NCBI GenBank assembly: GCA_047638595.1 | Contig: JBLIMJ010000003.1 | Location: 11,710-75,709 of the forward strand | Length of the DNA stretch: 64,000 nt | Source of the DNA: Acidimicrobiales bacterium | Lineage (GTDB): Bacteria; Patescibacteriota; Minisyncoccia; Phycocordibacterales; UBA918 | Reading direction: 5' to 3' | Shown here: in pieces, positions 1 to 64,000 of the stretch | How the letters are laid out: each line of letters begins with the position of its first letter | Numbering within the stretch: the first letter of the stretch is position 1 | The notes under the pieces: model-generated | Seen by the model: the letters and a program-made list of their open reading frames with translations, nothing else | What the model was told of the DNA's origin: nothing | Databases searched by the model: none | Position numbers and translations under genes: made by a program

Positions 1-909
1 GGTGGAACTGCGACACTTGTAGGAGACCCTCCCAACATCATGATTGGGTCTGCAGCAGGGTTTTCATTTAACGACTTCTTGATACACTCCCTTCCTGTTG
101 TACTCGTGACCTGGGCCTTGACGCTTATTTTCTTCCGATTCCTTTTCCGAAAAGATCTGAAAGCAAAACCTCAGAACATTGACCAGCTTATGGCAATGAA
201 TGAAAACGAAGCCATCACTGACCCTAAGACACTAAGGAAGCTCCTGATTATCTTCGGTTTAGTTGTTGTTTTATTCTTCCTACACTCCTCACTCCACATG
301 GCGCCTGCGATGGTAGCACTGATTGGTGCATCTTTAGCACTCATCTGGATTGCTCCCCTTCATGACCCACAAAAAACTATTGAGAAGTGTGAGCTATCAG
401 TTCTTCTTTTCTTTGGTTCATTATTTGTAATTGTTGGAGGTCTAGAATTTTCAGGAGTACTTGAACGTGCAGCTGGCTTCATCACTAGTGGTGCCGACAG
501 TAACATTCTTATGACTGCATTGATCATTCTTTGGACGAGTGCAATTCTTTCAGCAATTGTAGACAACATCCCTCTTACTGTTGCCATGATTCCTATTATT
601 GCTTTCTTAGGAACACAGGGTATTCCTGTTGAAATTCTTTGGTGGGCACTTGCGTTTGGAGTTGGGTTTGGTGGAAATGGTTCACCGATTGGTTCTACTG
701 CGGGAGTGATTGTTGTTACAAAGTCTGAGAAGACAGACAACCCAATCTCATTCATTGACTGGATGAAGCAGGGTGTCCCCACAATGCTTCTTGGTTTAGT
801 TGTTGCGTCAATTGCACTAGTTCTCTTTACAGAGTTTTTCATGTCTGACGAAAACATGGGTAACACAGTAGAAGCTGCTGAAACAGCACACCCTGTGCAA
901 GCACGCTAA
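1..909 (+). CDS. ArsB/NhaD/CitMHS-superfamily anion permease, C-terminal part (5' end truncated by window)
   Basis: Frame is open from nt 1 ('GGTATLVGDPPNIMIG', the conserved GDPPN permease motif). Many TM helices. Stop at 907-909. Confidence 0.7.
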   Translation, partial: GGTATLVGDPPNIMIGSAAGFSFNDFLIHSLPVVLVTWALTLIFFRFLFRKDLKAKPQNIDQLMAMNENEAITDPKTLRKLLIIFGLVVVLFFLHSSLHMAPAMVALIGASLALIWIAPLHDPQKTIEKCELSVLLFFGSLFVIVGGLEFSGVLERAAGFITSGADSNILMTALIILWTSAILSAIVDNIPLTVAMIPIIAFLGTQGIPVEILWWALAFGVGFGGNGSPIGSTAGVIVVTKSEKTDNPISFIDWMKQGVPTMLLGLVVASIALVLFTEFFMSDENMGNTVEAAETAHPVQAR

Positions 910-1007
910 GGTGAACACCTCTTAAAAACAACTACACCTCAGGGTGTGGTTGTTTTTTTCTTCACCAGCTATTGCCAGCTTTTTTAAGTGGCGTATACTA
1001 AAACTAT

Positions 1008-1460
1008 ATGGAGTTAAAAGAAATCATCAAAAAAGCATTCATAATTTCGGAAAATGCTACCTTTGCGGAAGCACTCGATTTAATGCTGAACAACCATACC
1101 AATACACTTCTAGTGGTAAATGATGAGGGTGAGCTCTCTGGTGAAGTAAGTGTCTCAGACCTATTTGATGGTATCATCCCCCTTTCTTTCGATGCCGACC
1201 AAGCTCTAGAGCACCTCCAGAATGAAGAAGTATTTGCAAAGACTGTTCAGGAGGCGAAAGATACACCTGTGTCTGACTTCATGTCTGCTGACTACACTAC
1301 AGTACACCCCAACGATTCTATTATGGACATAGCTTCAGTTGCAATCACTCACCAACGTGCGCGTATCCCTGTTGTTGATCACGACAATCATCCTATTGGT
1401 ATCATCTCTCGACAAGGACTTAAACAAATTTTAGGAAAGTATCTCAAAAATAAAAACTAG
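1008..1460 (+). CDS. CBS-domain pair protein
   Basis: 150 aa with two CBS-like segments ('LLVVNDEGELSGEVSVSDL', 'IPVVDHDNHPIGIISRQGL'). Confidence 0.7.
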   Translation: MELKEIIKKAFIISENATFAEALDLMLNNHTNTLLVVNDEGELSGEVSVSDLFDGIIPLSFDADQALEHLQNEEVFAKTVQEAKDTPVSDFMSADYTTVHPNDSIMDIASVAITHQRARIPVVDHDNHPIGIISRQGLKQILGKYLKNKN

Positions 1461-2236
1461 AGTCTATCATCAAGGTAGATTTCGTATATTGTCCCTACAA
1501 AAAACGGAAGCGCGAAAATAAGAGCAATCTCTTCAATTGGAATAATCTGTCCATAGAGAGAGAAAGTAGCAATGTATTCATCAGTGTGTCCAAACAATTT
1601 ATGTACATTTGCTGATGATATCCAAACAGATATAGCTAAGGGGATTGCGGCCACGATAGTAAAGTCTATTACTCTATCAAAAAAAGCTATGTTTAAGCCT
1701 TTGTGCAGTGCTAAAGCTGCAAGAGATGACGCAGTAATCACACCGATTATCCAGAAATAGGAGTATGATAAGAAAATACCGCCTACAACGTATTGGTGTA
1801 TACCTATAAGTACCAATGCACCCACAGCAAACACTCCAAAAGAAGCCATACGGTCCCAAGCACTACGTGGGCTGTAGACACCGTCATCAAACAATACTTC
1901 GTAAAGGAGCCCTAAGAAAAGCACCTGTACAGTAATAGAAAGGAGCATCTCAAGTGGAATTAAGCCAAACAAACGAGCTTCCGTAATGCCGATACTGTAC
2001 CAGAGGCCGTAGATGTGAGCGATTCCTTCGAAAAGAATTGCTGTCCCGCTGCCAAGTAGTGCAACTGATATGAGTACTGAAGGTGGGGCGAGCGTGAAGT
2101 GTGAAAGTGCTAATGCAGGAATACCAAACAAAACTAATGAACTAGTTAAAAGTCCCGCATCAAATACATAAAGACCGTATGTGCCTATGACATAGTATAA
2201 AGTTGTACTAAAAAGCAAGAGTATGTTTCTATGCAT
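1457..2236 (-). CDS. Polytopic integral membrane protein, unknown function
   Basis: 259 aa, about 7-8 hydrophobic helices, no recognisable catalytic motif. Confidence 0.6.
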   Translation of the reverse strand: MHRNILLLFSTTLYYVIGTYGLYVFDAGLLTSSLVLFGIPALALSHFTLAPPSVLISVALLGSGTAILFEGIAHIYGLWYSIGITEARLFGLIPLEMLLSITVQVLFLGLLYEVLFDDGVYSPRSAWDRMASFGVFAVGALVLIGIHQYVVGGIFLSYSYFWIIGVITASSLAALALHKGLNIAFFDRVIDFTIVAAIPLAISVWISSANVHKLFGHTDEYIATFSLYGQIIPIEEIALIFALPFFVGTIYEIYLDDRL

Positions 2237-2306
2237 ATCGTCTCTATTGTACCAGATACAAAAGCACCGATGGTGAAGCCATCGGTGCTTTTGTATATAT
2301 CTTTGA

Positions 2307-3632
2307 TTAGTACGATTTCAAACGCCGAGCTTTTTCATGCTGTCGAATCTTCTCAAGCGCTTTTGCCTCAATCTGTCGAATACGTTCACGCGTTACACCA
2401 AATTCACGCCCGACCTCTTCAAGTGTGTGATAAGTGCCATCAACCAGACCGTGCCTCATTTCAAGAATGCGTCGTTCTTTCTCTGAAAGAGTGTCAAGAA
2501 TTTCTTGAATTTGATCAGTGAGAATACTGTGTGACACTTCCTGATCAGGCGAAATCATCTTATCGTCAGAAATGAAGTCTGACAATCGCGACCGGTCATC
2601 ATCATCACCGATAGGAAGTTCCAATGAAATAGTGTCCTGACTAATTTTCTCAATCTGATACACTTTCTCTACCTCAATCCCCATCTCAGTAGCAATTTCT
2701 TCTGGCACAGGGTCACGGCCAAAATCTTGTGCGAGGCGTCGTGAGACCTGTTTGTACTTTGCCATGGTTTCAACCATGTGTACGGGAATACGAATCGTAC
2801 GTGACTGATCAGCGAGCGCTCGTGTAATTGCCTGACGAATCCACCACGTAGCATACGTAGAAAACTTAAATCCTTTCAAGTGGTCAAATTTATCAACCGC
2901 TTTAAAGAGTCCTAGGTTTCCTTCCTGAATCAGGTCCAGGAGAGTAAGGTCGGGTGAACGTCCTACATACTTCTTAGCAATAGAAACAACGAGCCGGAGG
3001 TTTGCTCGTGCAAGCAGATTTCGTGCTTCTTCATCTTCATCAAGAATCCTTTGTGCAAGATCGCGCTCTTCTTGAGCAGTAAGCAATGGGTACTGACCAA
3101 TCTCACGCAGATACATTTGGATAGAATCGTAGCCACTGTCATTACGTTTGTATGAATTTTTCTGTGCAAGTATCTCTATAGAAGGATCCGTACCAAGCAT
3201 GCCTCCGCTTGAGAGCACATCGATACCAGCAACTGAGAAGTTGTCATACATCTCCTCTAGGAAAGGTACCTCTTTCTCAATTTGAGGGAAGAATTTTAAA
3301 ATTTCATCATATGTGACGTAACCACGTTCACGTCCAAGTTTCATCAACTCAGATGATTTTGCCCGTTTAATTTTTTGCGTCTTAGTAAGTTTTTTCTTTA
3401 CGGGAGCTTTTTTTGCAACAGTTTTAGCGGCAGCTTTTTCTGCTGGCGCTTTTTTTGCTACGGCTTTTACTGGCTTCTTTGTAACTTTCTTTGCTACTAG
3501 TTTTTTGGCAGTTGTTTTTTTAGCTGTTGCCGTCTTTTTGACTGGCGTTTTTGCTACTGATTTTGTTGCCTTTTTGACGACTTTTTTGGTCGTTTTTTTC
3601 GCGATTTCTTTGGTTGCTTTTTTAACAGCCAT
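2307..3632 (-). CDS. rpoD: Primary RNA polymerase sigma factor (sigma-70/RpoD) with lysine/alanine-rich histone-H1-like N-terminal extension
   Basis: Regions 1.2-4.2 recognisable ('[27 protein letters not shown]', '[24 protein letters not shown]'). About 95 N-terminal residues of KKxxAKK repeats. Directly downstream of dnaG. Confidence 0.93.
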
Positions 3633-3740
3633 AATCCGACAACTATACTCTATTTTAGTAATTAGTCCAGTGTTTTTCGCTTATTATAAAAAGGCAAACT
3701 ACAGGAGTAGTCGGATGACTCATGTAGTTATAGAGTTGCT

Positions 3741-5549
3741 TTAATCTAGCTTTTTAGGTGGCAAAATCCCAAACACTTCTGGTGTAAATAAAAGTGTGTC
3801 TTGCTTCTTTTTAAAAGCTGAAATATCTCCCAGGGTCTTCATCACTAATGTATCGTCACTTGCTGTTTCAGCCTTGTGAAGTACTTGTGTATGATCTTTC
3901 ATACCTTCTTTTCCCACCAATACCACGAGCTCATTAAGCTTATCGACTGTCTCTTCATAGACTTGTTTTATAGGCGTTGCTTCTATGTAAGACTCAAGTT
4001 TAAATGACAAACCACTTGTCTTGGTTGCATCGAGCGTTGCTTGTATTTGAGCAAGTGTCTCAGAGACTGTCTTCTCCAGCGCATGCCGAAGGTTTGACTT
4101 CTGTTCTTGAGGGAATACATCCACCAAAACGGCTAAGTACTGACGTAATTCTTTTTTTCGTTGGAACTGCATTTTAGGATCTTCTTCTGGACGAGTTGAC
4201 GATTGCGCTTGTGAACGCTCTTGGGTTTTCGGTCGATTTTGTTCCTTTTGTTTTTCTTGTTCTTGCAACTGAGCGAGGCGTTCAGTCTCAAAATGAATTG
4301 CATCCTTTGTAGTACCTAAACGTTCTGCAATTAAATTCTCAAAATGTTCCTGATCTATTCGATTTGGAATCTTCACAACGTATGGAAGGATTTCCTCCCT
4401 GGCCTTGAGTTTAAACGTTCGTTCTTCCAGCTTTTGGTTTTGCAGTACGTCAAGTAGAAACTCGATGACGTGTGTTGCCTTTCCTATGGAATGCTTAAAT
4501 TCTGTCGGATCTTTCTGTATCATGTCTGCAGGGTCTTCGCCGTCAGGCATATGAGCGACTTTCACATCCATACCTCGTGCAAGCATAACGTCTGCTGCAC
4601 GTTTGACTGCAGCAATTCCCGCTCGGTCTGAATCAAGTGCGAGAACCACCCGGTTAGAAAGGCGTTGTAGGAGCATTACATGATGTTCTGTAAGGGCTGT
4701 TCCTGACACTGCTACCGTGTTTGAGTAACCTGCCTGATGCGCCATCACCACATCAAACTGCCCTTCCACAATCAACGAGAAATCCATAGTGCGAATTCCC
4801 TGTTTTGCTTTATCATATCCATAGAGGATATCTGACTTATTAAAGAGTTCTGTTTCAGGTGAGTTAACGTATTTTGGCGCTTCGCTGTCTTTAGTAAGAA
4901 TACGTCCTGAGTATGCAACTACCTTCCCTCCAGCATCAAAAATTGGAAACATTATCCGGTCACGAAACAAATCGTACGGCTCTTTGCCTGAATCAGCTCC
5001 TTTCACCAAACCAGCCCTCAGAAGCTCGGTAGAGGTGAATTTCTGGGCTTCCAGCGCGTTTTTAAGCTCTCTCCAGCCATGGTCAGGTGGTCCTGGTGCA
5101 TATCCAATACGCCATTTTGCTATTGTTTCCGGCTTTACTCCTCGGTCCTTTAGATACACCTGTGCAGCAGTTTTCTTGGTGAGATATTCACTAAAGTACT
5201 TCGTGGCAGCCTCAAGTGAATCATACTGTCGGTCACGCTCTGTTCGCTTCTTTGGGTCTTCTCGAACCAGCTCAACTCCTGCTTTATCTGCAAGTATCTT
5301 CAAAGCACCCTTGAAATCAACCCCTTCCATCTCTTGCACGAAAGTAAAGATGTCACCCCCTTGAGAACTAGAAAAACAATAATACATCCCACGATCTGGA
5401 GACACATAAAATGATGGGGTCTTTTCGTTTGTAAATGGAGATTTTCCTTTAAAGTTTTTTCCCGCAGGATGTAGCTCAACATACGAAGACACCACATCCA
5501 CCACCGAAAGTCTTTCTTTTATCTGAGATACTGAATCACCTGAAGCCAT
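3741..5549 (-). CDS. dnaG: DNA primase DnaG
   Basis: CHC2 zinc-finger region ('SPFTNEKTPSFYVSPDRGMYYCFSSSQGGDIFTFV') and Toprim core. Start taken at the internal ATG 5549 (MASGDSVSQIKERL...). The ORF is open to 5597. Confidence 0.9.
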   Translation of the reverse strand: MASGDSVSQIKERLSVVDVVSSYVELHPAGKNFKGKSPFTNEKTPSFYVSPDRGMYYCFSSSQGGDIFTFVQEMEGVDFKGALKILADKAGVELVREDPKKRTERDRQYDSLEAATKYFSEYLTKKTAAQVYLKDRGVKPETIAKWRIGYAPGPPDHGWRELKNALEAQKFTSTELLRAGLVKGADSGKEPYDLFRDRIMFPIFDAGGKVVAYSGRILTKDSEAPKYVNSPETELFNKSDILYGYDKAKQGIRTMDFSLIVEGQFDVVMAHQAGYSNTVAVSGTALTEHHVMLLQRLSNRVVLALDSDRAGIAAVKRAADVMLARGMDVKVAHMPDGEDPADMIQKDPTEFKHSIGKATHVIEFLLDVLQNQKLEERTFKLKAREEILPYVVKIPNRIDQEHFENLIAERLGTTKDAIHFETERLAQLQEQEKQKEQNRPKTQERSQAQSSTRPEEDPKMQFQRKKELRQYLAVLVDVFPQEQKSNLRHALEKTVSETLAQIQATLDATKTSGLSFKLESYIEATPIKQVYEETVDKLNELVVLVGKEGMKDHTQVLHKAETASDDTLVMKTLGDISAFKKKQDTLLFTPEVFGILPPKKLD

Positions 5550-5665
5550 AAGTAGCACTAGTATACTCCACTTTGAACAACTCCCAAAATACGCCATAAA
5601 AATTGACTTTTGGGTATTGTCATGTATAATAGATTTTAGACAACACCCAGTAAGAAGGACAACAA

Positions 5666-5938
5666 ATGCGTAGCTCCAACATTACAATCACGACAGAAGC
5701 ATCGTCTCGCATTCCGTACGAGGAAAGCAAAACAAAAAAGCTGATTAAACAACTTTGCTCACGATTCAATCTCGGTAGCTCATCATTTGCTCGGCTCAGT
5801 GTCACTGATGATGAACTTGTGATTGTGACATCGTATGGAAGTCTGATCCCAGACAACCAACTCACCGATGCTTATCGTCACCAAGGAAACCCCAAAGGCC
5901 GTGTCACTGCTAAAAAGAGTGCATCAGGACATCGTTAA
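5666..5938 (+). CDS. Hypothetical small protein (90 aa)
   Basis: SD-like AAGAAGGA 8 nt upstream. Followed by a C9/G5 hairpin plus T-tract terminator. No recognisable domain. Confidence 0.4.
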   Translation: MRSSNITITTEASSRIPYEESKTKKLIKQLCSRFNLGSSSFARLSVTDDELVIVTSYGSLIPDNQLTDAYRHQGNPKGRVTAKKSASGHR

Positions 5939-5943
5939 ATTTA

Positions 5944-6000
5944 TCACACCCCCCCCCTTGAAAAAGAATCCTCTGGATTCGCTCGGGGGTTTCTTTTTTG
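5944..6000 (+). terminator. Hairpin with C9 homopolymer arm followed by TTTCTTTTTT
   Basis: ACACCCCCCCCC...CGGGGGTTTCTTTTTTG. C-run at 5949-5957. Confidence 0.45.
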
Positions 6001-6059
6001 TCCACTCCTCAAAAATACCGCAATTAATTGAGGTATTCCTCCACACCTACACAACCCAT

Positions 6060-6083
6060 CTCCATATCATTGATGATATGGAG
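6060..6083. promoter_or_regulatory. 24-bp palindrome CTCCATATCAT-TG-ATGATATGGAG, candidate operator upstream of the TrpR-like gene
   Basis: Perfect inverted repeat. Its arms are identical to the terminator palindrome at 6583-6614. Confidence 0.5.
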
Positions 6084-6105
6084 CATAAAACTTAGGTATG
6101 TGGTA

Positions 6106-6123
6106 TATATCATTAATGATATA
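6106..6123. promoter_or_regulatory. 18-bp palindrome TATATCATTAATGATATA, 9 nt upstream of the start codon
   Basis: Perfect palindrome sharing the ATCAT..ATGAT core with the neighbouring palindromes. Overlaps the expected RBS/-10 region. Confidence 0.5.
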
Positions 6124-6131
6124 ATTTAATT

Positions 6132-6584
6132 ATGAGCACAAATCACAAAAAACTAAACTCTCGTAAAAAAGAACTTATTCTTGAAGCATTATATGCAGGT
6201 GTCAAAAGCATGCCCCAGGATAATTCTGTGGAGTATTTTATAAATACGTTACTCACTGAAAGTGAGAAAATAACAATTGGTCGCCGTATTCTTATCGCGC
6301 AAATGATACTCGCTGGAAAAACTCAGGCAGAAATACGATACATTCTTGGAGTGAGCCCAAACACTTTCACCCGTACACGCAAGTGGCTTAATAAGCAAAT
6401 ACCACACTACGATGATGCCATAAAGAAACATGCAGTTGAACAAATGGCAAGAGCAGTAAAGCGCAACGGAACAAGAAAGAAATATATAGACCCATTGAGT
6501 TTTACTGGATTACGGAAAAAATTTCCCATGCATTTTCTACTCTTTAACGTTGCTGAAGAGTTGATTGTAAAATTATCAAAATAA
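6132..6584 (+). CDS. TrpR-like / YerC-YecD family helix-turn-helix regulator
   Basis: 150 aa. 'ESEKITIGRRILIAQMILAGKTQAEIRYILGVSPNTFTRTRKWL' matches the Trp-repressor-related YerC/YecD HTH. Confidence 0.7.
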   Translation: MSTNHKKLNSRKKELILEALYAGVKSMPQDNSVEYFINTLLTESEKITIGRRILIAQMILAGKTQAEIRYILGVSPNTFTRTRKWLNKQIPHYDDAIKKHAVEQMARAVKRNGTRKKYIDPLSFTGLRKKFPMHFLLFNVAEELIVKLSK

Positions 6585-6620
6585 CTCTCCATATCATCAA
6601 TGATATGGAGAGTTATTTTG
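6583..6620 (+). terminator. Intrinsic terminator: 13-bp stem overlapping the stop codon, followed by ATTTTGTTT
   Basis: AACTCTCCATATCAT-CA-ATGATATGGAGAGTT then T-rich tract. Same arms as the upstream palindrome at 6060. Confidence 0.6.
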
Positions 6621-6628
6621 TTTGGTTA

Positions 6629-6658
6629 TTGCTTGATATCATTGATGATATCAAGCAA
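6629..6658. promoter_or_regulatory. 30-bp palindrome TTGCTTGATATCAT-TG-ATGATATCAAGCAA
   Basis: Perfect inverted repeat sharing the ATATCAT-NN-ATGATAT core. Confidence 0.45.
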
Positions 6659-6676
6659 TAAGGGATGTAGCTATTA

Positions 6677-6717
6677 ACACAAAAGACCGGCGCGTAGTGC
6701 CGGTCTTTTGTGTTTTT
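6677..6717. terminator. Bidirectional intrinsic terminator downstream of rpoC and repeat copy A
   Basis: ACACAAAAGACCGGC-GCGTAGT-GCCGGTCTTTTGTGTTTTT. Confidence 0.7.
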
Positions 6718-6768
6718 ACTCCCCTACTCAATCTTCCTTACTCTAGGAATTTTCAGATGATTCCAGAT

Positions 6769-6846
6769 GCGAGGAGCACAAGGAAAATAATTTGAGGCGT
6801 ACTTAGTGGTACGTTGAAAATTATTTTCCGTAGTGCGACGAAGCAG
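6769..6846 (-). repeat. Conserved ~80-nt palindromic 3'UTR repeat, copy A (after rpoC stop)
   Basis: About 85% identical to the copies at 16160-16241 and 40741-40822. Core GCGAGG..GGAAAATAATTTGAGGCGTAC..GTACGTTGAAAATTATTTT..CGAAGCAG. Confidence 0.8.
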
Positions 6847-6866
6847 ATGGGATTAGCTGTGGATTT

Positions 6867-9800
6867 CTATTTTTCTAGGGATTTGGACACAGCTTGAATC
6901 ATGTCGTACTTAGGCGACCCTTTAAATCCTGACCCTGCTGGAATCAGCTTACCAATAATCACGTTCTCCATAAGTCCTGCGAGATTATCTTGGCTTCCCT
7001 TTACTGCTGAGTTAATCAAAATACGAGTTGTATTTTGGAATGAAGCAGCTGAAAGGAACGACTTTCGCGATAGTGAACTTTCAGTAATACCCATAATGAG
7101 TTTATCAGCCTTTGCTTGTTCTTTACCTTCGGCCTTCAGCTTATTGTTTGCTTCAACAAAGATCCATTCTTCGATCACTTCACCTGGAGTAAAGTGACTG
7201 TCACCAGAAGCGTTTACCTTCACTCGTGACATCATTTGTTTCACAATAAGCTCAATGTGCTTTCGAGAGATAGTCACACCTTGTAGTTCGTAAATCTTAT
7301 TTACTTCAGAAATGATGTAGTCCTGTGTCTGCTCCTTAGTACCATACTTGAACAAGTCTGGTAGATAAGCAGAACCATCAGTCAACATCTGACCTCCAAC
7401 AACATTGTCTCCCTTAGATATTTTTACCACTCGTCGCCAATTTACTTCATACTCAATGACGTCTGACTTTTTCGGAGCGTACTGTGAAGTTTTATCAACT
7501 GCAACAGTAATGAATTTCTCACGTCCTTCTGTTCGAATCTCAGTTACAAAACCTGCAGTTTTAGAAATAATTGCTGGAATCTTCGGTAGTCGTTTTTCAA
7601 ATACTTCTTCTACACGAGGAAGACCTTGTGTAAGGTCACCACCTGCTGAAGATGTACCACCTGCGTGCTTGGTGTTCATCGTAAGCTGTGTACCCGGTTC
7701 ACCAATAGCTTGTGCTGCAATAGTTCCTACTGCTTCACCCATATCCACCAATGCATTGGTTGTAAGATCTACACCGTAACACTTCTGGCATACACCGCGT
7801 AATGTTGCGCAAGTCATCGGAGAACGAACCTCAACTGATTCACACGTACTTTCTTCAACAGATATAGCATCGCGTCGAGTAAGTAAGTGCCCTTTCTTGA
7901 ATATAACGTTATCTTTAGAGTCAACAATATTTGCAGCAATAACTCGTCCCTTCAATGCTTTTGCAAATGAAATCTCAATACCAGAAGCAGAAATGCGTCC
8001 GATATTTGTACTTTCTTTTGTTTTACAGTCTGACTCTGTAATGATAGCGTCCTGTGCAACAACAAAGAGTCGTCGTGTAAGATACCCAGCTTTTGCAGTT
8101 TGAAGTGCAGTGTCGGCAAGTCCTTTTCGAGAACCGTGGGTTGTCGTGAAATACTCAATTGGACTCATGCCCTCCTTCATAGAAGAAATAACGGGGAACT
8201 CAACTGTTTCACCTCGAGTGTTTACAATCAAACCTTTCATACCAACCATCTGAGCAATCTGGCGCATTGATCCACGCGCTCCAGACTTCCAAAGATCATA
8301 TGCTGAACCGTTATGATCCATGTGGTTTGGAATAATTTCTTCCAATTCACTCTTAGTTCTGTGCCAGATCTCAATAACCATTCGTCGACGTTCTTCTCGT
8401 GAGAGAAGTCCTTCTTCGAAGTTCTCTATAATTACTCGTTCCTCTGCTCGAGATTTTTCGATAATAGCGCCCTTCTCTGGTGGTATAACCACTTCATCGA
8501 TTCCCCATGTGGTACCAGAAACGGTTGCATATTTGAAACCAAACTTCTTAATTTTGTTTACCACACTTGGTACGATTTCAGTTCCTTGATCATCAATAAG
8601 GTCAAGTACTACGGCGAAGAGATCTCGTTGAGAAACTACTTCATTAATGTATCGATGATCACTTGGAAGTACCGAGTTGAAGAGAAGTCGTCCTACGGTT
8701 GTTTCAAATATCTGTCCCTCATACTGTGCATATTTAGCAGTATCTGTTGCAAGTACTTTAACTTTTGCTCGGAAATCTACAATATCGTAATCATATGCGT
8801 TAATCGCATCATTGGGAGATGCAAACCACTTTCCTTCTCCTTTTGCTCCTTCGATTTCTTTAGTCATCCAGAATGCTCCGAGTGCCATATCCATAAGTGA
8901 CTCAGATACTACAGGCTCACCTGATCCTGGCTTAAGTACATTCTTGTTTGCAGAAACAATTTCACGAGCTTCAGTCTGTGCTTCTTCAGACAATGGTACA
9001 TGTACCGCCATCTGGTCACCATCGAAATCAGCGTTAAATGCCTTACACACCAATGGATGAATCTGAATTGCATTACCTTCAATCAGTACCGGACGGAATG
9101 CCTGAATACCCTGTCGGTGCAACGTTGGCGCACGGTTAAGTAGTACATGCTTTTCAGCGATAACACCTTCAAGAATTGCCCATACTTCAGGTACACCGTC
9201 TTCAATAAGACGTCCTGCTCCACGGATGTTGTACGCGAGTTCTTGCCGGAGTAATTCTGAGATAACAAACGGTCGGAACAATTCCAGTGCCATGTGTTTT
9301 GGGAGACCACACTGATCAAGTTCAAGTTCTGGACCAATAACAATTACTGAACGTCCAGAATAGTCCACTCGCTTACCAAGCAAGTTCTGTCGAAAGTATC
9401 CCTGCTTACTTTTTAGGTAGTCAGAAAGAGACTTCAATGGTCGGCGTTGTGCCTGACTCATTGCTGAGTATGCAGTGTTCCCGTGACGAATAGAGTTGTC
9501 GATAAGGGCATCAACAGCTTCCTGCATGATTCGCTTCTCGTTACGTAAGATCACGTCTGGCGCCATGATGTCGATAAGCTTCTTCAAACGATTGTTTCGA
9601 TTGATGACGCGTCGATAAAGGTCGTTGAGGTCACTCGATGCGTGTCGTCCACCTTCAAGTGCAACCATTGGACGTAGTGCAGGTGGAATCACAGGAATTC
9701 TCTGGAGAAACATCCATTCAGGACGTACGTTAGCATGAATCAACCCTCGGATGAGGTTCAATCGTTTGTCGAGCTTTGTACGCTCAGCTACTCCTGCAGT

Positions 9801-10538
9801 TTCTCGCTCTGTTTCAAGACGTTCACACAGTACCTTCAGGTCAATATTTTTGAAAAGTTCAAAGATAGATTCTGCCCCAATACGTGCTTCAAAGAGTGTT
9901 GAATACTTTACTGAGAACTTATGGAAGTTTGTTTCATCAAGTACTGCACCTTGTTTAACTGATTCAATTTCTTTCTTCGTTTCAGTCATTCGATCTTTAA
10001 GAGCTGTCCGAGCATCTTCGTTTTGTAGTTCAGCGAGTTTCGTTTTATATTCAGTATCAAGTTCTTTCAAAAGTCGTGTACGTTCATCTTCTGCTACTTT
10101 TGTAATGATGTACCCTGCGAAGTAGATAACTTTTTCTACTGACGCAGCAGTTAAACCAAGAATCAATGCGATACGACTTGGTACTCCACGTAAGAACCAG
10201 ATATGTGACACCGGTACACAAAGTTCAATGTGTCCCATTCGTTCACGTCGTACGATTGCTCGTGTAACTTCTACTCCACATTTTTCACATTCAATACCCT
10301 TGTATCGAATACCACGATACTTCTTACAGGAACATTCAAAGTCCTCAACTGGGCCGAAAATTCGCTCATCGAACAAACCATATTTTTCAGGACGTTGTGT
10401 TCGGTAGTTGATAGTCTCTGGCTTTGTAACCTCACCATGTGACCAATCAAGAATACGTTCAGGTGAAGCAAGCTTGAGGCTGACTTCGCTGAATGGAGTC
10501 GGTGCTCCTCGTTTTTGTTTATTTGGATTCATAGACAA
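6867..10538 (-). CDS. rpoC: DNA-directed RNA polymerase subunit beta'
   Basis: 1223 aa. Zinc-binding N-terminus ('[20 protein letters not shown]') and '[12 protein letters not shown]' catalytic motif. Confidence 0.97.
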
Positions 10539-10556
10539 ATATATTATTGAGGACTA

Positions 10557-13500
10557 TTAAACGTTGTCTTCTGACTGCGCTGGTAACTCTCGCTTCAGGT
10601 CAACATCAAGGGCAAGTCCTCGGAGTTGATTTACCAGAACGTTGAATGCTGCTGGCGTGTACGGGTGACCAATTGATTCTCCTCGAACAATCGAGTCAAA
10701 TGCTGCACTTCGTCCTACGATATCGTCTGACTTAATAGTGAGCATTTCACGAAGTGTGTACGCAGCTCCGTACCCAAGAAGTGCCCATACTTCCATTTCT
10801 CCAAATCGCTGTCCACCAATCTGAGCCTTACCTCCTAATGGCTGTTGGGTAATCAGTGAGTATGGACCTATTGAACGCATATGAATCTTGTCTTCCACCA
10901 TGTGATGAAGTTTCAAGATATACATATAACCAAGTGCTGTTCTTTGTTCAAATTTTTCACCAGTACGTCCATCTCGTAATTGTAGTTTTCCGTCTCTTGG
11001 GATACCAGCTTCTTCTAATTCATCTTTGATTTCATCTTCCGTTGCAGATGCAAACGGAGGTACAATAGCCTGATATCCAAGTGAGTGAGCAGCCATACCG
11101 AGGTGTAGCTCAAGGATCTGACCAAGGTTCATACGTGATGGCACACCAAGTGGTGTCAAAAGAATATCAACTGGACGTCCATCTTCTGTATAAGGCATAT
11201 CTTCTTCTGGAAGAATTCTTGAGATAACACCCTTGTTACCATGACGTCCTGCAAGCTTGTCACCTACAGATATATTTCGTACCTGTGCAACAGTGACAAG
11301 AATCTTCTTGATAACACCACTTTCTAGATTGTCTCCATTTTCACGAGAGAAAATCTTTACGCCAATTACTCGTCCTCTCTTTCCAGCCTGAAGTCGTAGT
11401 GAAGTATCTTTTACATCTTTAGCCTTTTCACCAAAGATAGATCGGAGTAATCGTTCTTCAGGAGTTAGTTGTGCTTCACCCTTTGGTGTTACCTTACCAA
11501 CAAGAATATCTCCAGGACGTACCTCTGCACCTACACGGATAATTCCGTTTTCGTCGAGGTTCCGAAGTTTCATTTCTGACACATTTGGGATATCTGGAGT
11601 TGTTACTTCAGGTCCAAGCTTTGTGTCTCGTACAGACACATCGAGTTCATCCAGGTGAATAGAAGCAAACTTACTTTTCTTCACAAGGCGTTCTGAAATA
11701 ATAATCGCATCCTCATAGTTCGCACCAGACCATGACATAAATGCTACCAGAGCATTTTGCCCTACCGCCATTTGACCATGATCAGTTGAGGTAGTGTCTG
11801 CAAGCAAGTCGCCTCGCAATAATTTATCTCCAACAGTTACCGCAGGTCGATGATAAAATGCTGAGAAATCGTTGGTTCGCTGGATAGTGGTCAATTCGTA
11901 TTCATCTTTCTTTCCGTCTTTTTTCTGAACTACGATGTGTGTTGCATCACATTCAATAACTTCACCAGCTTCACGGGCTACAAGAACACGTCCTGTATCT
12001 CGTGCAGCCAGTCCTTCAATACCAGTTCCTACAATCGGCGCCTCTGGGATAACACAAGGAGTCGCCTGCTTTTGCATGTTTGAACCCATCAATGTTCGGT
12101 TGGCGTCATCATGATTCAAAAATGGAATCATTGAGGTAGCCACAGAGAATGCCTGGTTGGTTGCAATATCCATGTAGTCAACATCTTTCCTTGCTACCAA
12201 TCGAGGCTCACCCTTACGACGTACTTCTACGTGATCAGGTGTAATTCTGCCCTTGCTATCTACTTCTACTGCAGCATGCGCAATAGTGAATGCTTCTTCC
12301 TCATGTGCGTTAAGATATATAATTTCGCCGGTTAAAATACCTTTCTCTACTTTTACGTATGGTGTTTCTATAATACCGAATCGGTTTACTCGAGCATACA
12401 TTGCAAGACGAAGAATCAAACCAATGTTCGGCCCTTCCGGAGTATGGATTGGGCAGAGTCGTCCGTAGTGTGATGTATGAACGTCACGCACTTCAAAACC
12501 AGCACGTTCTCGTGTCAATCCACCAGGACCAAGCGCTGAAAGTGTACGTAGCCCTTCAAGCTCTCCAAGCACGTTTTGCTGTGGCATGAACTGTGAAAGC
12601 TGGTTTGTGGTAAAGAATTCTTTAATCGCAGCCTGTAGTGGTCGTGGATTAAGAATCTGCATTGGGAGTGAGGTTTCTGCTTCAATAGTCGACATCCGGT
12701 CTTGAATGTTTCGCTTCATACGAGTCATACCAACTCGTACTCGCTGGATAGCCATTTCACCGAAGTATCGTACACGTCGAAATCCGAGGTGGTCGATATC
12801 GTCTGGCATAGCTCCAGGTGTATGGTTGAGTACCATAATGTTCCCAAGAATCAATCGGAAATCCTCAAGTGAGGTTGTTCGTTCATCGGTTGCCTTTTTA
12901 TCAACAGGCCGATCAAAACGACTATTGAAATGATGCCGTCCGATTTCTGAAAGATCGTACCGTTCAGGAGAAAAGATGGAGTTTACAAACTCCTTTGCGT
13001 TATCTACGGTCGCAAGATCACCATCTCGCAGACGTTTATAGACTTCAACATATGAATCATCAGTCGTTTTTGCTGGATCTTTTTCAAGTGTTGCTTTGAT
13101 GTACTCCTCACCTCGCTCTACATCGCTAAAGAGCTTAATCATATCTTCATCTTTCTCAACGCCTAATACGCGGAGAAGTGAAGTGATAGGCACTTTCTTC
13201 TTTCGATCAATTTTAATGTAAATGATTCCATCCGCCTCAGACTCAATTTCAATCCATGCACCACGTGCAGGAATTATTTTTGCTCCAAAGTATGTTTTAC
13301 CCTTAATGTCTTGGGACGTGAAGAAGATACCGTAACTTCGTGCAAGTTGTGGCACCACTACTCGCTCAACACCATTAATGATGAATGTTCCATGATCAGT
13401 CATCACAGGAATATCCGCCAAGAAAATTTCCTGATCCTTTGCGGAATCAAAAGTTTTGTTCTTTAAGACTACTGTTGCACGCAATGGTGCATCATACGTA

Positions 13501-13775
13501 ATCTTGTTTGCTTTAGCGTGCGCTGGAGTACATTTAGGATTACCCAGTTCGTACTTCTTAAACTGCATCTCAAACTTCTTCTCAGAGTAGTCTGTGATTG
13601 GAGAAAATTCCTTAAAGATTCCCTTGAGCCCTTCCTCAACAAACCACTTATACGAATCTCGTTGTGGCTGAATCAAATCAGGCAACTCTACCAAAGGATC
13701 TTTGGCAAGCTTGAATCGCTTCTGTGGCATTGCACCTACTGAAACATAGTCATCTGCTTTTGGATTTGTATACAT
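10557..13775 (-). CDS. rpoB: DNA-directed RNA polymerase subunit beta
   Basis: 1072 aa with conserved beta-subunit blocks. Immediately upstream of rpoC. Confidence 0.97.
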   Translation of the reverse strand: MYTNPKADDYVSVGAMPQKRFKLAKDPLVELPDLIQPQRDSYKWFVEEGLKGIFKEFSPITDYSEKKFEMQFKKYELGNPKCTPAHAKANKITYDAPLRATVVLKNKTFDSAKDQEIFLADIPVMTDHGTFIINGVERVVVPQLARSYGIFFTSQDIKGKTYFGAKIIPARGAWIEIESEADGIIYIKIDRKKKVPITSLLRVLGVEKDEDMIKLFSDVERGEEYIKATLEKDPAKTTDDSYVEVYKRLRDGDLATVDNAKEFVNSIFSPERYDLSEIGRHHFNSRFDRPVDKKATDERTTSLEDFRLILGNIMVLNHTPGAMPDDIDHLGFRRVRYFGEMAIQRVRVGMTRMKRNIQDRMSTIEAETSLPMQILNPRPLQAAIKEFFTTNQLSQFMPQQNVLGELEGLRTLSALGPGGLTRERAGFEVRDVHTSHYGRLCPIHTPEGPNIGLILRLAMYARVNRFGIIETPYVKVEKGILTGEIIYLNAHEEEAFTIAHAAVEVDSKGRITPDHVEVRRKGEPRLVARKDVDYMDIATNQAFSVATSMIPFLNHDDANRTLMGSNMQKQATPCVIPEAPIVGTGIEGLAARDTGRVLVAREAGEVIECDATHIVVQKKDGKKDEYELTTIQRTNDFSAFYHRPAVTVGDKLLRGDLLADTTSTDHGQMAVGQNALVAFMSWSGANYEDAIIISERLVKKSKFASIHLDELDVSVRDTKLGPEVTTPDIPNVSEMKLRNLDENGIIRVGAEVRPGDILVGKVTPKGEAQLTPEERLLRSIFGEKAKDVKDTSLRLQAGKRGRVIGVKIFSRENGDNLESGVIKKILVTVAQVRNISVGDKLAGRHGNKGVISRILPEEDMPYTEDGRPVDILLTPLGVPSRMNLGQILELHLGMAAHSLGYQAIVPPFASATEDEIKDELEEAGIPRDGKLQLRDGRTGEKFEQRTALGYMYILKLHHMVEDKIHMRSIGPYSLITQQPLGGKAQIGGQRFGEMEVWALLGYGAAYTLREMLTIKSDDIVGRSAAFDSIVRGESIGHPYTPAAFNVLVNQLRGLALDVDLKRELPAQSEDNV

Positions 13776-14083
13776 ATGTATATAAACGAAATTATGTGAA
13801 AAACAAATCTATAGGCACGAAAATTGAACGCTCAAAAGCGCTTATTGTCAGCCGTATTTATTTTTGCACGATTACTAATTGCATCACTTGAAAAGTGTTT
13901 TTTGTGTAAAAATCCTCCCAGATTTTTACAACCTCCTACAGAACCTACATCCCAACTCAATATCCGGCAACCGTGACTCACTCGAATAGAAAAAAGCGTT
14001 AGTGGCGGTGATTATACAGGAAATATAACATATTGCAACCAAGCTTTTTGAACATACCAGATAATATATATCCATATAACAAA

Positions 14084-14112
14084 TTACAGGGGACACCGGG
14101 TGTCCCCTGTAA
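14084..14112 (-). terminator. Intrinsic terminator after trmD
   Basis: TTACAGGGGACACC-GGGTGTCCCCTGTAA hairpin followed by a T-rich tract on the minus strand. Confidence 0.55.
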
Positions 14113-14125
14113 TGAATGTCTATGG

Positions 14126-14815
14126 TTACTTCTCCTTTTTTGCACGCCAGGCGTCTATCATTTTATGATCACCACCTAACAAAACCTCTGGAACTTTGTA
14201 TTTCTTTTTTTTGTATTCTAAAACATCGGGTCGGGTATAGGCTTCGCCGTTAGTATCTCGCTCATCTTCTAGTGATTCAAATGTACCAAGCACACCCGGG
14301 ACCTGTCGGGAGACTGCGTCAATGATACTTAGTGCTGGGAGTTCACCTCCAGTAAGGATGTAATCTCCCATGCTCACCTCTTGAGCTTTCAGTGCTTTAT
14401 TTACTCGGTAATCAATACCTTCATACCGTCCAGAGATAAGAACGACATGGTCGTATTTCTTCGCGAGGTCTTTCGCCATCTTCTGGTCGAACACTTTTCC
14501 TCGGGGAGACATAATCAACGTCTTCACTTTCTTTTCCTTCAAAGCCTTCGTCTTCCTCCCCACTGCTTTGCCCCATGCCTTAAGCACAGGTTCAGCAGCC
14601 ATGACCATACCTGGACCTCCTCCATATGGTTTATTGTCAACCTTCCTATTTTTGTCCTTCGTAAAGTCACGTGGATCATAATACTCAACAGAAATCTTCT
14701 TACCACGAACCTTTGCCCCCTTCCCCTTATCTGTTTTCTGAGCACGCCCCAAAATACTTGCGTCAGTATATGCGCGACAAACCTCTGGAAACAATGTGAT
14801 TACGTGGAAATTCAT
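14126..14815 (-). CDS. trmD: tRNA (guanine37-N1)-methyltransferase TrmD
   Basis: 'MNFHVITLFPEV...ILGRA' N-terminus and SPOUT fold signature. Carries a lysine-rich insertion. Confidence 0.9.
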   Translation of the reverse strand: MNFHVITLFPEVCRAYTDASILGRAQKTDKGKGAKVRGKKISVEYYDPRDFTKDKNRKVDNKPYGGGPGMVMAAEPVLKAWGKAVGRKTKALKEKKVKTLIMSPRGKVFDQKMAKDLAKKYDHVVLISGRYEGIDYRVNKALKAQEVSMGDYILTGGELPALSIIDAVSRQVPGVLGTFESLEDERDTNGEAYTRPDVLEYKKKKYKVPEVLLGGDHKMIDAWRAKKEK

Positions 14816-14817
14816 AG

Positions 14818-15282
14818 TTATAATTTATCTTTGTACTTTTCAATAAAAAATGGGAACTGCGAATGCATTGGTTCTGGAAATTCATCAATGGTACACCATC
14901 GTAAATCAAGACACTTGTCTGGTTCAGTGATTCTCACTTGTTCAGGGTTGATTTGCACCAAATGATCAAATTGTATCCAGTGTGTCTTCTTGCCCTCATG
15001 CTCTCGAAATACCTCTCGTGTACCAATAAACTCAATATGTAAAACATCTGCTCCACATTCTTCTTTTACTTCTTTACGTATTGTTTCATCAATAGAATCA
15101 CCAAACTCAATTCCCCCACTTCCAATAGGATCCCATCGATTGTGTTCATCCCGGCATTTATCGCTACGCAAACCGAGCAAGTACCGACCTTGACCATCAT
15201 GACATAGCGTCACTGCTGCATTACCTATGTAATCTAACCCCTTTATCATCCAGACATCGTAGCATGAAAGTAAACTGTTCAA
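14818..15282 (-). CDS. NUDIX hydrolase
   Basis: Nudix box 'GGIEFGDSIDETIRKEVKEECG'. Confidence 0.85.
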   Translation of the reverse strand: MNSLLSCYDVWMIKGLDYIGNAAVTLCHDGQGRYLLGLRSDKCRDEHNRWDPIGSGGIEFGDSIDETIRKEVKEECGADVLHIEFIGTREVFREHEGKKTHWIQFDHLVQINPEQVRITEPDKCLDLRWCTIDEFPEPMHSQFPFFIEKYKDKL

Positions 15283-15295
15283 TACTCAAGACCTA

Positions 15296-15424
15296 AACTA
15301 TAGCGGTTAACCGCTATAGTTCCTCAGTCAGTGGGAATCTCTTATCATACGATTAATCGTATGATAAGAGATTAAAGTGGCGGAACTAGTTCAACATCTC
15401 TATAGTACGGTTAACCGTATACGA
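15296..15424. promoter_or_regulatory. Cluster of three palindromes (26-bp perfect, 38-bp perfect, ~16-bp) between the nudix gene and the upstream gene
   Basis: P1 AACTATAGCGGTTAACCGCTATAGTT (15296-15321). P2 AATCTCTTATCATACGATTAATCGTATGATAAGAGATT (15336-15373). P3 TACGGTTAACCGTA (15406-15419). Confidence 0.6.
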
Positions 15425-15462
15425 ATTAAAAAATGGCCGAAGGTATTTTTATACAGTTCTTT

Positions 15463-16017
15463 TTAGTTGCAAGATGCTAAAGGTGGTTCGTCCTTAATTT
15501 TGCCAGCAAAGCCAGCAGAATCGACACAATACAGCGAACCATCAGTTAGTTTCGCAAATACACGATAAGTTTCAGTATCGTCTACACAATCCATCACTAG
15601 TGGATCCGTTTCAAGGCATACACCCACATATGAGTTATTGTTGTCATCATAGTGCATTTCAGCTGTTGCTCTGAGGATAGATACCTCAGACTTCGTAGCA
15701 GCGTCTTGTCCTTTGTCTCTGGCGCTATTAAGTGAACTGCTTACTATTGTTGCTAGAGCTAAAGGTATAACTATTATCAATCCTACAATCACTCCAATAA
15801 CAATAAGTACAATCTTTAAAACTGAAGGACCTTCCTTTTGTATCACTACTGGTTGTGACACAGCATTTACAGGAGGCACCCCAGAATCTACAGAAGTAAA
15901 TATCTGAACTATGAGTTCCTCCCCGTAGCCATTACTCCGCAAGGCTTCCTTGATTGCATCAGGTGTTATACCTTTCGCCAGCTCCCCTTTTACGTACTCA
16001 AATTGTTCTGGTGTCAT
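15463..16017 (-). CDS. Membrane protein with N-terminal cytoplasmic domain, one TM helix and a pilin-like C-terminal domain
   Basis: 184 aa. 'VLKIVLIVIGVIVGLIIVIPLALA' TM followed by 'SSSLNSARDKGQDAATKSEV...' and a C-terminal Cys pair. No G/FTLIE prepilin cleavage motif. Confidence 0.6.
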   Translation of the reverse strand: MTPEQFEYVKGELAKGITPDAIKEALRSNGYGEELIVQIFTSVDSGVPPVNAVSQPVVIQKEGPSVLKIVLIVIGVIVGLIIVIPLALATIVSSSLNSARDKGQDAATKSEVSILRATAEMHYDDNNNSYVGVCLETDPLVMDCVDDTETYRVFAKLTDGSLYCVDSAGFAGKIKDEPPLASCN

Positions 16018-16087
16018 ATGTATTTAGTCTACCAGTAAATAAGTACTAAACATCTGTTTATTAACAAAAAAGTGTTCTAGATAAAAC

Positions 16088-16115
16088 AAAAACGGCCGAA
16101 GGCCGTTTTTGTTTT
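16088..16115. terminator. Bidirectional intrinsic terminator
   Basis: AAAAACGGCC-GAA-GGCCGTTTTTGTTTT. Confidence 0.7.
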
Positions 16116-16159
16116 AGTCACTCCTCTTCATCATTTGAAGAATAGAAATGAGATGAAAT

Positions 16160-16241
16160 ACGAGGCGCGTGAGGAAAATAATGTGAGACGTACATTGAGT
16201 ACGTTGAACATTATTTTACCGAACTGCAACGAAGTAGTTCG
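16160..16241 (-). repeat. Conserved ~80-nt palindromic 3'UTR repeat, copy B (after khpA stop)
   Basis: Aligns with copies A and C. Flanked by the short inverted repeat TTTGAAGA / TCTTCAAA. Confidence 0.8.
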
Positions 16242-16246
16242 CTCGT

Positions 16247-16624
16247 TTATATCTTCAAATCGTCGATGGCGTCGTCTAGGGACTTAGGCTCCGGCGCTAT
16301 CTCCTCCCCTACACTCATGGCTTCTCCTGTATCACTTCCGCCACCCTCTTCGGTAGCATCTGCTGTTACCACACGCCCACCTTCTGGTTCGTTAATCTTT
16401 AAATTAACTCGTGCGTCATTCTTCATTCCTACCACTCGAAGTAGTGTTCGGATAGCCTTTGCGGTATTACCTGAACGTCCAATAATCTTACCCATGTCGT
16501 CAGCATGTACATCAAGTGTAAGAAGCACACCCATCTCATCTACTGTTCGATTAACTTTTACGCTGTCTGGGTTATCTACCAATGAAGTAACTACAATCTC
16601 TAGAAATTTCTGATCATCTTGCAT
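16247..16624 (-). CDS. khpA: KH-domain RNA-binding protein (KhpA/YlqC family) with acidic C-terminal extension
   Basis: 'GKIIGRSGNTAKAIRTLL' KH GxxG motif. Sits in the conserved position between rpsP and trmD. Confidence 0.8.
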   Translation of the reverse strand: MQDDQKFLEIVVTSLVDNPDSVKVNRTVDEMGVLLTLDVHADDMGKIIGRSGNTAKAIRTLLRVVGMKNDARVNLKINEPEGGRVVTADATEEGGGSDTGEAMSVGEEIAPEPKSLDDAIDDLKI

Positions 16625-16703
16625 ATGCGTTTAGAACTAAGTCTGATAAGCGTACACTTTTAGTGTTGCTATCATCAATAGTACGAAAGGTTTGACCAGA
16701 CGT

Positions 16704-16743
16704 CAACAGGCACATATGTACATTCGTACATATGTGCCTGTTG
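16704..16743 (-). other. 18-bp perfect stem-loop between rpsP and khpA
   Basis: CAACAGGCACATATGTAC-ATTC-GTACATATGTGCCTGTTG. No U-tract follows on the minus strand. Confidence 0.5.
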
Positions 16744-16756
16744 ATTCCAATTCAGC

Positions 16757-17296
16757 TTACGCTTTATCTTCCTCTGTTTTTGCTTCTTCTGCTGGAATTT
16801 CTGATTTTACTTCAGCTTTAGGTTCCTCTGGAGTTTCCTCAGCAGGAGTTTCAGATTCTTCAGGAGTTTCCACAGCTTCAAGAACTGATTCTTCTTCTTT
16901 AGTTTCTTCAGCTGGAGTTTCTTCTGCTACTTCTTCTACAGGAGCTTCAGCCTCTGCTTTTGCTGCTTCTTCAGCAGCTTCCTCTTCTTCCTTCTTTTTT
17001 GCAAGGGCTTCTTCGTCTACAATAGGTGATTTCCGCGGAAGAGGGTTAATAGTCTTCGCATCAATCACTTTTTGTTTAACGAGAATGTTGTGCACGGTAT
17101 CTGAAGGCTGCACACCCTTTGAAAGCCAATCTGTAGCCGCCTCCGCATCAAGCTGAATGTGGCTCATCTTTGGATTGTAAGATCCAATGATTGCTACATG
17201 CTTGTTACTCTTGGGACCAGTTCGCTTATCAGTCACCACAATACGATAACTAGGATCGTTTTTGCGGCCGACTCGTTGTAATCTCATCATTAACAT
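16757..17296 (-). CDS. rpsP: 30S ribosomal protein S16 with long E/A/K-rich C-terminal tail
   Basis: 'MLMMRLQRVGRKNDPSYRIVVTDKRTGPKSNKHVAIIGSYNP' is a canonical S16 N-terminus. Start at ATG 17296. The upstream extension in the ORF track is probably spurious. Confidence 0.9.
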   Translation of the reverse strand: MLMMRLQRVGRKNDPSYRIVVTDKRTGPKSNKHVAIIGSYNPKMSHIQLDAEAATDWLSKGVQPSDTVHNILVKQKVIDAKTINPLPRKSPIVDEEALAKKKEEEEAAEEAAKAEAEAPVEEVAEETPAEETKEEESVLEAVETPEESETPAEETPEEPKAEVKSEIPAEEAKTEEDKA

Positions 17297-17439
17297 ATAA
17301 ATATAAAATTTATACAAATTTCGCTCGTTCGGACATGGATAAATAAATTTACCCGCGTCACTCACTTGCTCATTTGTAACGGTCGCAACAATACTACATA
17401 TACATGTCTTTGGCAACATATATAAGCCTCTATAAAAAC

Positions 17440-17610
17440 AACAGCCCAAACTGAGGGCTGTAAACGGCATTGTATTCCACCTGAAGGTACTCAATCCAGA
17501 CGGATTAGGTAATGCTCTATAACATAAACGTTTCAGTCAAGGTACGCGGTTGCTGCCGCGCCGTAACCTACTTTATTCAAGAAATATTACTATTACCTAA
17601 TCCGCCCCAA
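17440..17610 (-). ncRNA. Candidate small RNA: 13-bp inverted repeat enclosing a GC-rich core, ending in a hairpin plus U-tract
   Basis: Arms CGGATTAGGTAAT (17511-17523) and ATTACCTAATCCG (17592-17604). Hairpin CAGCCC-AAACTGA-GGGCTG (17442-17461) followed by TTGTTTTTAT on the minus strand. No plausible CDS. Confidence 0.35.
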
Positions 17611-17845
17611 CAGGGAGAACATCTAACACCACAGGAAGAGAAGATGTTAAATGGCAATCTTCGTAATCAAAACAATGAACTTCTTTACCGCATCTGCTAT
17701 ACGGTGAATCGTCACCGCTTCAAACACGAAAAGTATTTTTAGTGTATACCTTTTAGACTAAATTTCATACTCCTCAGTGCATAATTAAAATAGAAAGATA
17801 GTATTGTCAAATCTCTCTCTTCACGGTACACTGCGCACCATATAT

Positions 17846-19816
17846 ATGACTGAAAATAACGAGAACAAAACATACCAGGGAGCGATTGCGGTGCGTGGTA
17901 GAGGTATCGGGTTTTTTATCCGTCCTGACCAAAAAGAAGACGATGAAGATATTCTTATTACTACTGAAAATCTCTCTTTTGCACTTGATACGGATATTGT
18001 AAAAATTGAAGTCTTTCCTAAAGAAGGAGGTAAACGACAAGAAGGTAAAGTACTTGAAGTACTTGAGCCTGCACATAAAGAATTCATCGGGACAGTCAAA
18101 CCTGCTGGAGCTGGTAAACCAGAACGATACCTACAGCCTGATAACCACCGTGTGCATATCCGACCTATTCTACCTGAAGCTACTGACCTCGATGACGGTA
18201 TGAAGGTAGTAGTTGAAATCGCATCTTGGGAATCTCCTCACACTGCACCTATAGGAAAAATTACTGAAACCCTTGGCAAGGCTGGTGACCATGAAACAGA
18301 AATGCAGGCGATTATTCGTTCTGGTGGTTTTTCTGAAAGTTTTTCTGAAGAAGTTTCAAAAGCTGGGCAAGACTTGTACGAACGTAAAGATGAGATATTT
18401 GCCACTGCAATTGCTGACACTAAAGGAGAAAATCCAACACGGCGAGACATGCGTGAGACAGTTACCATGACCATTGACCCTGCAGACTCAAAAGACTTTG
18501 ATGATGCCCTTTCTTTCAAAGCACTCGATAACGGTAATTACGAAATTGGTATCCATATTGCTGATGTCTCGCACTATGTACAAGAAGGTGACGTTATTGA
18601 TGTTGAAGCACATGAACGTGGAACTTCTATCTATCTCGTAGACAGAGTAATCCCAATGCTTCCTGAAGTACTTTCAAATGATCTCTGTTCCCTTCGCCCG
18701 AACGAAGACCGACTTGCCTTTTCAGCAGTATTTGAGATCAACCCAAATGCTGAAATGATTGGAGAATGGTACGGCCAAACTATCATCCATTCAAACCGCC
18801 GTTTCAGCTATCAAGATGCTCAGGAGGTACTTGATACACAGTCTGGCGACAATCTTGAAGCATTAAACACCCTTATGGCTGTCGGACGACTCTTGAGAAC
18901 ACAACGATACAAAGATGGCGCAATTGCTTTTGAACAACCTGAAGTTAAATTCATACTTGATGAAGATGGGAAACCTATCGATGTCGTTGCAAAAGAGCGT
19001 ATTGAAACAATGCTCATGATTGAGGATTTTATGCTCTTAGCTAACCAAGGAGTGTCTAAGTATGTCGACAAACTTTGTAAAGATTCAGATAAACCCACAA
19101 CCTTCATTTACCGTATCCATGACTCTCCAGATCCTGACCGTATCAATGACCTTGCCATCTTTATTCATGCTCTTGGGTATGAATTTAAAGCAGATCAGGG
19201 AGAGGTTGATGCAAAGGATATAAATAAACTTTTGAAAGACATTGAAGGAAAACCAGAAGAGGATCTCTTGAAGGTGGCGACTATTCGTTCAATGGCAAAA
19301 GCAATCTATTCAACTAAAAACATCGGACACTTTGGCCTTGCGTTTGGGCACTACTCACACTTTACTTCCCCAATCCGTCGGTACCCTGACCTCATGGCAC
19401 ACCGCATGCTACGTAAACACCTCGACGGTACTATGATTGGACCAAAAGAGATGACTAAACATGAAAAGACTGCTACCCATGCTTCAGAACGAGAAATGTT
19501 TGCAGTACGTGCCGAACGAAACTCAGTCAAATTCAAGCAAGTTGAATACATGGCTGATAAAGTTGGGGAAGAATTCGACGGAATCATTACAGGAGTTACT
19601 GACTGGGGTATTTATGTACAAGAGAAAAACTCAATGTCAGAAGGAATGGTTCGTCTTGGAAGCATCAAGGGTGATTACTTTAAGAACGAAGCATCCAAGT
19701 ATCGTATCAAAGGTGAACGGACCGGTACCACCTATTCACTTGGACAGGAGGTTCGAATCAAACTCACTCGCGCAGATATAGAGGAGAGACAGTTAGATTT
19801 TTCTCTAATTGTGTAG
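17846..19816 (+). CDS. rnr: Ribonuclease R (RNB-family 3'-5' exoribonuclease)
   Basis: RNB motif 'HFGLAFGHYSHFTSPIRRYPDLMAHRML' and C-terminal S1 domain. Start taken at ATG 17846 (MTENNENK...). Confidence 0.9.
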   Translation: MTENNENKTYQGAIAVRGRGIGFFIRPDQKEDDEDILITTENLSFALDTDIVKIEVFPKEGGKRQEGKVLEVLEPAHKEFIGTVKPAGAGKPERYLQPDNHRVHIRPILPEATDLDDGMKVVVEIASWESPHTAPIGKITETLGKAGDHETEMQAIIRSGGFSESFSEEVSKAGQDLYERKDEIFATAIADTKGENPTRRDMRETVTMTIDPADSKDFDDALSFKALDNGNYEIGIHIADVSHYVQEGDVIDVEAHERGTSIYLVDRVIPMLPEVLSNDLCSLRPNEDRLAFSAVFEINPNAEMIGEWYGQTIIHSNRRFSYQDAQEVLDTQSGDNLEALNTLMAVGRLLRTQRYKDGAIAFEQPEVKFILDEDGKPIDVVAKERIETMLMIEDFMLLANQGVSKYVDKLCKDSDKPTTFIYRIHDSPDPDRINDLAIFIHALGYEFKADQGEVDAKDINKLLKDIEGKPEEDLLKVATIRSMAKAIYSTKNIGHFGLAFGHYSHFTSPIRRYPDLMAHRMLRKHLDGTMIGPKEMTKHEKTATHASEREMFAVRAERNSVKFKQVEYMADKVGEEFDGIITGVTDWGIYVQEKNSMSEGMVRLGSIKGDYFKNEASKYRIKGERTGTTYSLGQEVRIKLTRADIEERQLDFSLIV

Positions 19817-19827
19817 ATTTATACAAC

Positions 19828-19866
19828 AAAAGACACGACACTCTTCGAGTGTCGTGTCTTTTGTTT
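19828..19866 (+). terminator. Intrinsic terminator after rnr
   Basis: AAAGACACGACACTC-TTCG-AGTGTCGTGTCTTTTGTTT. Confidence 0.8.
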
Positions 19867-19927
19867 CCACTTCATTTTGTAAGATTGTTCTAGATGGAGC
19901 GTCATAACTAGTAACAAACGAATTATT

Positions 19928-20101
19928 ATGAAAGAACAAAGCTACAGATTTGCCAATAGAAACATCGAAACTGCCTATATCAAAAAGGTTGGTGGTATTT
20001 CTGATTGCATGAGTGCACTTGGTCACTTTCTTAAACTTCGATCTAGCCGTGGCCATGGTTCCCGTAAATCTGCATATAGTTACTATATACGCAATATTTA
20101 A
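19928..20101 (+). CDS. Hypothetical small basic protein (57 aa)
   Basis: ATG-initiated ORF 'MKEQSYRFANRNIETAYIKKVGG...'. Followed by a hairpin CCGGCTGTATCAAAGCCGG plus TTTTATT at 20126-20155. The antisense 83-aa ORF 19805-20056 is the alternative. Confidence 0.3.
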   Translation: MKEQSYRFANRNIETAYIKKVGGISDCMSALGHFLKLRSSRGHGSRKSAYSYYIRNI

Positions 20102-20201
20102 CTAAGAACTATATAGAACTATCTCCCCGGCTGTATCAAAGCCGGTTTTATTAACTTTGAACAGACGATGTAGTTCTTTACCATAACCAACGAGGTACAT
20201 T

Positions 20202-21383
20202 ATGACTATGCGAAAACAGATCTATCTATTGATGGCAATACGCGTCATACGCATGTTTCTCATCACGATGCCAATCATTGTTATTTATTGGCAATCACAT
20301 GGATTACGTATGCAAGACATCTTTGTGTTGCAGGTTGTATTTTCAATCGCTATAGTACTCTTCGAAATTCCTTCGGGGTACTTTGCTGATAAATACGGCA
20401 GAAAAACATCTATGTTACTTGGCAGTATTTTGGGTGTGACTGGGTTCTTTATATACTGGGCAATGCCGAGTTATCTGGGGTTTATACTTGCTGAAATCAT
20501 ACTTGCACTATCGAGTGGTTTTCTCTCTGGATCACGAGACGCACTTTTGTTTGAAACACTCAAGCAAAATGGAGAAGAATCTCATTATGCAAAATATCAA
20601 GGAAGGATATTTGCTACAGGTAATGTATCTGAAGCTGTTGCGGCGATATGTGCAGGTATTATTGCAAGCATGAACAGTATCGAGACCGTGTTATTGATTC
20701 AATGGATTGTGATGCTTATAGCTATACCGCTCACACTTATGCTCAGAGAAATACCAAACGGTGCTGAGATGAAAACTCCAACGCTTTTGAAAATTCTTCA
20801 CGGAAACTTCAAAGAGAATAAAAGACTTCGATTCCTTAACTTCTATACAGGAGGTATTAGTGCCGCAACACTCACTATGGTGTGGTTTGCACAACCATAC
20901 TGGAAAGAGCTCGAGATAAACATTCTTTATTTTGGTTATCTGTGGGCAGGATTAAATCTTCTAGTGGCTCTCGGGGCAGTTGTAGCTCATAGGCTTGAGA
21001 AACGTTTGTCCTTCCGTACTCTGTTTGTCGGAATGGCAATACTTCCCTTCTTACTCTACATGTTTGTAGGGTACACAAACGTGACTATCTTTGCAGTTAT
21101 TGCAATCGCAAGTTTCTGGCTTCTAAGAGGAGTGGCGCAGCCAATCATTCAAGATTATGTGCAACGTGAATGTAAAGACGGTGAACGTGCAACAGTACTC
21201 TCAATTAACGCACTAGTCTCACGACTCACCTTTTCTATCTTTTCACCTTTCTTAGGATGGGTTGCGGACGTATGGTCATTCCAAGTTGCATTCGCAACTT
21301 CGGGTGTAATCTTCGGAATCATTTCCCTCACGAGTTTTATACTTCTGTATAAAGAAATGGGAAAAAATGTAGAAATGACCTGA
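20202..21383 (+). CDS. Major facilitator superfamily transporter
   Basis: 393 aa, 12 predicted TM segments, MFS-like 'GYFADKYGRK' loop. Confidence 0.8.
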   Translation: MTMRKQIYLLMAIRVIRMFLITMPIIVIYWQSHGLRMQDIFVLQVVFSIAIVLFEIPSGYFADKYGRKTSMLLGSILGVTGFFIYWAMPSYLGFILAEIILALSSGFLSGSRDALLFETLKQNGEESHYAKYQGRIFATGNVSEAVAAICAGIIASMNSIETVLLIQWIVMLIAIPLTLMLREIPNGAEMKTPTLLKILHGNFKENKRLRFLNFYTGGISAATLTMVWFAQPYWKELEINILYFGYLWAGLNLLVALGAVVAHRLEKRLSFRTLFVGMAILPFLLYMFVGYTNVTIFAVIAIASFWLLRGVAQPIIQDYVQRECKDGERATVLSINALVSRLTFSIFSPFLGWVADVWSFQVAFATSGVIFGIISLTSFILLYKEMGKNVEMT

Positions 21384-21403
21384 AGGGGTAACCCTTCAGG
21401 TCA
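21376..21403 (+). terminator. Hairpin at the MFS gene stop
   Basis: TGACCTGAAGGG-GTAA-CCCTTCAGGTCA. Weak T-tract. Confidence 0.45.
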
Positions 21404-21753
21404 TTAATTACATCTGGCCAACTGCCATGGTTTCTTAAATTTATGCAGCCAGGGGGTACAGCATGCAAGTACGTAAAGTACTCATTCGTGCGGTTTCCTC
21501 TGGTGATGCCGAGAGAAATTCGCCCTTAATCAATTACCTAAACCTTATGAGAAAGGTTCTATTCAAAAATACCAGACAGAAGTAGATACACTGTCTGAAG
21601 ATAGAAACTCGATTGTTGTCACTATCAGCACAATGTTTGAGGTAAGACGGATACGAGAAATACTCGCAACATCTCAAACAGAAACAGTGGAAGTATCTTG
21701 TCCAAATGAGGTCACCTTCAAGGCGACACATTGCAACAAGCAGCAGAATGAAC

Positions 21754-21810
21754 AAGCCGGTTTGGAAAATAGTTTTAAGAAACTATTTTCCAAACCGGCT
21801 TTATTTATCC
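21754..21810 (+). terminator. 22-bp perfect-stem hairpin plus TTATTTAT
   Basis: AAGCCGGTTTGGAAAATAGTTT-TAAG-AAACTATTTTCCAAACCGGCTT. Terminates an otherwise unannotated region. Confidence 0.5.
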
Positions 21811-21909
21811 ATTGATATAATCGTTCATTCGCCGACCCTGGGTATGTACTTATTTTAATATTGTGTCATTATACACGTATCAAATCCTAACTGAGAAAGG
21901 AGTAGGAAG

Positions 21910-22206
21910 ATGTTTGATGTTCACCATGACCCCCCTTGTGCTGCTGGTAGACATGTATGCATTCATGGCGAAGAATTTCAACTCATGGAATTTCTTGAGC
22001 ACATACGAGAAATTGCGAATGACTTTATCCTAGATGAAAATTGGAATAAAAATGCAGATGGAATTATTCTTGTGTTGTGTCTGCAAGTTTTTCCAGGGGA
22101 CCCAGAAGTTTTGTTTAATGTTCTAGAAGAAGAACGAAAGAATTTCTGGCCAACACTGACAATACAGAACGAGGGAGAAGAACTATGTCAAAGGAAACAA
22201 ACCTAG
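21910..22206 (+). CDS. Hypothetical Cys/His-containing small protein (98 aa)
   Basis: Strong SD AAAGGAG 8 nt upstream. Terminator hairpin immediately downstream. 'HHDPPCAAGRHVCIHGEE'. Confidence 0.55.
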   Translation: MFDVHHDPPCAAGRHVCIHGEEFQLMEFLEHIREIANDFILDENWNKNADGIILVLCLQVFPGDPEVLFNVLEEERKNFWPTLTIQNEGEELCQRKQT

Positions 22207-22209
22207 ACA

Positions 22210-22255
22210 TAAAAAGAGTCTGCAATACATTTCAAAATGTGCAGACTCTTTTTTA
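22210..22255. terminator. Bidirectional terminator between the small gene and smc
   Basis: AAAAAGAGTCTGCA...TGCAGACTCTTTTTTATT. Confidence 0.7.
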
Positions 22256-24532
22256 TTACTTAGCTACAGCAACTGCTTCATCAAACTTCACTGAAAGGAG
22301 TTTTGAGACACCGTCACCTCCCATAGTTACACCGTAAAGGATACCGGCGCGACTCATAGTTTCCCGGTTATGGGTAATGAGAATTAACTGTGACTTCTCA
22401 GCTAATGCTTGAATCATGTCACCATAGCGCCTTGAGTTTGCTTCATCTAGGGCTGCATCAGTCTCGTCAAGAATAATAAACAAAGGAGGGTTCACCTGAC
22501 TCATCGCGAAAATAAGTGCAATAGATGTCAGTGCACGTTCACCACCGCTGAGCATATCAAGTCCCTTCACACGTTTGTTTGGAAGTTTTACATCAAGTTC
22601 TATTCCCTCTTGTGCTTCTTCGTCTTCCATCTCTTCATCAATCTCTATTTCCTCACCAAATTCATTGATGTCTTTGGTTTTTCGTTTCACCTTAGGTTTG
22701 ATACGCAACAGCTTCGCTTCTCCCCCTCCGAACATCAGTGCGAAGAATCGGGTAAATTCTGTTCCAATCTTATCTAAGCCTGCAACAAACTGTTCATTGA
22801 GTTGAGCAGTCAAATCCGTAATCAGCTCCTCAAGTTTTACTACAGAAGTTTCAAGGTCATCAATTTCATGTACCAGAAACTCATCACGTTCTTTCACTTC
22901 TTTATATTCCTTTTCAATATCCTCATTAGCACCACCAAGTTCTTCAAGGCGTATTTTCATTTTTTCGAGTTCCCGTCTACGTTCTCGTTGCAACTGACGA
23001 TCTTCTTCTGCAATGACTTTATTGGTCACCGTCTTCCCTTCAGCAACAATTTCAAAGCGAAAGTACTGCGCTGCACCACTACCTATAAGAGAAACTGCTT
23101 CTTGCAACTCTCGCTTGAACTCCATACGATCCCGTTCAAGCACTGACAACTCACCTTCGATCTGAGAAAGCTCATTCTCCGCTTCACGTTGTTCACCCAC
23201 AATGCGGAATACTTCTCGTTCAGCTTCACGGCTTTCATGACTCTCAGCCTCAATAGACTGCCTCAATGATTCATACTGTGCACTTACCACTTCTTCTTTC
23301 TGTGCGATATCGACGATGTCTTTTTCATTCTCTTGCAGCTCTTTTACAATATCCTTAAGCTCTTTTTCTTCCACTTCAGTATTTATCGTAACAACTCCTG
23401 CTGCTGACTGTACGAATTTACGGAATGTATGTACCACGTCTGAAAGCGCGCGTTGCAACATGTTCACGTCGTCACTTTTTACAGCTTTGTCTACCGACGT
23501 TTCAATAGCTTGTAATATTTTCTTCACCTCACCAATTGGTATAGGTGCTTCTGATTCTGAGGTACTTTTTTCTTGAGCTTGTCGAATACGACGCTCTAGA
23601 AAACTTACCTGTCCTTCAAGTTGTCCACTTTTCCTTAATAAGGTTTGACGTTCAGAGCGTATAGTAGACATCTGTTCCTCCAATGAAACAAGCTCTCCAC
23701 TCTTTTCATCATTCTCACTTGAAGCCAGTACCTTCTTTGATTCAATAAGCTGCTCTTTTAGTTCACCTATCTTTTGAGAAGGGCTTTCACGCTGTAACTT
23801 TAGTCTGTCTGTATGGTGCGCAATATATGTATCTTCGCGTTTTAGATACTCACTGTATATGGTCGTGAGATCTTCACGAAGTTTTATGGACCGTTCAATC
23901 TTCTTTACTTGACGCTCTAAGAATTTCAAATGTGGTGCTACTTCGCGACGCAACTGTTGTACCCGTTCTATGTTCTCACGAGTTTTTTTGAGCTTCTTTT
24001 CTGATTCATTTTTTTTGTATTGAAATACCTTTAAGCCCAAAGCATCCTCAATCATTTCACGTCGCTCTTTTGCGCTTGCAGACAGAATCCTGTCAGCCTC
24101 TCCTTGCGAAATGATATGATGACCAGAAGGACCAATGTTTGCCGCAGCAAGTAATTCCTGAACATCCTTGAGGCGAACTTTTGAGCCATTTATCTGATAC
24201 TCATTTTGTCCATCTCGATGAACCGTGCGTTCGAGAACAATTTCATCAAAATCAACGGGGAATACTCGTTTACTATTATCGAGTATTATTGACACTGAGG
24301 CACGATTTCCCCGAGAAATACTGTCTGAGCCGTTAAAGATAAGGTCTTCTCCCTTTTTTCCACGCATGGACTTTATCGACTGCTCACCAAGTACAAACCG
24401 GAACGATTCAGCGACGTTTGATTTACCAGACCCGTTAGGTCCTACAATAGAAGTAATCGGTGCACTAAACTCAAGCTCGCCTTTTTTAGCAAATGATTTA
24501 AATCCAGAAATTGTGAGATGTTTGAGGTACAT
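22256..24532 (-). CDS. smc: SMC-family chromosome-condensation ATPase, unusually short (~758 aa) with a minimal hinge
   Basis: N-terminal 'MYLKHLTISGFKSFAKKGELEFSAPITSIVGPNGSGKSNV' and C-terminal 'LSGGERALTSIALIFAM...ILDETDAALD'. Long coiled coil. Only ~30 non-coiled residues in the middle. Confidence 0.8.
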   Translation of the reverse strand: MYLKHLTISGFKSFAKKGELEFSAPITSIVGPNGSGKSNVAESFRFVLGEQSIKSMRGKKGEDLIFNGSDSISRGNRASVSIILDNSKRVFPVDFDEIVLERTVHRDGQNEYQINGSKVRLKDVQELLAAANIGPSGHHIISQGEADRILSASAKERREMIEDALGLKVFQYKKNESEKKLKKTRENIERVQQLRREVAPHLKFLERQVKKIERSIKLREDLTTIYSEYLKREDTYIAHHTDRLKLQRESPSQKIGELKEQLIESKKVLASSENDEKSGELVSLEEQMSTIRSERQTLLRKSGQLEGQVSFLERRIRQAQEKSTSESEAPIPIGEVKKILQAIETSVDKAVKSDDVNMLQRALSDVVHTFRKFVQSAAGVVTINTEVEEKELKDIVKELQENEKDIVDIAQKEEVVSAQYESLRQSIEAESHESREAEREVFRIVGEQREAENELSQIEGELSVLERDRMEFKRELQEAVSLIGSGAAQYFRFEIVAEGKTVTNKVIAEEDRQLQRERRRELEKMKIRLEELGGANEDIEKEYKEVKERDEFLVHEIDDLETSVVKLEELITDLTAQLNEQFVAGLDKIGTEFTRFFALMFGGGEAKLLRIKPKVKRKTKDINEFGEEIEIDEEMEDEEAQEGIELDVKLPNKRVKGLDMLSGGERALTSIALIFAMSQVNPPLFIILDETDAALDEANSRRYGDMIQALAEKSQLILITHNRETMSRAGILYGVTMGGDGVSKLLSVKFDEAVAVAK

Positions 24533-24540
24533 AGTCTGTG

Positions 24541-25071
24541 CTACCTTGTGAAAAAACAAATATCATCTCCTTCAGCTTGTGGGTTGGGATTAGAAGTCCA
24601 TAAATAATTTGTTTGGTTAGAAGGGAGGTATGTTTGTAATACTTCATCAGGACCAACACTGCATAAAATTGTGTAATACACTTCCGCAGAGACTCTGTAA
24701 TTATTATCATATGCATATGGATTTCCCCACACGTCTTCGTAAATAGGGCTCGGGGTAATCAAAGGAGTCATAGAGTCAGCAACCGTTCGCCAGCTATTTA
24801 TCGTTCCTGCACTTGTTGCTCCATAACCACATGCACTGCAGTTATCTACCATAGCGTCTATAGTGCTCGGAGGGTATCCACCTGTTTGCTCTCTATATAA
24901 CTTAAAGTGTAGTTCAAACAATTCAACAGCTGCTGTTTCTGCCTTAACTTTTGCATTCTCGCGCGCTTGGATGGTGGACACAAGTACTACGGAGGTAAGT
25001 AAGCCTATAATAGCTATTGTTACAAGAAGTTCTATTATAGTAAAACCTTGTACTGGGGATGTCTTTTTCAT
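24541..25071 (-). CDS. Type IV pilin / pseudopilin (prepilin N-terminal methylation motif)
   Basis: 'GFTIIELLVTIAIIGLL' class-III signal. Start taken at ATG 25071. C-terminal Cys pair. Confidence 0.85.
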   Translation of the reverse strand: MKKTSPVQGFTIIELLVTIAIIGLLTSVVLVSTIQARENAKVKAETAAVELFELHFKLYREQTGGYPPSTIDAMVDNCSACGYGATSAGTINSWRTVADSMTPLITPSPIYEDVWGNPYAYDNNYRVSAEVYYTILCSVGPDEVLQTYLPSNQTNYLWTSNPNPQAEGDDICFFTR

Positions 25072-25086
25072 ATACGATATTTTACC

Positions 25087-25131
25087 ATGCACAAAGGGAG
25101 GAAAAGCAAAGCTTTTCCTCCCTTTGTGCAT
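25087..25131 (-). promoter_or_regulatory. 19-bp perfect hairpin containing the SD-like AAGGGAGGAAAAG, 16 nt upstream of the pilin start
   Basis: ATGCACAAAGGGAGGAAAAG-CAAAG-CTTTTCCTCCCTTTGTGCAT. Confidence 0.5.
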
Positions 25132-25243
25132 ACGTTCTTTCTCACCCTTCTTACGTTTATAAATCAATGAGTAATCAGATGCTTATACATGAGTATTTTT
25201 TAAATACAGTAGAAACAAACTTGTGTACACAATCTTTAGCCAC

Positions 25244-25948
25244 TTACCAGTTTTTTGCTTCAAGGGCATTCTCAGCAGCAGCTTGTTCTGCTTCTTGTTT
25301 TGCACGTCCGGTACCTTCTGCAATTTTTCCTTCTCCTAAAAATACACCAACAGTAAATACCCTATCGTGGTCTGGTCCCACTTGTGCAAGAGTTTCGTAT
25401 GTTGGTGTTGTATTTTTATTTTCCTGAGCCAATTCCTGAAAACGACTTTTAGCATCTTGCCACAGCCGTTTCTCAACAATTTTTTCTGTTTTTGGGAACA
25501 AGTGGTCAGCAATAAATTTCTGCGATGCATCATATCCTTGGTCTATATACAGTGCACCAATAAGCGCTTCAAACGCATTAGCGAGAATATACTGTCGCGC
25601 GCGACCTGTATCTTTTGCTTCTCCTTTGGACATCAGTAAGAAATCATTGATACCCAACTTACCTGATGCGTCCGCAAGCGACACCGTATTCACTAATGCA
25701 GCACGAACGGCAGTAAGTTCTCCTTCAGGTTTTTCTGGGTACTTCTTAAAGAGGAAATCGGTCACCACCAACTCAAGCACCGCATCACCAAGAAATTCTA
25801 AGCGTTCGTTATGGTCTTGCTTTGCGTCACGGTTTTCGTTTAAAAACGATCTGTGCGTCACCGCAGTAAGGAGGTTTATTTTTTCATTAAAGGTGAAGCC
25901 TAATAATGTTTCAATTTTGGATACGTCTATATTTTGTTCATCTGCCAT
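25244..25948 (-). CDS. rnc: Ribonuclease III
   Basis: 'ERLEFLGDAVLELVVTDFLF' RNase III signature plus C-terminal dsRBD. Confidence 0.93.
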   Translation of the reverse strand: MADEQNIDVSKIETLLGFTFNEKINLLTAVTHRSFLNENRDAKQDHNERLEFLGDAVLELVVTDFLFKKYPEKPEGELTAVRAALVNTVSLADASGKLGINDFLLMSKGEAKDTGRARQYILANAFEALIGALYIDQGYDASQKFIADHLFPKTEKIVEKRLWQDAKSRFQELAQENKNTTPTYETLAQVGPDHDRVFTVGVFLGEGKIAEGTGRAKQEAEQAAAENALEAKNW

Positions 25949-26096
25949 AGTTACCTATAGTTATGTCTGCTAATGAGTGACACGCGAAATACATTACAAC
26001 AAACCTTTTTAGGTTTTCTATAATCTATCAACGAGTCTGTTTTACTATACACGAAGTGTGCATTTTTGCGAGACTCCATCAACTCCTCTACTTCAT

Positions 26097-26221
26097 TAGT
26101 GTCGAAGAAATAGAGTGCATTTCAAGGCATGCAAGGGATTTTACTTGAGTGGGGCGCACAGCCCAGCGAAAGTAAAATTGCCGCAGCATAACGCTGAAAG
26201 GCGCCTATTTCTTCGACACTA
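26097..26221 (-). promoter_or_regulatory. Structured RNA element in the rnc leader / intercistronic region: 17-bp perfect closing stem around a ~90-nt multi-hairpin insert
   Basis: Arms TAGTGTCGAAGAAATAG (26097-26113) and CTATTTCTTCGACACTA (26205-26221). Internal sub-hairpins GATTTTACTT/AAGTAAAATT, GGGC-GCACA-GCCC and CAGC-ATAAC-GCTG. The 3' arm begins at the upstream gene's stop codon. Confidence 0.55.
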
Positions 26222-27098
26222 ACATTGTGATGGCTTTGGTCACGATAGGTAGTATATCCTCATAGAAATTCAATTCAAGAATATCTGCCACTTTAAACCA
26301 TTGTGCATCATCAAGTCCTCCTTTGTTCTCAAGCTTCAGTTCTGAGTGTGGTGCGCTTGCAAGAAAGTAAGTAACTTGTTTTCGAACCTTGCCGAGCTCA
26401 GGATGAGATGCAACATATTCGTTGTGACCAAGTTCCGCCTCAATAGTAATATCAGCATCAATTTCTTCTTTTAGCTCACGGACAGCACCCGCTTCCACCG
26501 TTTCTCCTTCCTCAATCTTACCTTTTGATAACGTCCAATGACCAAAAATATCATGTACGAGTGCTAGATACATCACCTCATCATCCATCGCATATACCAC
26601 AGCTCCTGCCAGACGCTGGATAGGCATTTCGTCAAAAGGCACAGCTTTCTTTCGCTTTCCTTGTTCCTCTTTTCCCGGTTCACCAATTTCTTTATATACT
26701 GCACCAAGTACCCCATTTACAAATCGACTACTGTTCTCACCTCCAAACTGTTTCGCAAGCTCAATAGCTTCATTGATAGCAACTTTCGCGGGTACTTCTT
26801 TTCGGTCCGCAAACAAAAGCTCATAAAGTCCTAAGCGTAGGATGTTTCTATCTACTGGTGAAATACGATCAATAGGCCACTCGGGAGCAGCTTTTTCAAT
26901 AACCTGATCTAGTTCTGATTGCTTACCAAGAACCCCATCGAGAAGTTTCTCAATGAAAGGATTGTCGGTTTTATTTGGAGCGAATTCTTCTACATTACGT
27001 TCCAGCACCTCGAGAGTTCCTTTTTTATCTATATCGTTTAAATCCCACTCAAAGAGTGTCTGGAGAACGATTGACCGTGATAAATGTCGATTTGCCAT
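26205..27098 (-). CDS. nusB: NusB (transcription antitermination) fused to a C-terminal NUDIX hydrolase domain
   Basis: N-terminal ~145 aa is NusB-like ('MANRHLSRSIVLQTLFEWDLN...', 'RNILRLGLYELLF'). C-terminal ~150 aa carries the Nudix box 'GKIEEGETVEAGAVRELKEEIDADI'. Confidence 0.75.
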   Translation of the reverse strand: MANRHLSRSIVLQTLFEWDLNDIDKKGTLEVLERNVEEFAPNKTDNPFIEKLLDGVLGKQSELDQVIEKAAPEWPIDRISPVDRNILRLGLYELLFADRKEVPAKVAINEAIELAKQFGGENSSRFVNGVLGAVYKEIGEPGKEEQGKRKKAVPFDEMPIQRLAGAVVYAMDDEVMYLALVHDIFGHWTLSKGKIEEGETVEAGAVRELKEEIDADITIEAELGHNEYVASHPELGKVRKQVTYFLASAPHSELKLENKGGLDDAQWFKVADILELNFYEDILPIVTKAITMLVSKK

Positions 27099-27150
27099 GA
27101 AATATAATGTACTAACTTCTACTGCCCAAAGTATACCATTATGTTTTGAG

Positions 27151-27178
27151 CAAAAATCCGGCGTATGCCGGATTTTTG
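27151..27178. terminator. Bidirectional terminator
   Basis: CAAAAATCCGGC-GTAT-GCCGGATTTTTG. Confidence 0.7.
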
Positions 27179-27196
27179 TGGATTATTCTGATTCGT

Positions 27197-27502
27197 TTAT
27201 TTTTCTTCTTTGGTTTCTACGGTTGGAGCTGCTGAAACAGCTTCTGCTTCAGAAGGTGCAATTGATTCAGCTTGTGAGCTGATTACATCCTTTTTAGCCT
27301 GCATACGAGCATCTCGTTTTGCTTTCTGGCCCGCTAAATCCATTACCTGTCGTCCTTTGTAAAAACCACATTGTAAACACATGTGATGTGGTCGGTGTTC
27401 AGCTCCACAATTCTTACACACAGACAAGGTCGGTGCAGTAAGCGCGTGGTGTGAACGGCGGTTCTTTGTATGAGCCCGCGTATGTCGCATTCGAATTACC
27501 AT
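27197..27502 (-). CDS. rpmF: 50S ribosomal protein L32 with extended C-terminal tail
   Basis: '[39 protein letters not shown]' is the L32 zinc-ribbon core. Confidence 0.85.
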
Positions 27503-27554
27503 AAGATTTGTTACTTAGTGGGCAGAACTATAGCAAATATAGAGAAATATGCAA

Positions 27555-27585
27555 TAGAAAAGGCGGGTCAAGGTGACCCGCCTTC
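27555..27585 (-). terminator. Intrinsic terminator
   Basis: GGCGGGTCA-AGG-TGACCCGCC followed by TTTTCTATT on the minus strand. Confidence 0.6.
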
Positions 27586-27629
27586 AAAGCTCACATCAAC
27601 GGCTGAGCTTTGTTAGTGCAACGTAGCGA

Positions 27630-27842
27630 TTACATCGATTTGAATTCTTTACATGTTTGCCGTACAGCTGTGAGGCCTGGTCTAATACAACACTTAATAT
27701 GTGTCGGTCCGTATTCAGAACCATTATCAAACCTATGTGGTCGTGTGCTTCTGTATTTTTTACAGCTGATGCAGCAAGGCTGCTTCTTTTGAATCAAATT
27801 CGTGTCACTGACTACTTCTTCTTTTTTTTCTTCTAGTCTCAT
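27630..27842 (-). CDS. Hypothetical Cys-rich small protein (70 aa), upstream of rpmF where YceD/DUF177 usually sits
   Basis: 'CCISCKK...CC' cysteine pairs. Terminator downstream. Confidence 0.4.
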   Translation of the reverse strand: MRLEEKKEEVVSDTNLIQKKQPCCISCKKYRSTRPHRFDNGSEYGPTHIKCCIRPGLTAVRQTCKEFKSM

Positions 27843-27908
27843 CCCAACCCCGTTTCAGTATAAATTTGCAAGGAAGTGTTGGTGAAATCTATCAGAATGT
27901 TTTTTATA

Positions 27909-28538
27909 CTACAACAGAATTATATTTTTGCAATAGCTTTTTCGGTGTTCTGAGGATAATCCGTTCTGAGCAATCGATTCTCTATGAGCTTTCGTTCCAT
28001 AGCCTTTATGAGTAGCAAACATATACGGTGCGAATTTTGGTTGTGCAGAAATGCGTACCATATACCGATCACGTGTCACCTTTGCCATAATTGATGCAAG
28101 CCCAATTACCTTTTCCTTCGAATCACCTTTAATGATTGTTTCTTGGTGGGTAAATTCTTTAGGAGCTTTTAATCCTCCGTCTAACTTAACGGTATAGGCA
28201 TCATACTCAATACCGCAATTAACAGGGTCGCTAACGACGCTGTTAATTGCGGAATACATTGCCTTGGTTACCGAAGCTACAATTCGTATCTCATCTATCT
28301 CTATGGCGGATACCATTTCAACTGCGTAGGTTAATTTTCCTTCACTTTTCAATTGTGTTGCAATCTCAAAGATTACTTCCCGTTTCTTCTCAGTGAGCTT
28401 CTTACTATCATTTACACCTGGTATCTGCTCCCAGTCAAAATCAAAAGGGACCATTGCCACCCCAACAGACACTGGGCCTGCCAGAGGGCCACGACCTGCT
28501 TCGTCTATCCCTATGGTGTATTTAGAATTCATTGACAT
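27909..28538 (-). CDS. rnhB: Ribonuclease HII
   Basis: 'IGIDEAGRGPLAGPV' N-terminal catalytic motif. Confidence 0.92.
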   Translation of the reverse strand: MSMNSKYTIGIDEAGRGPLAGPVSVGVAMVPFDFDWEQIPGVNDSKKLTEKKREVIFEIATQLKSEGKLTYAVEMVSAIEIDEIRIVASVTKAMYSAINSVVSDPVNCGIEYDAYTVKLDGGLKAPKEFTHQETIIKGDSKEKVIGLASIMAKVTRDRYMVRISAQPKFAPYMFATHKGYGTKAHRESIAQNGLSSEHRKSYCKNIILL

Positions 28539-28598
28539 AGTGTAACAAATCTATCCACATGTAAGACAAAACAATTCTTTTGGTATACTTACACAACT

Positions 28599-31500
28599 AT
28601 GTCAGAACCTCAGGAAACACCTATGAAAAAAGCGGAATTTGTGCACTTGCACACACACTCAATGTATTCGCTTCTCAATGCAGTCCCGACACCTAAAGAA
28701 CTCGTAAAAGCTGCTCAGGAAGACGGGCAACATGCAATGGCTATTACTGACGCAGGTGCCTTATACGGTGCTATAGACTTCTATATTCAGTGTCAAAAAG
28801 CGGGCATAAAACCCATTATAGGCATTGATGCTTTTTTGGCGCCACGTACACGGTTTGATAAAGAAATGATGGACCGTCCTCGTGCTCGACTAGTGCTCTT
28901 GGCTAAAAATAACATTGGGTACAAGAACCTCATTAAGATGGTCACTATCTCAAACACTGAAGGTTTCTACTACCGAGCACGTATGGACCATGAGCTTCTG
29001 AAAGAAAACAGTGAGGGACTGATTTGTATTATTCCTTCATTTGCAGGAGAGACCGTGCAGCATCTGAAAAATAACGACCTTGAAAAAGCTGAGGCTTCTC
29101 TTGCATGGTACAAAGAAATCTACGGGGAAAATCTCTATCATGAAATCACACACCATCATGAAATTCTTGATCATTCTGAACTGCAGGAAAAAATAAAGAC
29201 CCTCGCGCAAAAAGGCGACGTTCCCTTGGTGGCTGCACAAGACGTCTACTACATGCACAAAGATGATTCAGTGATACGAGCATTGATGATGAAAATCCAA
29301 AGTGGCGGTGTCATTGATCCTGACGAAGCGCGGAGTGAAGATTTTTCTTTCAAGACGCAAGAAGAAATGAAGGAGGCTTTTAAAGACACTCCAGAAGCAA
29401 TCGAAAATACTGTTAAAATTGCTGAACAATGCAATGTAGAAATTGTACTCGGACAGGAAGCCTGGAAATTTCCTGACTACAAAATAAAAAGTGGCAAAAA
29501 CTCAGACGATGAACTTCATGAAATGGCCTATGATGGAGTAACGTGGCGTGGCCACGACATCGAAGATCCTGTCATTAAAAAACGAATCGACTACGAACTG
29601 GAAGTTATTAAGACAAAGGGCTATTCAACATACTTTCTTGCAGTAGGTGACTTACTTCGTGAAGCACGTGAACGAGGAATCTACACTACTATTCGTGGTT
29701 CTGTTGCGGGCTCGTACGCAACGTACGTACTTGGAATTACAAACGTGGACCCATTAGAGTACAAACTCCCCTTCGAACGATTCTTAAACCCTGAACGACC
29801 ATCTGCCCCTGATATTGATATGGACTTCGCCGACAATCGGCGTGACGAGATTATTGAATACGCAAAAGAAAAGTACGGTGCTGATAAAGTTGCACAAATT
29901 GGAACGTTTGGAACGATGATGGCACGTGCGGCAGTAAAGGACGTTGCACGTGCACTAGGACATCCATACTCCACAGGTGATCGTATCTCAAAGCTTATTC
30001 CTATGGGAAGTCAGGGATTCGCCATGACTATTGACAAGGCCATGGAGATAGAACCTGATCTTGCAAAACTATACAAGCAAGACAGCGAATCAAGGCAGGT
30101 AATCGATCTGGCAAAACGCATAGAAGGACGTGTACGACATATGGGTGTACACGCTGCGGGTGTAGTAATTGCACCGGAGCCATTAAACAACTTTGTGCCT
30201 ATTCAGGTTGACTCAAAAACGGGTAAACATGTCACGCAATACGAAATGCACTCTGTAGGTGAAGATGGTGTAGGACTTTTGAAGTTTGACTTCCTTGGTA
30301 TTAAAAACCTTGCTATTCTTGCTGATGCAGTAAAGCGGGTGAAGAAAATACACGACGCTGATGTTGATATTGAAAATATACCTGTTGATGATCAGAAGAC
30401 TTTCAACATGCTTGCCAAAGGTGAAACCGTAGGACTGTTTCAACTCAATGGTACGGGCATGACCTCGTTCCTAAAGCAACTCCAGCCAAGTACTATCCAC
30501 GATATAAATGCGATGGTAGCGTTGTATCGTCCTGGTCCGATGGAATCTATTCCTGACTACATCGAACGAAAGCATAACGCATCGCTTATCACCTACCTTG
30601 ATCCTCGTCTGGAAAAAATTCTTGATCGATCTTACGGAGTAATCACCTATCAAGATGACGTGATGATGATTTCAATTGCACTTGCAGGGTATTCTTGGTT
30701 AGATGCTGACAAGCTGCGTAAAGCTATGGGGAAGAAAATTCCTGAGGTAATGGAAGCTGAAAAAGCCAAGCTTATGGATGGCTTCCGTGACTACGGAAAG
30801 CTTAATCCTTCCGTTTCAGACAAGCTTTGGGCACTGATTGAGCCTTTTGCCGCATATGGATTTAACAAGGCTCACGCGGCATCCTACGGCCGTGTAGCGT
30901 ACCAAACAGCCTATATGAAGGCTAACTATCCTCCTGAATACATGGCCGCCGTGCTTACTGCAGACTCAGGTGATACTGAAAAAATTTCTGAGATTATTCA
31001 CGAGTGTGAGCGGATGGGTTTGGAAGTACTCCCCCCTGACATTAACGAGAGTTTCGCACCGTTTTCAGTGGTGCCGGCTAAGGGTGGTGCCTCTGCCAAG
31101 ATTCGCTTTGGTCTGACAACCATTAAAAACTTTGGGGAAGGTATTGCCAAGGCAATTATCGAAGAGCGAAAAGAGAATGGTGATTTCCAATCACTTACTG
31201 ACCTCCTGACTCGTGTGCACGACAAAAATCTCAATAAGAAATCAATCGAGGCATTGATTATGACGGGGGCACTAGATCGATTTGAAGAGCGTGGAAAAAT
31301 GCAGGCGAATGTAGGAAACCTTCTTGCATTTAACAAAGAACAAGTAGCTGGTATAGCTGCAAGTCAAGACTCACTTTTTGGCGGTTTGGATACTGCTATT
31401 AATGAACTGACACTCCATGACACAGAACCTGCTGGTAAAGAACAGAAGTTACTTTGGGAAAAAGAATTACTCGGTGTATATGTCTCAGGGCACCCATTGG

Positions 31501-31850
31501 ATCAGTTCAAAGATGAACTGGCGAAACGTGGAGACCTCAGCAACATCAAAGCTGATGGTCGTAATGGTATTCCAGTGGTGACCGCTGGTATGATTGAGTC
31601 GGTAAAAGAACTACTTACCAAAAAAGGTGACCATATGGCTTTTGTAAAGCTTGGGAATCTTACCGACAGTATCGAAATGGTGACCTTCCCTGAGGTCTAC
31701 AACACCTACAAAGAACTTCTTGTTCCTGGCACTTGTGTAGCGATTAAAGGTAAACTCAGTATTCGTAACGATGAGCCCAGTGTCTTAGTCGACAAGATAA
31801 AAGGTCTCGCTCCAAAAGAAGAAAATTCTGAAACACCCGTTATCAGTTGA
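28599..31850 (+). CDS. dnaE: DNA polymerase III alpha subunit
   Basis: 1083 aa. PHP domain 'FVHLHTHSMYSLLNAV' and palm/fingers blocks. Confidence 0.95.
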   Translation: MSEPQETPMKKAEFVHLHTHSMYSLLNAVPTPKELVKAAQEDGQHAMAITDAGALYGAIDFYIQCQKAGIKPIIGIDAFLAPRTRFDKEMMDRPRARLVLLAKNNIGYKNLIKMVTISNTEGFYYRARMDHELLKENSEGLICIIPSFAGETVQHLKNNDLEKAEASLAWYKEIYGENLYHEITHHHEILDHSELQEKIKTLAQKGDVPLVAAQDVYYMHKDDSVIRALMMKIQSGGVIDPDEARSEDFSFKTQEEMKEAFKDTPEAIENTVKIAEQCNVEIVLGQEAWKFPDYKIKSGKNSDDELHEMAYDGVTWRGHDIEDPVIKKRIDYELEVIKTKGYSTYFLAVGDLLREARERGIYTTIRGSVAGSYATYVLGITNVDPLEYKLPFERFLNPERPSAPDIDMDFADNRRDEIIEYAKEKYGADKVAQIGTFGTMMARAAVKDVARALGHPYSTGDRISKLIPMGSQGFAMTIDKAMEIEPDLAKLYKQDSESRQVIDLAKRIEGRVRHMGVHAAGVVIAPEPLNNFVPIQVDSKTGKHVTQYEMHSVGEDGVGLLKFDFLGIKNLAILADAVKRVKKIHDADVDIENIPVDDQKTFNMLAKGETVGLFQLNGTGMTSFLKQLQPSTIHDINAMVALYRPGPMESIPDYIERKHNASLITYLDPRLEKILDRSYGVITYQDDVMMISIALAGYSWLDADKLRKAMGKKIPEVMEAEKAKLMDGFRDYGKLNPSVSDKLWALIEPFAAYGFNKAHAASYGRVAYQTAYMKANYPPEYMAAVLTADSGDTEKISEIIHECERMGLEVLPPDINESFAPFSVVPAKGGASAKIRFGLTTIKNFGEGIAKAIIEERKENGDFQSLTDLLTRVHDKNLNKKSIEALIMTGALDRFEERGKMQANVGNLLAFNKEQVAGIAASQDSLFGGLDTAINELTLHDTEPAGKEQKLLWEKELLGVYVSGHPLDQFKDELAKRGDLSNIKADGRNGIPVVTAGMIESVKELLTKKGDHMAFVKLGNLTDSIEMVTFPEVYNTYKELLVPGTCVAIKGKLSIRNDEPSVLVDKIKGLAPKEENSETPVIS

Positions 31851-31906
31851 TACAAATCAAATAACAAGACAATACTGTATATTGGAACAACAAAGGAGAT
31901 GTCCAT

Positions 31907-32203
31907 ATGAGACTAGAAGTAACGCACGACTTCAGTTCAAGAGTAATGAGCGTAGCACGGTACCTTGTCTTGGACCCTGATCGACACGCAGGAGAGAGAC
32001 TGACTCAATCTCTTGACCAACTTGAGAAGCTTCGTTCGCATATGGAAGCTATGGCAGATAAGGTACCCGGTGAGAACTTTATAAAAACAAGCATGGACCA
32101 ACAAGGATTACAATTCTGTGTGAAATTCGGTACTTCAAAAGGTGGCAAACGATTTGATTTCAGAAGTTTTTGCGGCTGGGTTGAATTATGTGACATGGAA
32201 TGA
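31907..32203 (+). CDS. Hypothetical protein (98 aa)
   Basis: AAAGGAG SD 8 nt upstream. Followed by a terminator at 32219-32258. Confidence 0.4.
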   Translation: MRLEVTHDFSSRVMSVARYLVLDPDRHAGERLTQSLDQLEKLRSHMEAMADKVPGENFIKTSMDQQGLQFCVKFGTSKGGKRFDFRSFCGWVELCDME

Positions 32204-32218
32204 ACAAACTGTAAATTA

Positions 32219-32258
32219 CCGCGCCCTATCTTTTAAGGGTGCGGTTTTTATCTGTTTG
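32219..32258 (+). terminator. Intrinsic terminator (9-bp stem with one G-U pair, plus TTTTTATCTGTTTG)
   Basis: CCGCGCCCT-ATCTTTTA-AGGGTGCGG then T-tract. Confidence 0.6.
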
Positions 32259-32285
32259 ACAACCCGCCCATCAAAACGCTACTAT
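32256..32285 (+). promoter_or_regulatory. Candidate sigma-70 promoter for the thrS leader
   Basis: TTGACA - 18 nt - TACTAT. Confidence 0.45.
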
Positions 32286-32289
32286 AGGA

Positions 32290-32555
32290 ACCAATCAGAG
32301 ATTGCAATGTCCACCAAACACTGTCGTAATTACGAACGTAATTACGAACGTAATTACGTCCAATCTGATACAAAAAGAGTTGTATAGAATACTATACAGA
32401 ATGCCCGGTGGAACCGCGGATGAGGTCTAGCCTCAATCGTCCGAGCGAACACATGAACTTTCGTGTAGTCGCTTGGGCGATTTCTTATACATTCACCATT
32501 AATTACATTTCCAGTAAGGGGTACTACCCCCATACTGGAGTTAAACACTTATTTT
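32290..32555 (+). promoter_or_regulatory. T-box-like leader upstream of thrS (T-box sequence plus terminator/antiterminator)
   Basis: GGTGGAACCGCGG (32407-32419) matches the T-box consensus GGGUGGNACCGCG. A 13-bp-stem terminator (32436-32481) plus TTCTTAT follows. 'CCACCAAAC' is a possible ACC (Thr) specifier. Stem I was not resolved by eye. Confidence 0.5.
32325..32358 (+). repeat. Tandem repeat (CGTAATTACGAA) x2.8 inside the thrS leader
   Basis: Each unit contains the palindrome CGTAATTACG. Confidence 0.8.
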
Positions 32556-34316
32556 ATGAGTTCGGACAATCAACAACTAGCTAATAAACGACATACATTG
32601 GCCCACCTGCTTGCGGCTGCGGTTTTACAGGAATATCCACATGCAATCCTTACCCTTGGGCCGGCTATTGATAATGGTTTCTATTACGATATCGACTTCT
32701 CGGCAGGTAACGCTCCTGGTGATGATAACTTGAAGAGTATCCAGAAGACGATGAAGAAGACATTAAATACTTGGAAAGAATTTTCACACAAGGAAGTTTC
32801 TGCAGATGAAGCTCGCGCAGCTTTTGAAGGTAACCAATTCAAGCTTGAGCTTATAGATGAGATTGAAGCAAAAGGTGAAGCAATTACCCTCTATACTATT
32901 GGCGAAGGTAAGGCTGAATTCACTGACCTCTGTCGTGGTGGGCATACTGAAAATCCCTCAGAGGAAATTGCCGCTGACGCGTTTAAGCTCGACAAAATTG
33001 CTGGTGCGTACTGGCGTGGTGATGAAAAGAATCCAATGCTTACACGTATCTACGGACTAGCGTTCGACACCAAGGAAGAACTCATGGCGTACGAACAGCA
33101 ACGTACTGAGGCTATAAAGCGTGACCACAGGAAGTATGCAAAGGAACATGACTTGTTGGTTTTCTCTGACCTTGTTGGTTCTGGGATGCCTATGTGGACA
33201 CCAAAAGGAAATATCCTTCGCAATGCAGTTATAGACTATTCACGTGAGCTGAACAAAAAACTTGAATTTGGCGAAGTACATACTCCAAATCTCAACAAAG
33301 CTGAACTGTTCAAATGTTCAGGACACTACGATCAATATAAAGACGACATGATGCAAGTGAAGTCACAGTACGTAAAAGACGAGATGTTTCTAAAACCAAT
33401 GAACTGTCCACAGCATACCCAGATTTATGACAGTCAACCACGTAGCTATAAAGATTTACCGATTCGCTATGCTGATTTTGCTAACCTCTACAGAGATGAA
33501 CGTCCAGGGGAGCTTTCTGGCTTAACTCGACTACGCGCCTTTGCACAGGACGATGGGCATGTTTTCTGTCGAGAAGCGCAAGTAAAGGAAGAGCTCGTTA
33601 AGATATTAGATGTTGTAAAAGAAGCTCTAGAACGATACGGTGTTAGCAACTGGATTCGACTATCACTTCACGACCCTGAAAATCGAGAAAAGTACCTTGG
33701 TGATGATGACTTATGGGAGCGTTCTGAACAAGAACTCCGAGATGTGATATCTGAAGCTGGTATTGATTACAAAGAAGTTGCAGGTGAAGCTGCTTTTTAT
33801 GGACCAAAGCTAGATATTATTGCAGTCGACGCACTGGGTCGAGAATGGCAGATTTCAACCATTCAGGTTGACCGCGTCCAACCTGAACGATTCGATTTGA
33901 CCTGTATCAATGAACTGGGAGAGAAAGAGCGTGTAGTAATGATTCATCGCGCTTTAATTGGATCACCAGACCGATTCATCGGAATCTTGATTGAACATTA
34001 TGCAGGAAACTTCCCTCTCTGGCTGTCACCTGTGCAGCTTGCCATCATTCCCGTAGCTGACGTCCATAATGAATACGCAAAAAGTGTCTATGACACATTG
34101 AAACAAGCAGGGTTCCGTGTGGAACTAGATGATGAAAATGAGTCCATGGGAAAGAAAATCCGTAATGCAAAAAAGAATAAACTTCCCTACTTCATTGTTA
34201 TTGGAGACCAAGAAGTTGAAGGAAAAACGGTCACCCTTGAGTCTCGTGATACTGAAAGTAATGAGACGCTTTCGATAGAAAACTTACTTTCAAAACTTAC
34301 CGAAGAATCTAAATAA
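32556..34316 (+). CDS. thrS: Threonyl-tRNA synthetase (lacks N-terminal TGS domain)
   Basis: Editing-domain HxxxH ('HTLAHLLAA'), class II catalytic core and anticodon-binding domain. 586 aa. Confidence 0.92.
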   Translation: MSSDNQQLANKRHTLAHLLAAAVLQEYPHAILTLGPAIDNGFYYDIDFSAGNAPGDDNLKSIQKTMKKTLNTWKEFSHKEVSADEARAAFEGNQFKLELIDEIEAKGEAITLYTIGEGKAEFTDLCRGGHTENPSEEIAADAFKLDKIAGAYWRGDEKNPMLTRIYGLAFDTKEELMAYEQQRTEAIKRDHRKYAKEHDLLVFSDLVGSGMPMWTPKGNILRNAVIDYSRELNKKLEFGEVHTPNLNKAELFKCSGHYDQYKDDMMQVKSQYVKDEMFLKPMNCPQHTQIYDSQPRSYKDLPIRYADFANLYRDERPGELSGLTRLRAFAQDDGHVFCREAQVKEELVKILDVVKEALERYGVSNWIRLSLHDPENREKYLGDDDLWERSEQELRDVISEAGIDYKEVAGEAAFYGPKLDIIAVDALGREWQISTIQVDRVQPERFDLTCINELGEKERVVMIHRALIGSPDRFIGILIEHYAGNFPLWLSPVQLAIIPVADVHNEYAKSVYDTLKQAGFRVELDDENESMGKKIRNAKKNKLPYFIVIGDQEVEGKTVTLESRDTESNETLSIENLLSKLTEESK

Positions 34317-34470
34317 CGATAAACCCATAATAATACTAGTCACTTGACGTACTTTGCGTACAGTGGCTATTATTTTGCATAAAATTATTTTCTTTGGTAT
34401 TGTCTGAATAGATGCATCATTATCAGCACTCATGCTCCAAAAAGCTGCAACGAACAGAAAGGGATTATCG

Positions 34471-34719
34471 ATGGCAGAAATAAGCGATCCAATTAAAATT
34501 AATGGGGTACCGCGCAGTGTGATAAACAAAGCAAAGAAACTAGCAAAAAACAACATCTGCAAAATACCTTGTGAGCACATCTCTGGAGTTTCTATTGGGG
34601 ATGACATCATGATTATCGTTCTGAACGGTGATGAGGATATCCCAGGACACTCTCTGCGAGGTGTGGTTCAAAAGATTACGTGGTGGAACGTAATAATCGA
34701 ACTAGCTCGCAACACTTAA
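34471..34719 (+). CDS. Hypothetical small protein (82 aa)
   Basis: Internal ATG 34471 with AAAGGGA SD-like sequence. Followed by two terminator hairpins. The ORF track starts at 34432. Confidence 0.35.
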   Translation: MAEISDPIKINGVPRSVINKAKKLAKNNICKIPCEHISGVSIGDDIMIIVLNGDEDIPGHSLRGVVQKITWWNVIIELARNT

Positions 34720-34743
34720 CCAACCCACAGCAGCGTCTGCTCT

Positions 34744-34821
34744 GTGGGCCTGTTTGTGCATGAAACACGAAAAAACTCACCCTAGGGTGAGTTTTTTCGT
34801 GTCATCAATTTTATGAGAAGA
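34744..34821. terminator. Two adjacent terminator hairpins (convergent)
   Basis: CCCACAGCAGCGTCTGCTCTGTGGG and CACGAAAAAACTCACCC-TA-GGGTGAGTTTTTTCGTG. Confidence 0.7.
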
Positions 34822-34826
34822 CTCTT

Positions 34827-37010
34827 TTATGAAACAGCTTTCACTGCTTTCATAATTGCCATTTTGACAGCTGATGCTTCATCAGTATATGTACCGTCAA
34901 GTGCACCAGTGAGTGCCATAATAGCTTCTTCAAGTTGTTCACTTGAGATAGATAATACCGCAGTAGTAAGCATGTTTGATACCAGCACCTCTTCTCCTTT
35001 ACGAGATCGGTACACTGCATCAAGGTCAGCTGCCGCGTCAGCAAGTGCAATCATTGGGCGATGAGCAATCAATTGATATGCTGCAACGATATTCCCTGTA
35101 GTAATTGCTTCTGCAAGAGAACCTGCTGTTACTACTTCCGTTTGGGTTTCAACTTCTTGTTCTGCAGCATCATCAGTGACAAGTGATTCCATGCGTGCAA
35201 GATTTAATACCATCCAACCACCTTCACTTGGGAATAGTGTCTTTGCTTGCGCTAATACTGCATCAAGTTTTTCATTTCGTGTTTCTCCAGCTTCCGTTGC
35301 ATTCATGAAGAATCGCATCGCATCACTTGAAAGAAGTGCCTTTTGTGCATGTGCACGATTTTCTAATTCTGACATTTCAATTGACTCATCAGTTTCATCA
35401 CCAATTGTTTCTTCGGCTGCTGCATATTCTACTACAGGAGTTGTAATGGGAAAATCTACAGGTACTGCTTCTGCTACTGCAGAATGTACGTAGTTTTCTG
35501 CTTCTGACTGCATAGAATCATCAGATGCTTCTATACCCATATCTGTAAATGTTGTATGTTCGTGCGCACCTGCTAATGATATTCCTCCAATTGAATCTCG
35601 ACGAACAACTAATACATATGATACAAACAATCCCCAAATAGTTAGTATTGTGTAGAAAATGAGGGTCAGTGCAGGGCCAGCTTCAAAACCAGTATATGGT
35701 ACTTGTGTAAGTGAGATACCTGCAACAAGTGGATCATGTGTACGTGCTTCAAGGACCGTCACCTGATTTTCAACGTCAACTTCTACTTCACATTCTTTTT
35801 CCCTAGTACCTCGCTTTGAAAGTAAAGTGTATTTTGTATCTTTGGTAGGCTTTAATTTCATTGAACCGTCAAATTCAGAACTTTTTTTAGTATCAACTAA
35901 TACATTTCCATGGTTATCAGTAAGCTTTACTTCTTTTGCTCGTGAAGTGTCCCATGTAAGAGTAATAGTTTCTCCTTTTTTGATTTTACTATCAGAGATA
36001 TCAAGATCACAGCGTGGCGTTGAGGATCCTCCACCACCTCCTCCTCCGGTTGCTACATCGATAGATAGAGGGCATTCAATTGAGTCACTTCCTGAATATG
36101 CAGTGAGTATGTAAGTAGCATCAGCTCCAACACGCACTGTCTCAGTATCAGAAAGATTAGTAGAAGCAACTCCATTAATTGAAATAGAATCAATGTCTGT
36201 AGTAGTCCATGTTAGGGTAACGTCTCCACCACCTGTTGGAAGTGCATAATCGCTAGAAGCGAACGTTACGTTGTTAGCACAGGTGAATATTTCTGGATTT
36301 GCAACGGTAATAGTGAGTGGACAAGTCACATCAGCAAAGCCTACTTTGGATGCGGTAAGAATATAAGTAATTGTGTTCGCTACATTCACACTTGTAGAAC
36401 CATCTTCTGCAACCGTACCAACACTGTTGTTGATTGAGACACTGTCAGCATCTGTTGTTGTCCAAGTCAGAGTTGCTGCCCCTCCTCCAGCCGGCAAGGA
36501 GGTAGGTGAAGCTGTAAATGAATCACAACTAGGGGCAGAAGATATTTCCACAACATCAATTGGAGCTGAACAAGTTACAGAACCAACAGTGTTGGTTACT
36601 GTTAAGGTGTAGGTAATGTCAGCAGTTACAGTAACTGCTGCTGAACCATTAACAGCCACAGATCCAACTCCATTGTCGATTGATGTTGTATCTGCATTTG
36701 TAGTGGTCCACGATAGAGTTGACGCCCCACCACCAACAGGTAGTGACGACGGTGATGCTGTAAATGCGCTACAGGTAGGTAACGGGTCGGGTGTGGGATC
36801 AGGAGTTGGATCAGGAGTTGGATCAGGGTCTCCACAACCACCACAGCCACCATCATCTCCACCTCCACCGTCACCATCACCACCGCCAAATGCGGAAACA
36901 ACAGACATGTCGAGTGCAAAGTTATTCGAAAATAGCACTGGCGTTGCAAATGCAAGGACAGCAAAAACAGTAGCAATAAGCAGTCCTGTAGTAATATTTT
37001 TTGTAAACAT
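34827..37010 (-). CDS. Large surface protein: signal peptide, G/D-rich and (DPTP)n linker, four tandem Ig-like repeats, TM helix, C-terminal cytoplasmic domain
   Basis: Start taken at ATG 37010 ('MFTKNITTGLLIATVFAVLAFATPVLFS'). Four ~90-aa repeats each begin with Cys ('C.AFTASPSSLP.GGGA.TL.WTTT.AD..SI'). 'VPYTGFEAGPALTLIFYTILTIWGLFVSYVLVVRRD' looks like a sorting signal, but ~270 aa follow it. Confidence 0.75.
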   Translation of the reverse strand: MFTKNITTGLLIATVFAVLAFATPVLFSNNFALDMSVVSAFGGGDGDGGGGDDGGCGGCGDPDPTPDPTPDPTPDPLPTCSAFTASPSSLPVGGGASTLSWTTTNADTTSIDNGVGSVAVNGSAAVTVTADITYTLTVTNTVGSVTCSAPIDVVEISSAPSCDSFTASPTSLPAGGGAATLTWTTTDADSVSINNSVGTVAEDGSTSVNVANTITYILTASKVGFADVTCPLTITVANPEIFTCANNVTFASSDYALPTGGGDVTLTWTTTDIDSISINGVASTNLSDTETVRVGADATYILTAYSGSDSIECPLSIDVATGGGGGGGSSTPRCDLDISDSKIKKGETITLTWDTSRAKEVKLTDNHGNVLVDTKKSSEFDGSMKLKPTKDTKYTLLSKRGTREKECEVEVDVENQVTVLEARTHDPLVAGISLTQVPYTGFEAGPALTLIFYTILTIWGLFVSYVLVVRRDSIGGISLAGAHEHTTFTDMGIEASDDSMQSEAENYVHSAVAEAVPVDFPITTPVVEYAAAEETIGDETDESIEMSELENRAHAQKALLSSDAMRFFMNATEAGETRNEKLDAVLAQAKTLFPSEGGWMVLNLARMESLVTDDAAEQEVETQTEVVTAGSLAEAITTGNIVAAYQLIAHRPMIALADAAADLDAVYRSRKGEEVLVSNMLTTAVLSISSEQLEEAIMALTGALDGTYTDEASAVKMAIMKAVKAVS

Positions 37011-37110
37011 AAATAAGTATTTAATATAATTTAACCTCTGTATACTCTTACCTACACCAGTACGCAAGAATATTAGAAGTGGGAAGGCAAACTTGTTGCC
37101 TTCCCATGTT

Positions 37111-37659
37111 TCAGAGAGAGATTGGACATGCATCATAGCGACTATCGCAACGGCAACGGTACGGGGTACCTTGCACAACGATAAGTAGCCAATTATTGCA
37201 GCCATAAGGTCGTTCGATTTGGTAGAATGCACGATCAGCCTGGAAGTTAAACTGCCAGATGTCAGTACGTTTCTGATCTGCACGCCAATTCGAGGAAAAT
37301 GGTCGAACGTTAGTTGCAACCCAAGGTTTTGAATTGGGATTTGCTCCACCTGAAACCATCGCGTTATAGATCGTGCTTGAACGAACTTCACCAGTTGTGT
37401 GAGGAGTATTGTACACCCCAGGCGACCGCTGGATCGTACGGCGGATCTTACGGCGATATTTTTGTGGAATTCCCATCAGCTCAAGAGCCACGGAAATATC
37501 CTGGTTACCAAATGGATCAACGCCGATACGATGCCAATGAAAGGCATTTCCGACAATCTTCCCATTTGTATGAACTGCAGATGCTGCAAAACTCGGACGG
37601 GCAGCCAACATGACCAACCCTCCAAAAATCGCTGTCCTGCGAGTGATTGTGCAAGTCAT
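37111..37659 (-). CDS. Secreted protein with twin-arginine-like signal peptide (183 aa)
   Basis: Start at ATG 37659 with AGGAAAGGAAAG upstream. 'MTCTITRRTAIFGGLVMLAARPSFAASA'. Cys-rich C-terminus. Confidence 0.6.
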   Translation of the reverse strand: MTCTITRRTAIFGGLVMLAARPSFAASAVHTNGKIVGNAFHWHRIGVDPFGNQDISVALELMGIPQKYRRKIRRTIQRSPGVYNTPHTTGEVRSSTIYNAMVSGGANPNSKPWVATNVRPFSSNWRADQKRTDIWQFNFQADRAFYQIERPYGCNNWLLIVVQGTPYRCRCDSRYDACPISL

Positions 37660-37675
37660 GATGACTTTCCTTTCC

Positions 37676-38254
37676 TTATTTTGGAAGCAAGCGGAGCGGA
37701 AAACCGAAGCCTTCGCGCCAGTCCCGCCCATTCACAAAACTGTTAAAGCTTTCTGGTGAACAGCGACGCTCTTCACCAGTCGGCAAATTCGTAACGATCT
37801 TTCCAACGACCATAGTATAGTCGTTAATTTCGACACAAAGGTTAACTGCATCGCGTGCCGCATTACGCGGAACTGTGATACGAACCATGCCACTTTGAGC
37901 GACACCGGACGATGTCCAGATACGTCCCTCACGTTTCCAGACAGTTCCGTCAGGCATACGCACGTTGTTAGTGCCAGACCATTCACTTCCTTCGGTGAAT
38001 ACCATTCGGTATTCATAATCGAAACCAGTGATAGTTTGACCGTCACGCTCAAGTCGATTGATGTTTTTGAACATCCAGATAATCTGATCAGTACGAGACC
38101 GACCGTTAGTACGCTGGATGATCTTTGGATCAGATGCGTCTACCGCAATGTGACCAATTTCCATGATCTGCCGTCCAAAGTCCTGTGCCATTACTGGCAA
38201 CGAACCAGCAAACAACAGACCGAAAATAAGGATAGTTTTAAAGATGCTGTTCAT
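37676..38254 (-). CDS. Sec-secreted hypothetical protein (193 aa)
   Basis: Start at ATG 38254 with AAGGAG 6 nt upstream. Signal peptide 'MNSIFKTILIFGLLFAGSLPVMAQ'. Confidence 0.65.
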   Translation of the reverse strand: MNSIFKTILIFGLLFAGSLPVMAQDFGRQIMEIGHIAVDASDPKIIQRTNGRSRTDQIIWMFKNINRLERDGQTITGFDYEYRMVFTEGSEWSGTNNVRMPDGTVWKREGRIWTSSGVAQSGMVRITVPRNAARDAVNLCVEINDYTMVVGKIVTNLPTGEERRCSPESFNSFVNGRDWREGFGFPLRLLPK

Positions 38255-38503
38255 AGCCATCTCCTTTTCTGAAGTCCGATAATTCGGACAGGTTTCAAAG
38301 TACGCTCCACCGAAGCGCTTACTAATACATCTGTAGATGCACAAGTAAACGTTCCGCGAGCTTGGTGCAAGGAAATCGTTCGATTTGCATCGAAATTTCT
38401 TAACACTAAGCTCACTACTTTAACCTGGGTCTAAACCTAGGGAAAATAAATGAATCTGGAGAGAACGTGTGGGTTACGAAACTCAATGAACTTTAACACC
38501 TGT

Positions 38504-38532
38504 AGTATAGCAAATATATTGACATTTGTCAA
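38504..38532 (-). promoter_or_regulatory. Sigma-70-type promoter (TTGACA-17-TATACT) overlapping the palindrome TTGACAAATGTCAA
   Basis: On the minus strand: -35 at 38532-38527, -10 at 38509-38504. Implies a ~240-nt leader for the secreted-protein operon. Confidence 0.5.
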
Positions 38533-38593
38533 TAGCATGGTGTTATACTCTAATACTACCTAAATTCACAAAACACCCTTATCTATAAGGGTA

Positions 38594-39265
38594 TTATATT
38601 GAATATGAGCCAATAAGTACTGATTCGACCATAAATCGGTCATCTTTAGTACCAAAACTGTTGCAAGTGGCCAATGTGAGCTTCGCTTCCCCAGGTGTTT
38701 CAGGGACAAAAACCTCCGTAGCCTTTGCTTTATATACCTTTTTTACCTGATAGACATACTCCATACCATCAGACTGGAGACGGATTTTATCTCCCCATTT
38801 CAGGTCTTGGATACCATTAAATGCTTGAAAATTCTTGTTAAATACATTCGGTAGATAACTCGAATGACCTAAAATAAAGATATTTCCATCAGCTTGAAAG
38901 TCAGCTGAATCGGGGTGTCGAACTGCTCCTGTAAGTAGAGATGCATCAAGATCTGCAATTGTGTGTGATTCTGGGTTGTTTACTTTCACTTCCTTATTAA
39001 GGGTGTCAAAAATAATCTTTAACGGTAATGGAGAGTCTACCTTTGGCACTACTACTAGTTGAGCTACTTCTTCCTGTGTCACAACTTCTTCGACCACAAC
39101 AGATTCCTCAGCTACATCTCGTTCTTTAATAGGTTCAGGGATGAAATCTACGATAAATAAAATTGAGTATGAGAGTAGAATTACAGCAAAAAATACTGTC
39201 AGGAAAGCAACTTTCCGTGCGTACAGTCGTCGATACAGCTCGTTAAGTGATGTTGCTAGTTTCAT
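38594..39265 (-). CDS. Sortase-family transpeptidase
   Basis: N-terminal TM. 'FILGHSS' (His), 'LTLATC' (TLxTC catalytic Cys) and downstream Arg. Start at ATG 39265. Confidence 0.8.
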   Translation of the reverse strand: MKLATSLNELYRRLYARKVAFLTVFFAVILLSYSILFIVDFIPEPIKERDVAEESVVVEEVVTQEEVAQLVVVPKVDSPLPLKIIFDTLNKEVKVNNPESHTIADLDASLLTGAVRHPDSADFQADGNIFILGHSSYLPNVFNKNFQAFNGIQDLKWGDKIRLQSDGMEYVYQVKKVYKAKATEVFVPETPGEAKLTLATCNSFGTKDDRFMVESVLIGSYSI

Positions 39266-39509
39266 ACGTATATATATGATTAAATAAGATTGGACAGAAT
39301 AATACACCATTATCTATATTTGTCAAGGCTATGTATTGACAATTTAATTTAACTGTGATATTGTTTGTCTGTACTGTCCCCCTCTTAAAGGATAAAAGTT
39401 CTCTCAGATATACTGCTCTTCCCTCTCTTTCTTTGTTATAGAGAGTGTTTTGCTGATAGTATGTATGAATTCGACTTTGGGTACACTTTAACTATTTTAT
39501 ACATATTTT

Positions 39510-40553
39510 ATGAACCAGGTTACACAAGAACAAAAAGACTCTGTAACAAAAACATTTGCTATTGTTGGCTTTATTGCTGCAATTCTTTTTGCAGTATGGC
39601 TTGCTGTACAAATTGTAAGTGTTATTCCTTCAGCATTTAGTTCACTTGCATCAATTGCAGATGGTGTCTACAACTACAATGAAGATCAATCACTTATTGT
39701 TGCTACACAAAACAGTATTATAAATACTGGTGAATCATTTACACTCTCATGGACAGAAATGAATCGTTCCGGAGCGTATGCATTTTCATACGCATGCGCC
39801 GAAGGTGTTTCAATTGAAATTCGCGACGCTCAAAACAATATTGGAGCATTAGACTGCAACACACCATTGTCTCTTGGTATTGTGACTTCACTTGATTTAG
39901 TGGTTGCGTCAGAAAAGCAACGATTTACTGATGTTACCTATACCGTGACTTACACACCTAGCGTAAAGTCAGCAAAAGAAATTGCTACAAGCGCAAAGGT
40001 GACTATTGTGAATATACACATTCCAACTGGTGCAGTTCTTGTAGAAGAAGCAACTACTATAGAACCTGAAGAAGGAAACGTAGTTATAAACGAAATTACT
40101 CCAAAGCCACCTACTACAAACCCTGGCACTGGGTTAGTGGCTGGTACACCAACTACTATCGAAGAAATCATTTACGCAATTCCTACTTCTGATCCAAACG
40201 GAAAAATTGATATGCAAGTGACTTTCCTTGGTATTGGAAAACTTTCTGGAAAAACTTTTGTTCGTACTGCTACCCTCGACAAAGACGAAAACGGAGCATT
40301 CCAATTTGAAGTAAAAAATGTTGGTACAAAAACTGCAGACTCATGGAGTTATGAAGCGAATCTGCCATCAGGTATTGAATACAATGCTGGATCACAGAAG
40401 GCGCTTAAGCCTAATGAGAAAGCGATTATCACCATTGGTTTTGAGGGACTGACTCAAGTCGGTACTGAAAAAATTGGTGCTACAGTTACAGCTAAAAATG
40501 ACGTGAACAAAAGGAATAACAGCTTTACCTGGTCTGTTAAAGTAGTTGAGTAA
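39510..40553 (+). CDS. Membrane-anchored extracellular protein (347 aa), unknown function
   Basis: N-terminal TM 'FAIVGFIAAILFAVWLAVQIVSVIP'. Thr/Val-rich beta-type ectodomain. Confidence 0.7.
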   Translation: MNQVTQEQKDSVTKTFAIVGFIAAILFAVWLAVQIVSVIPSAFSSLASIADGVYNYNEDQSLIVATQNSIINTGESFTLSWTEMNRSGAYAFSYACAEGVSIEIRDAQNNIGALDCNTPLSLGIVTSLDLVVASEKQRFTDVTYTVTYTPSVKSAKEIATSAKVTIVNIHIPTGAVLVEEATTIEPEEGNVVINEITPKPPTTNPGTGLVAGTPTTIEEIIYAIPTSDPNGKIDMQVTFLGIGKLSGKTFVRTATLDKDENGAFQFEVKNVGTKTADSWSYEANLPSGIEYNAGSQKALKPNEKAIITIGFEGLTQVGTEKIGATVTAKNDVNKRNNSFTWSVKVVE

Positions 40554-40584
40554 TACCAATACTCCAGATTCTCTAGAATCCAAC

Positions 40585-40620
40585 AAAAACAGGCACGTCC
40601 CTAGGGACGTGCCTGTTTTT
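40585..40620. terminator. Bidirectional intrinsic terminator
   Basis: AAAAACAGGCACGTCCC-TA-GGGACGTGCCTGTTTTT. Confidence 0.8.
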
Positions 40621-40660
40621 ATGTTTCCTATTTTAGAATTATCTATCTCTATCTAAAACT

Positions 40661-40705
40661 TGAGTTTGGAATGGAATGCGAGACATGTGAAGAAAATTCT
40701 TGCTA
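40661..40705 (-). repeat. Partial (5'-part) copy of the 3'UTR repeat
   Basis: TGGAATGGAATGCGAGACATGTGAAGAAAATTCTTGC resembles GGAATGAAATGCGAGGCGCAGGAGTAAAATAATTTG. Confidence 0.5.
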
Positions 40706-40716
40706 GATGTCGATTT

Positions 40717-42909
<2,193 letters not shown>

Positions 42910-43205
42910 TTAGTAATATAAATCAATAATAAGCTCTGTTCAGCGATTTGCCCAAGGGCAGAACAAATCGGGAACTAAATTCAATATAGGCTTTTTTAAA
43001 GCCTTATTTCATTCAATTATAACATATTTTACCTCTTTTTAGTGGTTGATAATTCACGTTTTCATGGACCTAATTTGGGAGAAAGTGGTAAATTATCAGA
43101 ATCAAAAATTAAGTTATACACAGATACCCCTTGACCCTTGCTTTTATTCGGGTGTATGGTGTAAATAAGGTCATTCATTATCTCAAATCATGAAAGGAGC
43201 TCGAT

Positions 43206-43415
43206 ATGACTGAGAAAACCGCAGAAAAATACCCTTGGTTGCAGCCAGACTTTGACGAAAAGGCTGAAGCTGCAAAAGCAAGGGAATGTGCTAATACAAA
43301 ACGTGTACCTGTGCTTTCATGGCTTGGGATTCCGACACTTCATGATTCTGGTTGGGCAGAATATCTCATTTTTGCTAAAAAGCACTATAACCCACCAAAT
43401 CGTATGGCACAGTAA
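43206..43415 (+). CDS. Hypothetical small protein (69 aa)
   Basis: GAAAGGAG SD 7 nt upstream of the ATG. Confidence 0.5.
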   Translation: MTEKTAEKYPWLQPDFDEKAEAAKARECANTKRVPVLSWLGIPTLHDSGWAEYLIFAKKHYNPPNRMAQ

Positions 43416-43569
43416 CCACACTAATGTAACTGACGTAGTGGGTTTTCATCCTCAGAAAGCCCACTCGTCACCATTACAACGTAGAGCATTGTAATAGAAT
43501 GAAATACCTTCTCGAATGAGAGGTTTTATTTTATATTATTTCTTAAATGTTGTTTAGCGAGTCTGCTGA

Positions 43570-45504
43570 TTATCGAGTTTCCCAATCTTGTTCTGTAGCC
43601 GCTTTGTACACTTTATCCATTTCAGTATTCACTTCATCATCAGTGAGTGTTCGATCCATTGCTTGAAATACCAAACGAAATGCAAGTGACGTCCTTCCCT
43701 CTTTACTAAATTCATCAACATGTGTCGTACGTATTCGCAAGTCCCCTGCTGATTCATTGAGCACCTTTTCCACATCTTCCTTCGAAGTTCCTTCTGGAAC
43801 CCACATTGCAATATCACGAGTCATAGCTGGATACAGAGAAAAAGGTTTATACGCAATCTCTTCTGCAACAGAAACAGTTTCGTACGCAGCTGGCGCAGGA
43901 AGAGATTCAAATACTTCAGTGAAGTTACATTCAAACACCCCCTTCTCAATACTACGGTTAACCGTAGTATTGAGCTTTGATTCGATTACTCCCAACACTT
44001 CTTCAAGTACTGCCTCATCTTTTGGGTTGTAGCCACTTGCTTTGGTTCGTACGCCAAGTGCCAGAGATACATGTTCTGCAATGCCACCTTCTGTTTTATG
44101 AAAAACTGTTCCAATTTCAAATACACGAATATCTTCGATGCCGAGCAAGTCGGTAAATCCTGCATTTTTATCTAGAACGTCCACAATCCCCTTTGCCAGG
44201 TTGGAGCGCATGTATTCTTTATCACTTGCAAGCGCATTTTGTAGTCGTATTTTATCTTTCTTCCTAAAGGATGAGATGATGACCTCAGAGAAACCTAACC
44301 CGACCAAAACATCACGAACTTGTTCGCTGTAGGAGTGTCGTGCATTAAGCTCCGTAAGGGCCACCGTCTCTGGCACAACTGACTCAATCTTATCTAGGCC
44401 GTATACTCGTCCAATTTCTTCAGTAAAGTCCTCCTCGATTGATAGGTCAGTTCGCTCCCATGGACCAACACATTCAAAGTGGTCCCCCGCTTTTTCTACA
44501 GTAGCTCCCATACGCGTAAGGATTGATTCCATCTCATCCTCTGACAGAGACAGTCCCAGTAACGCATTTACCTTTTCAGGTCGTACGCTCACTTTTGTAT
44601 TTTCTTTTTTCTCTAGATAGACATCAAGCACTCCCTGTCCTGCTCCTCCAGCAATATCGGCAATCAGTGCAGTAACTTCTTGTTGTGCGCAGAGTGGCAA
44701 CTCTCGTGAACATTCATTTTCAAAACGTTTTGAAGCGTCAATGACAATACCAAGTCGCCGTGCTGTCTTACGTGTAAGCGTAGCGTCAAAGTGTGCACAC
44801 TCGATAATTATCTTCGTAGTATTTTCATCCACTCCTGCAAATCGTCCGCCCTTTACTCCTGCTAGACCAATTGGAGTGTTTGACGATTTATCAATAATCA
44901 AAAGTTCGGTACCTTTCAGAACTACATCACGGTCTTCATCCTTCCCGCCTTCAGCAATCAAACTCACTACCTCTCCTTCCTTTGCATACCGTACAGCAAA
45001 TTGCCACTTTCCATCTACTTGTGGGAATTTATCAGCATCATACGCATGGATTGGTTGCCCAATGGCATACATGACGTAGTTGGTTGCATCAACAATATTA
45101 TTGATTGGTCGCTGACCGAGGGCCTGCAGTCGGTCCTGTAGCCACCGTGGTGAATCTTTCACCTCAATGCCCGTCATCAATGACGCAGTAAATCGTGGAC
45201 ACGCTTTTTCATCTTCTATATCAACCGTAATAACGTCAGTCTCTTGTGGAGTAATTTCTTTCTGAAGTGGATCGTTTACTAAAGGTACTCCTGTAATAGT
45301 TGCGATTTCACGCGCAATGCCTCGATGGCACAAGCAGTCTGACGAACGGTTTGGCAACACATCCACATCAATCACTTCGTGCCCTGCGACTGTTTCAATT
45401 CCTTCGATCTCAAAAGAATGGAATGTCAAAAGCTTCTCAATCTCTTGCGCAGAAGGAATGGAGTCACCAATATAATCTTTAAGCCAATTGTGTACTACTA
45501 ACAT
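43570..45504 (-). CDS. pheT: Phenylalanyl-tRNA synthetase beta subunit (short form)
   Basis: B3/B4, B5 and class-II-like core blocks. Immediately downstream of pheS. Confidence 0.9.
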   Translation of the reverse strand: MLVVHNWLKDYIGDSIPSAQEIEKLLTFHSFEIEGIETVAGHEVIDVDVLPNRSSDCLCHRGIAREIATITGVPLVNDPLQKEITPQETDVITVDIEDEKACPRFTASLMTGIEVKDSPRWLQDRLQALGQRPINNIVDATNYVMYAIGQPIHAYDADKFPQVDGKWQFAVRYAKEGEVVSLIAEGGKDEDRDVVLKGTELLIIDKSSNTPIGLAGVKGGRFAGVDENTTKIIIECAHFDATLTRKTARRLGIVIDASKRFENECSRELPLCAQQEVTALIADIAGGAGQGVLDVYLEKKENTKVSVRPEKVNALLGLSLSEDEMESILTRMGATVEKAGDHFECVGPWERTDLSIEEDFTEEIGRVYGLDKIESVVPETVALTELNARHSYSEQVRDVLVGLGFSEVIISSFRKKDKIRLQNALASDKEYMRSNLAKGIVDVLDKNAGFTDLLGIEDIRVFEIGTVFHKTEGGIAEHVSLALGVRTKASGYNPKDEAVLEEVLGVIESKLNTTVNRSIEKGVFECNFTEVFESLPAPAAYETVSVAEEIAYKPFSLYPAMTRDIAMWVPEGTSKEDVEKVLNESAGDLRIRTTHVDEFSKEGRTSLAFRLVFQAMDRTLTDDEVNTEMDKVYKAATEQDWETR

Positions 45505-45515
45505 AAAATATCTGA

Positions 45516-46232
45516 CTAAAACTGATTAATGAAACGAAGGTCTCCAGTGTACAAGTCACGCACATCATTGATTCCATACTTCATAACTGCCAAGCGATCA
45601 ATTCCCATGCCGAACGCAAATCCTGAATACACTTCTGGGTCAACTCCTGCATCTTTCAGAACATTTGGATGCACCATTCCTGCTCCCATAACTTCAATCC
45701 ATTTATTGGCAAGCTTGCTATCGCTACCTTTAAGCATCATATCGATTTCTACACCCGGCTCCACAAACGGGAAAAAACTTGGTCGAAAACGAATCTCTGT
45801 TTTACCTCCAAAAAACTTAGAGAAGAAATACTCAATAGTCCCCTTCAAGTGTCCCATGTGTACTCCCTTATCTACATACAACCCTTCAAGCTGGTGAAAT
45901 TGCGCTTCATGCGTTGCATCGGTCGCTTCATTACGGAATACTTTCCCAGGAACAATAACTCGAACAGGCGGTTCATGTGACTCCATAAACCGTGTTTGCA
46001 CAGGTGAGGTATGAGTTCGTAACACTGTAGGCTCCGTGACATCCTCATTACGAAACCAGAATGTATCTTGCATATCTCGAGCAGGGTGATCTTTGGGTAC
46101 ATTAAGTTTATCGAAGTTATAGACCTCAGTCTCAGCCTCTGGGCCTTCAGCAAACACAAAGCCAATCTCAGAAAAAATACTGTTAATCTCAGATATCATT
46201 TGTGTTAATGGGTGTTGATGTCCTTTTTGCAT
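45516..46232 (-). CDS. pheS: Phenylalanyl-tRNA synthetase alpha subunit (short, no N-terminal coiled coil)
   Basis: 'HPARDMQDTFW' and 'FPFVEPG' class II motifs. Confidence 0.92.
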   Translation of the reverse strand: MQKGHQHPLTQMISEINSIFSEIGFVFAEGPEAETEVYNFDKLNVPKDHPARDMQDTFWFRNEDVTEPTVLRTHTSPVQTRFMESHEPPVRVIVPGKVFRNEATDATHEAQFHQLEGLYVDKGVHMGHLKGTIEYFFSKFFGGKTEIRFRPSFFPFVEPGVEIDMMLKGSDSKLANKWIEVMGAGMVHPNVLKDAGVDPEVYSGFAFGMGIDRLAVMKYGINDVRDLYTGDLRFINQF

Positions 46233-46274
46233 AGGTTCTTATAGTATCAAAAGTTTAATAATCGTGCAGGACTA

Positions 46275-47429
46275 CTATTGCTGAAGTTCAGTAAAGACTT
46301 CTACATAGTACTCATCATCTTTAATTAAGATTCGGCCTCCATCAAGTACTACCTGCAAATAATCTCCTGGGTAGAGTAATTGTACGTTTTGCCAAGAATG
46401 GTCATCTATTTCTACAACATACACTCCATCTTGTAATTGCATAAGTATGTGATCTCTACTCCCTGGAAGGAAATCGAACCACTGTACACTCTGCCACAAT
46501 CGGTCAATACGAATCTCTGTGCGACATATACGATCAGTTACATACAATGCATTGGAAAACTCACTGGTTGTTCCATATTCATTCAAAAGAGCATCGTAGA
46601 CATGTTGTCCATATAACGAAATAGTGCTTGAGGCCTCTTCATGATTTACACAGAAGTAATACGGGATATCATTATCTTTACCAGTCCACTGGGCATACAC
46701 ATCACCTTCCTTTTCAGATAATTGGACATCGCGCCACAATTTTGTTGTTGTTGCAGATATCGTTGAAGTTGTGGTTGGTGTCACGGGACCAAAGGTAAAA
46801 CGGTTTTCTTCTATCAATTCTTGTTGGCGTTTGAGTAATAACTTTTCTTCTGAGGATGATGCAAAAAGTGTTTCAATATATACAAACTCAGGATTCAGTT
46901 CGTACGTTGTGGTAGCGGTTGTTGTTGCCTGAAAAATAATATTGGTTGTAGAGGCAAATATAAACTTCGTGGTTGTTGCTTCATCAAATAAAACAGTACT
47001 TCCCTCAAGAGTTTCATACTCAGTTACCAAACGTATTTGTGGGACAGTGGGCATATTAAAACTTTGTACTTCAGTCACAAAATGAGAGAAGACAGGGAGC
47101 TCTTTTATCCATGTTTGAAGACCAGCACTTTGTGTATGTACTTGGTGGATGTCTGCCTCTAGGTTTTGTATATATGCGGCGTTCTGGAAAATACGCATAT
47201 CTTCCACTGGTTCATCATCAATATACATTTCAATATCCTGAATCTCAGAGGTTACATACACACCACCGACACTTTTAATGTTGCTCACCTCTCCAGCAAA
47301 ATCAAAACGGTACCCTACAGCATAAAAAACAAGTAGCGGTACGGTCACACAAAAAACAAGTATCGAACATATAAATATGATTCGTCTTTGGAGGTGTGGA
47401 AGAGGTTTTACTTCAGGTGTTGGTGTCAT
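46275..47429 (-). CDS. Membrane-anchored hypothetical protein (384 aa), cotranscribed with the GT2 synthase
   Basis: N-terminal TM 'IIFICSILVFCVTVPLLVFYAVGY' then a large extracytoplasmic domain. 10-nt gap to the upstream gene. Confidence 0.65.
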   Translation of the reverse strand: MTPTPEVKPLPHLQRRIIFICSILVFCVTVPLLVFYAVGYRFDFAGEVSNIKSVGGVYVTSEIQDIEMYIDDEPVEDMRIFQNAAYIQNLEADIHQVHTQSAGLQTWIKELPVFSHFVTEVQSFNMPTVPQIRLVTEYETLEGSTVLFDEATTTKFIFASTTNIIFQATTTATTTYELNPEFVYIETLFASSSEEKLLLKRQQELIEENRFTFGPVTPTTTSTISATTTKLWRDVQLSEKEGDVYAQWTGKDNDIPYYFCVNHEEASSTISLYGQHVYDALLNEYGTTSEFSNALYVTDRICRTEIRIDRLWQSVQWFDFLPGSRDHILMQLQDGVYVVEIDDHSWQNVQLLYPGDYLQVVLDGGRILIKDDEYYVEVFTELQQ

Positions 47430-47438
47430 AATTATAAA

Positions 47439-48992
47439 TTATATGCGGGTCTTTGGTGTTACCCAAAAGCCCATATACCTTCCAAGCATTAGTCGGGTCT
47501 GAGAGTGTAGACCAGGAATCGCACTGAACACAATCATCGTTATCGGCACAAGAATCCACTGCAGCGCAAGAACAACATACTTCAGCCGGCTTTTTTCTTT
47601 AGGTCGTGGCGGAAGCATTGTAAGTGAAATAACTGATGAAATAACTAACCCAAACATTGCAAACATAAGAAGGTCGCGGACCATAATAGGAAGATTGTAT
47701 GACAATACGGTTTGGTGAAATTCTGGAGTTCCGAGGAAGATAGGTGCCCACCCGAGAATAAAGAGCATGATTGGATTAGTTACCAATGACCAATAACCTT
47801 CAGCTTGTTGTAGGCCAATAGTTATTCGACGACGTAATGGTATTTTTTTATTTTTAGTGAAGTGATACACAATGTAACAAAAATTCTCTACACCATATGT
47901 CCATCGTTGGTGCTGTCTATAAATGTTTTTAATAGTTTGCCAAAGAGTTGAGGCTGCATTGGCATCCATAGAAACTGGGTACGACAGAGGTACCGCACGA
48001 TAATCTCCGTCATTGGCCATAAGAAGATTCCAGAAAATACGCGAGTCTTCGTTAACCATATTGCTCTGCCAATATCCCACTTCGTACAGTGCCTGAAAAC
48101 TCACTGAGTGTGACGAGAAGGTCGCCATTCGCTCTGGACGTTCCTGCTGTATCATTTCCCAGAATGTACTGCTCATAGCAACCACACGAGCTACCGCTGG
48201 TGCTTCCCAAATGTTGTTATTGAAAATAGGTATTGGCTGGAAAGATGTCTTCAAGGGATGCTCCACAGTCATGAAGTGCCAAACTAAACAATTGAAATAA
48301 TCTGGATAGAGTACAGTGTCGATATCAAAAATCGAGACTAGTGTGTGGTTGTATCGAATACCGTGTGGGTCAAGAATTTTTACCCGAGCTTGTTCTGCTG
48401 CATACGTCGCGTTGGAACCTTTACCAGCCATTTCACCAGGAACATCTTTAGGGTGTGTAGTCACAAGGAATGAACCGAAGGTATCACCCCACTTATCCTT
48501 CATCGACTGAGCTACCTTTTGAGCAGATTCCCCTGCTCGTTCTTCCGCAGCAAGAACGATAATGATACTTTTTTTGTCATAACGGGTATCAGCAAGAGAC
48601 TGTATGGTTGCGTTAACAATATCTTCTGGCTCCTCAAAAAAAGGAAGAACGACCATTTGATACAGGTGACCAAATTCAAAACGTTCTATCATCTGAACCC
48701 AATCTAATGAAAGATGATGTCGAAGACGTTTCCAGTTGTAGCGTAAGTGGTATGAGAGAAATGCAGTTTTTAACACCCAGTAGATAGCAAAGCCAATAAT
48801 GAAGTATGCCGCAATGAACGGTGCATAGTTGGACATCCATAACACACCTAAGAGAGTTGTCCACGCAGCTGCGCCAGGAAGAATTTCTAGAAAACGATAA
48901 AAACGCCTGTCTTTCCCAGAAAGCTCAGGTGCGCGTCCCACTTTAAAGTCCGTACGTTGTGCATACGGTAGTAAATGCGATGATTCCTCCAT
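47439..48992 (-). CDS. Processive family-2 glycosyltransferase (cellulose/chitin-synthase-like, QxxRW motif), integral membrane
   Basis: 'QHQRWTYG' QxxRW motif, D/DxD region ('SIFDIDTVLYPDYF') and multiple TM helices at both ends. Confidence 0.75.
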   Translation of the reverse strand: MEESSHLLPYAQRTDFKVGRAPELSGKDRRFYRFLEILPGAAAWTTLLGVLWMSNYAPFIAAYFIIGFAIYWVLKTAFLSYHLRYNWKRLRHHLSLDWVQMIERFEFGHLYQMVVLPFFEEPEDIVNATIQSLADTRYDKKSIIIVLAAEERAGESAQKVAQSMKDKWGDTFGSFLVTTHPKDVPGEMAGKGSNATYAAEQARVKILDPHGIRYNHTLVSIFDIDTVLYPDYFNCLVWHFMTVEHPLKTSFQPIPIFNNNIWEAPAVARVVAMSSTFWEMIQQERPERMATFSSHSVSFQALYEVGYWQSNMVNEDSRIFWNLLMANDGDYRAVPLSYPVSMDANAASTLWQTIKNIYRQHQRWTYGVENFCYIVYHFTKNKKIPLRRRITIGLQQAEGYWSLVTNPIMLFILGWAPIFLGTPEFHQTVLSYNLPIMVRDLLMFAMFGLVISSVISLTMLPPRPKEKSRLKYVVLALQWILVPITMIVFSAIPGLHSQTRLMLGRYMGFWVTPKTRI

Positions 48993-49074
48993 ATTCGTAA
49001 TCGTGAGTATATACTTATTTTAGCTTAAAATAAAGCTTTTAAGGCGTTATTTGTGTGTTTTAAATTATCGAGTG

Positions 49075-49390
49075 TGGAATGAAAACTCCCCGATGCAAGC
49101 ATTCCCCTCATTCACTGCGCTATCGCTACGTTCATTCGGCGGGGTATCTTTCTGTGCTTCGCCCTATGTATATATGAAAACCAAGGTTTTCAAACTTTCC
49201 TTTGGTTCATCCCCGCAGCAAGCTGACGGGGTATTCTTTTTAAATAATGAGCGTCACGAATCACTAACTATATTTCTGCGCTTCGCTTGAAATCTAGCAA
49301 GTGTTCTCGACCCCGCCTCACTTGTTCGTCGCAAGCTCCTCACAGCGCTCCGGCTTGGCTCCAGGCACGTACCTGACGCAGGTCAGGTAC
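49075..49390. ncRNA. GC-rich structured region of unknown class next to tRNA-Thr
   Basis: No credible ORF. Many local hairpins (CCCCG-CAGCAAGCUGA-CGGGG, GTACCTGAC-GCAG-GTCAGGTAC). 'ACAGCGCUCCGGCUUGG' loosely resembles the RNase P CR-IV/P4 strand. Bounded by a bidirectional terminator. Confidence 0.3.
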
Positions 49391-49391
49391 T

Positions 49392-49417
49392 AAAAAAGTC
49401 CCTTGCGGGACTTTTTT
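49392..49417. terminator. Bidirectional terminator immediately 3' of tRNA-Thr
   Basis: AAAAAAGTCCC-TTGC-GGGACTTTTTT. Confidence 0.75.
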
Positions 49418-49420
49418 GCC

Positions 49421-49496
49421 TGGAGCCACCTGTCAGATTCGAACTGACGACCTACTCATTACAAGTGAGTTGCTCTACCAACTGAGCTAAGGTGGC
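49421..49496 (-). tRNA. tRNA-Thr (anticodon UGU), CCA encoded
   Basis: GCCACCU-UA-GCUC-AGUUGGUA-GAGC-A-ACUCA-CUUGUAA-UGAGU-AGGUC-GUCAG-UUCGAAU-CUGAC-AGGUGGC-U-CCA. Full cloverleaf, 76 nt. Confidence 0.9.
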
Positions 49497-49532
49497 GTAT
49501 TGAATTGTACTATTGGTCTAACTTTAATTTCA

Positions 49533-49606
49533 CGGCAACTCACTTGTGACAAGTGATTCGGAAGTGTCCCACACTTCCTCATCTCTACCAACTGAGCTAA
49601 GGTGGC
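49533..49606 (-). other. Degenerate partial duplicate of the tRNA-Thr 5' half (acceptor 5' strand, D-arm, anticodon-arm-like), lacking T-arm
   Basis: GCCACCTTAGCTCAGTTGGTAGAG is identical to tRNA positions 1-24. It is followed by a GGAAGTG..CACTTCC hairpin and an anticodon-arm-like AATCACTTGT..TGAGT with extra nucleotides. No T-arm or 3' acceptor. Confidence 0.6.
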
Positions 49607-49691
49607 TCTCAGGGTTTAAGCTGAGAAAATTATTTATTTGTCTTCTTCTGCAAAGTGGGACTATTATTGCAAGTTTTGAAAAATTTGCAAC

Positions 49692-50111
49692 CTATGCCTC
49701 GTGTGATCTCATTTTTTCTTTTTGAACATCAGTAAGTGCAACCTCTTCTTTATGCTCGGTCATAGCGTCCAGATGTGTTCTCTTCTTTGCACTACGGATA
49801 TCTTTGGACACTTGTTTGTTGCGTCGTAACAAGTTTTCAACCCATTTCTCAGCACGGTTAATAAGTGATAGGAATTTTTGTAACACACTATGTGCAAGAT
49901 AATGAAGCATCAGGCGTAAAAACCCTCTACCAACATAAGTATCCATCTTTGATAGCGCACCGGATAATTTTACGATGCTTTTATTAAACAAACTTCTCGT
50001 ATGCGCGAGAACTAGTAAATGACTCCCTCGTGCATCTTCAATACGGAAAATCGCTGAGATGACCACCAGAATCATTGCACTGGACGCAAAACATATTAAT
50101 GCGATAGTCAT
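49692..50111 (-). CDS. Hypothetical membrane-anchored protein (139 aa), 4 nt downstream of tsf
   Basis: N-terminal TM 'IALICFASSAMILVVISAIF', then a basic coiled region. Confidence 0.5.
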   Translation of the reverse strand: MTIALICFASSAMILVVISAIFRIEDARGSHLLVLAHTRSLFNKSIVKLSGALSKMDTYVGRGFLRLMLHYLAHSVLQKFLSLINRAEKWVENLLRRNKQVSKDIRSAKKRTHLDAMTEHKEEVALTDVQKEKMRSHEA

Positions 50112-50115
50112 GTAC

Positions 50116-50706
50116 CTATTTTACGGAAACTCTTGAAACTTGTGCAATCGCAACGTTCTCCCCAAACTTCTGAACTGCCCCTGTTACCATTTCTGCAATT
50201 GTGGTATCGGGATTTTTAACGAAAGATTGTTCCAGTAAAATTTGATCCTTAAAGTAGCTATTAAGCTTCCCTTCCATGATTTTTTCCTGCATTTCTTCTG
50301 GCTTGTCTTTTACATCTTCTGCAAAAACTTCCTTAGCTTTTTCAATGATTGTGTCGTCTAATTCATCCTTAGAGATATACTTTGGGTCCATTGCTGTAAC
50401 ATGCATTGCAATATCATTTGCAAGCGTAATAAATTCTTCATTTTTAGAAACAAAGTCTGTCTCGCATGAAAGGAGTACCAATGAAGCTACTTCATTGGTG
50501 TTATGGATATATGAACCTACTACACCAGCGCCAAGTACCCGGTCTGATTTCTTATCAGCAGCTTCGCTTCGCTTTTTCTTCAAGATGATAAGTGCTTTAT
50601 CCATATCACCTTCTGCTTCTTCAAGAGATTTTTTACACTGCATAACTGAGATTCCAGTTTTCTCTCGCAGTTCTTTAATTTGTGTTGATGTAATTTCCAT
50701 ACTCAA
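50116..50706 (-). CDS. tsf: Elongation factor Ts (short form)
   Basis: 'ITSTQIKELREKTGISVMQCKKSLEEAEGDMDKALIILKKK' UBA-like N-terminus plus dimerisation core. Confidence 0.9.
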   Translation of the reverse strand: MSMEITSTQIKELREKTGISVMQCKKSLEEAEGDMDKALIILKKKRSEAADKKSDRVLGAGVVGSYIHNTNEVASLVLLSCETDFVSKNEEFITLANDIAMHVTAMDPKYISKDELDDTIIEKAKEVFAEDVKDKPEEMQEKIMEGKLNSYFKDQILLEQSFVKNPDTTIAEMVTGAVQKFGENVAIAQVSRVSVK

Positions 50707-50752
50707 TGTACTTAACTAAGTGAATTAATAGATATATCTGCGTCTGTAGATA

Positions 50753-51538
50753 CTATCGACGGTCAAATGTTCGTCGTGGCCGTGGTCGAGCTCCTTCGCT
50801 TCGCTGTGGCCGAGTTGATCGAACTGGTGCTGGCACGTATTTTGTTCGTCCTTCAGCGTATGCAGCAGTTATTTCTGTCAATGCGAGTTCCACACTTGAA
50901 GTGAGCGCATCATTTACTAAAATCGGTAATTGAACTTTTTTTGCATCACAGTCAGAACTCATGATTGCCACAACAGGAATGTTGAGATCATTCGCTTCTT
51001 GTACTGCGATAAAATCGTGACGTGGGTCAACAACCACCATCAACGCAGGAGTACGATCCATGCTCTTTACACCACCGAAATTAAATTCCAACTTATCAAC
51101 CTCCCTTCCGATAACTACTCGTTCCTTTTTAATGTATTTACGTTCGAGTTCTCCTGACTCACGTTCAGCAGTGAGTGTCTTGAGACGTTCAATTCGCTTT
51201 TTGATTTCTGAGTTGTTTGTAAGGAGTCCTCCAATCCAACGGTTTGTTACAAATGGCATTTCTACCTTTTGTGATGCCTCATTTACTAATTTTGAAACTT
51301 CATCTTTAGTCCCCACAAAGAGTACCGTTTTCCCGTTTTCACCTGCTTCAGCAAGTACTTTCTTAACTGAGTCTATTTGTGTTGCAGTCTGTTCAAGGTC
51401 AAAAATATCAGTTCCATTTTTTGAACCAAAAATAAATGGTACTACTGAAGGGTGACGTCGGCTTTTGCTAAAACCAAAATGAGCACCTGCTTTAAAGAGG
51501 CGTTCAATCAGGTTTGTTTCGTTGTTTTCTGTTGACAT
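50753..51538 (-). CDS. rpsB: 30S ribosomal protein S2
   Basis: 'LFKAGAHFGFSKSRRHP' S2 signature. Start at ATG 51538. Confidence 0.9.
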   Translation of the reverse strand: MSTENNETNLIERLFKAGAHFGFSKSRRHPSVVPFIFGSKNGTDIFDLEQTATQIDSVKKVLAEAGENGKTVLFVGTKDEVSKLVNEASQKVEMPFVTNRWIGGLLTNNSEIKKRIERLKTLTAERESGELERKYIKKERVVIGREVDKLEFNFGGVKSMDRTPALMVVVDPRHDFIAVQEANDLNIPVVAIMSSDCDAKKVQLPILVNDALTSSVELALTEITAAYAEGRTKYVPAPVRSTRPQRSEGARPRPRRTFDRR

Positions 51539-51869
51539 ATATTTAGATAATTCCAGCACCTCCTTTGTTAATTAATAAACTGTATTCTGTGACATCGAGG
51601 TGGCACCCATAAATGACGCCGCACGAGCACAGTACCCCAGTAATAAAGGAGTGCTGAGTATATAAAAGTAGGAACCTTTATATAAAAAAGCGCTTTTGCG
51701 CAACGGCGAAATAGTACCACAGGGTATAGAGAGGTGCAATAGTGAATGAAAAAGGAGTGTAACGACTATTTTGAACTTAGGTCCCGATTCGTTCTGCCCT
51801 TGGGCGAATCGCTGGACTTAAAAAACAAAAATTTTGCTTACTCTAGCAAAGTAGCTGAGTAGAGATAAA

Positions 51870-52838
51870 CTACAGTTCTGATTCAGCCTTGTGCATCGCA
51901 TCAATAATCGGTTGGAGTTCTCCACCTAGTGTTGCTTCGATGGTGTGCCACGACTCCTTGATGCGGTGATCTGTAATTCTGTTTTGTGGAAAATTGTATG
52001 TGCGAATTTTCTCTGACCGGTCTCCTGTTCCGATTTGATTACTCCGCACCTCGGAATGCTTTCGTGCTTCTTCTTCTTCATGGCGCGCCTCCAGCTTTGC
52101 AATAAGCATCGCCATAGCTTTTTCACGGTTTTTTAGCTGTGAACGGTCGGACTCACATCGTACATCCAATCCTGTTGGTCGATGGACTACACGTACTGCT
52201 GTTTCTACCTTGTTCACGTTCTGACCTCCTGCTCCACCAGAACGAGAAAACTCCATATCAATATCACCCGGGTCGATTATGATCTTTGGTTTCTTTCGCA
52301 TTGGGAGCACTGCTACTGATGCAGTGGAAGTGTGAATTCTTCCTTGTTTCTCAGTACTAGGAATCCTCTGTACACGATGCACACCAGTTTCAAACTTGAA
52401 TGCGTCGTATACTGCTGAAGAAAGAATCTCAAATGCTGCCTCCTTATATCCTCCCATAGTTGCTACTGATTTATGCTCTGCGGTTGTTTGCCATCCTTTG
52501 TTCTGAGCGTATGTGAGATACATAGCAGCAAGCTCTTCAGCAAAAAGAGCGGCCTCATCGCCTCCTGCTCCTGCACGCACTTCAAGCATAACGCCATATG
52601 GCTTTGCTTCCTCCTCTTTAGTAGATTCAATAATCTTATCCATCTCATCAAACTGGTTCTGAAGCTGTACTTCTAGTGTTTCAATTTCCTCTTTAGCCAA
52701 TTCAGCCATCTCTGGATCAGAGTCCGCAAGTTCACGAGCATCTACGAGTTTCTGTAATTCAGCATTATAAACAGACAATAAGTACTGTGTCTTGTGGTTG
52801 TTTTTAAATTCTTCTAGTTTATCTTGATCGTGTTCCAT
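51870..52838 (-). CDS. prfA: Peptide chain release factor 1
   Basis: GGQ motif ('SGGAGGQNVNKVETAVRVVH') and a PxT-type tripeptide ('RVQRIPSTEKQGRIHTS'), not SPF. Confidence 0.85.
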   Translation of the reverse strand: MEHDQDKLEEFKNNHKTQYLLSVYNAELQKLVDARELADSDPEMAELAKEEIETLEVQLQNQFDEMDKIIESTKEEEAKPYGVMLEVRAGAGGDEAALFAEELAAMYLTYAQNKGWQTTAEHKSVATMGGYKEAAFEILSSAVYDAFKFETGVHRVQRIPSTEKQGRIHTSTASVAVLPMRKKPKIIIDPGDIDMEFSRSGGAGGQNVNKVETAVRVVHRPTGLDVRCESDRSQLKNREKAMAMLIAKLEARHEEEEARKHSEVRSNQIGTGDRSEKIRTYNFPQNRITDHRIKESWHTIEATLGGELQPIIDAMHKAESEL

Positions 52839-52946
52839 AATAATATGAATTCCATAGTACGCTAAGTTTTCTTTTTTACCAACAAAAAAGACTCACTGGT
52901 ATACATCGATACCTCATGAGTCTTTTTTGATAGTAAAGATAGATAG

Positions 52947-53201
52947 TTATTTCTTTTTCTTCAAAGCTCGATTTTTGAATCGCTCTACTCTACCTGCAGT
53001 ATCCATAACTTTTTCTTGTCCCGTATAGAATGGGTGTGTATCACTTGACACATCAACGCGTACTAACGGATATTCGTTACCGTCTTCCCATTTATCCGTA
53101 TCGTTTGATGCAACTGTAGAACCTACAAGAAAACGAGCATTACTTGAGTTATCGTGGAAGATTACCATTCGGTAGTTTTCTGGGTGAATATCTTTTTTCA
53201 T
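52947..53201 (-). CDS. rpmE: 50S ribosomal protein L31 (type B, Cys-less)
   Basis: '[17 protein letters not shown]...HPFYTGQ'. Confidence 0.88.
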
Positions 53202-53351
53202 AAAATGTTTTTGTGGCCACGGCTTAGTACGCGACCTTTGTAATGCGGCATACTATACCAGAAACCATACAATAAGCAATGTCTCGTGAACAATACCCCC
53301 GTCCACTGTCTCTCTTGCAAGAAACTGTAGATATTCTGTCTTATCGTTAAA

Positions 53352-54716
53352 CTATTGAGACAGCAACACCCTGATGTCGCCGTCGAGTCGCGCTTTGCGT
53401 TTCATAACTCCATTTCCATAAAAGGCATTTTCTGGATTATTAGCACCACCCCATCCAGCGTAATAACGCAGAGCAGCAGTTCTATCGCTGTTATAGTTTC
53501 CATTGGCACCATTATCTCGCAATAGTAATCCAGTTGCTAAAAAGGCATCCTGATTACTAAACGGATTACCTGCAGAGGATTTACCCAGTAGCGTTCTAAT
53601 CGCATCTTGCGATCGTATATATGTATACCGTCCAGCCGCATCTTTTTTAAATCCTCCATAAATTGCCCACGTGCTTGGAATAAATTGAGATGGCCCCATC
53701 GCACCACCCCACCCTATGCGACTTCCATCACTTCGACGCAGTGGGCATGAAACCTGCTGTGTTGCCGGGTCAAATCCGATTTCTTCAGCTATCGCTAAAA
53801 AGGGTGGTTTATCCCTGTCTGGATGCATAATGTCTTTTCCTAAAGAAAGATCCCCCATAGTACAACCGCCGATATTACTTCCATATGAGGACTCCTGCTC
53901 AAGAATTGCAAGAATTAACGCTGCTGGAGTACCAGTCATATCTTCTGACATCTGTGCATACGCAACTGCATCAGGAAATGGTATAGCGGCACCTCCACCA
54001 AGCAACTTAAAGAGTTGTGACTTAAGCTGTGCAGCTGATTTTTGCTGTGATATGAGCAATTCTTGGTATGCTTGCTCTTCCCCTTTTGTTACTACCAAGA
54101 TTCTTTCTTTCGCTGCTTCTTGTACTTCAATATTTTTCTTCTCAATCTCTTGTGTAATTTTCATCTGTGCCTCATTCAACTGCTTACCCTCCAGCGAGTT
54201 CTTCTGTGTTTGTGTATCTAACTTTATCTCCTTAAGTGCACTTAATGAATTATTGAGAGATCTCTTAACTGTACGGAAACTCTCCACTTCAGCAAAGAAT
54301 TCTGAAAAATTCGCATTACTCAACATAACCTCAACTAAAGAGAAATCATCCACAGCCTGCGTCTTTCTGATAAGTTCTGCCAATGAATTACGCTGTTTCT
54401 CAAGTCGTTCATTGAGAATGATAATAACCTCTTCTTTTTCATCAATCTGATTCGATAACTGCTCAATCACAACAGTACGTGCTCTGATGCCTAGCTGTGC
54501 TTCAGTTATTTCCGCATCAATAATATTAAGGTCACGTTCCAATGACTGCCGTTCCGACTTCTTATTATCAACTAACACTCGTTGATGGAGGATCTGTCGT
54601 TCCACTTGCTGAAGTTGAGCCTCTAAGCGCGCACGACGTTCAGTGTCAGTTTCAGCAAAAGCAACGTATGGGAGAACCATACTCATACAAACGAAAAATG
54701 CTGCAAATCTCTGCAT
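53352..54716 (-). CDS. Secreted coiled-coil protein with C-terminal family-3 (MltB/SLT_2-like) lytic transglycosylase domain
   Basis: Signal peptide, then ~250 aa of heptad-rich sequence. 'ILEQESSYG' (catalytic Glu context) and 'GAMGPSQFIPSTW', which resembles the MltB-family motif GAxGxxQFMPSTW. Confidence 0.7.
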   Translation of the reverse strand: MQRFAAFFVCMSMVLPYVAFAETDTERRARLEAQLQQVERQILHQRVLVDNKKSERQSLERDLNIIDAEITEAQLGIRARTVVIEQLSNQIDEKEEVIIILNERLEKQRNSLAELIRKTQAVDDFSLVEVMLSNANFSEFFAEVESFRTVKRSLNNSLSALKEIKLDTQTQKNSLEGKQLNEAQMKITQEIEKKNIEVQEAAKERILVVTKGEEQAYQELLISQQKSAAQLKSQLFKLLGGGAAIPFPDAVAYAQMSEDMTGTPAALILAILEQESSYGSNIGGCTMGDLSLGKDIMHPDRDKPPFLAIAEEIGFDPATQQVSCPLRRSDGSRIGWGGAMGPSQFIPSTWAIYGGFKKDAAGRYTYIRSQDAIRTLLGKSSAGNPFSNQDAFLATGLLLRDNGANGNYNSDRTAALRYYAGWGGANNPENAFYGNGVMKRKARLDGDIRVLLSQ

Positions 54717-54805
54717 AGTGGGGTAAGTATATCACTCATGTGCACCTTGCTGCAAAAAAGCACCTATCGTATAGACAGATGCTTTTTTATACAAGGTGTA
54801 AAGCT

Positions 54806-55438
54806 TTATTCAGATACTTCCGCTTCACCTCCTGCCTTCCCTTTCTCTTCCACTTCCACAGCATCCATATCAACTGCTTCCACTTCTTCAGATTCTTCTT
54901 CACGAGCAGCTGAAACTGAAGCGACAACAGCATCAGGTTCTGCGCTTAACGTAATGTCGTCAGCAATTTTTAAGTCTTTTACTAAGATTTGTGACTGCTC
55001 ATCAACAAGTACCGTGATGTCTACATCAATATGTGATGGGAGTACCCCTGGACGGCAGGTAACCTCTAATTCATGCAATACTTTTGTGACAGTTGCTCCA
55101 GTTTTTTCAATTGGTGCCTCTCCGACAAATTCCAGCGTTACATTGGTAGTAAGTTCTTTACCTCGTTCAATAGCGTAAAAATCTACATGTTCAACACCTC
55201 CCTTTTCTGCATTGAAAGCTACGTCATGAACTAATACTTCAATCTCTTCATCTAAGCCAACGAGACTAATAATCGTTGACTCCCCAGCTTCATGTAATGT
55301 CTTTTCAAACACGATTTTACTTACCGTGATTGAAATTGGTTCTTGCTTTGGTCCATATACAATTGCAGGAATATTTCCCTCAGAACGTAACGTTTCTACA
55401 TTCCCTTCTCGTTTTGTAACTTCTAGTTTTGTTGTCAT
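54806..55438 (-). CDS. rplY: 50S ribosomal protein L25 / general stress protein Ctc with acidic C-terminal tail
   Basis: 'LEVTKREGNVETLRSEGNIPAIVYGPKQEPISI'. Start at ATG 55438. Confidence 0.85.
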   Translation of the reverse strand: MTTKLEVTKREGNVETLRSEGNIPAIVYGPKQEPISITVSKIVFEKTLHEAGESTIISLVGLDEEIEVLVHDVAFNAEKGGVEHVDFYAIERGKELTTNVTLEFVGEAPIEKTGATVTKVLHELEVTCRPGVLPSHIDVDITVLVDEQSQILVKDLKIADDITLSAEPDAVVASVSAAREEESEEVEAVDMDAVEVEEKGKAGGEAEVSE

Positions 55439-55549
55439 ATGGGCAATACCATAACATACTCCCAAAAAAGCTCAATCCCATATGATGCACCTGTATTGCT
55501 TGTACTCACACATTAAATAATGTGAACCTGGTGCGGTACGTTATACTAT

Positions 55550-56560
55550 ATGTATATGTCAGAACAATATGATTTTGTCGCCATCGGCGACATGGTAGTT
55601 GACGCCTTCATTAAGTTGTCAGGAGAATACGCGACGGTATCAAAGAACCTTGATACGGGCCGCAAAACACTTGAGATGAGTTTTGGAAACAAACTGCCTT
55701 ATGAAGATGTAACAGTAGTTAATGCTGTTGGAAATTCACCCAATGCATCGGTAGGAGCGCATCGTCTTGGTTTAAAAACTGCATTAATTTCAAATGTGGG
55801 CCATGACCGTAACGGTACTGACTGCTTAGAGAAGCTACGTGCCGAAGGAGTGCACACTGAATACGTAAAAGTGCATGAAGGTAAAAAAACCAATTACCAC
55901 TATGTACTACGCTATGGACCAGAGCGAACCATCCTTATTAACCATGAGCAGTACCCATATGTACTTCCTGATTTTGAGGTACCCCCTCGCTTTATTTATT
56001 TTTCATCAATTGGTGAACATGGTATCGACTATCACTTTGAAATCGCAAAATACGTAACTGAACACCCCGAAACAAAACTGGTATTTCAGCCGGGCACGTT
56101 CCAAATAAAACTTGGTGCCGAGAAACTTAAGGCACTTTACGAAGTAACTGACATATTCTTCTGCAATAAAGAAGAAGCTCAAACTATTCTTAATACACAA
56201 GAACAAGATGTACCAACACTCATTCGTGCGTTTAAAGAACTCGGACCAAAAATGCCCGTAATCACTGATGGCCCTGAAGGAGCATACGTAGTCGACGAGG
56301 ACGACCAAGCATGGCATATGCCTATGTATCCAGACCCTGCCCCTCCAGAAGATCGAACTGGTGCAGGTGATTCATTTTCATCAACATTCACCACTGCTAT
56401 AGCACTTGGGATGACTCCTGCAGAAGCTTTGGCATGGGGACCCGTTAATTCAATGAACGTCGTGCAATACATCGGTGCACAAGAAGGACTTCTGACACGA
56501 GAACAGTTATTAAAGTTCCTCGATGAAGCACCTGAAGTTTACAAATCTAGAAAGATATAA
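55550..56560 (+). CDS. PfkB-family carbohydrate kinase
   Basis: 'DFVAIGDMVVD' N-terminal motif and 'GAGDSFSSTFTTAIALG' ATP-binding motif. Confidence 0.85.
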   Translation: MYMSEQYDFVAIGDMVVDAFIKLSGEYATVSKNLDTGRKTLEMSFGNKLPYEDVTVVNAVGNSPNASVGAHRLGLKTALISNVGHDRNGTDCLEKLRAEGVHTEYVKVHEGKKTNYHYVLRYGPERTILINHEQYPYVLPDFEVPPRFIYFSSIGEHGIDYHFEIAKYVTEHPETKLVFQPGTFQIKLGAEKLKALYEVTDIFFCNKEEAQTILNTQEQDVPTLIRAFKELGPKMPVITDGPEGAYVVDEDDQAWHMPMYPDPAPPEDRTGAGDSFSSTFTTAIALGMTPAEALAWGPVNSMNVVQYIGAQEGLLTREQLLKFLDEAPEVYKSRKI

Positions 56561-56575
56561 AAATGGTGTAGTCAG

Positions 56576-56610
56576 AAAAATAGCCGGGAGCATCGCTCCC
56601 GGCTATTTTT
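56576..56610. terminator. Bidirectional intrinsic terminator
   Basis: AAAAATAGCCGGGAGC-ATC-GCTCCCGGCTATTTTTAT. Confidence 0.8.
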
Positions 56611-56613
56611 ATA

Positions 56614-57090
56614 TTATCTGACCACACGTAGACTACACTTCTCAATTGCATCCAGCCCATTGCATATAACATTAGTATATTGAGCAGTACCGCGACTAAT
56701 CGAACAATAGTTAGTACCTCCTTTATCCCTCTCAGTATTTACTAAAATTGCCATTGAAAGGAGGTTATTGGAACTGCAGTATCGATACCCTTGATCCCCA
56801 GTGTACAACGGGTCAACAGGGGCCTGACTCAAGTATACACTTAGAGGACCTGAAATATTTGATATCGGAACTGGGATGCCCTCGGTCTCAAGATCATCGG
56901 GGTAACTTCCATTATCACTAAAAAGAAGTTCAGATGCTTTCATAAACTCCCACGCTTGGGAGTACCTTTTTGCGTCGCGACTTTTTATTCGAACCTCATC
57001 AAGAGCCGCCAGTATCACAGTCGACAAAATACCAATAATTGCAATAACTATCAGCAATTCAACCAAGGTGAATCCACGTTGGTTTTTCAT
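56614..57090 (-). CDS. Type IV pilin / pseudopilin
   Basis: 'MKNQRGFTLVELLIVIAIIGILSTVILAAL' prepilin class-III signal. C-terminal Cys pair. Confidence 0.88.
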   Translation of the reverse strand: MKNQRGFTLVELLIVIAIIGILSTVILAALDEVRIKSRDAKRYSQAWEFMKASELLFSDNGSYPDDLETEGIPVPISNISGPLSVYLSQAPVDPLYTGDQGYRYCSSNNLLSMAILVNTERDKGGTNYCSISRGTAQYTNVICNGLDAIEKCSLRVVR

Positions 57091-57092
57091 AG

Positions 57093-58079
57093 TTAAGCAA
57101 GAACCTTATTAACTTTCTCAATAATCGATAATGTGTCCATTCCATAGTGGGCAATGAGCTCATCTGGCTCTCCAGACTGACCAAATGAATCATGTACTCC
57201 CAAGCGGACTATTCGTTTGGGATTGGTTTCACTTATGTACTCAGCCACTGCTGACCCTAAACCTCCTGCAACCTGATGCTCTTCAACAGTAACCAATACG
57301 TCATGTTCGTTTGCAAAGGTATCCAATGCTTTAGTGTCCAATGGTTTAATAGTCGTCATACTCAATACCGATGCACCCACTCCTTGTTCATTAAGTTTTT
57401 TGGCTGCCTCAAGTGCATTGTGTACCAACGTACCGGTTACAATGATACCTACAGTTTTTTCGTGTGTTGCTTCTTTCTCAAGAAATACTTCAGCCTTTCC
57501 AATCTCAAAAGGAGAATCTTCGGTTGTGACCACTGGTGTTTTTTCTCGTGCAAGTCGTATATATACTGGTCCCGTATGTATCGCTGCAGCGAGTATTGCC
57601 TTCTTCGCTTCAATGGCATCACAAGGCGCCAAGACAACCATACCTGGAATCACACGCATGATGGCGATATCTTCAATCGCTTGATGTGTCGCTCCGTCTG
57701 GGCCTACAGACACACCTGCGTGCGCACCAATAATCTTTACATTCGATTCGTTATACGCAATAGTCGTACGAATTTGTTCCCAGCTACGTCCCGGAGAAAA
57801 CATCGCATACGATGCGATAAAAGGAATCTTTCCTACTGCGGCCATACCCGAAGCCACTGATGCCATGTTTTGCTCTGCAACACCTACTTGAACAAATCGT
57901 TCAGGGAATGCATCCGCAAATACGCTGGTACGAGTTGAACCTGTTAAGTCACACGCTAACGCGACAACGTTGGGATTTTTCTCTCCAGCTTCTTTCAAGC
58001 CATCCCCATATCCATTACGATTTGGTACCTGTTGAACATCAGGGGTACATATTCTTTTATCTAAGTGTTTTGCAAACAT
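57093..58079 (-). CDS. tkt: Transketolase, C-terminal (pyrimidine-binding) subunit
   Basis: Split-transketolase C-terminal half ('FVQVGVAEQNMASVASGMA', 'GATHQAIEDIAIMR'). Confidence 0.9.
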   Translation of the reverse strand: MFAKHLDKRICTPDVQQVPNRNGYGDGLKEAGEKNPNVVALACDLTGSTRTSVFADAFPERFVQVGVAEQNMASVASGMAAVGKIPFIASYAMFSPGRSWEQIRTTIAYNESNVKIIGAHAGVSVGPDGATHQAIEDIAIMRVIPGMVVLAPCDAIEAKKAILAAAIHTGPVYIRLAREKTPVVTTEDSPFEIGKAEVFLEKEATHEKTVGIIVTGTLVHNALEAAKKLNEQGVGASVLSMTTIKPLDTKALDTFANEHDVLVTVEEHQVAGGLGSAVAEYISETNPKRIVRLGVHDSFGQSGEPDELIAHYGMDTLSIIEKVNKVLA

Positions 58080-58084
58080 AATAA

Positions 58085-58978
58085 TTATGAATCTGATGGA
58101 TTAATCATACCTCCCAAGGTACGTAGCTTCTCAAGCGCTATCTCAGCTTGCTCACCTTTAGGTACGCGGTCTTCAGGACCTTTACCTGGAGGATTACCGT
58201 GCCAACGGAAATCACGCTCAAATACATCTACTCCTTTGGATGAAATAGTGTGTGCAATAATCACTGAAGGCTGAGAGTAGATGCTCTGTGCTTTCCCTAT
58301 TGCGTCGTTGACCATGCGAATATTATGTCCGTCTACTTCTTGAACATCAAAGTTAAATGCTTCAAACTTCCCTCGTAGTGACTCAAGTGGCATGACATCA
58401 CGTGTATAGCCATCTATTTGGATACCGTTACGATCTACGATAACTACCAAGTTGTGAAGTTGTTCTTTACCTGCAAGCATAGCAGCTTCCCAGATCTGTC
58501 CTTCGTTGAGTTCCCCATCGCCAGTTATACAATATATAAATTTAGACGTGTATGGGTTATCCATTCGTTCTGCAATAGCCATGCCGACCGCCTGTGACAG
58601 TCCACTACCAAGTGGTCCAGAGCTTGTTTCAATACCTGGTAAGACCGTGCGGTGAGGATGTCCTTGGAGACGTGATCCAAACTTACGGAGTGTCATAAGC
58701 TCTTCCACGGGAAAATATCCAGAATGAGCCATAGCTGCATACAACACCGGACAAATATGCCCCGCTGAAAGCACTAATCTATCCCGCTCTTCCCAATCGG
58801 GATTCTTTGGATCATGCTTGAGTACACTAAAGTACAACAACGAAAAAATGTCAGCCATATCAAGTGGCCCTGCAGTGTGTCCTGACCCGGCTGCAACAAG
58901 CATCTCAATGATACTCTGACGAATTTCGTTGGCTTTTACTTCTAAATCCCTTACTTCAGTATTTGAAAGATAATACAT
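58085..58978 (-). CDS. tkt: Transketolase, N-terminal (TPP-binding) subunit
   Basis: 'GSGHTAGPLDMADIF', 'LSAGHICPVLYA' and the TPP-binding 'GDGELNEG'. Confidence 0.9.
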   Translation of the reverse strand: MYYLSNTEVRDLEVKANEIRQSIIEMLVAAGSGHTAGPLDMADIFSLLYFSVLKHDPKNPDWEERDRLVLSAGHICPVLYAAMAHSGYFPVEELMTLRKFGSRLQGHPHRTVLPGIETSSGPLGSGLSQAVGMAIAERMDNPYTSKFIYCITGDGELNEGQIWEAAMLAGKEQLHNLVVIVDRNGIQIDGYTRDVMPLESLRGKFEAFNFDVQEVDGHNIRMVNDAIGKAQSIYSQPSVIIAHTISSKGVDVFERDFRWHGNPPGKGPEDRVPKGEQAEIALEKLRTLGGMINPSDS

Positions 58979-59001
58979 GTACTAATAGTATAACGCGTGA
59001 A

Positions 59002-59685
59002 CTAGGTAACCAAAGAGAGTAACTGTTTATAGGAATCAGCTGGATTTTCAGTTTTTGCTATAGCAGAACCTGGTGCAAATCTCGTAACCCCTGCAGCATA
59101 TAACTGTGGCATCGTATTGGCATTTACACTTCCATCAACAGCAATTTCAAGTTCCGGAAACTGGGCACGTAACTCTCGTGCACGCGCGAGTGTCCGTACA
59201 TCAAAAGGCTGACCCTGTTGCCCCACTTCTTTAATACCCATAAGTTGTACATACTCAATCTCATCAATGTATTGCAACACTACATCCAATGGAGTGTCGT
59301 TGGTCAGTGCAAAACCCAATCTATATCCATGCTTTTTTGCATGACTAATAATTTCAGCATACGCTTGCGTACTACCAACATGAATAGCTACCCGTTTCAC
59401 CCCAAGCGTTACAAAGATATCAAGATACTGTTCAGGATTGCAAACCATACAATCCATTTCCAAAGAAAAAGAATCTGTAAACTGAGACAGTTGAGACAAA
59501 GCTGTTACTGGATCTTCTTCCGTGAAAGGCCAAGAAACTAACGGTACAAATTTTCCATCAACAATGTCAACTTGAATCTCACGAGCCACCCCTTCAAGAG
59601 CTTTGCATAAGGATTCAATTTCACTAAAAGATACAGCAGGTAATGATGGGACTACGGTAATAGGCAACATGCTATTTTGTGACAT
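59002..59685 (-). CDS. rpe: Ribulose-phosphate 3-epimerase
   Basis: 'VDIVDGKFVP' and TIM-barrel metal-binding pattern. Confidence 0.8.
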   Translation of the reverse strand: MSQNSMLPITVVPSLPAVSFSEIESLCKALEGVAREIQVDIVDGKFVPLVSWPFTEEDPVTALSQLSQFTDSFSLEMDCMVCNPEQYLDIFVTLGVKRVAIHVGSTQAYAEIISHAKKHGYRLGFALTNDTPLDVVLQYIDEIEYVQLMGIKEVGQQGQPFDVRTLARARELRAQFPELEIAVDGSVNANTMPQLYAAGVTRFAPGSAIAKTENPADSYKQLLSLVT

Positions 59686-60130
59686 GTTCTATTTTCTTAA
59701 TACGGCGTACGTGTCGATTGTCTCCAGAAAAAGTTCCCTCAAGCCACTGTGTTACCGCTTCTTTTGCTTCAGTTTCAGTAAGAAACCGTGCCCCTAAAGA
59801 AAGGATGTTCGCGTCGTTGTGTTCGCGTGAGAGTGTAAGAATTTCATCACTCCCTCCGTAATAGGCCGTTGCTCGCACATGAGGAAAACGATTTGCAACC
59901 ATTGCCTCACCTTGACCTGACCCACCTAAAATAATCGCCCGAGATGTGGGAGTCTTTGAAACACTCTTAGCAGCGATGCTAATAAAATCTGGGTAATCAT
60001 CTTGAGTATCAAAGGCCATAGGCCCACAGTCAACTACATCATAGTGCAGCTCATCTCGTACAAACGCCAGCAGAACATTTTTGAGTTCAAAACCAGCGTG
60101 ATCAGTTGCAAAATAAACAGTTGGTTTCAT
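59672..60130 (-). CDS. rpiB: Ribose-5-phosphate isomerase B (RpiB/LacAB family)
   Basis: 'VYFATDHAGFELKNVL' N-terminus. 152 aa. Confidence 0.85.
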   Translation of the reverse strand: MKPTVYFATDHAGFELKNVLLAFVRDELHYDVVDCGPMAFDTQDDYPDFISIAAKSVSKTPTSRAIILGGSGQGEAMVANRFPHVRATAYYGGSDEILTLSREHNDANILSLGARFLTETEAKEAVTQWLEGTFSGDNRHVRRIKKIEHVTK

Positions 60131-60133
60131 ATT

Positions 60134-61171
60134 TTATGTTCCCGCTTTTGTATTAAAGAATCGTGCAACTGCAGCTATGTGCTCAACAAGGGTATGTGTG
60201 TAACTTGTCTCGTTGTCATACCAAGCAAGTACCTTTATGAGGTTACCGTCTACCACTCGTGTCATAGCTAAGTCTGCAATAGATGCAAATTGAGCTCCTA
60301 CTATATCTGAAGAAACCAACGGCTCATCGGTTGTAGCAAAAAGAGTGCTCCATTTAGGCTGCGTTGCGGCAGTTCGAAGCAGTTCATTCACCTCCTCAAC
60401 AGTAGTGTCTCTTGATGAAATAAAAGTAATGTCCACAAGTGACCCGACGGGTACTGGTACACGAACCGAGATACCGTCAAACTTCCCTGAGAGATCAGTA
60501 TGTGCCAAGGTTGTTGCGACAGCTGCTCCCGTAGAGGTAGGGATGATATTTTGTGCTGCAGCACGCCCTTTCCGAAAATCTTTTGAAGGCCCATCAACCA
60601 GTGACTGAGTGGATGTGTACGCATGAATGGTGTTTAAAATAGCCTTCTCAATACCTACGGATTCTTTTAAGATAGCGACCAACGGTGAAGTAGCGTTGGT
60701 AGTACAAGATGCATTTGAACTTATATCGCATGAAGACAATACCTCATCATTGACCCCCATAAGTACAGTTGCACCAACCACTCCTGCCGCTTCTGGGTCA
60801 TCTTTGACTGGCCCAGAAACAACCACACGTTTCGCTCCAGCCTCCAGGTGCATTTTTGATTTTTCGTAACTGGAAAAAAAACCTGTTGCTTCGACAACAA
60901 TATCAATATCTAACTTTTTCCATGGAAGCATTTTTGGATCCCGTTCTTGTATAAACGAAATTTCTTTACCGTCCACCACAAGCATCCCCTCTTTGGTTTT
61001 CACTTCGTACTGCCCTCGCCCATATGCAGTATCATACTTTAGAAGATATGCGAGGTTTTCAATATCACCCAAGTCATTAATGGCAACTATTTCAAAATCT
61101 GGATGATTCAGTGCCATCTTAAAAAACGTGCGGCCAATTCTCCCAAAACCATTGATTGCTACCTTTGTCAT
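60134..61171 (-). CDS. gap: Glyceraldehyde-3-phosphate dehydrogenase (type I)
   Basis: 'KVAINGFGRIGR' Rossmann motif and 'SNASCTTNA' catalytic Cys. Confidence 0.93.
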   Translation of the reverse strand: MTKVAINGFGRIGRTFFKMALNHPDFEIVAINDLGDIENLAYLLKYDTAYGRGQYEVKTKEGMLVVDGKEISFIQERDPKMLPWKKLDIDIVVEATGFFSSYEKSKMHLEAGAKRVVVSGPVKDDPEAAGVVGATVLMGVNDEVLSSCDISSNASCTTNATSPLVAILKESVGIEKAILNTIHAYTSTQSLVDGPSKDFRKGRAAAQNIIPTSTGAAVATTLAHTDLSGKFDGISVRVPVPVGSLVDITFISSRDTTVEEVNELLRTAATQPKWSTLFATTDEPLVSSDIVGAQFASIADLAMTRVVDGNLIKVLAWYDNETSYTHTLVEHIAAVARFFNTKAGT

Positions 61172-61243
61172 ATAATGAACTTAATTACTACTTTTATCTT
61201 ATAACTATACGTGATTACCCAAACGTATACACTAAACTTATCC

Positions 61244-62839
61244 TCACTGTGCCGCTGTTTGTTTCCGAATATAGATAAAGTAAATCGTCAAAAGAGTCAG
61301 GAGGAGGAACATAAGAAACGCGAGACTTATCGTACGTGACACGACATTCATGTTACTTATTATTGTATTATCGGTTACTTGTTCCAGACCAAACGTCTGC
61401 TCTGAAAAGATGGTGCCGACTACGTCCGTAAGGAGGTCAGTGGAGAAGTCATACACTGATACATGCACGGAGTACATACCTGTTTCTTTTAATGGTGCGA
61501 ACGTTGCTTCGTACTTTGTCTTTTTACGGTCTACGCGCAAGATATATGAGGACTCCTTCCCTTCTTTATCAGTAAGTGTCACTACGATTGTCTTCAAATG
61601 TTCAGGTAATACTTCGTATGGTATGTATACAGTCACCGGCAAGTGGCTGGCAACTGTGAGAAGCCCTGCTGTCCAAAGGATCTCTTGTTCATTTTGAATA
61701 AAGTATAAATCATTAAAGTCAAAATCAATCATTATGGGATCAGGGATTATTTCTTCTGTAGTAGTTGAAACTTCTGGAGTTGTAGTTGACTGAGTCGTTT
61801 CTGACCCGCCTCCAATATCTTCAGTACCTCCATCAGTAGGCACAGTCTTTTGTACCTTTATAACCGCGCCTGAAGAAATATTACCCATCTCATCATATGA
61901 AAATATTGAATAGTATTGTGCAGAATCACTCGCAAGCGCATCAGTATCTAAAAACGATTCTCCTTTCCCTTCATACATGATGTACCCATCTACTTGATCT
62001 GATGGATAAAAAGAGCTACTGCGCACGATACGTACTTTATCAAAGTCAGCTTCAGGAGGATTTACCCAAGATAGTGTGACTGATTGATCACTTGCCTCAA
62101 ATCGTAGATTATCTACATTCAAAGGTGCGGTCACATCGGACAATACTTCAGTGGTAAAGGTATCTTTAGAGAGTACATACCCCCGACCATTATTGTCGTA
62201 AGCTATGAGCTCATATGCATATTGTGTACCTGTTTCCAAGCCAGTAATAAATGTCCGATGTGTTTTCTTAAAAACATCATTCTGCACAGAACCAAGGTCA
62301 TAAGTGTCACCTTTACCCCAATGTAACGAATACCTTGTATATGTATTTGTCTCCCAATCTATCTGTACCTGTGTTTGATCAATAATGATAGAAAAATCAA
62401 TAAGGCGTGTCAGTAACGAACCTCCTGACGAAGAACTTACTTCAGGAGCTGGTGTCAAAGTTGTTGCAGACGAGGTTGCAGACGAGGTGGAGATGTTCAA
62501 AGCAGCATCATACGCCTGTACATGATAAGTGTAACTAGTACTTTGTGTTAAGCCTGTATCAGAATATGAAGTCAGCGATGTTGTAGCAATTTGTACGGTA
62601 TCTCGAAAAAGTCTGTATCCAACAACCAGCACATCGTCAGTCGATGCATTCCAAGTTATGTCTATCTGTGAAGTTGCAATAGCTGTTGCAACAACGGACG
62701 TTGGTATTGAAGGAGGTGCTAAATCAGTATTATATACATACACGCCTATGGTAATGTCGTCAGATGCAGCAAAAACACTTGTAGTCATCATAAATAAGAC
62801 CAAAAGAATTCCGAGTATGTGTCGGCAAACTATACTCAT
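61244..62839 (-). CDS. Surface protein: signal peptide, two fibronectin-type-III-like domains, C-terminal TM anchor
   Basis: FN3-like 'W.AS.DDV.VVGYRLFRD...YSDTGL...SYTYHVQAYDAALNIS' and a second copy. C-terminal 'LAFLMFLLLTLLTIYFIYIRKQ'. Confidence 0.7.
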   Translation of the reverse strand: MSIVCRHILGILLVLFMMTTSVFAASDDITIGVYVYNTDLAPPSIPTSVVATAIATSQIDITWNASTDDVLVVGYRLFRDTVQIATTSLTSYSDTGLTQSTSYTYHVQAYDAALNISTSSATSSATTLTPAPEVSSSSGGSLLTRLIDFSIIIDQTQVQIDWETNTYTRYSLHWGKGDTYDLGSVQNDVFKKTHRTFITGLETGTQYAYELIAYDNNGRGYVLSKDTFTTEVLSDVTAPLNVDNLRFEASDQSVTLSWVNPPEADFDKVRIVRSSSFYPSDQVDGYIMYEGKGESFLDTDALASDSAQYYSIFSYDEMGNISSGAVIKVQKTVPTDGGTEDIGGGSETTQSTTTPEVSTTTEEIIPDPIMIDFDFNDLYFIQNEQEILWTAGLLTVASHLPVTVYIPYEVLPEHLKTIVVTLTDKEGKESSYILRVDRKKTKYEATFAPLKETGMYSVHVSVYDFSTDLLTDVVGTIFSEQTFGLEQVTDNTIISNMNVVSRTISLAFLMFLLLTLLTIYFIYIRKQTAAQ

Positions 62840-63600
62840 AGCGAAAGTGCAGTTAATGTCGTAGTTGCTGTATAGACTCCTGTAGCTTGCACGACAGAGC
62901 TTCCCACGCCCACTCTGAACCGTACAGACGTTTCAGTACCAGTAGGATGGTTTGACCCCGTAGCAGAAGCGATAGCTACTGCAGTGGTAGAAAGCCCATC
63001 CCAGCATGCTGATGCAGCATTTGAAGACCCACTATTACAGGTTACACCACTGTTCAGGAAACGTTGCACTACATCTGCTCCCTCTGGTGTATACCCGAAG
63101 TGTGCATCACCAGAACCTGTAGTAAACGTATAGTCAGGGACTCCTGCAGGAGTATAGTCAGCTATTGTTTCAGCACCATTTTGCATGGCAGGGTTCCCTT
63201 CAGCTTCTATGGTCAATTGGTATCCTGAAATACTGTCTGTAGTGACCGTTACCGTTGTAGATCCATTGGAAGTCCCCCCAGTGACACCACCAATTGATGG
63301 CGACAGTGTCAGACTCGATGACGCTGAACTTACGGCTATATACACCTCTTGCATTTGCTGATACCCCGCACGCAATGAATAACTAGTACTATCGGACTGC
63401 CCTGTAGCAATTTCGCCTGCAGAAGACTCCAAGGAGTAATTGGTTGACGAAGATAATCCTCCCCCTACGTTTACACTGTCACTTTGGATTTGGTAGTTAG
63501 AACTAGTCATCACTTGTGCCCCCGCAATATGCACCGAAAAAAGTAAGACAGGGGTAAAAAGTACCGATGCAATTAATGGTGTAAAGGAACGAATACTCAT
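62836..63600 (-). CDS. Secreted Ser/Thr/Gly-rich beta-type protein (254 aa), paralogous to the next gene
   Basis: Signal peptide 'LIASVLFTPVLLFSVHIAGAQ'. Shares a C-terminal block with the next gene ('FRVGVGSSVVQATGVYTATTTLTAL' versus 'FRVDVPAGPVPAVPTGTYTATATLTAV'). ATGA overlap with the downstream gene. Confidence 0.65.
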   Translation of the reverse strand: MSIRSFTPLIASVLFTPVLLFSVHIAGAQVMTSSNYQIQSDSVNVGGGLSSSTNYSLESSAGEIATGQSDSTSYSLRAGYQQMQEVYIAVSSASSSLTLSPSIGGVTGGTSNGSTTVTVTTDSISGYQLTIEAEGNPAMQNGAETIADYTPAGVPDYTFTTGSGDAHFGYTPEGADVVQRFLNSGVTCNSGSSNAASACWDGLSTTAVAIASATGSNHPTGTETSVRFRVGVGSSVVQATGVYTATTTLTALSL

Positions 63601-63678
63601 GACAACAGGTGATATTTATTTACGTCTTAGCTCAAATCGAGTGATGAAGAATCGGGTAACAAGGAACTTGAGTCTGAG

Positions 63679-64000
63679 TTATTGTGTAACCGCAGTCAAT
63701 GTTGCTGTTGCTGTGTATGTACCGGTTGGCACCGCTGGAACAGGTCCAGCTGGTACGTCTACACGGAACTGCACAGTTGTCGTCGCGCCTGAAGCAAGTG
63801 TTGCATCACCACGATCTACAATCTGTTGTGCAGCAGTACTGCTTGGTGCAAGCCAACATTCGCTTACGGTATCATCTGTACCTACTCCACATAAAGCACT
63901 ACCATCATCAAGAAATGTGAGATGTATGTCATCATCAGCTTCCGTTACTGGAGCATAGACCGAGTAGCCAAACATTGCGTATGTTTCTTCTTCATCAAAA
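63679..64000 (-). CDS. Paralogous secreted beta-type protein, C-terminal part (N-terminus likely beyond window end)
   Basis: Conserved C-terminal block '...TGTYTATATLTAVTQ'. The ORF is open to the window edge as far as can be judged. Confidence 0.5.
   Translation of the reverse strand, partial: FDEEETYAMFGYSVYAPVTEADDDIHLTFLDDGSALCGVGTDDTVSECWLAPSSTAAQQIVDRGDATLASGATTTVQFRVDVPAGPVPAVPTGTYTATATLTAVTQ

Follow-up and report, generated by a model that had tools for sequence, protein, structure and literature searches.

A TrpR-family regulator gene bracketed at both ends by putative operators: a candidate negative autoregulatory loop in Patescibacteria

The stretch of DNA that was analysed (hereafter the window) is 64 kb long, has a G+C content of about 42% and contains a TrpR-family helix-turn-helix gene of 150 aa (6132..6584, + strand), identified by Pfam family PF01371, an AlphaFold2 model, Foldseek and a family alignment. 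In the window, the divergent genes dnaG and rpoD lie upstream of it, and the convergent genes rpoC and rpoB lie downstream. A small ORF (5666-5938) is followed by a terminator-like hairpin with a T-run (5970..5999, + strand), which was found by a terminator scan of the sequence and is predicted to separate the regulator gene from upstream transcription. At the other side, a G+C-rich hairpin between A and T tracts (6676..6714, no strand assigned) reads as a bidirectional terminator common to convergent rpoC and bounds the unit on its outer side; equivalent hairpins were found after the putative 3' operators in six homologous loci (L003, L004, L005, L006, L013 and L015). The small ORF gave no family match in Pfam or NCBIfam, and the ORFs that occupy its place in L015 and L036 were only 24-26% identical to it. 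A conserved partner gene was considered and rejected, as the small ORF is unconserved and the neighbours vary between clades. Searches for known RNA families returned only sub-threshold hairpin look-alikes at 5500-7000, and the sole hit at gathering score in the whole window was one tRNA. The RpoB and RpoC proteins of the window were 77-92% identical to those of Patescibacteria assemblies; therefore, the NCBI name 'Acidimicrobiales bacterium' carried by an identical protein is probably a binning error.

The 150-aa ORF matched the Pfam Trp_repressor family (PF01371) over residues 17-100 with 46.6 bits (cut-off 27; E = 3.7e-12), and the same domain was present in all listed homologs except P0055. 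Its score against the NCBIfam TrpR equivalog model TIGR01321 was 28.9 bits, below the cut-off of 67.25. The earlier note had also used the label YerC/YecD, which does not fit: the protein scored 21.1 bits against NCBIfam TIGR02531 (YerC/YecD; cut-off 42.2), is about 45 aa longer and has a different predicted operator (PMC9413887). The AlphaFold2 monomer model (pLDDT 81) contained 8 helices, six of them TrpR-like and two extra ones at residues 124-149. When the model was compared with the PDB by Foldseek, the top 35 matches were all TrpR or putative TrpR (probability 0.99-1.0), the best being the TrpR-like proteins 3kor, 3g1c, 3frw and 1tro. By sequence profile, the nearest structures were the HisR/YerC-type proteins 3kor, 3frw and 3g1c (E = 8e-8 to 3e-6), followed by E. 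coli TrpR. The modelled fold is TrpR-like, with helices A-F and the helix-turn-helix at D-E.

A search with the family profile retrieved 477 cluster representatives (50% identity clusters) at an E value of 1e-10 or better, most of them 135-160 aa long and matching the whole profile; the labelled homologs came from Patescibacteria, Parcubacteria or Paceibacteria assemblies. In the family alignment, the helix-turn-helix was nearly invariant, reading (V/I)SPNT(F/Y)(T/S)(R/K/Q)x(R/K)xW. Residues T42, R52 and T78 were invariant and matched T44, R54 and T81 of TrpR, three Trp-contacting positions. The C-terminal extension of two helices (residues ~124-149) was conserved in the family and included the block P-x-(S/T)-F-x-x-(L/M)-(R/K)-x-x-Y-P-x-H-F-L-L-F, which TrpR and HisR do not have. 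The alignment of helices E and F to TrpR was ambiguous, two alignments disagreeing with each other. We had considered that a built-in tryptophan, W85, fills the ligand pocket of TrpR; this idea was dropped, as the two alignments put W85 at different places. The protein apparently represents a third, undescribed branch of the TrpR family beside TrpR and HisR, and our literature searches found no earlier description of such a branch.

Four palindromes were present around the gene. The earlier note had reported them as related palindromes with the core ATCAT-N2-ATGAT, and this holds: the core occurs 4 times in the 64-kb window, with 0.1 copies expected, and none of the copies is more than 70 bp away from the gene's start or stop. 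The pattern ATCATNNATGAT likewise gave exactly 4 matches in 64 kb, with a shuffle expectation of 0.10 and none of 100 shuffles reaching 4; when ATATCATNNATGATAT was searched in the window with up to 2 mismatches allowed, the same 4 sites and no others were found. The sequence common to the four perfect palindromes is ATATCAT-N2-ATGATAT, with 16-bp cores at 6064-6079, 6107-6122, 6591-6606 and 6636-6651.

We designated the four sites, none of which has an assigned strand, as putative operators O1 to O4. O1 (6059..6084; TCTCCATATCATTGATGATATGGAGC) is the distal upstream site, has the full 26-bp form and is centred 60.5 bp before the ATG; its palindrome at 6060-6083 reads CTCCATATCAT-TG-ATGATATGGAG. 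The promoter-proximal O2 (6102..6127) consists of the minimal core only (TATCATTAATGATA at 6108-6121; centre at -17.5), and its palindrome at 6106-6123, TATATCATTAATGATATA, ends 8 nt before the ATG. O3, the first 3' site, is a perfect palindrome at 6577..6620 with 21-nt arms, which includes the TAA stop codon and carries the 26-bp site at 6586-6611. O4, the second 3' site, is a perfect palindrome at 6626..6661 with 17-nt arms and no T-run, its 26-bp site lying at 6631-6656. The coordinates given earlier for O1 and O2 are correct; those for O3 (6583-6614) and O4 (6629-6658) fall short of the full palindromes. The arms of O1 and O3 are identical. The centre-to-centre distance is 43 bp between O1 and O2 and 45 bp between O3 and O4.

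To score these sites, we used a 26-bp weight matrix for which the training sites came from other genomes only, with the window's own sites excluded. In a matrix scan of the window, the four sites scored between 17 and 32 bits: 28.6 for O1, 17.1 for O2 (the lowest of the four), 31.7 for O3 (the strongest match) and 27.2 for O4. The next best position scored 7.8 bits, and the maxima over 20 shuffles had a mean of 7.2 and a highest value of 13.4 bits. Hence, the matrix revealed no further convincing site in 64 kb, the best remaining score being no better than shuffles. A weaker site at 5618, near the promoter of dnaG and the small ORF, was rejected; it is one of six 2-mismatch matches in the window and was absent among the top matrix scores. 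The motif was missing from all other of the window's many hairpins. The 38-bp palindrome at 15336-15373, which had been put forward as a distal site of the same regulator, is real and reads TATCAT-N12-ATGATA. It is not a site of the TrpR-like regulator because its spacing is wrong: N12 occurred once in all loci against 47 cases of N2, and the palindrome had no matrix score.

From collections of genomes and metagenomes, we then compared 26 distinct loci homologous to that of the window, all of them metagenomic and mostly labelled Patescibacteria. Cognate palindromes were found both upstream and downstream of the gene in 25 of the 26, also where the neighbouring genes differed, so that the association of regulator and palindromes extends to related genomes. 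The exception was L009, in which the sites are missing, a degenerate TATC-N6-GATA hairpin follows the stop codon and the C-terminus of the protein has decayed. Each locus carried 2-6 sites, and the sites at the two ends lay 417-529 bp from each other in 19 of the first 20 loci, those having sites. Site density was counted in these first 20 loci with the pattern TATC[AT]T-N2-A[AT]GATA, the flank being defined as up to 300 bp from the gene. There were 49 sites in 11.7 kb of flanks versus 3 in the remaining 207.5 kb, which makes the flanks about 290-fold denser. In the window the motif occurred only at the gene, and the flank enrichment extends this to the other loci. The three outlying sites all lie within 1.3 kb of the gene, at -318 in L021, just 3' of the stop codon of an amino-acid-kinase-family (UMP-kinase-like) gene in L012 and 3' of an inserted 149-aa gene in L015. 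No second target was detected in the 64 kb of the window, and the homologous flanks (about 207 kb) contained none at distances greater than about 1.3 kb.

Synteny with dnaG-rpoD and rpoC-rpoB was restricted to the closest clade, and gene order was stable within clades. At other loci, the neighbours were amino-acid-kinase-family (UMP-kinase-like), UDG, peptidase M48 or rhodanese genes. As judged from this varying context outside the closest clade, it is the regulator gene that the palindromes accompany, and not its neighbours. This bears on a structural interpretation, in which the encoded protein would bind the sites to build a roadblock or boundary that parts strongly transcribed genes such as rpoBC and dnaG-rpoD, or a ParB-parS-like nucleation point. 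Such a role would agree with the lack of any other target in the window and the homologous flanks, with sites lying where convergent genes meet 3' to 3' (rpoC in the window; L012 and L015 have extra sites after neighbours), and with the upstream pair of L005, which lies inside a 106-bp divergent region common to dnaG. However, the neighbours are unconserved across the family, there are merely 2-6 sites per locus, and the constant feature is a site overlapping the gene's own predicted promoter and start, the signature of autoregulation. We consider a purely structural or insulating function unlikely.

The same loci were inspected for signs of mobility, since palindromes beside a small gene could be recombination or insertion sites, with the gene in a mobile or cassette-like unit as in REP-RAYT or attC-integron cassettes. 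Apparent insertions beside sites, with an extra site beyond them, were seen in L015 (the 149-aa gene) and L012 (DUF805 and DM13 genes); the upstream and downstream modules resemble direct repeats in L005 and L021; and a Y1_Tnp gene adjoins locus L036. However, the protein has a TrpR fold, and no catalytic transposase or recombinase domain was found in it with Pfam or NCBIfam. Among the sampled loci, the gene was seen in a single copy or as diverged paralogs that each have their own sites, and synteny is stable within clades. One site overlaps the predicted promoter, no dispersed copies of the palindrome occur in 64 kb, and each site is a two-fold symmetric dimer site rather than one arm of a terminal inverted repeat. 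No relatives were detected on the 2.9 million viral contigs searched, and a phage origin, considered separately, was likewise unsupported. Taken together, a mobile or cassette-like unit appears very improbable.

From 104 aligned half-sites, we derived the consensus T(80%) C(62%) T(80%) N3 T A T C A/T T N, which corresponds to a putative 26-bp operator TCT-N3-TATCAT-N2-ATGATA-N3-AGA. The spacer between the half-sites was N2 in 47 of 51 occurrences of TATCAT-Nx-ATGATA (x = 0-20). The N3 positions were usually uniform among the sites of one genome and different between genomes. The 14-bp core was invariant across proteins just 30-50% identical, and the outer stem varied freely; more than 13 positions from the centre, sequence conservation was absent (about 0.1 bit per position) and pairing was retained.

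Three core variants were observed, each uniform within its locus and at both gene ends. TATCAT, the type of the window, was found in most loci. TATCTT (TATCTT-AT-AAGATA) was found in L008, L010 and L035, and TATGAT (TATGATA|TATCATA) in L030 and L033, in which the recognition helix has GPDT or GKDT, not SPNT. One metagenome-assembled genome (MAG) contains both L007 (TATCAT) and L008 (TATCTT), two paralogs that thus differ in their variant. Residue D77 accompanied TATGAT in its two loci, and no residue tracked TATCTT; an assignment of operator variants to single residues was therefore only partly possible. L034 (TATCAT) and L035 (TATCTT) encode closely related proteins with nearly identical recognition helices, so that the TATCTT variant may not reflect a changed direct base reading by the protein. 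Of all the observations, this co-variation of site and protein speaks most strongly for the adjacent protein as the binder.

It also weighs against another transcription factor being the binder, with the TrpR-like gene as its target. A Fur-family protein, with GATAAT/ATCATT boxes, would be one such factor. The classical Fur box is GATAATGATAATCATTATC, and the core of the sites has words in common with it. However, the half-site order and spacing are unlike those of the Fur box, and no site adjoins any other gene in 64 kb. In addition, a different adjacent protein goes with a different site variant, as also seen for the two paralogs in one MAG. We give binding by a foreign regulator very little credence.

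The 5' end of the gene was analysed for promoter elements. A predicted extended -10 element, TGATATAAT (6117..6125, + strand; TG at 6117-6118 and TATAAT at 6120-6125), overlaps O2, covering its right half and the next four bases, and stops 6 nt short of the ATG. In the homologs, the proximal site was centred 12.5-26.5 bp before the start codon and overlapped or abutted a -10-like hexamer. This hexamer (5-6 of 6 matches) was located exactly 6 nt before the start codon in 12 of 26 loci, and a candidate -10 hexamer 7-10 nt before the start codon was found in 9 more. No Shine-Dalgarno match preceded the gene in any of the 26 loci; elsewhere, such motifs do occur, the small ORF being preceded by AAGGA and the inserted L015 gene by AAGGAG. 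Since the -10 element ends about 6 nt before the ATG and a Shine-Dalgarno match is missing, the mRNA would be leaderless, with its first nucleotide at the ATG or beside it, and its predicted promoter covered by the operator. Proximal sites generally had arms of only 6-8 nt. In matrix scores, O2 had 17 bits, compared with 29, 27 and 32 bits for O1, O4 and O3; the promoter site is thus predicted to be weak and the flanking sites strong, the pattern expected for auxiliary operators.

At the 3' end, the centre of the first downstream site was 7-57 nt past the stop codon; apart from two loci, this distance was 7-34 nt. The stop codon often lay within the left arm of the site. Arms of 15-25 nt were found for the first 3' site in the window, L001, L006, L008, L010-L014, L015, L027, L033 and L035, and in most of these long-armed loci the outer part consists of A/T tracts with the look of an intrinsic, bidirectional terminator. 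Arms of 17-25 nt extend well past any plausible protein contact. In the window, O3 forms the top of a hairpin with a 21-bp stem; the stop codon lies inside this hairpin, and a T-rich run comes directly after it. By its sequence, O3 looks like a composite of operator and intrinsic terminator. RNA folding of 6560-6730 gave three consecutive hairpins, corresponding to O3, O4 and the G+C-rich terminator at 6676-6714 (z = -14). Pairing was kept without sequence conservation beyond position 13, which indicates that hairpin formation is selected in addition to the protein site. A terminator/anti-terminator switch, which the earlier note had suggested, found no support because no alternative pairing was seen at the 3' region; the 3' site reads as an operator in an ordinary intrinsic terminator.

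These structures raise the question of whether the palindromes are mainly RNA or DNA hairpins (terminators, 3'-UTR stabilisers or cruciforms) with a shared core that results from copying between sites. The many perfect arms of 17-25 nt, unconserved in sequence beyond position 13, would fit this, as would the three strong RNA hairpins of the 3' region and the A and T tracts that O3 and its equivalents bear like intrinsic terminators. However, the 14-bp core stays invariant across proteins of 30-50% identity while the outer stem is free, and the motif does not recur among the window's other hairpins. In addition, the promoter-proximal copy has arms of only 6-8 nt and sits on the -10 element by the start codon, where a terminator would make no sense. 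It is quite unlikely that hairpin formation accounts for the palindromes as a whole.

TrpR and HisR act as dimers, repress through palindromic operators and in many cases control their own genes as well (PMC9413887). Our preferred reading, to which we assign a probability of about 0.65, is that the four palindromes are operators of the TrpR-family dimer encoded between them and that the unit is a negative autoregulatory loop. The earlier note had likewise proposed an autoregulated TrpR-type repressor with several operators, acting at both ends; the bracket in 25 of 26 loci and the co-varying core argue strongly for this. What we observed directly is that the sites exist, where they lie relative to the start and stop codons, that they are conserved and that they co-vary with the protein.

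From these we infer binding and repression, together with a leaderless start, looping and a roadblock, in the following way. The TrpR-like dimer would bind all four sites, and repressor bound at O2 would block RNA polymerase at the extended -10 promoter, leading to negative autoregulation. The stronger, full-length sites O1, O3 and O4 would raise the local repressor concentration and the occupancy of O2 through cooperative dimer-dimer contacts, for which the conserved C-terminal helices are a candidate contact surface. Bridging to O2 would loop the DNA around the ~450-bp gene, with ~420-530 bp between operators; such DNA looping between operators probably occurs. When O3 is free, the transcript would end there; when it is occupied, it would be a roadblock for polymerases from either direction.

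The paired spacings upstream and downstream were 43/45 bp in the window, 49/46 in L015, 29/29 in L005 and 75/75 in L021. These matching spacings fit paired bridging, and could alternatively come from a duplicated two-site module. The spacings of neighbouring operators (29 to 112 bp) showed no clear pattern of helical phasing. Besides this lack of phasing, the long arms, the L034/L035 pair and the missing sites of L009 stand against the autoregulatory reading. So does the negative search for a second target in the window and the homologous flanks: a gene whose sole target is itself would serve no evident purpose, and a further output would be expected.

In a broader variant, the operator-terminator at the 3' end would be an obligatory part of a family-wide Patescibacteria device, with a small regulon or ligand sensing as its output. 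At the DNA level, the same 26 bp would be bound by the protein, and in the transcript they would form the top of a terminator hairpin; occupancy would switch the two ends of the gene from hairpin termination to a protein roadblock or loop and back. The leaderless, ORF-sized unit would be insulated from its strongly expressed neighbours, and it would have either a ligand-sensing role specific to reduced, host-dependent bacteria or a small unseen regulon. We regard this variant as doubtful.

As far as we know, experiments have established almost nothing on transcription factors in the candidate phyla radiation (Patescibacteria). The family described here (~150 aa, 477 clusters) is widespread and has a precise predicted 26-bp operator, which makes it directly testable. 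The natural variants TATCAT, TATCTT and TATGAT are available for comparison, one of them paired with an N to D change in the recognition helix. The leaderless promoter-operator-gene-operator-terminator design is compact and can be rebuilt in E. coli, and it offers a natural case for why auxiliary operators sit 3' of a gene. If a regulon or ligand were found, it would give a view of what reduced bacteria sense.

Among known systems, E. coli TrpR shares the fold and helix-turn-helix of the window protein, with a Foldseek TM-score of 0.62-0.67 over 83-94 residues. E. coli TrpR binds as a dimer to palindromes of about 20 bp, and several dimers can bind side by side; it represses its own gene via a promoter-overlapping operator, which resembles the layout predicted for the window gene. 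In contrast, E. coli TrpR has 108 aa, compared with 150 aa and two extra conserved C-terminal helices in the window protein, and only the window gene has sites at both ends. To our knowledge, the host lineage is generally without Trp biosynthesis. The operators also differ: that of TrpR is TGTACTnGTnnACnAGTACA (PMC9413887), and here it is TCT-N3-TATCAT-N2-ATGATA-N3-AGA.

HisR (YerC/YecD), the histidine repressor of Firmicutes, is also a small TrpR-family repressor of palindromic operators. Its own gene is regulated in about half of the genomes studied, and no 3' operators are described for it (PMC9413887). Comparison with the operators of this family, which the earlier note had recommended, revealed a difference, the HisR operator being cacTTTA-N6-TAAAgtg (PMC9413887). 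HisR proteins are shorter than 100 aa, with sites located upstream of his genes and transporters. Near the sites of the window and of the homologous loci, no his genes were found.

RAYT/REP systems are similar in that a gene of ~150 aa is bracketed by palindromes on which its product is thought to act. However, RAYTs are HUH Y1 transposases and REPs occur in hundreds of dispersed copies, whereas the protein here has a TrpR fold and the sites in the window are found only at its gene. In architecture, the locus can be compared with lambda CI (OR/OL flanking cI) and LacI (O1/O2/O3), which use operator clusters a few hundred bp apart with weak proximal and stronger distal sites; LacI also carries an extra C-terminal oligomerisation element. 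The likeness lies in operators on both sides or downstream of the regulated promoter. The folds of lambda CI and LacI are unrelated to that of the window protein; unlike in those systems, nothing beyond the 450-bp gene of the repressor itself would lie within the putative loop, and the 3' operator forms one unit with a terminator hairpin.

Putative operator sites of the TrpR-like regulator gene (palindromes of the form TCT-N3-TATCAT-N2-ATGATA-N3-AGA) also lie close to other genes in homologous loci. At locus L005, both upstream operators (3894-4001; the same region as 9894-10001 of L018) occupy a 106-bp divergent region, with dnaG-rpoD on one side and the regulator gene on the other. Together they make up a composite inverted repeat of 55 bp, whose outward-facing halves are identical and present TATCATTGATGATAGGTAGAC toward each gene. 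Because of this identity, the putative repressor of the regulator gene could, in this relative, also control the expression of primase and sigma-70.

The window contains further palindromes. A second family, centred on CGGTTAACCG, was found at 15300-15322, 15400-15422 and 43945-43974 (CTATAGCGGTTAACCGCTATAG, CTATAGTACGGTTAACCGTATAC and CTCAATACTACGGTTAACCGTAGTATTGAG). A single intergenic region holds the 38-bp palindrome (15336-15373) with one copy of this family on either side; the CGGTTAACCG-centred palindromes could be operators of another regulator. Palindromes sharing ACCGCAATTAA / CAATTAATTG were located at 6014-6037 and 28210-28255 of the window and at about 9840-9880 of L015. One lies approximately 25 bp upstream of O1, the distal upstream operator-like palindrome (6059-6084), and the equivalent place in L015 carries a longer palindrome, GGAATAACACAATTAATT...AATTAATTGTGTTATTCC. 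The palindrome near O1 could serve as another regulatory site within the control region they share.

A conserved element, roughly 85 nt long, was present at window 6757-6846, 16150-16240 and 40737-40822, and at 11350-11440 of L015. The three copies examined (6757, 16150 and L015) sit directly beyond the 3' end of minus-strand genes: the rpoC genes of the window and L015, and an ORF at 16247-16624. An A/T-rich stem encloses the core, GAGGCGTAC..GTACGTTGA; conservation also covers the flanking sequences CGAGG and ACGAAG.AG. The stem AAAATAATTT/AAATTATTTT is replaced by AAAAGAGCC/GGCTCTTTT in the L015 copy, a compensatory change. No Rfam family matched the element at the gathering score. It could represent either a structured RNA not described before or a repeat associated with terminators.

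The NCBI source name for the identical protein is 'Acidimicrobiales bacterium'. This label is doubtful, since the G+C content of the window is about 42%, and Patescibacteria (Paceibacteria) are indicated both by its RpoB/RpoC, at 77-92% identity, and by every homolog of the regulator. The contig is therefore likely mis-binned or mislabelled.

Among the homologs (26 distinct loci), only L009 (regulator homolog at 4001-4423) lacked flanking palindromes. The protein has a degraded C-terminal motif (KKSEHFLLLNM), and a TATC-N6-GATA hairpin after the stop codon is the only remnant; in this genome, the regulator-palindrome system may be undergoing decay.

In L015 and L012, genes seem to have been inserted adjoining the putative operator sites, and one more perfect operator-type site lies beyond each apparent insert. 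The L015 insert is an unannotated 149-aa gene (10652-11101; further site at 11184) with its own predicted promoter, Shine-Dalgarno sequence and terminator. The apparent L012 inserts are DUF805 and DM13 genes; an amino-acid-kinase-family (UMP-kinase-like) gene is followed, directly past its stop codon, by the leftover site (2655-2668), and all three L012 sites are identical over 26 bp. In L036, the TrpR-like gene with its 3' palindrome is directly followed by an IS200/IS605-type Y1 transposase gene (3607-4068; PF01797) in convergent orientation. As Y1 transposases of this type use DNA hairpins as substrates, its position beside the palindrome may not be accidental.

What the first reader, a model, noticed from the sequence alone, without database searches (positions are those of the whole stretch)
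6769..6846. Conserved ~80-nt palindromic repeat in the 3'UTRs of rpoC, khpA and gyrB, always between the stop codon and a separate bidirectional terminator
Three copies are present: 6769-6846, 16160-16241 and 40741-40822. They are about 85% identical over ~80 nt. The consensus is GCGAGGCGCAGGAGTAAAATAATTTGAGGCGTACTTGAGGTACGTTGAAAATTATTTTACCGAACTGTAACGAAGCAGTTCG. On the mRNA (minus) strand each begins within 0-5 nt of the stop codon. It can fold as a small hairpin (CGAACUG-CUUCGUUA-CAGUUCG) plus a long imperfect hairpin (AAAAUAAUUU..GUAC/GUAC..AAAUUAUUUU). A distinct canonical intrinsic terminator follows 40-120 nt further downstream each time. Copy C is bracketed by a perfect 17-bp inverted repeat (GATATTTAAAAAATGGA / TCCATTTTTTAAATATC). 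Copy B is bracketed by TTTGAAGA / TCTTCAAA. A truncated copy sits next to copy C (40661-40705). Conserved sequence with differing flanks points to a dispersed element (MITE/REP-like) or a shared 3'UTR functional RNA module on highly expressed genes, rather than independently evolved terminators. Either reading would be new for this lineage.
Basis: seen in the sequence. Interest (0 to 1): 0.75.

Follow-up and report, generated by a model that had tools for sequence, protein, structure and literature searches.

The report
Stop-codon hairpin repeat of Paceibacteria
A previously undescribed family of 110-130-base hairpin-forming repeats sits directly behind the stop codons of housekeeping genes in a group of tiny uncultured bacteria, keeps its shape through many compensating mutations, and, oddly, folds best on the DNA strand opposite to the gene.

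Summary
The window, from a Paceibacteria (Patescibacteria/CPR) genome, holds four copies, not three. A fourth copy (26099-26219, after a nusB-NUDIX gene) is only about 50% identical and was found through its structure. A covariance model found 35 copies in about 330 kb from related metagenomic genomes. In the model-fitted alignment of 25 copies, 94% of cells pair and 25 of 32 pairs show changes on both sides. Three conserved purine-rich internal loops interrupt the stem. The base of the hairpin usually pairs the stop codon and last codons of the upstream gene with an inverted copy of them.

Nearly all copies lie 0-22 nt after a stop codon, in one orientation relative to that gene. Some lie inside operons (atpG-element-atpD). 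Copies are gained, lost, stacked in tandem and replaced between close relatives. The selected fold belongs to the strand antisense to the gene (RNAalifold -35.9 versus -17.4 kcal/mol; G·U pairs 143 versus 43). Rfam 15, phage and plasmid collections gave no match.

Best reading: a new REP/REPIN-like structured repeat, recognised as a single strand and carried along in 3'UTRs. The mechanism is unresolved.

The parts
6744..6869 (+). Copy A, full hairpin including outer arms. It lies behind rpoC, and the complement of the rpoC stop codon (CTA, 6867-6869) is in the 3' arm. The strand given is the better-folding one. The element is co-transcribed with rpoC on the - strand.
   Evidence: cmsearch 125.9 bits. 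The outer arm TAGGAATTTTCAG / CTGTGGATTTCTA pairs 12 of 13 positions (read). RNA fold -51 to -60 kcal/mol on + versus -29 on -.
16134..16259 (+). Copy B, behind the KH-domain (khpA-like) gene of the rpsP-khpA-...-trmD cluster. The stop complement TTA is at 16247-16249.
   Evidence: cmsearch 116.2 bits. It carries a G-C pair where most copies have U-A (alignment column 53/80). Orthologous copies are in L034 and L038.
26099..26219 (+). It lies behind a NusB-NUDIX fusion gene (26205-27098, -) and 150 nt upstream of rnc (RNase III, 25244-25948, -). Its 15-bp perfect outer arms GTGTCGAAGAAATAG / CTATTTCTTCGACAC contain the last four codons and the TAG stop.
   Evidence: cmsearch 64 bits, E about 1e-15. 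It is about 50% identical to A-C, but the helices are compensated and the GA/GA loop is kept.
40717..40839 (+). Copy C, behind gyrB. The 17-bp perfect outer arms are at 40717-40733 and 40823-40839. The stop complement TTA is at 40831-40833.
   Evidence: cmsearch 123.5 bits. Fold. Orthologous copy in L043.
40655..40702 (+). Truncated older copy: only the 5' half in the + orientation, on the side of copy C away from gyrB.
   Evidence: Sequence read; alignment. In L043 the same position holds a complete second copy of another subtype. L046 and L047 carry that subtype alone.
40703..40714 (-). Relic direct duplicate of the gyrB end. It reads ATCGACATCTAG on the - strand, compared with the live end ATTGATATTTAA. 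It lies between copy C and the truncated older copy.
   Evidence: Read. L043 has the matching relic ATCGATATCTAA at the same place.
6681..6717 (.). Canonical bidirectional intrinsic terminator downstream of copy A. It is shared with the convergent TrpR-like gene.
   Evidence: Sequence AAAAGACCGGCGCGTAGTGCCGGTCTTTTGTGTTTTT.
16087..16115 (.). Canonical bidirectional terminator downstream of copy B.
   Evidence: Sequence ACAAAAACGGCCGAAGGCCGTTTTTGTTTT.
40585..40620 (.). Canonical bidirectional terminator downstream of copy C and its truncated neighbour.
   Evidence: Terminator scan.
34797..34829 (-). Empty site. The 3' end of the 854-aa gene has only about 30 nt between its stop and the terminator here. 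The orthologous gene carries a copy in L043, L046 and L032.

Best explanation
This is a new family of dispersed, non-coding, structure-defined hairpin repeats of Paceibacteria. In lifestyle it is closest to REP/REPIN elements. Each copy is a 110-130-nt imperfect hairpin. Its helices vary freely by compensating changes. Three purine-rich internal loops are conserved: a tandem GA/GA loop and two GA/GNA loops.

Copies lodge directly behind the stop codon of a gene, in one orientation. Their base extends into an inverted copy of the gene's last codons and stop.

Shown:
- The family exists.
- The fold is under selection.
- Position and orientation are fixed relative to the upstream gene.
- Copies are gained, lost, stacked and replaced.
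- The fold under selection is that of the strand complementary to the mRNA.

Inferred:
- The partner that recognises the conserved loops acts on a single strand of that polarity. This is most plausibly single-stranded DNA seen by a strand- and structure-specific enzyme, as for REP-RAYT, IS200/IS605 ends or integron attC bottom strands. That enzyme would propagate and maintain the copies.
- The outer arms grow by template switching across the hairpin. Selection allows only the non-coding side to be overwritten.
- Because every copy is transcribed with its gene, the mRNA also carries a weaker hairpin (-25 to -62 kcal/mol) that encloses the stop codon. This may act as a 3'-end barrier or an RNase III substrate.
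For: Family and structure:
- 35 copies with E below 1e-10.
- 94% of cells paired, against 35-50% when partners are slid. 25 of 32 pairs have changes on both sides. 0 of 500 shuffles reach the observed values.
- Copy D and the L046/L047 subtype share the loops but not the helix sequences.
- The conserved unpaired bases are all purines.

Strand:
- Every one of the 25 copies tested folds better in the antisense orientation.
- RNAalifold gives -35.9 versus -17.4 kcal/mol.
- G·U pairs number 143 versus 43 overall, and 86 versus 32 in the outer part of the hairpin that includes the locus-specific arms.
- Known deamination biases of the sense and leading strand would give the opposite asymmetry (inference).

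Position and orientation:
- About 21 of the first 25 copies lie 0-22 nt behind the stop of a gene on the opposite strand. Of the other four, three are outer members of tandems and one (L030) is reversed.
- L034 has two copies in opposite orientation, each following its own gene, so orientation tracks the gene and not replication.
- The stop codon is paired in about 18 of 22 gene-adjacent copies.

Dynamics:
- gyrB site: occupied in the window, L043, L046 and L047; empty or decayed in L044, L045, L048 and L049. L048 keeps an 11-nt fragment identical to part of the L046 copy.
- 854-aa gene site: empty in the window, occupied in L043, L046 and L032.
- Tandem or truncated copies occur in the window, L015, L027, L028, L032, L035 and L043.
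- A relic direct duplicate of the gene end lies beside copy C and beside its L043 orthologue.
- The type-1 core is nearly identical in MAGs labelled Kaiserbacteria and in the window's clade, while diverged subtypes coexist within one genome.

Non-autonomous: no transposase, integrase or reverse transcriptase was found among the 48 window ORFs scanned.
Against: - No cognate enzyme was identified, and whole genomes could not be searched.
- With DNA energy parameters the strand asymmetry shrinks to 1-6 kcal/mol. The G·U signal therefore looks more like RNA than DNA.
- No known single-strand DNA mechanism explains an orientation locked to transcription and an insertion point at stop codons.
- Orthologous copies persist and evolve by compensating changes in place (L033/L039; L043/L032, including a TAA-to-TAG change mirrored in the distal arm). 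This fits a host function at least as well as a selfish element.
- Copy number per genome is unknown. Four per 64 kb extrapolates to only tens per genome.
Confidence: 0.42

Rival explanations
1. A host cis-acting RNA element in the mRNA itself, in the 3'UTR or between cistrons. The long hairpin that encloses the stop codon would act in one of three ways. It could block 3'-to-5' exonucleases. It could be an RNase III processing or retroregulation site. It could modulate termination and ribosome release, as reported for REP sequences within about 15 nt of stop codons in E. coli (my recollection of Liang and Deutscher; I could not retrieve the paper).
For: - Strict placement 0-22 nt after stop codons, in the transcription orientation of the gene.
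- Occurrence upstream of the real terminators and inside operons, for example atpG-element-atpD-element in L039.
- Hosts are housekeeping genes: rpoC, gyrB, khpA, atpG, atpD-like, ftsA-like, rny, hup.
- Copies are retained at orthologous sites with compensating changes, including the stop codon pair.
- The genome encodes RNase III and RNase R, and copy D lies just upstream of rnc.
- The sense strand still folds at -25 to -62 kcal/mol.
Against: - The evolutionary signal points to the other strand. In the sense orientation the commonest state of several 'pairs' is a C·A mismatch (for example column 24/202), and the conserved loops are all-pyrimidine.
- Close relatives do without the element at the same genes.
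- Stop-codon hairpins are not a general feature of genes in the window: 8 of 50.
Confidence: 0.27
2. The functional molecule is an RNA of the antisense polarity. It would be either a small structured RNA or an orientation-specific barrier that stops antisense or divergent transcription from entering the 3' end of important genes.
For: - The better fold, G·U tolerance, purine-rich conserved loops and purine-rich composition all belong to this strand.
- The asymmetry is large with RNA parameters but small with DNA parameters.
- U-rich tracts follow the hairpin on this strand in many copies.
- One copy, L030 12199-12331, lies in this polarity in the likely 5' leader of the HU gene.
Against: - No promoter-like site precedes the element on that strand.
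- In the window a strong bidirectional terminator sits about 20-100 nt upstream on that strand. This leaves little room for a promoter at copies A and B and blocks read-in.
- The 5' arm differs at every locus, so it cannot carry a conserved promoter.
- About 14 of 24 copies have no convergent gene that could supply transcripts.
Confidence: 0.13
3. A functionless long palindrome. It would be kept paired by intramolecular template switching (quasi-palindrome correction) and tolerated only in the small neutral space between stop codon and terminator.
For: - Perfect 15-18-bp outer arms that copy the gene end (C, D, L043) are best explained by a DNA-level copying process.
- Frequent tandem copies, truncations and deletions.
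Against: - Template switching would make loops pair. Instead the same unpaired purines are kept in 22-25 of 25 copies, across subtypes whose helices share no sequence.
- It does not explain the strand asymmetry.
- It does not explain the fixed orientation: 33 of 35 copies by my tally.
Confidence: 0.1
4. Ordinary intrinsic terminators that happen to resemble each other, or a local duplication within this genome.
For: The elements are hairpins at gene ends. A-rich and U-rich runs flank some copies.
Against: - Separate canonical terminators follow copies A, B and C.
- Some copies lie between cistrons of one operon.
- The family occurs in many MAGs with a conserved interior and strong covariation.
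Confidence: 0.03

Closest known systems
REP / REPIN elements (mobilised by RAYT, a Y1 HUH transposase)
   Same: Extragenic, non-coding, hairpin-forming repeats dispersed through a genome. They are usually found in 3'UTRs and between cistrons. Structure, not exact sequence, is kept. They are recognised as single-stranded hairpins, are non-autonomous and are often clustered. A REPIN is a roughly 100-nt long hairpin. (RAYT/REP features as described in PMC2817692.)
   Different: - No invariant GT(A/G)G head.
- One long hairpin with a conserved interior, not two short REPs.
- Strict single orientation relative to the upstream gene, instead of alternating orientations.
- The base pairs with the stop codon.
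- No RAYT found in the DNA available.
- Modest density: 4 per 64 kb.
Integron attC sites
   Same: Imperfect hairpins of 57-141 nt placed directly behind, and often overlapping, the stop codon of an ORF in a fixed orientation. Sequence is poorly conserved and structure is conserved. The strand that folds and is recognised is the one complementary to the coding strand. The apical part can be short or long and branched (compare L028 296-508). These attC properties are from my own knowledge.
   Different: - The R''/R' core sites RYYYAAC/GTTRRRY are absent. The conserved AAC lies on the 3' side, inside an internal loop.
- The genes are core housekeeping genes, not cassettes.
- No integron integrase or attI in the window.
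Transcribed palindromic MITEs (Correia/NEMIS of Neisseria, ERIC of enterobacteria)
   Same: 100-150-nt palindromic repeats that are co-transcribed with neighbouring genes and fold into long hairpins in mRNA. In those systems the hairpins are cut by RNase III or alter mRNA stability in an orientation-dependent way (my own knowledge).
   Different: Those elements have conserved terminal inverted repeats and a TA target duplication, and they insert in both orientations. Here the termini are locus-specific copies of the gene end, the interior is conserved, and the orientation is fixed.
Lambda sib-type 3' retroregulators and other RNase III sites in 3'UTRs or between cistrons
   Same: A long imperfect hairpin downstream of a coding region that could decide the fate of the upstream mRNA. 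RNase III is encoded in the window.
   Different: Those are single-locus elements selected on the sense strand. Here a multi-copy family shows its selection signal on the antisense strand.

Membership tests
REP/REPIN-RAYT | Short (20-40 nt) imperfect palindrome with a conserved 5' GT(A/G)G head | tested here: not met
   The alignment of 25 copies shows no invariant GTAG. GTAG occurs in some copies at columns 195-199 only. The unit is one 110-130-nt hairpin.
REP/REPIN-RAYT | A RAYT (Y1 transposase) gene in the genome, flanked by the repeats | tested here: inconclusive
   No transposase-like domain among the 48 window ORFs scanned. None is listed among the called genes of L043-L052. Whole genomes could not be searched.
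REP/REPIN-RAYT | Extragenic, hairpin structure conserved by compensating changes, many copies per genome | tested here: met
   All copies are intergenic. Covariation. Four copies in 64 kb and 35 in about 330 kb; copy number per genome could not be measured.
MITE (TIR-bounded, DDE transposase-derived) | Conserved terminal inverted repeats at the element ends, with a variable interior | tested here: not met
   The outer arms differ at every locus and copy the local gene end. The interior core and loops are what is conserved.
MITE (TIR-bounded, DDE transposase-derived) | Short direct target-site duplication flanking each copy | tested here: inconclusive
   A 12-nt relic direct duplicate of the gene end flanks copy C and its L043 orthologue. 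No consistent duplication was seen at other copies.
Integron attC | R'' (RYYYAAC) and R' (GTTRRRY) core sites pairing at the base of the hairpin | tested here: not met
   Read from the alignment. These boxes are absent. GTTGAAA occurs in the 3' arm but faces TTTGAGG.
Integron attC | Placed behind the ORF stop in fixed orientation, with the strand complementary to the ORF being the one that folds | tested here: met
Integron attC | Part of a cassette array next to an integron integrase and attI | tested here: not met
   The flanking genes are rpoC, gyrB, khpA, atpG, atpD and similar. No integrase in the window.
Intrinsic (Rho-independent) terminator | G+C-rich stem immediately followed by a U tract, marking the end of the transcription unit | tested here: not met
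   The terminator scan does not call the long hairpin itself. It reports only the inner sub-hairpin of B and C, in the + (antisense) direction. Separate canonical terminators follow A, B and C. Some copies lie between cistrons of the atp operon.
Any Rfam 15 RNA family | Match to a curated covariance model at the gathering score | tested here: not met
   The only hit in the window is a tRNA. The permissive search over copy C gave only far-sub-threshold miRNA-precursor models, meaning generic long hairpins.

The most novel reading that the evidence does not exclude
The element may be the footprint of an unknown strand-specific mobile system in CPR bacteria. In this system a folded single strand (DNA or RNA) of fixed polarity would be inserted exactly at the end of a coding region. 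Insertion would duplicate the gene's last codons and stop, both directly and in inverted form, so that the gene stays intact. This would be a gene-end-targeting hairpin element, comparable in logic to attC/integrase or REP/RAYT but with a different site and partner. The one copy in the leader of the HU gene and the tandem G·A loops raise the further possibility that a nucleoid or RNA-binding protein reads these hairpins.
Probability: 0.15. Interest if true: 0.85.

Novelty: new variant of a known kind. Interest (0 to 1): 0.66.

Why it matters
Patescibacteria/CPR make up a large share of bacterial diversity. They have tiny genomes and almost no described non-coding elements or mobile repeats. 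This finding is a well-supported structured element, with a covariance model, 35 copies and heavy covariation, that is absent from Rfam.

It has an unusual combination of properties. It abuts stop codons, its orientation is locked to the gene, its base is built from an inverted copy of the gene's own end, and its selection signal lies on the antisense strand.

If it acts on mRNA, it is a lineage-wide device for controlling housekeeping gene output in organisms with few regulators. If it is a mobile single-strand element, it points to an undiscovered enzyme with gene-end specificity. In either case the model allows these elements to be annotated in thousands of MAGs. The orientation rule gives a concrete puzzle that can be tested with existing metatranscriptomes.

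Tried and rejected
- Rfam at gathering and permissive thresholds: nothing relevant.
- Viral contigs, INPHARED phages and PLSDB plasmids: no copy.
- Promoter scans on both strands around all four window copies and the L030 copy: no convincing promoter for an antisense RNA.
- Recoding or read-through. The distance from stop to core varies from 31 to 49 nt with no frame preference. In-frame read-through peptides are similar only for B and C. Rejected.
- Small ORFs within or after the element on the + strand (6901, 16266, 40841). They have no ribosome-binding site and are not conserved at copy D. Judged to be chance antisense ORFs.
- Orientation set by replication. Rejected because L034 has two copies in opposite orientation, each following its own gene.
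- Mutation bias as the cause of the G·U asymmetry. Known sense-strand and leading-strand C-to-T biases predict the opposite sign (inference).
- 'All genes here have stop-codon hairpins'. Not so: 8 of 50 genes, and mean folding energy equals that of internal control windows.
- Group II intron domain V. GAGCCGUA/UACGGU resembles it, but there is no bulge, no intron and no intron-encoded protein. Rejected as chance.
- Kink-turn or TIGR-Tas-type box C/D. The tandem G·A pairs lack the 3-nt bulge, and the copies are dispersed, not arrayed (the TIGR paper appeared). Not pursued.
- HU link. Four rny-hup loci were examined. The element is in the HU leader only in L030. L052 has a copy behind rny, L051 has one behind hup, and L050 has none there. 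There is no consistent association.
- The exact-protein look-up for the window's GyrB failed, although an identical protein, P0001, is in the protein collection.

Full report
**Source and setting**

The window is about 42% G+C, with most genes on the - strand. Its proteins are divergent housekeeping proteins. GyrB and KhpA fall below the NCBIfam equivalog cut-offs, PheT is shortened, and there is a NusB-NUDIX fusion. The closest GyrB homologues that carry an informative taxon name are labelled Candidatus Pacebacteria or Paceibacterota. The organism is therefore a member of the Paceibacteria (Patescibacteria/CPR).

**Checking the observation**

They lie behind rpoC, a KH-domain khpA-like gene and gyrB. 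Pairwise identities are 75-87%. The 43-nt core is not expected by chance.

The bracketing inverted repeats around B and C are real. They are the outermost part of the element's own hairpin. Each contains the complement of the gene's stop codon and last codons.

**A family, not three copies**

One exact-pattern scan of a species-representative genome collection found true relatives in four Patescibacteria MAGs, three of them labelled Kaiserbacteria, among 25 chance hits. One scan of metagenome contigs added twelve loci.

I built a covariance model from 17 copies. It then found further, more divergent copies:
- A fourth copy in the window at 26099-26219, at 64 bits and E about 1e-15.
- Copies in syntenic loci fetched through GyrB and HU homologues.

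In total, 35 copies score below E = 1e-10 in about 330 kb. Copy D is only about 50% identical to A-C. It nevertheless has the same architecture with different helix sequences.

**Structure**

RNAalifold and the model agree on a single long hairpin. On the model-fitted alignment of 25 copies:
- 94% of cells form standard pairs, against 35-50% when partners are slid by 1-3 columns.
- 25 of 32 pairs show changes on both sides.
- No shuffle out of 500 reaches the observed values.

The alignment was fitted to the model, which favours the structure. However, the first, model-free MAFFT alignment already showed 13 of 32 pairs with double changes.

The helices are interrupted by three internal loops whose bases are nearly invariant and all purines. 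These are a symmetric GA/GA loop next to the apical helix and two GA/GNA loops further out, plus conserved A/G residues at columns 35, 190 and 193-194.

One copy, L028 296-508, carries an insertion of about 80 nt in the apical loop that appears to form additional hairpins.

**Position and orientation**

Of the first 25 copies, about 21 lie 0-22 nt behind the stop codon of a gene encoded on the opposite strand. Here 'opposite' is relative to the orientation in which the model is written, which is the window's + strand. Of the other four, three are the outer members of tandem pairs and one (L030) is reversed.

The host genes include rpoC, khpA, gyrB, atpG, an atpD-like gene, an ftsA-like gene, a pilC-like gene, rny, hup and an RNase R-like gene.

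Several copies lie between cistrons, for example atpG-element-atpD-element in L039 and two consecutive genes in L016 and L036. So the element is not the terminator. In the window, separate canonical terminators follow A, B and C but not D.

L034 holds two copies in opposite orientation, each behind its own gene (khpA and the RNase R-like gene). Orientation therefore follows the gene and not the replication direction.

Two copies depart from the rule:
- L030 12199-12331 is reversed. It lies between rny and the HU gene, 39 nt before the HU start.
- L051 14822-14953 abuts a conserved non-coding region of unknown nature.

**The stop codon is part of the hairpin**

I folded each gene-adjacent copy with 25 nt of extra flank. 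The complement of the stop codon falls inside the main stem in about 18 of 22 cases.

The distal arm is an inverted copy of the gene's last codons and stop:
- 17 bp perfect in copy C.
- 15 bp perfect in copy D.
- 18 bp perfect in L043.
- Imperfect, with G·U pairs, in copies A and B and in L043 17922.

Between the orthologous copies of L043 and L032, the stop codon differs (TAA versus TAG) and the distal arm differs in the matching way. Stop-codon hairpins are not a general property of genes in this window: 8 of 50 genes have one, and mean folding energy equals that of internal controls.

**Which strand folds**

This was the unexpected result. Five lines of evidence agree:
- Every one of the 25 copies tested folds more stably in the orientation antisense to the upstream gene. 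For copy A the values are about -60 versus -29 kcal/mol.
- The consensus energy is -35.9 versus -17.4 kcal/mol.
- G·U pairs in the main hairpin number 143 in that orientation against 43 in the mRNA sense.
- In the outer part of the hairpin, which includes the locus-specific arms that evolved separately at each site, the counts are 86 versus 32.
- In the sense orientation the commonest state of some 'pairs' would be a C·A mismatch, and the conserved loops would be all-pyrimidine.

The usual deamination biases of the sense and leading strand would produce the opposite asymmetry (inference). With DNA energy parameters the difference falls to 1-6 kcal/mol.

I could not find a way for an antisense RNA to be made. 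No promoter-like site precedes the element on that strand. In the window a bidirectional terminator lies about 20-100 nt upstream of it on that strand, closest at copies A and B.

**Gain, loss and replacement**

At the gyrB 3' end:
- The window and L043 (91% GyrB identity) carry the type-1 element.
- L043 also carries a complete copy of a second subtype on the distal side. The window has only a truncated remnant of it there.
- L046 and L047 (90% and 89%) carry only that second subtype.
- L048 (88%) keeps an 11-nt fragment identical to part of the L046 copy.
- L044, L045 and L049 (84-86%) have unrelated short hairpins.

Beside copy C and beside its L043 orthologue lies a relic direct duplicate of the gene end (ATCGACATCTAG and ATCGATATCTAA). 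The order is: gene end, arm, element, arm', inverted gene end, relic gene end, older copy. A new copy therefore arrived next to the stop codon together with both a direct and an inverted duplicate of the last codons.

The site behind the 854-aa gene is empty in the window but occupied in L043, L046 and L032. Tandem or truncated copies, always on the distal side, also occur in L015, L027, L028, L032 and L035.

The type-1 core is nearly identical in MAGs with different taxonomic labels, while diverged subtypes coexist within one genome. This suggests spread or concerted evolution more than sequence constraint.

None of the 48 window ORFs scanned against Pfam or NCBIfam has a transposase, integrase or reverse-transcriptase domain.

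**Interpretation**

Four things are firmly shown:
- A new, structurally constrained hairpin family exists.
- It is attached to gene ends with a fixed polarity.
- Its copies turn over between relatives.
- The constraint acts on the strand complementary to the mRNA.

The mechanism is inferred. I favour, at 0.42, a REP/REPIN-like element whose conserved loops are read on a single strand by a strand- and structure-specific protein that maintains and spreads the copies. In this reading the outer arms are produced by template switching across the hairpin. The sense transcript carries a weaker stop-codon-enclosing hairpin as a side effect, or as a secondarily useful feature such as an exonuclease barrier or RNase III substrate.

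The rivals are:
- A genuine mRNA 3'UTR element (0.27). It is well supported by position, polarity and retention, but contradicted by the strand signal.
- An antisense-polarity RNA (0.13). It is supported by the fold but has no visible way of being transcribed.
- Functionless palindromes kept paired by template switching (0.10). This is contradicted by the conserved unpaired purines, the asymmetry and the fixed orientation.
- Plain terminators (0.03).

**Comparison with known systems**

The lifestyle resembles REP/REPIN (features in PMC2817692). The defining GT(A/G)G head, the short-palindrome unit and the alternating orientations are absent, and no RAYT was seen.

Three features match integron attC sites: the element lies behind the stop, its polarity is fixed, and the folding strand is the one complementary to the ORF. 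But the R''/R' boxes, the cassette context and the integrase are missing.

Correia and ERIC-type MITEs are transcribed palindromes. They have conserved termini and insert in both orientations, the reverse of what is seen here.

I therefore class this as a new variant of the known kind 'dispersed extragenic hairpin repeat', not as a member of any named family.

**Limits**

- Only one scan each of the genome and metagenome collections was possible, and both used exact patterns taken from the type-1 core. The sample is therefore biased towards that subtype.
- No whole genome could be searched, and no expression data were available.
- The report of REP sequences near stop codons causing ribosome stalling is cited from memory. 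I could not retrieve the paper.

Noticed in passing
window 6059-6083, 6586-6610, 6631-6655 and 6577-6620: Three copies of a 25-nt palindrome (TCTCCATATCATYRATGATATGGAG) flank the TrpR-like gene at 6132-6584 (+). A perfect 20-bp hairpin lies right after that gene. These are probably operator sites of this repressor and are unrelated to the element studied.
   Followed up: partly
L050 18673-19041, L051 14793-15325, L052 15609-16050: A conserved non-coding region of 370-440 nt lies between the CCA-adding enzyme gene and an ExoIII-like gene in three Paceibacteria loci. It contains invariant blocks such as CAGGGTTTATTGTATCGGACATCTAATC and TGTAAAGGAC. It has no Rfam or ARAGORN hit and is a candidate unannotated RNA gene. 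In L051 a copy of the hairpin element sits at one end of it.
   Followed up: partly
L028 296-508: A copy of the element has an apical loop expanded by about 80 nt, and the insertion appears to form three extra hairpins. A weaker, divergent copy lies next to it at 531-660.
   Followed up: no
L030 12199-12331: This is the only clearly reversed copy. It lies between rny and the HU gene, 39 nt before the HU start codon. The likely HU leader would therefore carry the strongly folding strand. A TATAAT box lies about 50 nt upstream of it.
   Followed up: partly
window 26205-27098 (-) and 25244-25948 (-): A NusB-NUDIX fusion protein gene is followed by copy D and then by rnc (RNase III). A long hairpin just upstream of rnc recalls the RNase III autoregulatory leader of E. 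coli.
   Followed up: no
window 16757-17494 (-), 2307-3632 (-), 43570-45504 (-): The S16 ORF is 245 aa, with the S16 domain only at residues 70-143 and internal repeats in the remainder of the ORF. rpoD has tandem repeats within its coding region (3393-3587). PheT is only 644 aa and lacks the usual N-terminal part.
   Followed up: no
proteins P0009, P0016, P0082 (GyrB homologues): Some GyrB homologues in this clade are 1120-1132 aa long and carry an intein domain (PF14890).
   Followed up: no
window 21733-21800: A long near-perfect hairpin (AACAAGCCGGTTTGGAAAATAGTTT..AAACTATTTTCCAAACCGGCTT) lies between the MFS transporter gene and the next + strand gene. It gives a weak hit to the model only because it is a long hairpin, and it is probably a terminator.
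   Followed up: no
L044 about 12056-12076, L048 about 12068-12100, L045 about 12071-12110 (just after gyrB): Relatives that lack the element at gyrB still have a short hairpin that pairs or abuts the gyrB stop codon, for example ATAGATATTT(T)AAATATCTAT in L044. This may be a footprint of a lost copy or a pre-existing target.
   Followed up: partly

What the first reader, a model, noticed from the sequence alone, without database searches (positions are those of the whole stretch)
26205..27098. NusB fused to a NUDIX hydrolase domain in a single ORF
Residues 1 to ~145 are a canonical NusB antitermination factor. Residues ~150-297 form a NUDIX domain with an intact Nudix box (GKIEEGETVEAGAVRELKEEID). 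The frame is continuous with no internal stop or frameshift signature. NusB is a NusE-binding, rRNA antitermination protein. Fusion to a nucleotide-pyrophosphatase or RNA-decapping-type domain suggests coupling of antitermination-complex assembly to nucleotide or 5'-cap (NAD-cap) hydrolysis. It sits immediately upstream of rnc with a structured intercistronic RNA between them.
Basis: seen in the sequence. Interest (0 to 1): 0.6.

Follow-up and report, generated by a model that had tools for sequence, protein, structure and literature searches.

The report
NusB with tethered Nudix-fold domain
In a whole class of tiny, uncultured Patescibacteria, the rRNA transcription factor NusB carries an extra Ap4A-hydrolase-like (Nudix) domain that keeps its nucleotide-binding residues while its catalytic residues come and go, which points to an undescribed nucleotide- or RNA-end-binding add-on to the rRNA machinery rather than a simple enzyme fusion.

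Summary
The minus-strand ORF 26205-27098 (297 aa) is one continuous protein with a canonical NusB domain (Pfam 130.6 bits; TIGR01951 equivalog above its cut-off) and a NUDIX domain (62.6 bits) with an intact Nudix box. It is not a frameshift or assembly artefact. All 120 nearest protein clusters, the 80 loci fetched from 535 relative-encoding stretches found in species-representative genomes, and about 55 distant 50%-identity clusters carry the same fusion. All named source genomes are Patescibacteria (Paceibacteria, Kaiserbacteria and similar), and the rpmF-nusB::nudix-rnc gene order is conserved.

The AlphaFold2 model shows two confident domains joined by a flexible linker. The Nudix half resembles diadenosine-polyphosphate (ApnA) hydrolases, not NudC or RppH.

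The catalytic set E199/R207/E208/E211/E212 is complete in 40 of 129 family members and switches state at least 19 times on the tree. Proteins over 90% identical to this one already carry E208A. The domain nevertheless stays under strong purifying selection (dN/dS about 0.003-0.06), and its most conserved residues match the phosphate-binding lysines and adenine-stacking tyrosines of Ap4A hydrolases.

Best reading: a genuine NusB with a tethered nucleotide/polyphosphate-binding module, still possibly hydrolytic in this organism, acting in rRNA transcription and RNase III processing. I found no description of it in the literature searched. Interest is moderate.

The parts
26205..27098 (-). Complete nusB::nudix ORF (297 aa plus stop)
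   Evidence: ORF list. Both Pfam domains are found in one frame. A 100%-identical protein is in public databases, and there are hundreds of full-length relatives.
26691..27080 (-). NusB domain (residues 7-136)
   Evidence: PF01029 scores 130.6 bits. The TIGR01951 equivalog scores 135.4, above its cut-off of 88.35. PDB NusB hits reach E = 1e-21. Foldseek against E. coli NusB in its S10 complex (3imq) gives TM 0.86 and rmsd 1.5 A. The block KVAINEAIELAK.FG.ENS.(K/R)FVNGVL is almost identical to E. coli and Thermotoga NusB.
26613..26687 (-). Interdomain linker (residues 138-162), including the low-confidence stretch 144-149 (26652-26669)
   Evidence: In the AlphaFold2 model, residues 144-149 have pLDDT below 50 and pTM is 0.62, although the mean pLDDT is 92.5. 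This is the most variable segment in the family: 67% mean identity, against 84% for the NusB half and 74% for the Nudix half.
26256..26612 (-). Nudix-fold domain (residues 163-281), ApnA-hydrolase-like
   Evidence: PF00293 scores 62.6 bits. The Foldseek top hits are Aquifex Ap4A hydrolase 3i7u (TM 0.88), MutT1/Rv2985, CT771, Ndx1 Ap6A hydrolase, and the C. elegans and human Ap4A hydrolases. The HWTxxKG motif aligns to HHWTPPKGH of the C. elegans and human Ap4A hydrolases.
26454..26522 (-). Nudix box G193-A215 (GKIEEGETVEAGAVRELKEEIDA). E199, R207, E208, E211 and E212 are all present here.
   Evidence: Sequence. The same positions are variable among orthologues.
25949..26204 (-). 256-nt spacer between the fusion gene and rnc. 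It is specific to this genus-level group and predicted to be structured.
   Evidence: MFE is -75.5 kcal/mol, z = -3.74. A 91%-identical relative keeps a 257-nt spacer, and some hairpins show compensatory changes. There is no Rfam match. Most family members lack it.
25244..25948 (-). rnc (RNase III), the conserved downstream neighbour
   Evidence: ORF. The orthologous genes carry the Ribonuclease_3 and dsrm Pfam families. rnc is downstream of the fusion in 78 of 80 loci; the other two loci end too early to tell.
27197..27502 (-). rpmF (ribosomal protein L32), the conserved upstream neighbour
   Evidence: ORF. The orthologue carries Ribosomal_L32p. rpmF is upstream in 77 of 80 loci.

Best explanation
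This is the organism's genuine NusB, the factor that binds NusE(S10) and BoxA RNA during rRNA transcription. A flexible linker of about 25 residues joins it to a C-terminal Nudix-fold domain of the diadenosine-polyphosphate (ApnA) hydrolase type. The fusion is an old, class-wide feature of Paceibacteria-type Patescibacteria. It sits in a conserved ribosome-biogenesis gene string, rnhB-rpmF-nusB::nudix-rnc, and is probably co-expressed with RNase III.

What selection preserves in the Nudix domain is the fold and the nucleotide/polyphosphate-binding pocket: K192, K240, Y228, Y279 and the WT..KG motif. The catalytic glutamates are not preserved. The domain's conserved role is therefore most likely to BIND an adenine-nucleotide polyphosphate moiety at the NusB/NusE/BoxA complex on nascent pre-rRNA. 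Candidate ligands are the 5'-triphosphate or Np4-capped end of the rRNA leader, or free ApnA/ATP acting as a signal. Hydrolysis would be an optional extra, retained in some lineages. This window's protein has the full REx2EE set and may still hydrolyse.

Status of each step: architecture, orthology and distribution are shown. The flexible tether and ApnA-type fold are predicted. The dispensability of catalysis is inferred from conservation. The identity of the ligand and the link to rRNA/RNase III processing are inferred from synteny and from E. coli biology.
For: Architecture and reality of the fusion.

NusB orthology: the equivalog score is above its cut-off; the fold matches NusB at TM 0.86 and rmsd 1.5 A; the NusB sequence blocks are conserved.

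Tether: two domains with pLDDT above 90, a linker below 50, and pTM 0.62. The same pattern appears in a distant member, with pTM 0.60.

ApnA-hydrolase type. The alignment to C. elegans Ap4A hydrolase 1kt9 (sequence verified) and to human NUDT2 maps window K192, Y228, K240 and Y279 onto Ce K36, Y76, K83 and Y121, equivalent to Hs K42, Y82, K89 and F128. PMC4734340 describes Lys42 and Tyr82 as contacting the sulphate at the P1 phosphate site (the plasmodial equivalent of Lys89 also binds it; human Lys89 itself does not), and a conserved loop-5 Tyr plus a second Tyr/Phe as stacking the adenine. PMC5389931 names this Tyr as the ApnA specificity determinant.

Conservation pattern, 129 fusions with sequence weighting: the most conserved Nudix-half positions are K192, Y279, T189, W188, W267, Y244, D183, G165, K240, E212 and Y228. 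E208 ranks 86th of 128, E211 ranks 54th and R207 ranks 44th. The full catalytic set is present in 40 of 129 and changes state at least 19 times on a neighbour-joining tree. Among relatives at least 82% identical, 36 of 120 carry G193S/E196A/E208A (SKIAE..RALKEE). E208 is the equivalent of E58, which is mutated to Ala in PDB entry 4ijx, the human Ap4A hydrolase E58A mutant.

Purifying selection: median dN/dS is 0.055 for the NusB half and 0.057 for the Nudix half. Pairs in which both members have degenerate boxes still give Nudix dN/dS of 0.003-0.05.

Synteny with rnc: it holds in 78 of 80 loci and in members only 33-36% identical, where rnc starts 3-15 nt after the fusion's stop codon.

Precedent for a Nudix fold that binds but does not hydrolyse: CF Im25 binds ATP and Ap4A without cleaving them and acts in RNA 3' processing (PMC2425470).
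Against: There is no experimental data for any member. The conserved Trp, Tyr and Thr residues could be fold-core residues rather than ligand contacts, and I had no access to model coordinates to check exposure. Some Nudix enzymes use catalytic bases outside the box, so proteins with a 'degenerate' box might keep some activity. E212 is invariant and E199 and R207 are nearly so in the close clade, which would also fit a weakened but real enzyme. The specific ligand is not constrained by any result here. The synteny with rnc could reflect generic clustering of housekeeping genes. The neighbour-joining tree and parsimony count are rough. The low pTM does not prove the absence of an interface that forms only in the complex.
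Confidence: 0.55

Rival explanations
1. Active, targeted RNA 5'-end enzyme. NusB delivers a working Nudix pyrophosphohydrolase or decapping enzyme to the 5' end of nascent pre-rRNA. It would convert ppp- or Np4A/NAD-capped ends to monophosphate, licensing leader removal together with RNase III.
For: This window's protein has the complete REx2EE/E199 set. About a third of the family keeps it. The fold belongs to the ApnA-hydrolase clade; from my own knowledge, members of this clade such as NUDT2 and RppH-type enzymes act on 5'-polyphosphorylated or Np4-capped RNA. rnc is always adjacent.
Against: The catalytic set is missing in 89 of 129 orthologues and flips at least 19 times. Proteins 90-92% identical to this one carry E208A. 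Lineages with degenerate boxes are under equally strong purifying selection. The NudC and RppH equivalog scores are far below their cut-offs. The window also encodes a separate stand-alone Nudix protein.
Confidence: 0.2
2. Protein-protein scaffold. The Nudix fold would be a non-enzymatic bridging module, playing the role the inositol-monophosphatase-fold protein SuhB plays in the E. coli rRNA antitermination complex. It would link NusB/E-BoxA to RNA polymerase, NusA/NusG or RNase III.
For: Non-enzymatic Nudix domains that mediate protein interactions are known (PMC5389931). SuhB is an enzyme-fold protein that bridges NusB/E-BoxA and RNAP (PMC4807359). The catalytic residues are dispensable here. 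Related lineages carry other C-terminal appendages on NusB in the same synteny, such as a Lys-rich tail.
Against: The best-conserved residues are those that line the nucleotide pocket in Ap4A hydrolases, not an obvious separate surface. No partner has been identified, and I could not test whether these genomes lack SuhB.
Confidence: 0.15
3. Uncoupled fusion. A housekeeping ApnA/NTP hydrolase gene that lay next to nusB became fused during genome streamlining, and the two halves work independently.
For: The linker is flexible and no fixed interface is predicted. Patescibacteria genomes are compact, for example a 617-kb chromosome.
Against: A housekeeping hydrolase should conserve its catalytic glutamates, and these do not. 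No genuine split nusB + nudix pair was found: the apparent stand-alone Nudix hits were contig-end fragments or, in one case, an in-frame TAA. The fusion persists from 100% down to about 30% identity.
Confidence: 0.08
4. Sequencing or assembly artefact: a frameshift or chimera joining two genes.
For: None was found. One relative (L084) has an in-frame stop in the linker, which shows that such errors or mutations split the gene rather than create the fusion.
Against: Hundreds of independent assemblies from NCBI, JGI, ENA and Logan give the same continuous ORF. Both halves are under purifying selection within one frame.
Confidence: 0.01

Closest known systems
Canonical NusB (E. coli, Thermotoga, Aquifex; PF01029 / TIGR01951)
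   Same: The N-terminal 140 residues are the same all-helical fold (TM 0.86, rmsd 1.5 A to E. coli NusB in the S10 complex). The equivalog score is above its cut-off. The N-terminal Arg-rich helix and the KVAINEAIELAK..FVNGVL block are conserved.
   Different: Canonical NusB is a single-domain protein of about 140 aa. This one has a 25-residue linker and a 135-residue Nudix-fold domain. The gene neighbourhood here is rpmF-nusB-rnc; from my own knowledge, the E. coli context is ribH-nusB-thiL.
RsmB/Sun 16S rRNA m5C967 methyltransferase
   Same: It is a precedent for a NusB-like N-terminal RNA-binding domain fused to a C-terminal catalytic domain that acts on rRNA. The RsmB models match the NusB half at 45-63 bits.
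   Different: The fused domain in RsmB is a Rossmann-fold methyltransferase, not a Nudix fold. All RsmB equivalog scores here are far below their cut-offs. The NusB half here is the true NusB orthologue, not a NusB-like paralogue.
Nudix ApnA hydrolases (human NUDT2, C. elegans Ap4A hydrolase, Aquifex aq_158, Thermus Ndx1, Chlamydia CT771, mycobacterial MutT1/Rv2985)
   Same: These are the best fold matches (TM up to 0.88) and the best PDB sequence matches. They share the HWTxxKG motif, the phosphate-binding Lys residues and the two adenine-stacking aromatic residues.
   Different: Identity is only 22-28%, and no curated equivalog threshold is met. The catalytic Glu set is not conserved among orthologues. 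The SHEH loop that contains Ce E103 is replaced by Gly. The domain is always fused to NusB.
CF Im25 / NUDT21 (non-catalytic Nudix fold in eukaryotic pre-mRNA 3' processing)
   Same: It is a Nudix fold with an incomplete Nudix box that binds but does not hydrolyse Ap4A or ATP, and it works inside an RNA-processing or termination machine (PMC2425470). This is the closest functional analogy to the proposed binding role.
   Different: It is eukaryotic and dimeric, binds UGUA RNA, and its ligand sits outside the box region. There is no specific sequence relationship. It was not among the 50 listed Foldseek hits.
SuhB in the E. coli rRNA antitermination complex
   Same: It is an enzyme-fold protein (inositol monophosphatase) recruited through NusB/E to the rRNA transcription complex, where it promotes rRNA maturation and RNase III processing.
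   Different: It has a different fold and is a separate polypeptide. No evidence here shows that the Nudix domain contacts RNAP, NusA or NusG.
RppH / NudC (bacterial RNA 5' pyrophosphohydrolase and NAD-decapping Nudix enzymes)
   Different: The scores are far below the family cut-offs: RppH 26 against 118, NudC 27 against 158. NudC and NUDT12 structures rank below the ApnA hydrolases in the fold search.

Membership tests
NusB (TIGR01951 / PF01029) | Profile score above the curated equivalog and Pfam thresholds | tested here: met
   TIGR01951 scores 135.4 against 88.35. PF01029 scores 130.6 against 23.1.
NusB (TIGR01951 / PF01029) | All-helical NusB fold | tested here: met
   The AF2 model has seven main helices in residues 2-138 with pLDDT mostly above 90. 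Foldseek gives TM 0.82-0.87 to E. coli, M. tuberculosis and Aquifex NusB.
NusB (TIGR01951 / PF01029) | Binds NusE (S10) and BoxA RNA, and acts in rRNA antitermination and maturation | not testable with these tools
   Support is indirect only. The N-terminal R4/R8/Q13 helix, D83 and the C-terminal block are conserved. From my own knowledge, D83 is the equivalent of E. coli E81 at the NusE interface. No rRNA leader is present in the window.
NusB (TIGR01951 / PF01029) | Sole NusB copy in the genome | tested here: inconclusive
   There is no second match to the family NusB HMM in the 64-kb window. Whole genomes could not be searched.
Nudix superfamily (PF00293) | Profile score above the gathering threshold, and the alpha/beta/alpha Nudix fold | tested here: met
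   PF00293 scores 62.6 against 21.1. The model has the expected strand-helix topology, and the top 27 Foldseek hits are all Nudix proteins.
Nudix hydrolases (catalytically active) | Nudix box GX5EX7REUXEEXGU with the metal-binding and catalytic Glu residues, in this protein | tested here: met
   In GKIEEGETVEAGAVRELKEEIDA, only the penultimate G is replaced, by D214.
Nudix hydrolases (catalytically active) | Catalytic residues conserved among orthologues, as expected if hydrolysis is the selected function | tested here: not met
   The full set is present in 40 of 129 sequences. E208 ranks 86th of 128 positions in conservation. There are at least 19 state changes on the tree. Of the 120 nearest relatives, 45 lack the set.
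Nudix hydrolases (catalytically active) | Measured pyrophosphohydrolase activity | not testable with these tools
   This needs a biochemical assay.
ApnA (Ap4A/Ap6A) hydrolase subfamily of Nudix | Closest fold and sequence neighbours are ApnA hydrolases | tested here: met
   By fold: 3i7u, 9cxx/5ggc, 4mpo, 1vc8, 1ktg and 3u53. By sequence: 4ilq, 1vc8, 9cxx and 1kt9.
ApnA (Ap4A/Ap6A) hydrolase subfamily of Nudix | An adenine-stacking Tyr/Phe downstream of the box, a second aromatic residue, and the phosphate-binding Lys of the WTxPKG motif | tested here: met
   Y228, Y279 and K192 align with Ce Y76, Y121 and K36. They are conserved in 42, 51 and 50 of 52 diverse fusions. Their roles are taken from PMC4734340, PMC5389931 and PMC2425470. 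The Tyr lies 13 residues after the box, not 17, because the loop is shorter.
ApnA (Ap4A/Ap6A) hydrolase subfamily of Nudix | Curated equivalog threshold, for example MutT1 NF052459 | tested here: not met
   The score is 39 bits against a cut-off of 475. No Nudix equivalog reaches its cut-off.
NudC (NAD-capped RNA decapping / NADH diphosphatase) | Equivalog profile NF001299 | tested here: not met
   The score is 27.3 against 158, and the match covers only the generic Nudix core.
RppH (RNA pyrophosphohydrolase) | Equivalog profiles NF001936 / NF001938 | tested here: not met
   The scores are 26 against 118 and 17 against 116.

The most novel reading that the evidence does not exclude
The Nudix-fold domain is a reader rather than an enzyme. 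Tethered to NusB/NusE on BoxA, it would capture the 5'-triphosphate or Np4A-capped end of the nascent pre-rRNA leader, or sense free ApnA/ATP. That would give these minimal-genome bacteria a direct nucleotide-signal or 5'-end input into rRNA antitermination and RNase III processing. Lineages would toggle between a 'bind and hydrolyse' form and a 'bind only' form.
Probability: 0.15. Interest if true: 0.75.

Novelty: new variant of a known kind. Interest (0 to 1): 0.5.

Why it matters
NusB is one of the most conserved bacterial transcription factors and is normally a bare 140-residue protein. Here a whole class of Patescibacteria, with hundreds of species-level genomes, has kept an ApnA-hydrolase-type Nudix fold attached to it, next to RNase III, under strong selection. 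The catalytic residues meanwhile switch on and off repeatedly, even between proteins more than 90% identical.

Three things follow. It gives a natural series of 'active-box' and 'dead-box' variants for testing what a nucleotide-binding module does on the rRNA transcription and processing machine. It suggests that ultra-small bacteria elaborate the antitermination complex differently from E. coli, where the enzyme-fold protein SuhB is recruited. It would also add a bacterial example to the small set of non-catalytic Nudix domains working in RNA-processing complexes, such as CF Im25.

On the practical side, these proteins are currently annotated only as 'NusB'. Automated function calls that infer an extra Nudix hydrolase activity from the Pfam hit would be unsafe for most members.

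Tried and rejected
1. Frameshift or assembly artefact: rejected on conservation.

2. Search for genuine split nusB + nudix gene pairs. The apparent stand-alone Nudix representatives P0218 and P0227 start at contig ends, and P0240 sits on a 695-nt contig and was not resolved. P0258 comes from L084, where an in-frame TAA replaces the conserved Tyr codon in the linker. No true split form was found.

3. I suspected that the NusB proteins of about 340 aa (P0236, P0260, P0265) carried a degenerate Nudix domain with an insert. The family Nudix HMM does not match them at all and Pfam finds only NusB, so I dropped the idea.

4. NAD-cap (NudC) or RppH identity: rejected on equivalog scores.

5. The spacer upstream of rnc as a known RNA family: no Rfam match at gathering thresholds or at E <= 1. 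A metagenome pattern scan found only 4 loci, too few for covariation statistics.

6. Literature. Searches for NusB with Nudix, fusion, Candidate Phyla Radiation, Patescibacteria or Parcubacteria found nothing relevant. The 2017 Nudix-clan review never mentions NusB. A search for the Ap4A hydrolase residue names failed, and PMC7092880 is not held.

7. The AFDB Foldseek library was unavailable, so UniProt-level taxonomy and annotation of the fusion could not be listed. Cluster look-up of distant members gave no organism names.

8. The sigma-70-like hit directly abutting the ATG (27128-27101) was ignored as geometrically implausible.
Full report
**Observation.** The finding's coordinates hold one ORF on the minus strand (26205..27098, ATG start, 297 aa, no internal stop).
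- Pfam places NusB at residues 7-136 (130.6 bits, gathering score 23.1) and NUDIX at residues 163-281 (62.6 bits, gathering score 21.1).
- The NCBIfam nusB equivalog TIGR01951 scores 135.4 against a cut-off of 88.35. No Nudix equivalog comes near its cut-off: MutT1 39 against 475, NudC 27 against 158, RppH 26 against 118.
- The Nudix box is G193-A215 (GKIEEGETVEAGAVRELKEEIDA). E199, R207, E208, E211 and E212 are all present, and only the penultimate Gly is replaced, by D214.

The sequence-level observation is therefore correct, apart from the strand not being stated.

**Not an artefact.**
- The 120 best 90%-identity clusters (82-100% identical, 297-324 aa, from NCBI, JGI, ENA and Logan assemblies) all carry PF01029 and PF00293.
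- A scan of one genome per GTDB species found 535 stretches encoding a relative. The 80 loci kept (65-88% identical) cover the query end to end wherever the contig allows. All come from MAGs; most are labelled Patescibacteria or one of its groups (Kaiserbacteria, Adlerbacteria, Nomurabacteria, Paceibacteria/Parcubacteria, Minisyncoccia, and automated 'Saccharibacteria' labels), a few only 'bacterium', and one 'Azotimanducaceae'. One is a 617-kb complete chromosome.
- In the library of 50%-identity representatives, about 55 of the best 150 hits span both halves in one stretch, down to 32% identity.
- Apparent stand-alone Nudix relatives gave no genuine split pair: two start at contig ends, one sits on a 695-nt contig and was not resolved, and in L084 an in-frame TAA replaces the conserved Tyr codon of the linker (..GAV*KELGEP..).
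- The family HMMs find no second NusB in the window. They do find one weak, separate Nudix ORF at 14818-15282.

**Context.** The gene order rnhB-rpmF-nusB::nudix-rnc, usually followed by a pilin-like gene and smc, is conserved.
- rnc is downstream in 78 of 80 loci (the other two end too early), and rpmF is upstream in 77 of 80.
- The order also holds in members only 33-36% identical, where rnc starts 3-15 nt after the fusion's stop codon.
- A relative whose NusB carries a Lys-rich tail instead of a Nudix domain sits in the same rpmF-nusB-rnc string. The NusB C-terminus therefore seems to be a site where these bacteria add accessory modules.
- In E. coli, nusB and rnc are functionally linked. 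rnc mutations suppress nusB defects in 30S maturation (PMC4807359). [quoted passage not shown]

**Structure.** AlphaFold2, run with a 52-sequence family alignment, gives mean pLDDT 92.5 but pTM only 0.62. Residues 144-149 fall below pLDDT 50. This describes two confident domains with no confidently fixed mutual orientation.
- Foldseek against the PDB matches the N-terminal half to NusB (E. coli NusB in its S10 complex, TM 0.86, rmsd 1.5 A).
- It matches the C-terminal half best to ApnA hydrolases: Aquifex Ap4A hydrolase 3i7u (TM 0.88), mycobacterial MutT1/Rv2985, Chlamydia CT771, Thermus Ndx1 (Ap6A), and the C. elegans and human Ap4A hydrolases. NudC and NUDT12 rank lower.
- None of the 50 listed matches aligns across both the NusB and the Nudix domain.

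**The key result: which residues are conserved.** I aligned 129 fusion proteins (78 from species genomes plus 51 others, most of them diverse cluster representatives).
- The catalytic set E199/R207/E208/E211/E212 is complete in only 40 of them.
- With sequence weighting, E208 (the Glu of 'RE') ranks 86th of 128 Nudix-half positions in conservation. E211 ranks 54th and R207 ranks 44th.
- The top positions are K192, Y279, T189, W188, W267, Y244, D183, G165, K240, E212 and Y228.
- On a neighbour-joining tree built without the box columns, the intact/non-intact state needs at least 19 changes. Shuffled labels need 28-35.
- Among the 78 close species, position 208 is E in 31, A in 31, S in 7, K in 7 and G in 2. 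W188, T189, K192, Y244, W267, Y279 and E212 are invariant.
- Among the 120 nearest clusters, 36 carry the correlated G193S/E196A/E208A form (SKIAE..RALKEE). Several of these are 90-92% identical overall to the window protein.
- E208 aligns with human NUDT2 E58 and C. elegans E52. E58A is the mutant crystallised as PDB entry 4ijx.
- The degeneration is not decay. Median dN/dS is 0.055 for the NusB half and 0.057 for the Nudix half. Pairs in which both members have degenerate boxes give Nudix dN/dS of 0.003-0.05.
- The most degenerate member tested (P0232, with LQINK at the five positions) is still predicted as a confident Nudix fold. The caveat is that the alignment used for that prediction includes members with intact boxes.

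**What the conserved residues are.** I recalled the C. elegans Ap4A hydrolase sequence and verified it as 100% identical to PDB entry 1kt9. Aligning it and human NUDT2 to the family maps:
- window K192 to Ce K36 / Hs K42;
- window Y228 to Ce Y76 / Hs Y82;
- window K240 to Ce K83 / Hs K89;
- window Y279 to Ce Y121 / Hs F128;
- window H187-W188-T189 to the HWT of HHWTPPKGH.

PMC4734340 describes Lys42 and Tyr82 of the human enzyme as coordinating the P1 phosphate site. It describes the adenosine as stacked between the conserved loop-5 Tyr and a second Tyr/Phe, which is Phe128 in human. PMC5389931 names this Tyr as the ApnA-hydrolase specificity determinant, and PMC2425470 says the same. The family thus keeps the pocket that holds an adenine nucleotide and its phosphates, while letting the catalytic glutamates vary. 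I could not inspect model coordinates, so some of these residues (W188, W267, Y244) may simply be fold core.

**Interpretation.** The best-supported reading is a genuine NusB with a flexibly tethered, ApnA-hydrolase-derived nucleotide/polyphosphate-binding module. It acts in the rRNA transcription and RNase III processing context. Hydrolysis is retained in some lineages, possibly including this one, and lost in most.
- The closest functional analogy is CF Im25. Its Nudix fold lacks two box glutamates, binds Ap4A (Kd about 2.4 uM) and ATP without hydrolysing them, and works within an RNA 3'-processing factor.
- SuhB, an enzyme-fold component recruited through NusB/E, is a second precedent.
- RsmB shows that a NusB-like domain can be fused to an rRNA-directed catalytic domain.

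The ligand remains an inference. It could be the pre-rRNA 5'-ppp or Np4-capped end, or free ApnA/ATP. Rival readings are set out separately with their odds: a targeted active decapping or pyrophosphohydrolase enzyme, a protein scaffold, and an uncoupled fusion.

**The spacer.** The 256-nt region between the fusion gene and rnc folds better than every one of 200 shuffles (z = -3.74).
- A 91%-identical relative keeps it at 257 nt.
- Alignments show two modules. A 5' module of about 125 nt contains a long hairpin with compensatory changes (GGGC/GCCC against CGTAC/GTACG). A 3' block of about 110 nt is shared with more distant relatives.
- It matches no Rfam family.
- It is absent from most of the family, where rnc follows within a few to about 130 nt.

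It is therefore a local feature, perhaps an rnc leader or promoter region, and not part of the conserved fusion system.

**Novelty and score.** The proteins are in public databases, annotated only as NusB. Both Pfam domains are visible in the precomputed annotation. I found no paper describing the fusion in the held literature, and the comprehensive 2017 Nudix-clan review does not mention NusB. I rate it a new variant of a known kind. It is a real, class-wide and apparently undescribed elaboration of a core transcription factor, with an unexpected pattern of catalytic-site turnover, but with no experimental handle yet. Interest: 0.5.

Noticed in passing
window 14818-15282 (-): A second, stand-alone Nudix ORF (154 aa) with the box GGIEFGDSIDETIRKEVKEECGA, which is near-canonical (E to D and R to K). 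It lies directly upstream of a TrmD-like ORF (14126-14815). It matches the fusion family's Nudix HMM only weakly (E = 7e-7). The organism therefore has another Nudix protein besides the NusB-fused one.
   Followed up: partly
window 25949-26204 (-); L082:3895-4151; L095:409-658; L097:457-706; L007:4898-5290: The 256-nt spacer between nusB::nudix and rnc is predicted to be strongly structured (z = -3.74). It has two modules: a 5' long hairpin with compensatory changes, and a highly conserved 3' block (GTATAGT ... TTGATAGATTATAGA-hairpin-TGTAATGTATTTCGCG). There is no Rfam match. It occurs only in close relatives. It may be an rnc leader or promoter, or a small RNA.
   Followed up: partly
window, whole (source contig of P0001): The 100%-identical database protein sits on a 76-kb contig labelled 'Acidimicrobiales bacterium' by NCBI. 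The window is 41-43% GC, and the named relatives of this gene and its neighbours are almost all Patescibacteria MAGs. The contig is probably mis-binned.
   Followed up: no
window 27130-27179: Downstream of rpmF there is a 13-bp hairpin (27150-27179) flanked by A and T runs, which looks like a terminator. An extended -10-like TGGTATACT follows at 27130-27138 (-), about 30 nt before the fusion's ATG. This stretch is conserved in relatives by blastn.
   Followed up: no
L084:542-1462: In one relative, an in-frame TAA replaces the conserved Tyr codon in the linker (GAV*KELGEP). Gene callers therefore report separate 'NusB' (133 aa) and 'NUDIX' (141 aa) genes. This could be a sequencing error, a pseudogene, or a natural split.
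   Followed up: partly
P0200 (L093:822-1499); P0252; P0268; P0236/P0260/P0265: Related Patescibacteria NusB proteins carry other C-terminal appendages. P0200 has a Lys-rich tail and sits in the same rpmF-nusB-rnc synteny. P0252 and P0268 have acidic or low-complexity tails. P0236, P0260 and P0265 have extensions of about 200 aa with no Pfam match and no match to the family Nudix HMM. The NusB C-terminus looks like a hot spot for add-ons in this phylum.
   Followed up: partly
P0007-P0016 compared with P0001-P0006 (window residues 193-208): Proteins 90-93% identical overall fall into two Nudix-box haplotypes, GKIEE..RELKEE and SKIAE..RALKEE. The three substitutions (G193S, E196A, E208A) are correlated. 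This suggests either concerted selection or recombination between lineages.
   Followed up: partly
window residues 139-144 (26667-26684, -): A short motif, GEPGK(E/D), sits just after the NusB fold. It is conserved across the fusion family and also in Patescibacteria NusB proteins without the Nudix domain (for example P0200, ..MGEPRKD..). Its function is unknown.
   Followed up: no
P0124 (358 aa): One distant fusion member has a further C-terminal extension with a sub-threshold match to the Rho_N (SAP-like) domain (18.8 bits against a cut-off of 24.9).
   Followed up: no
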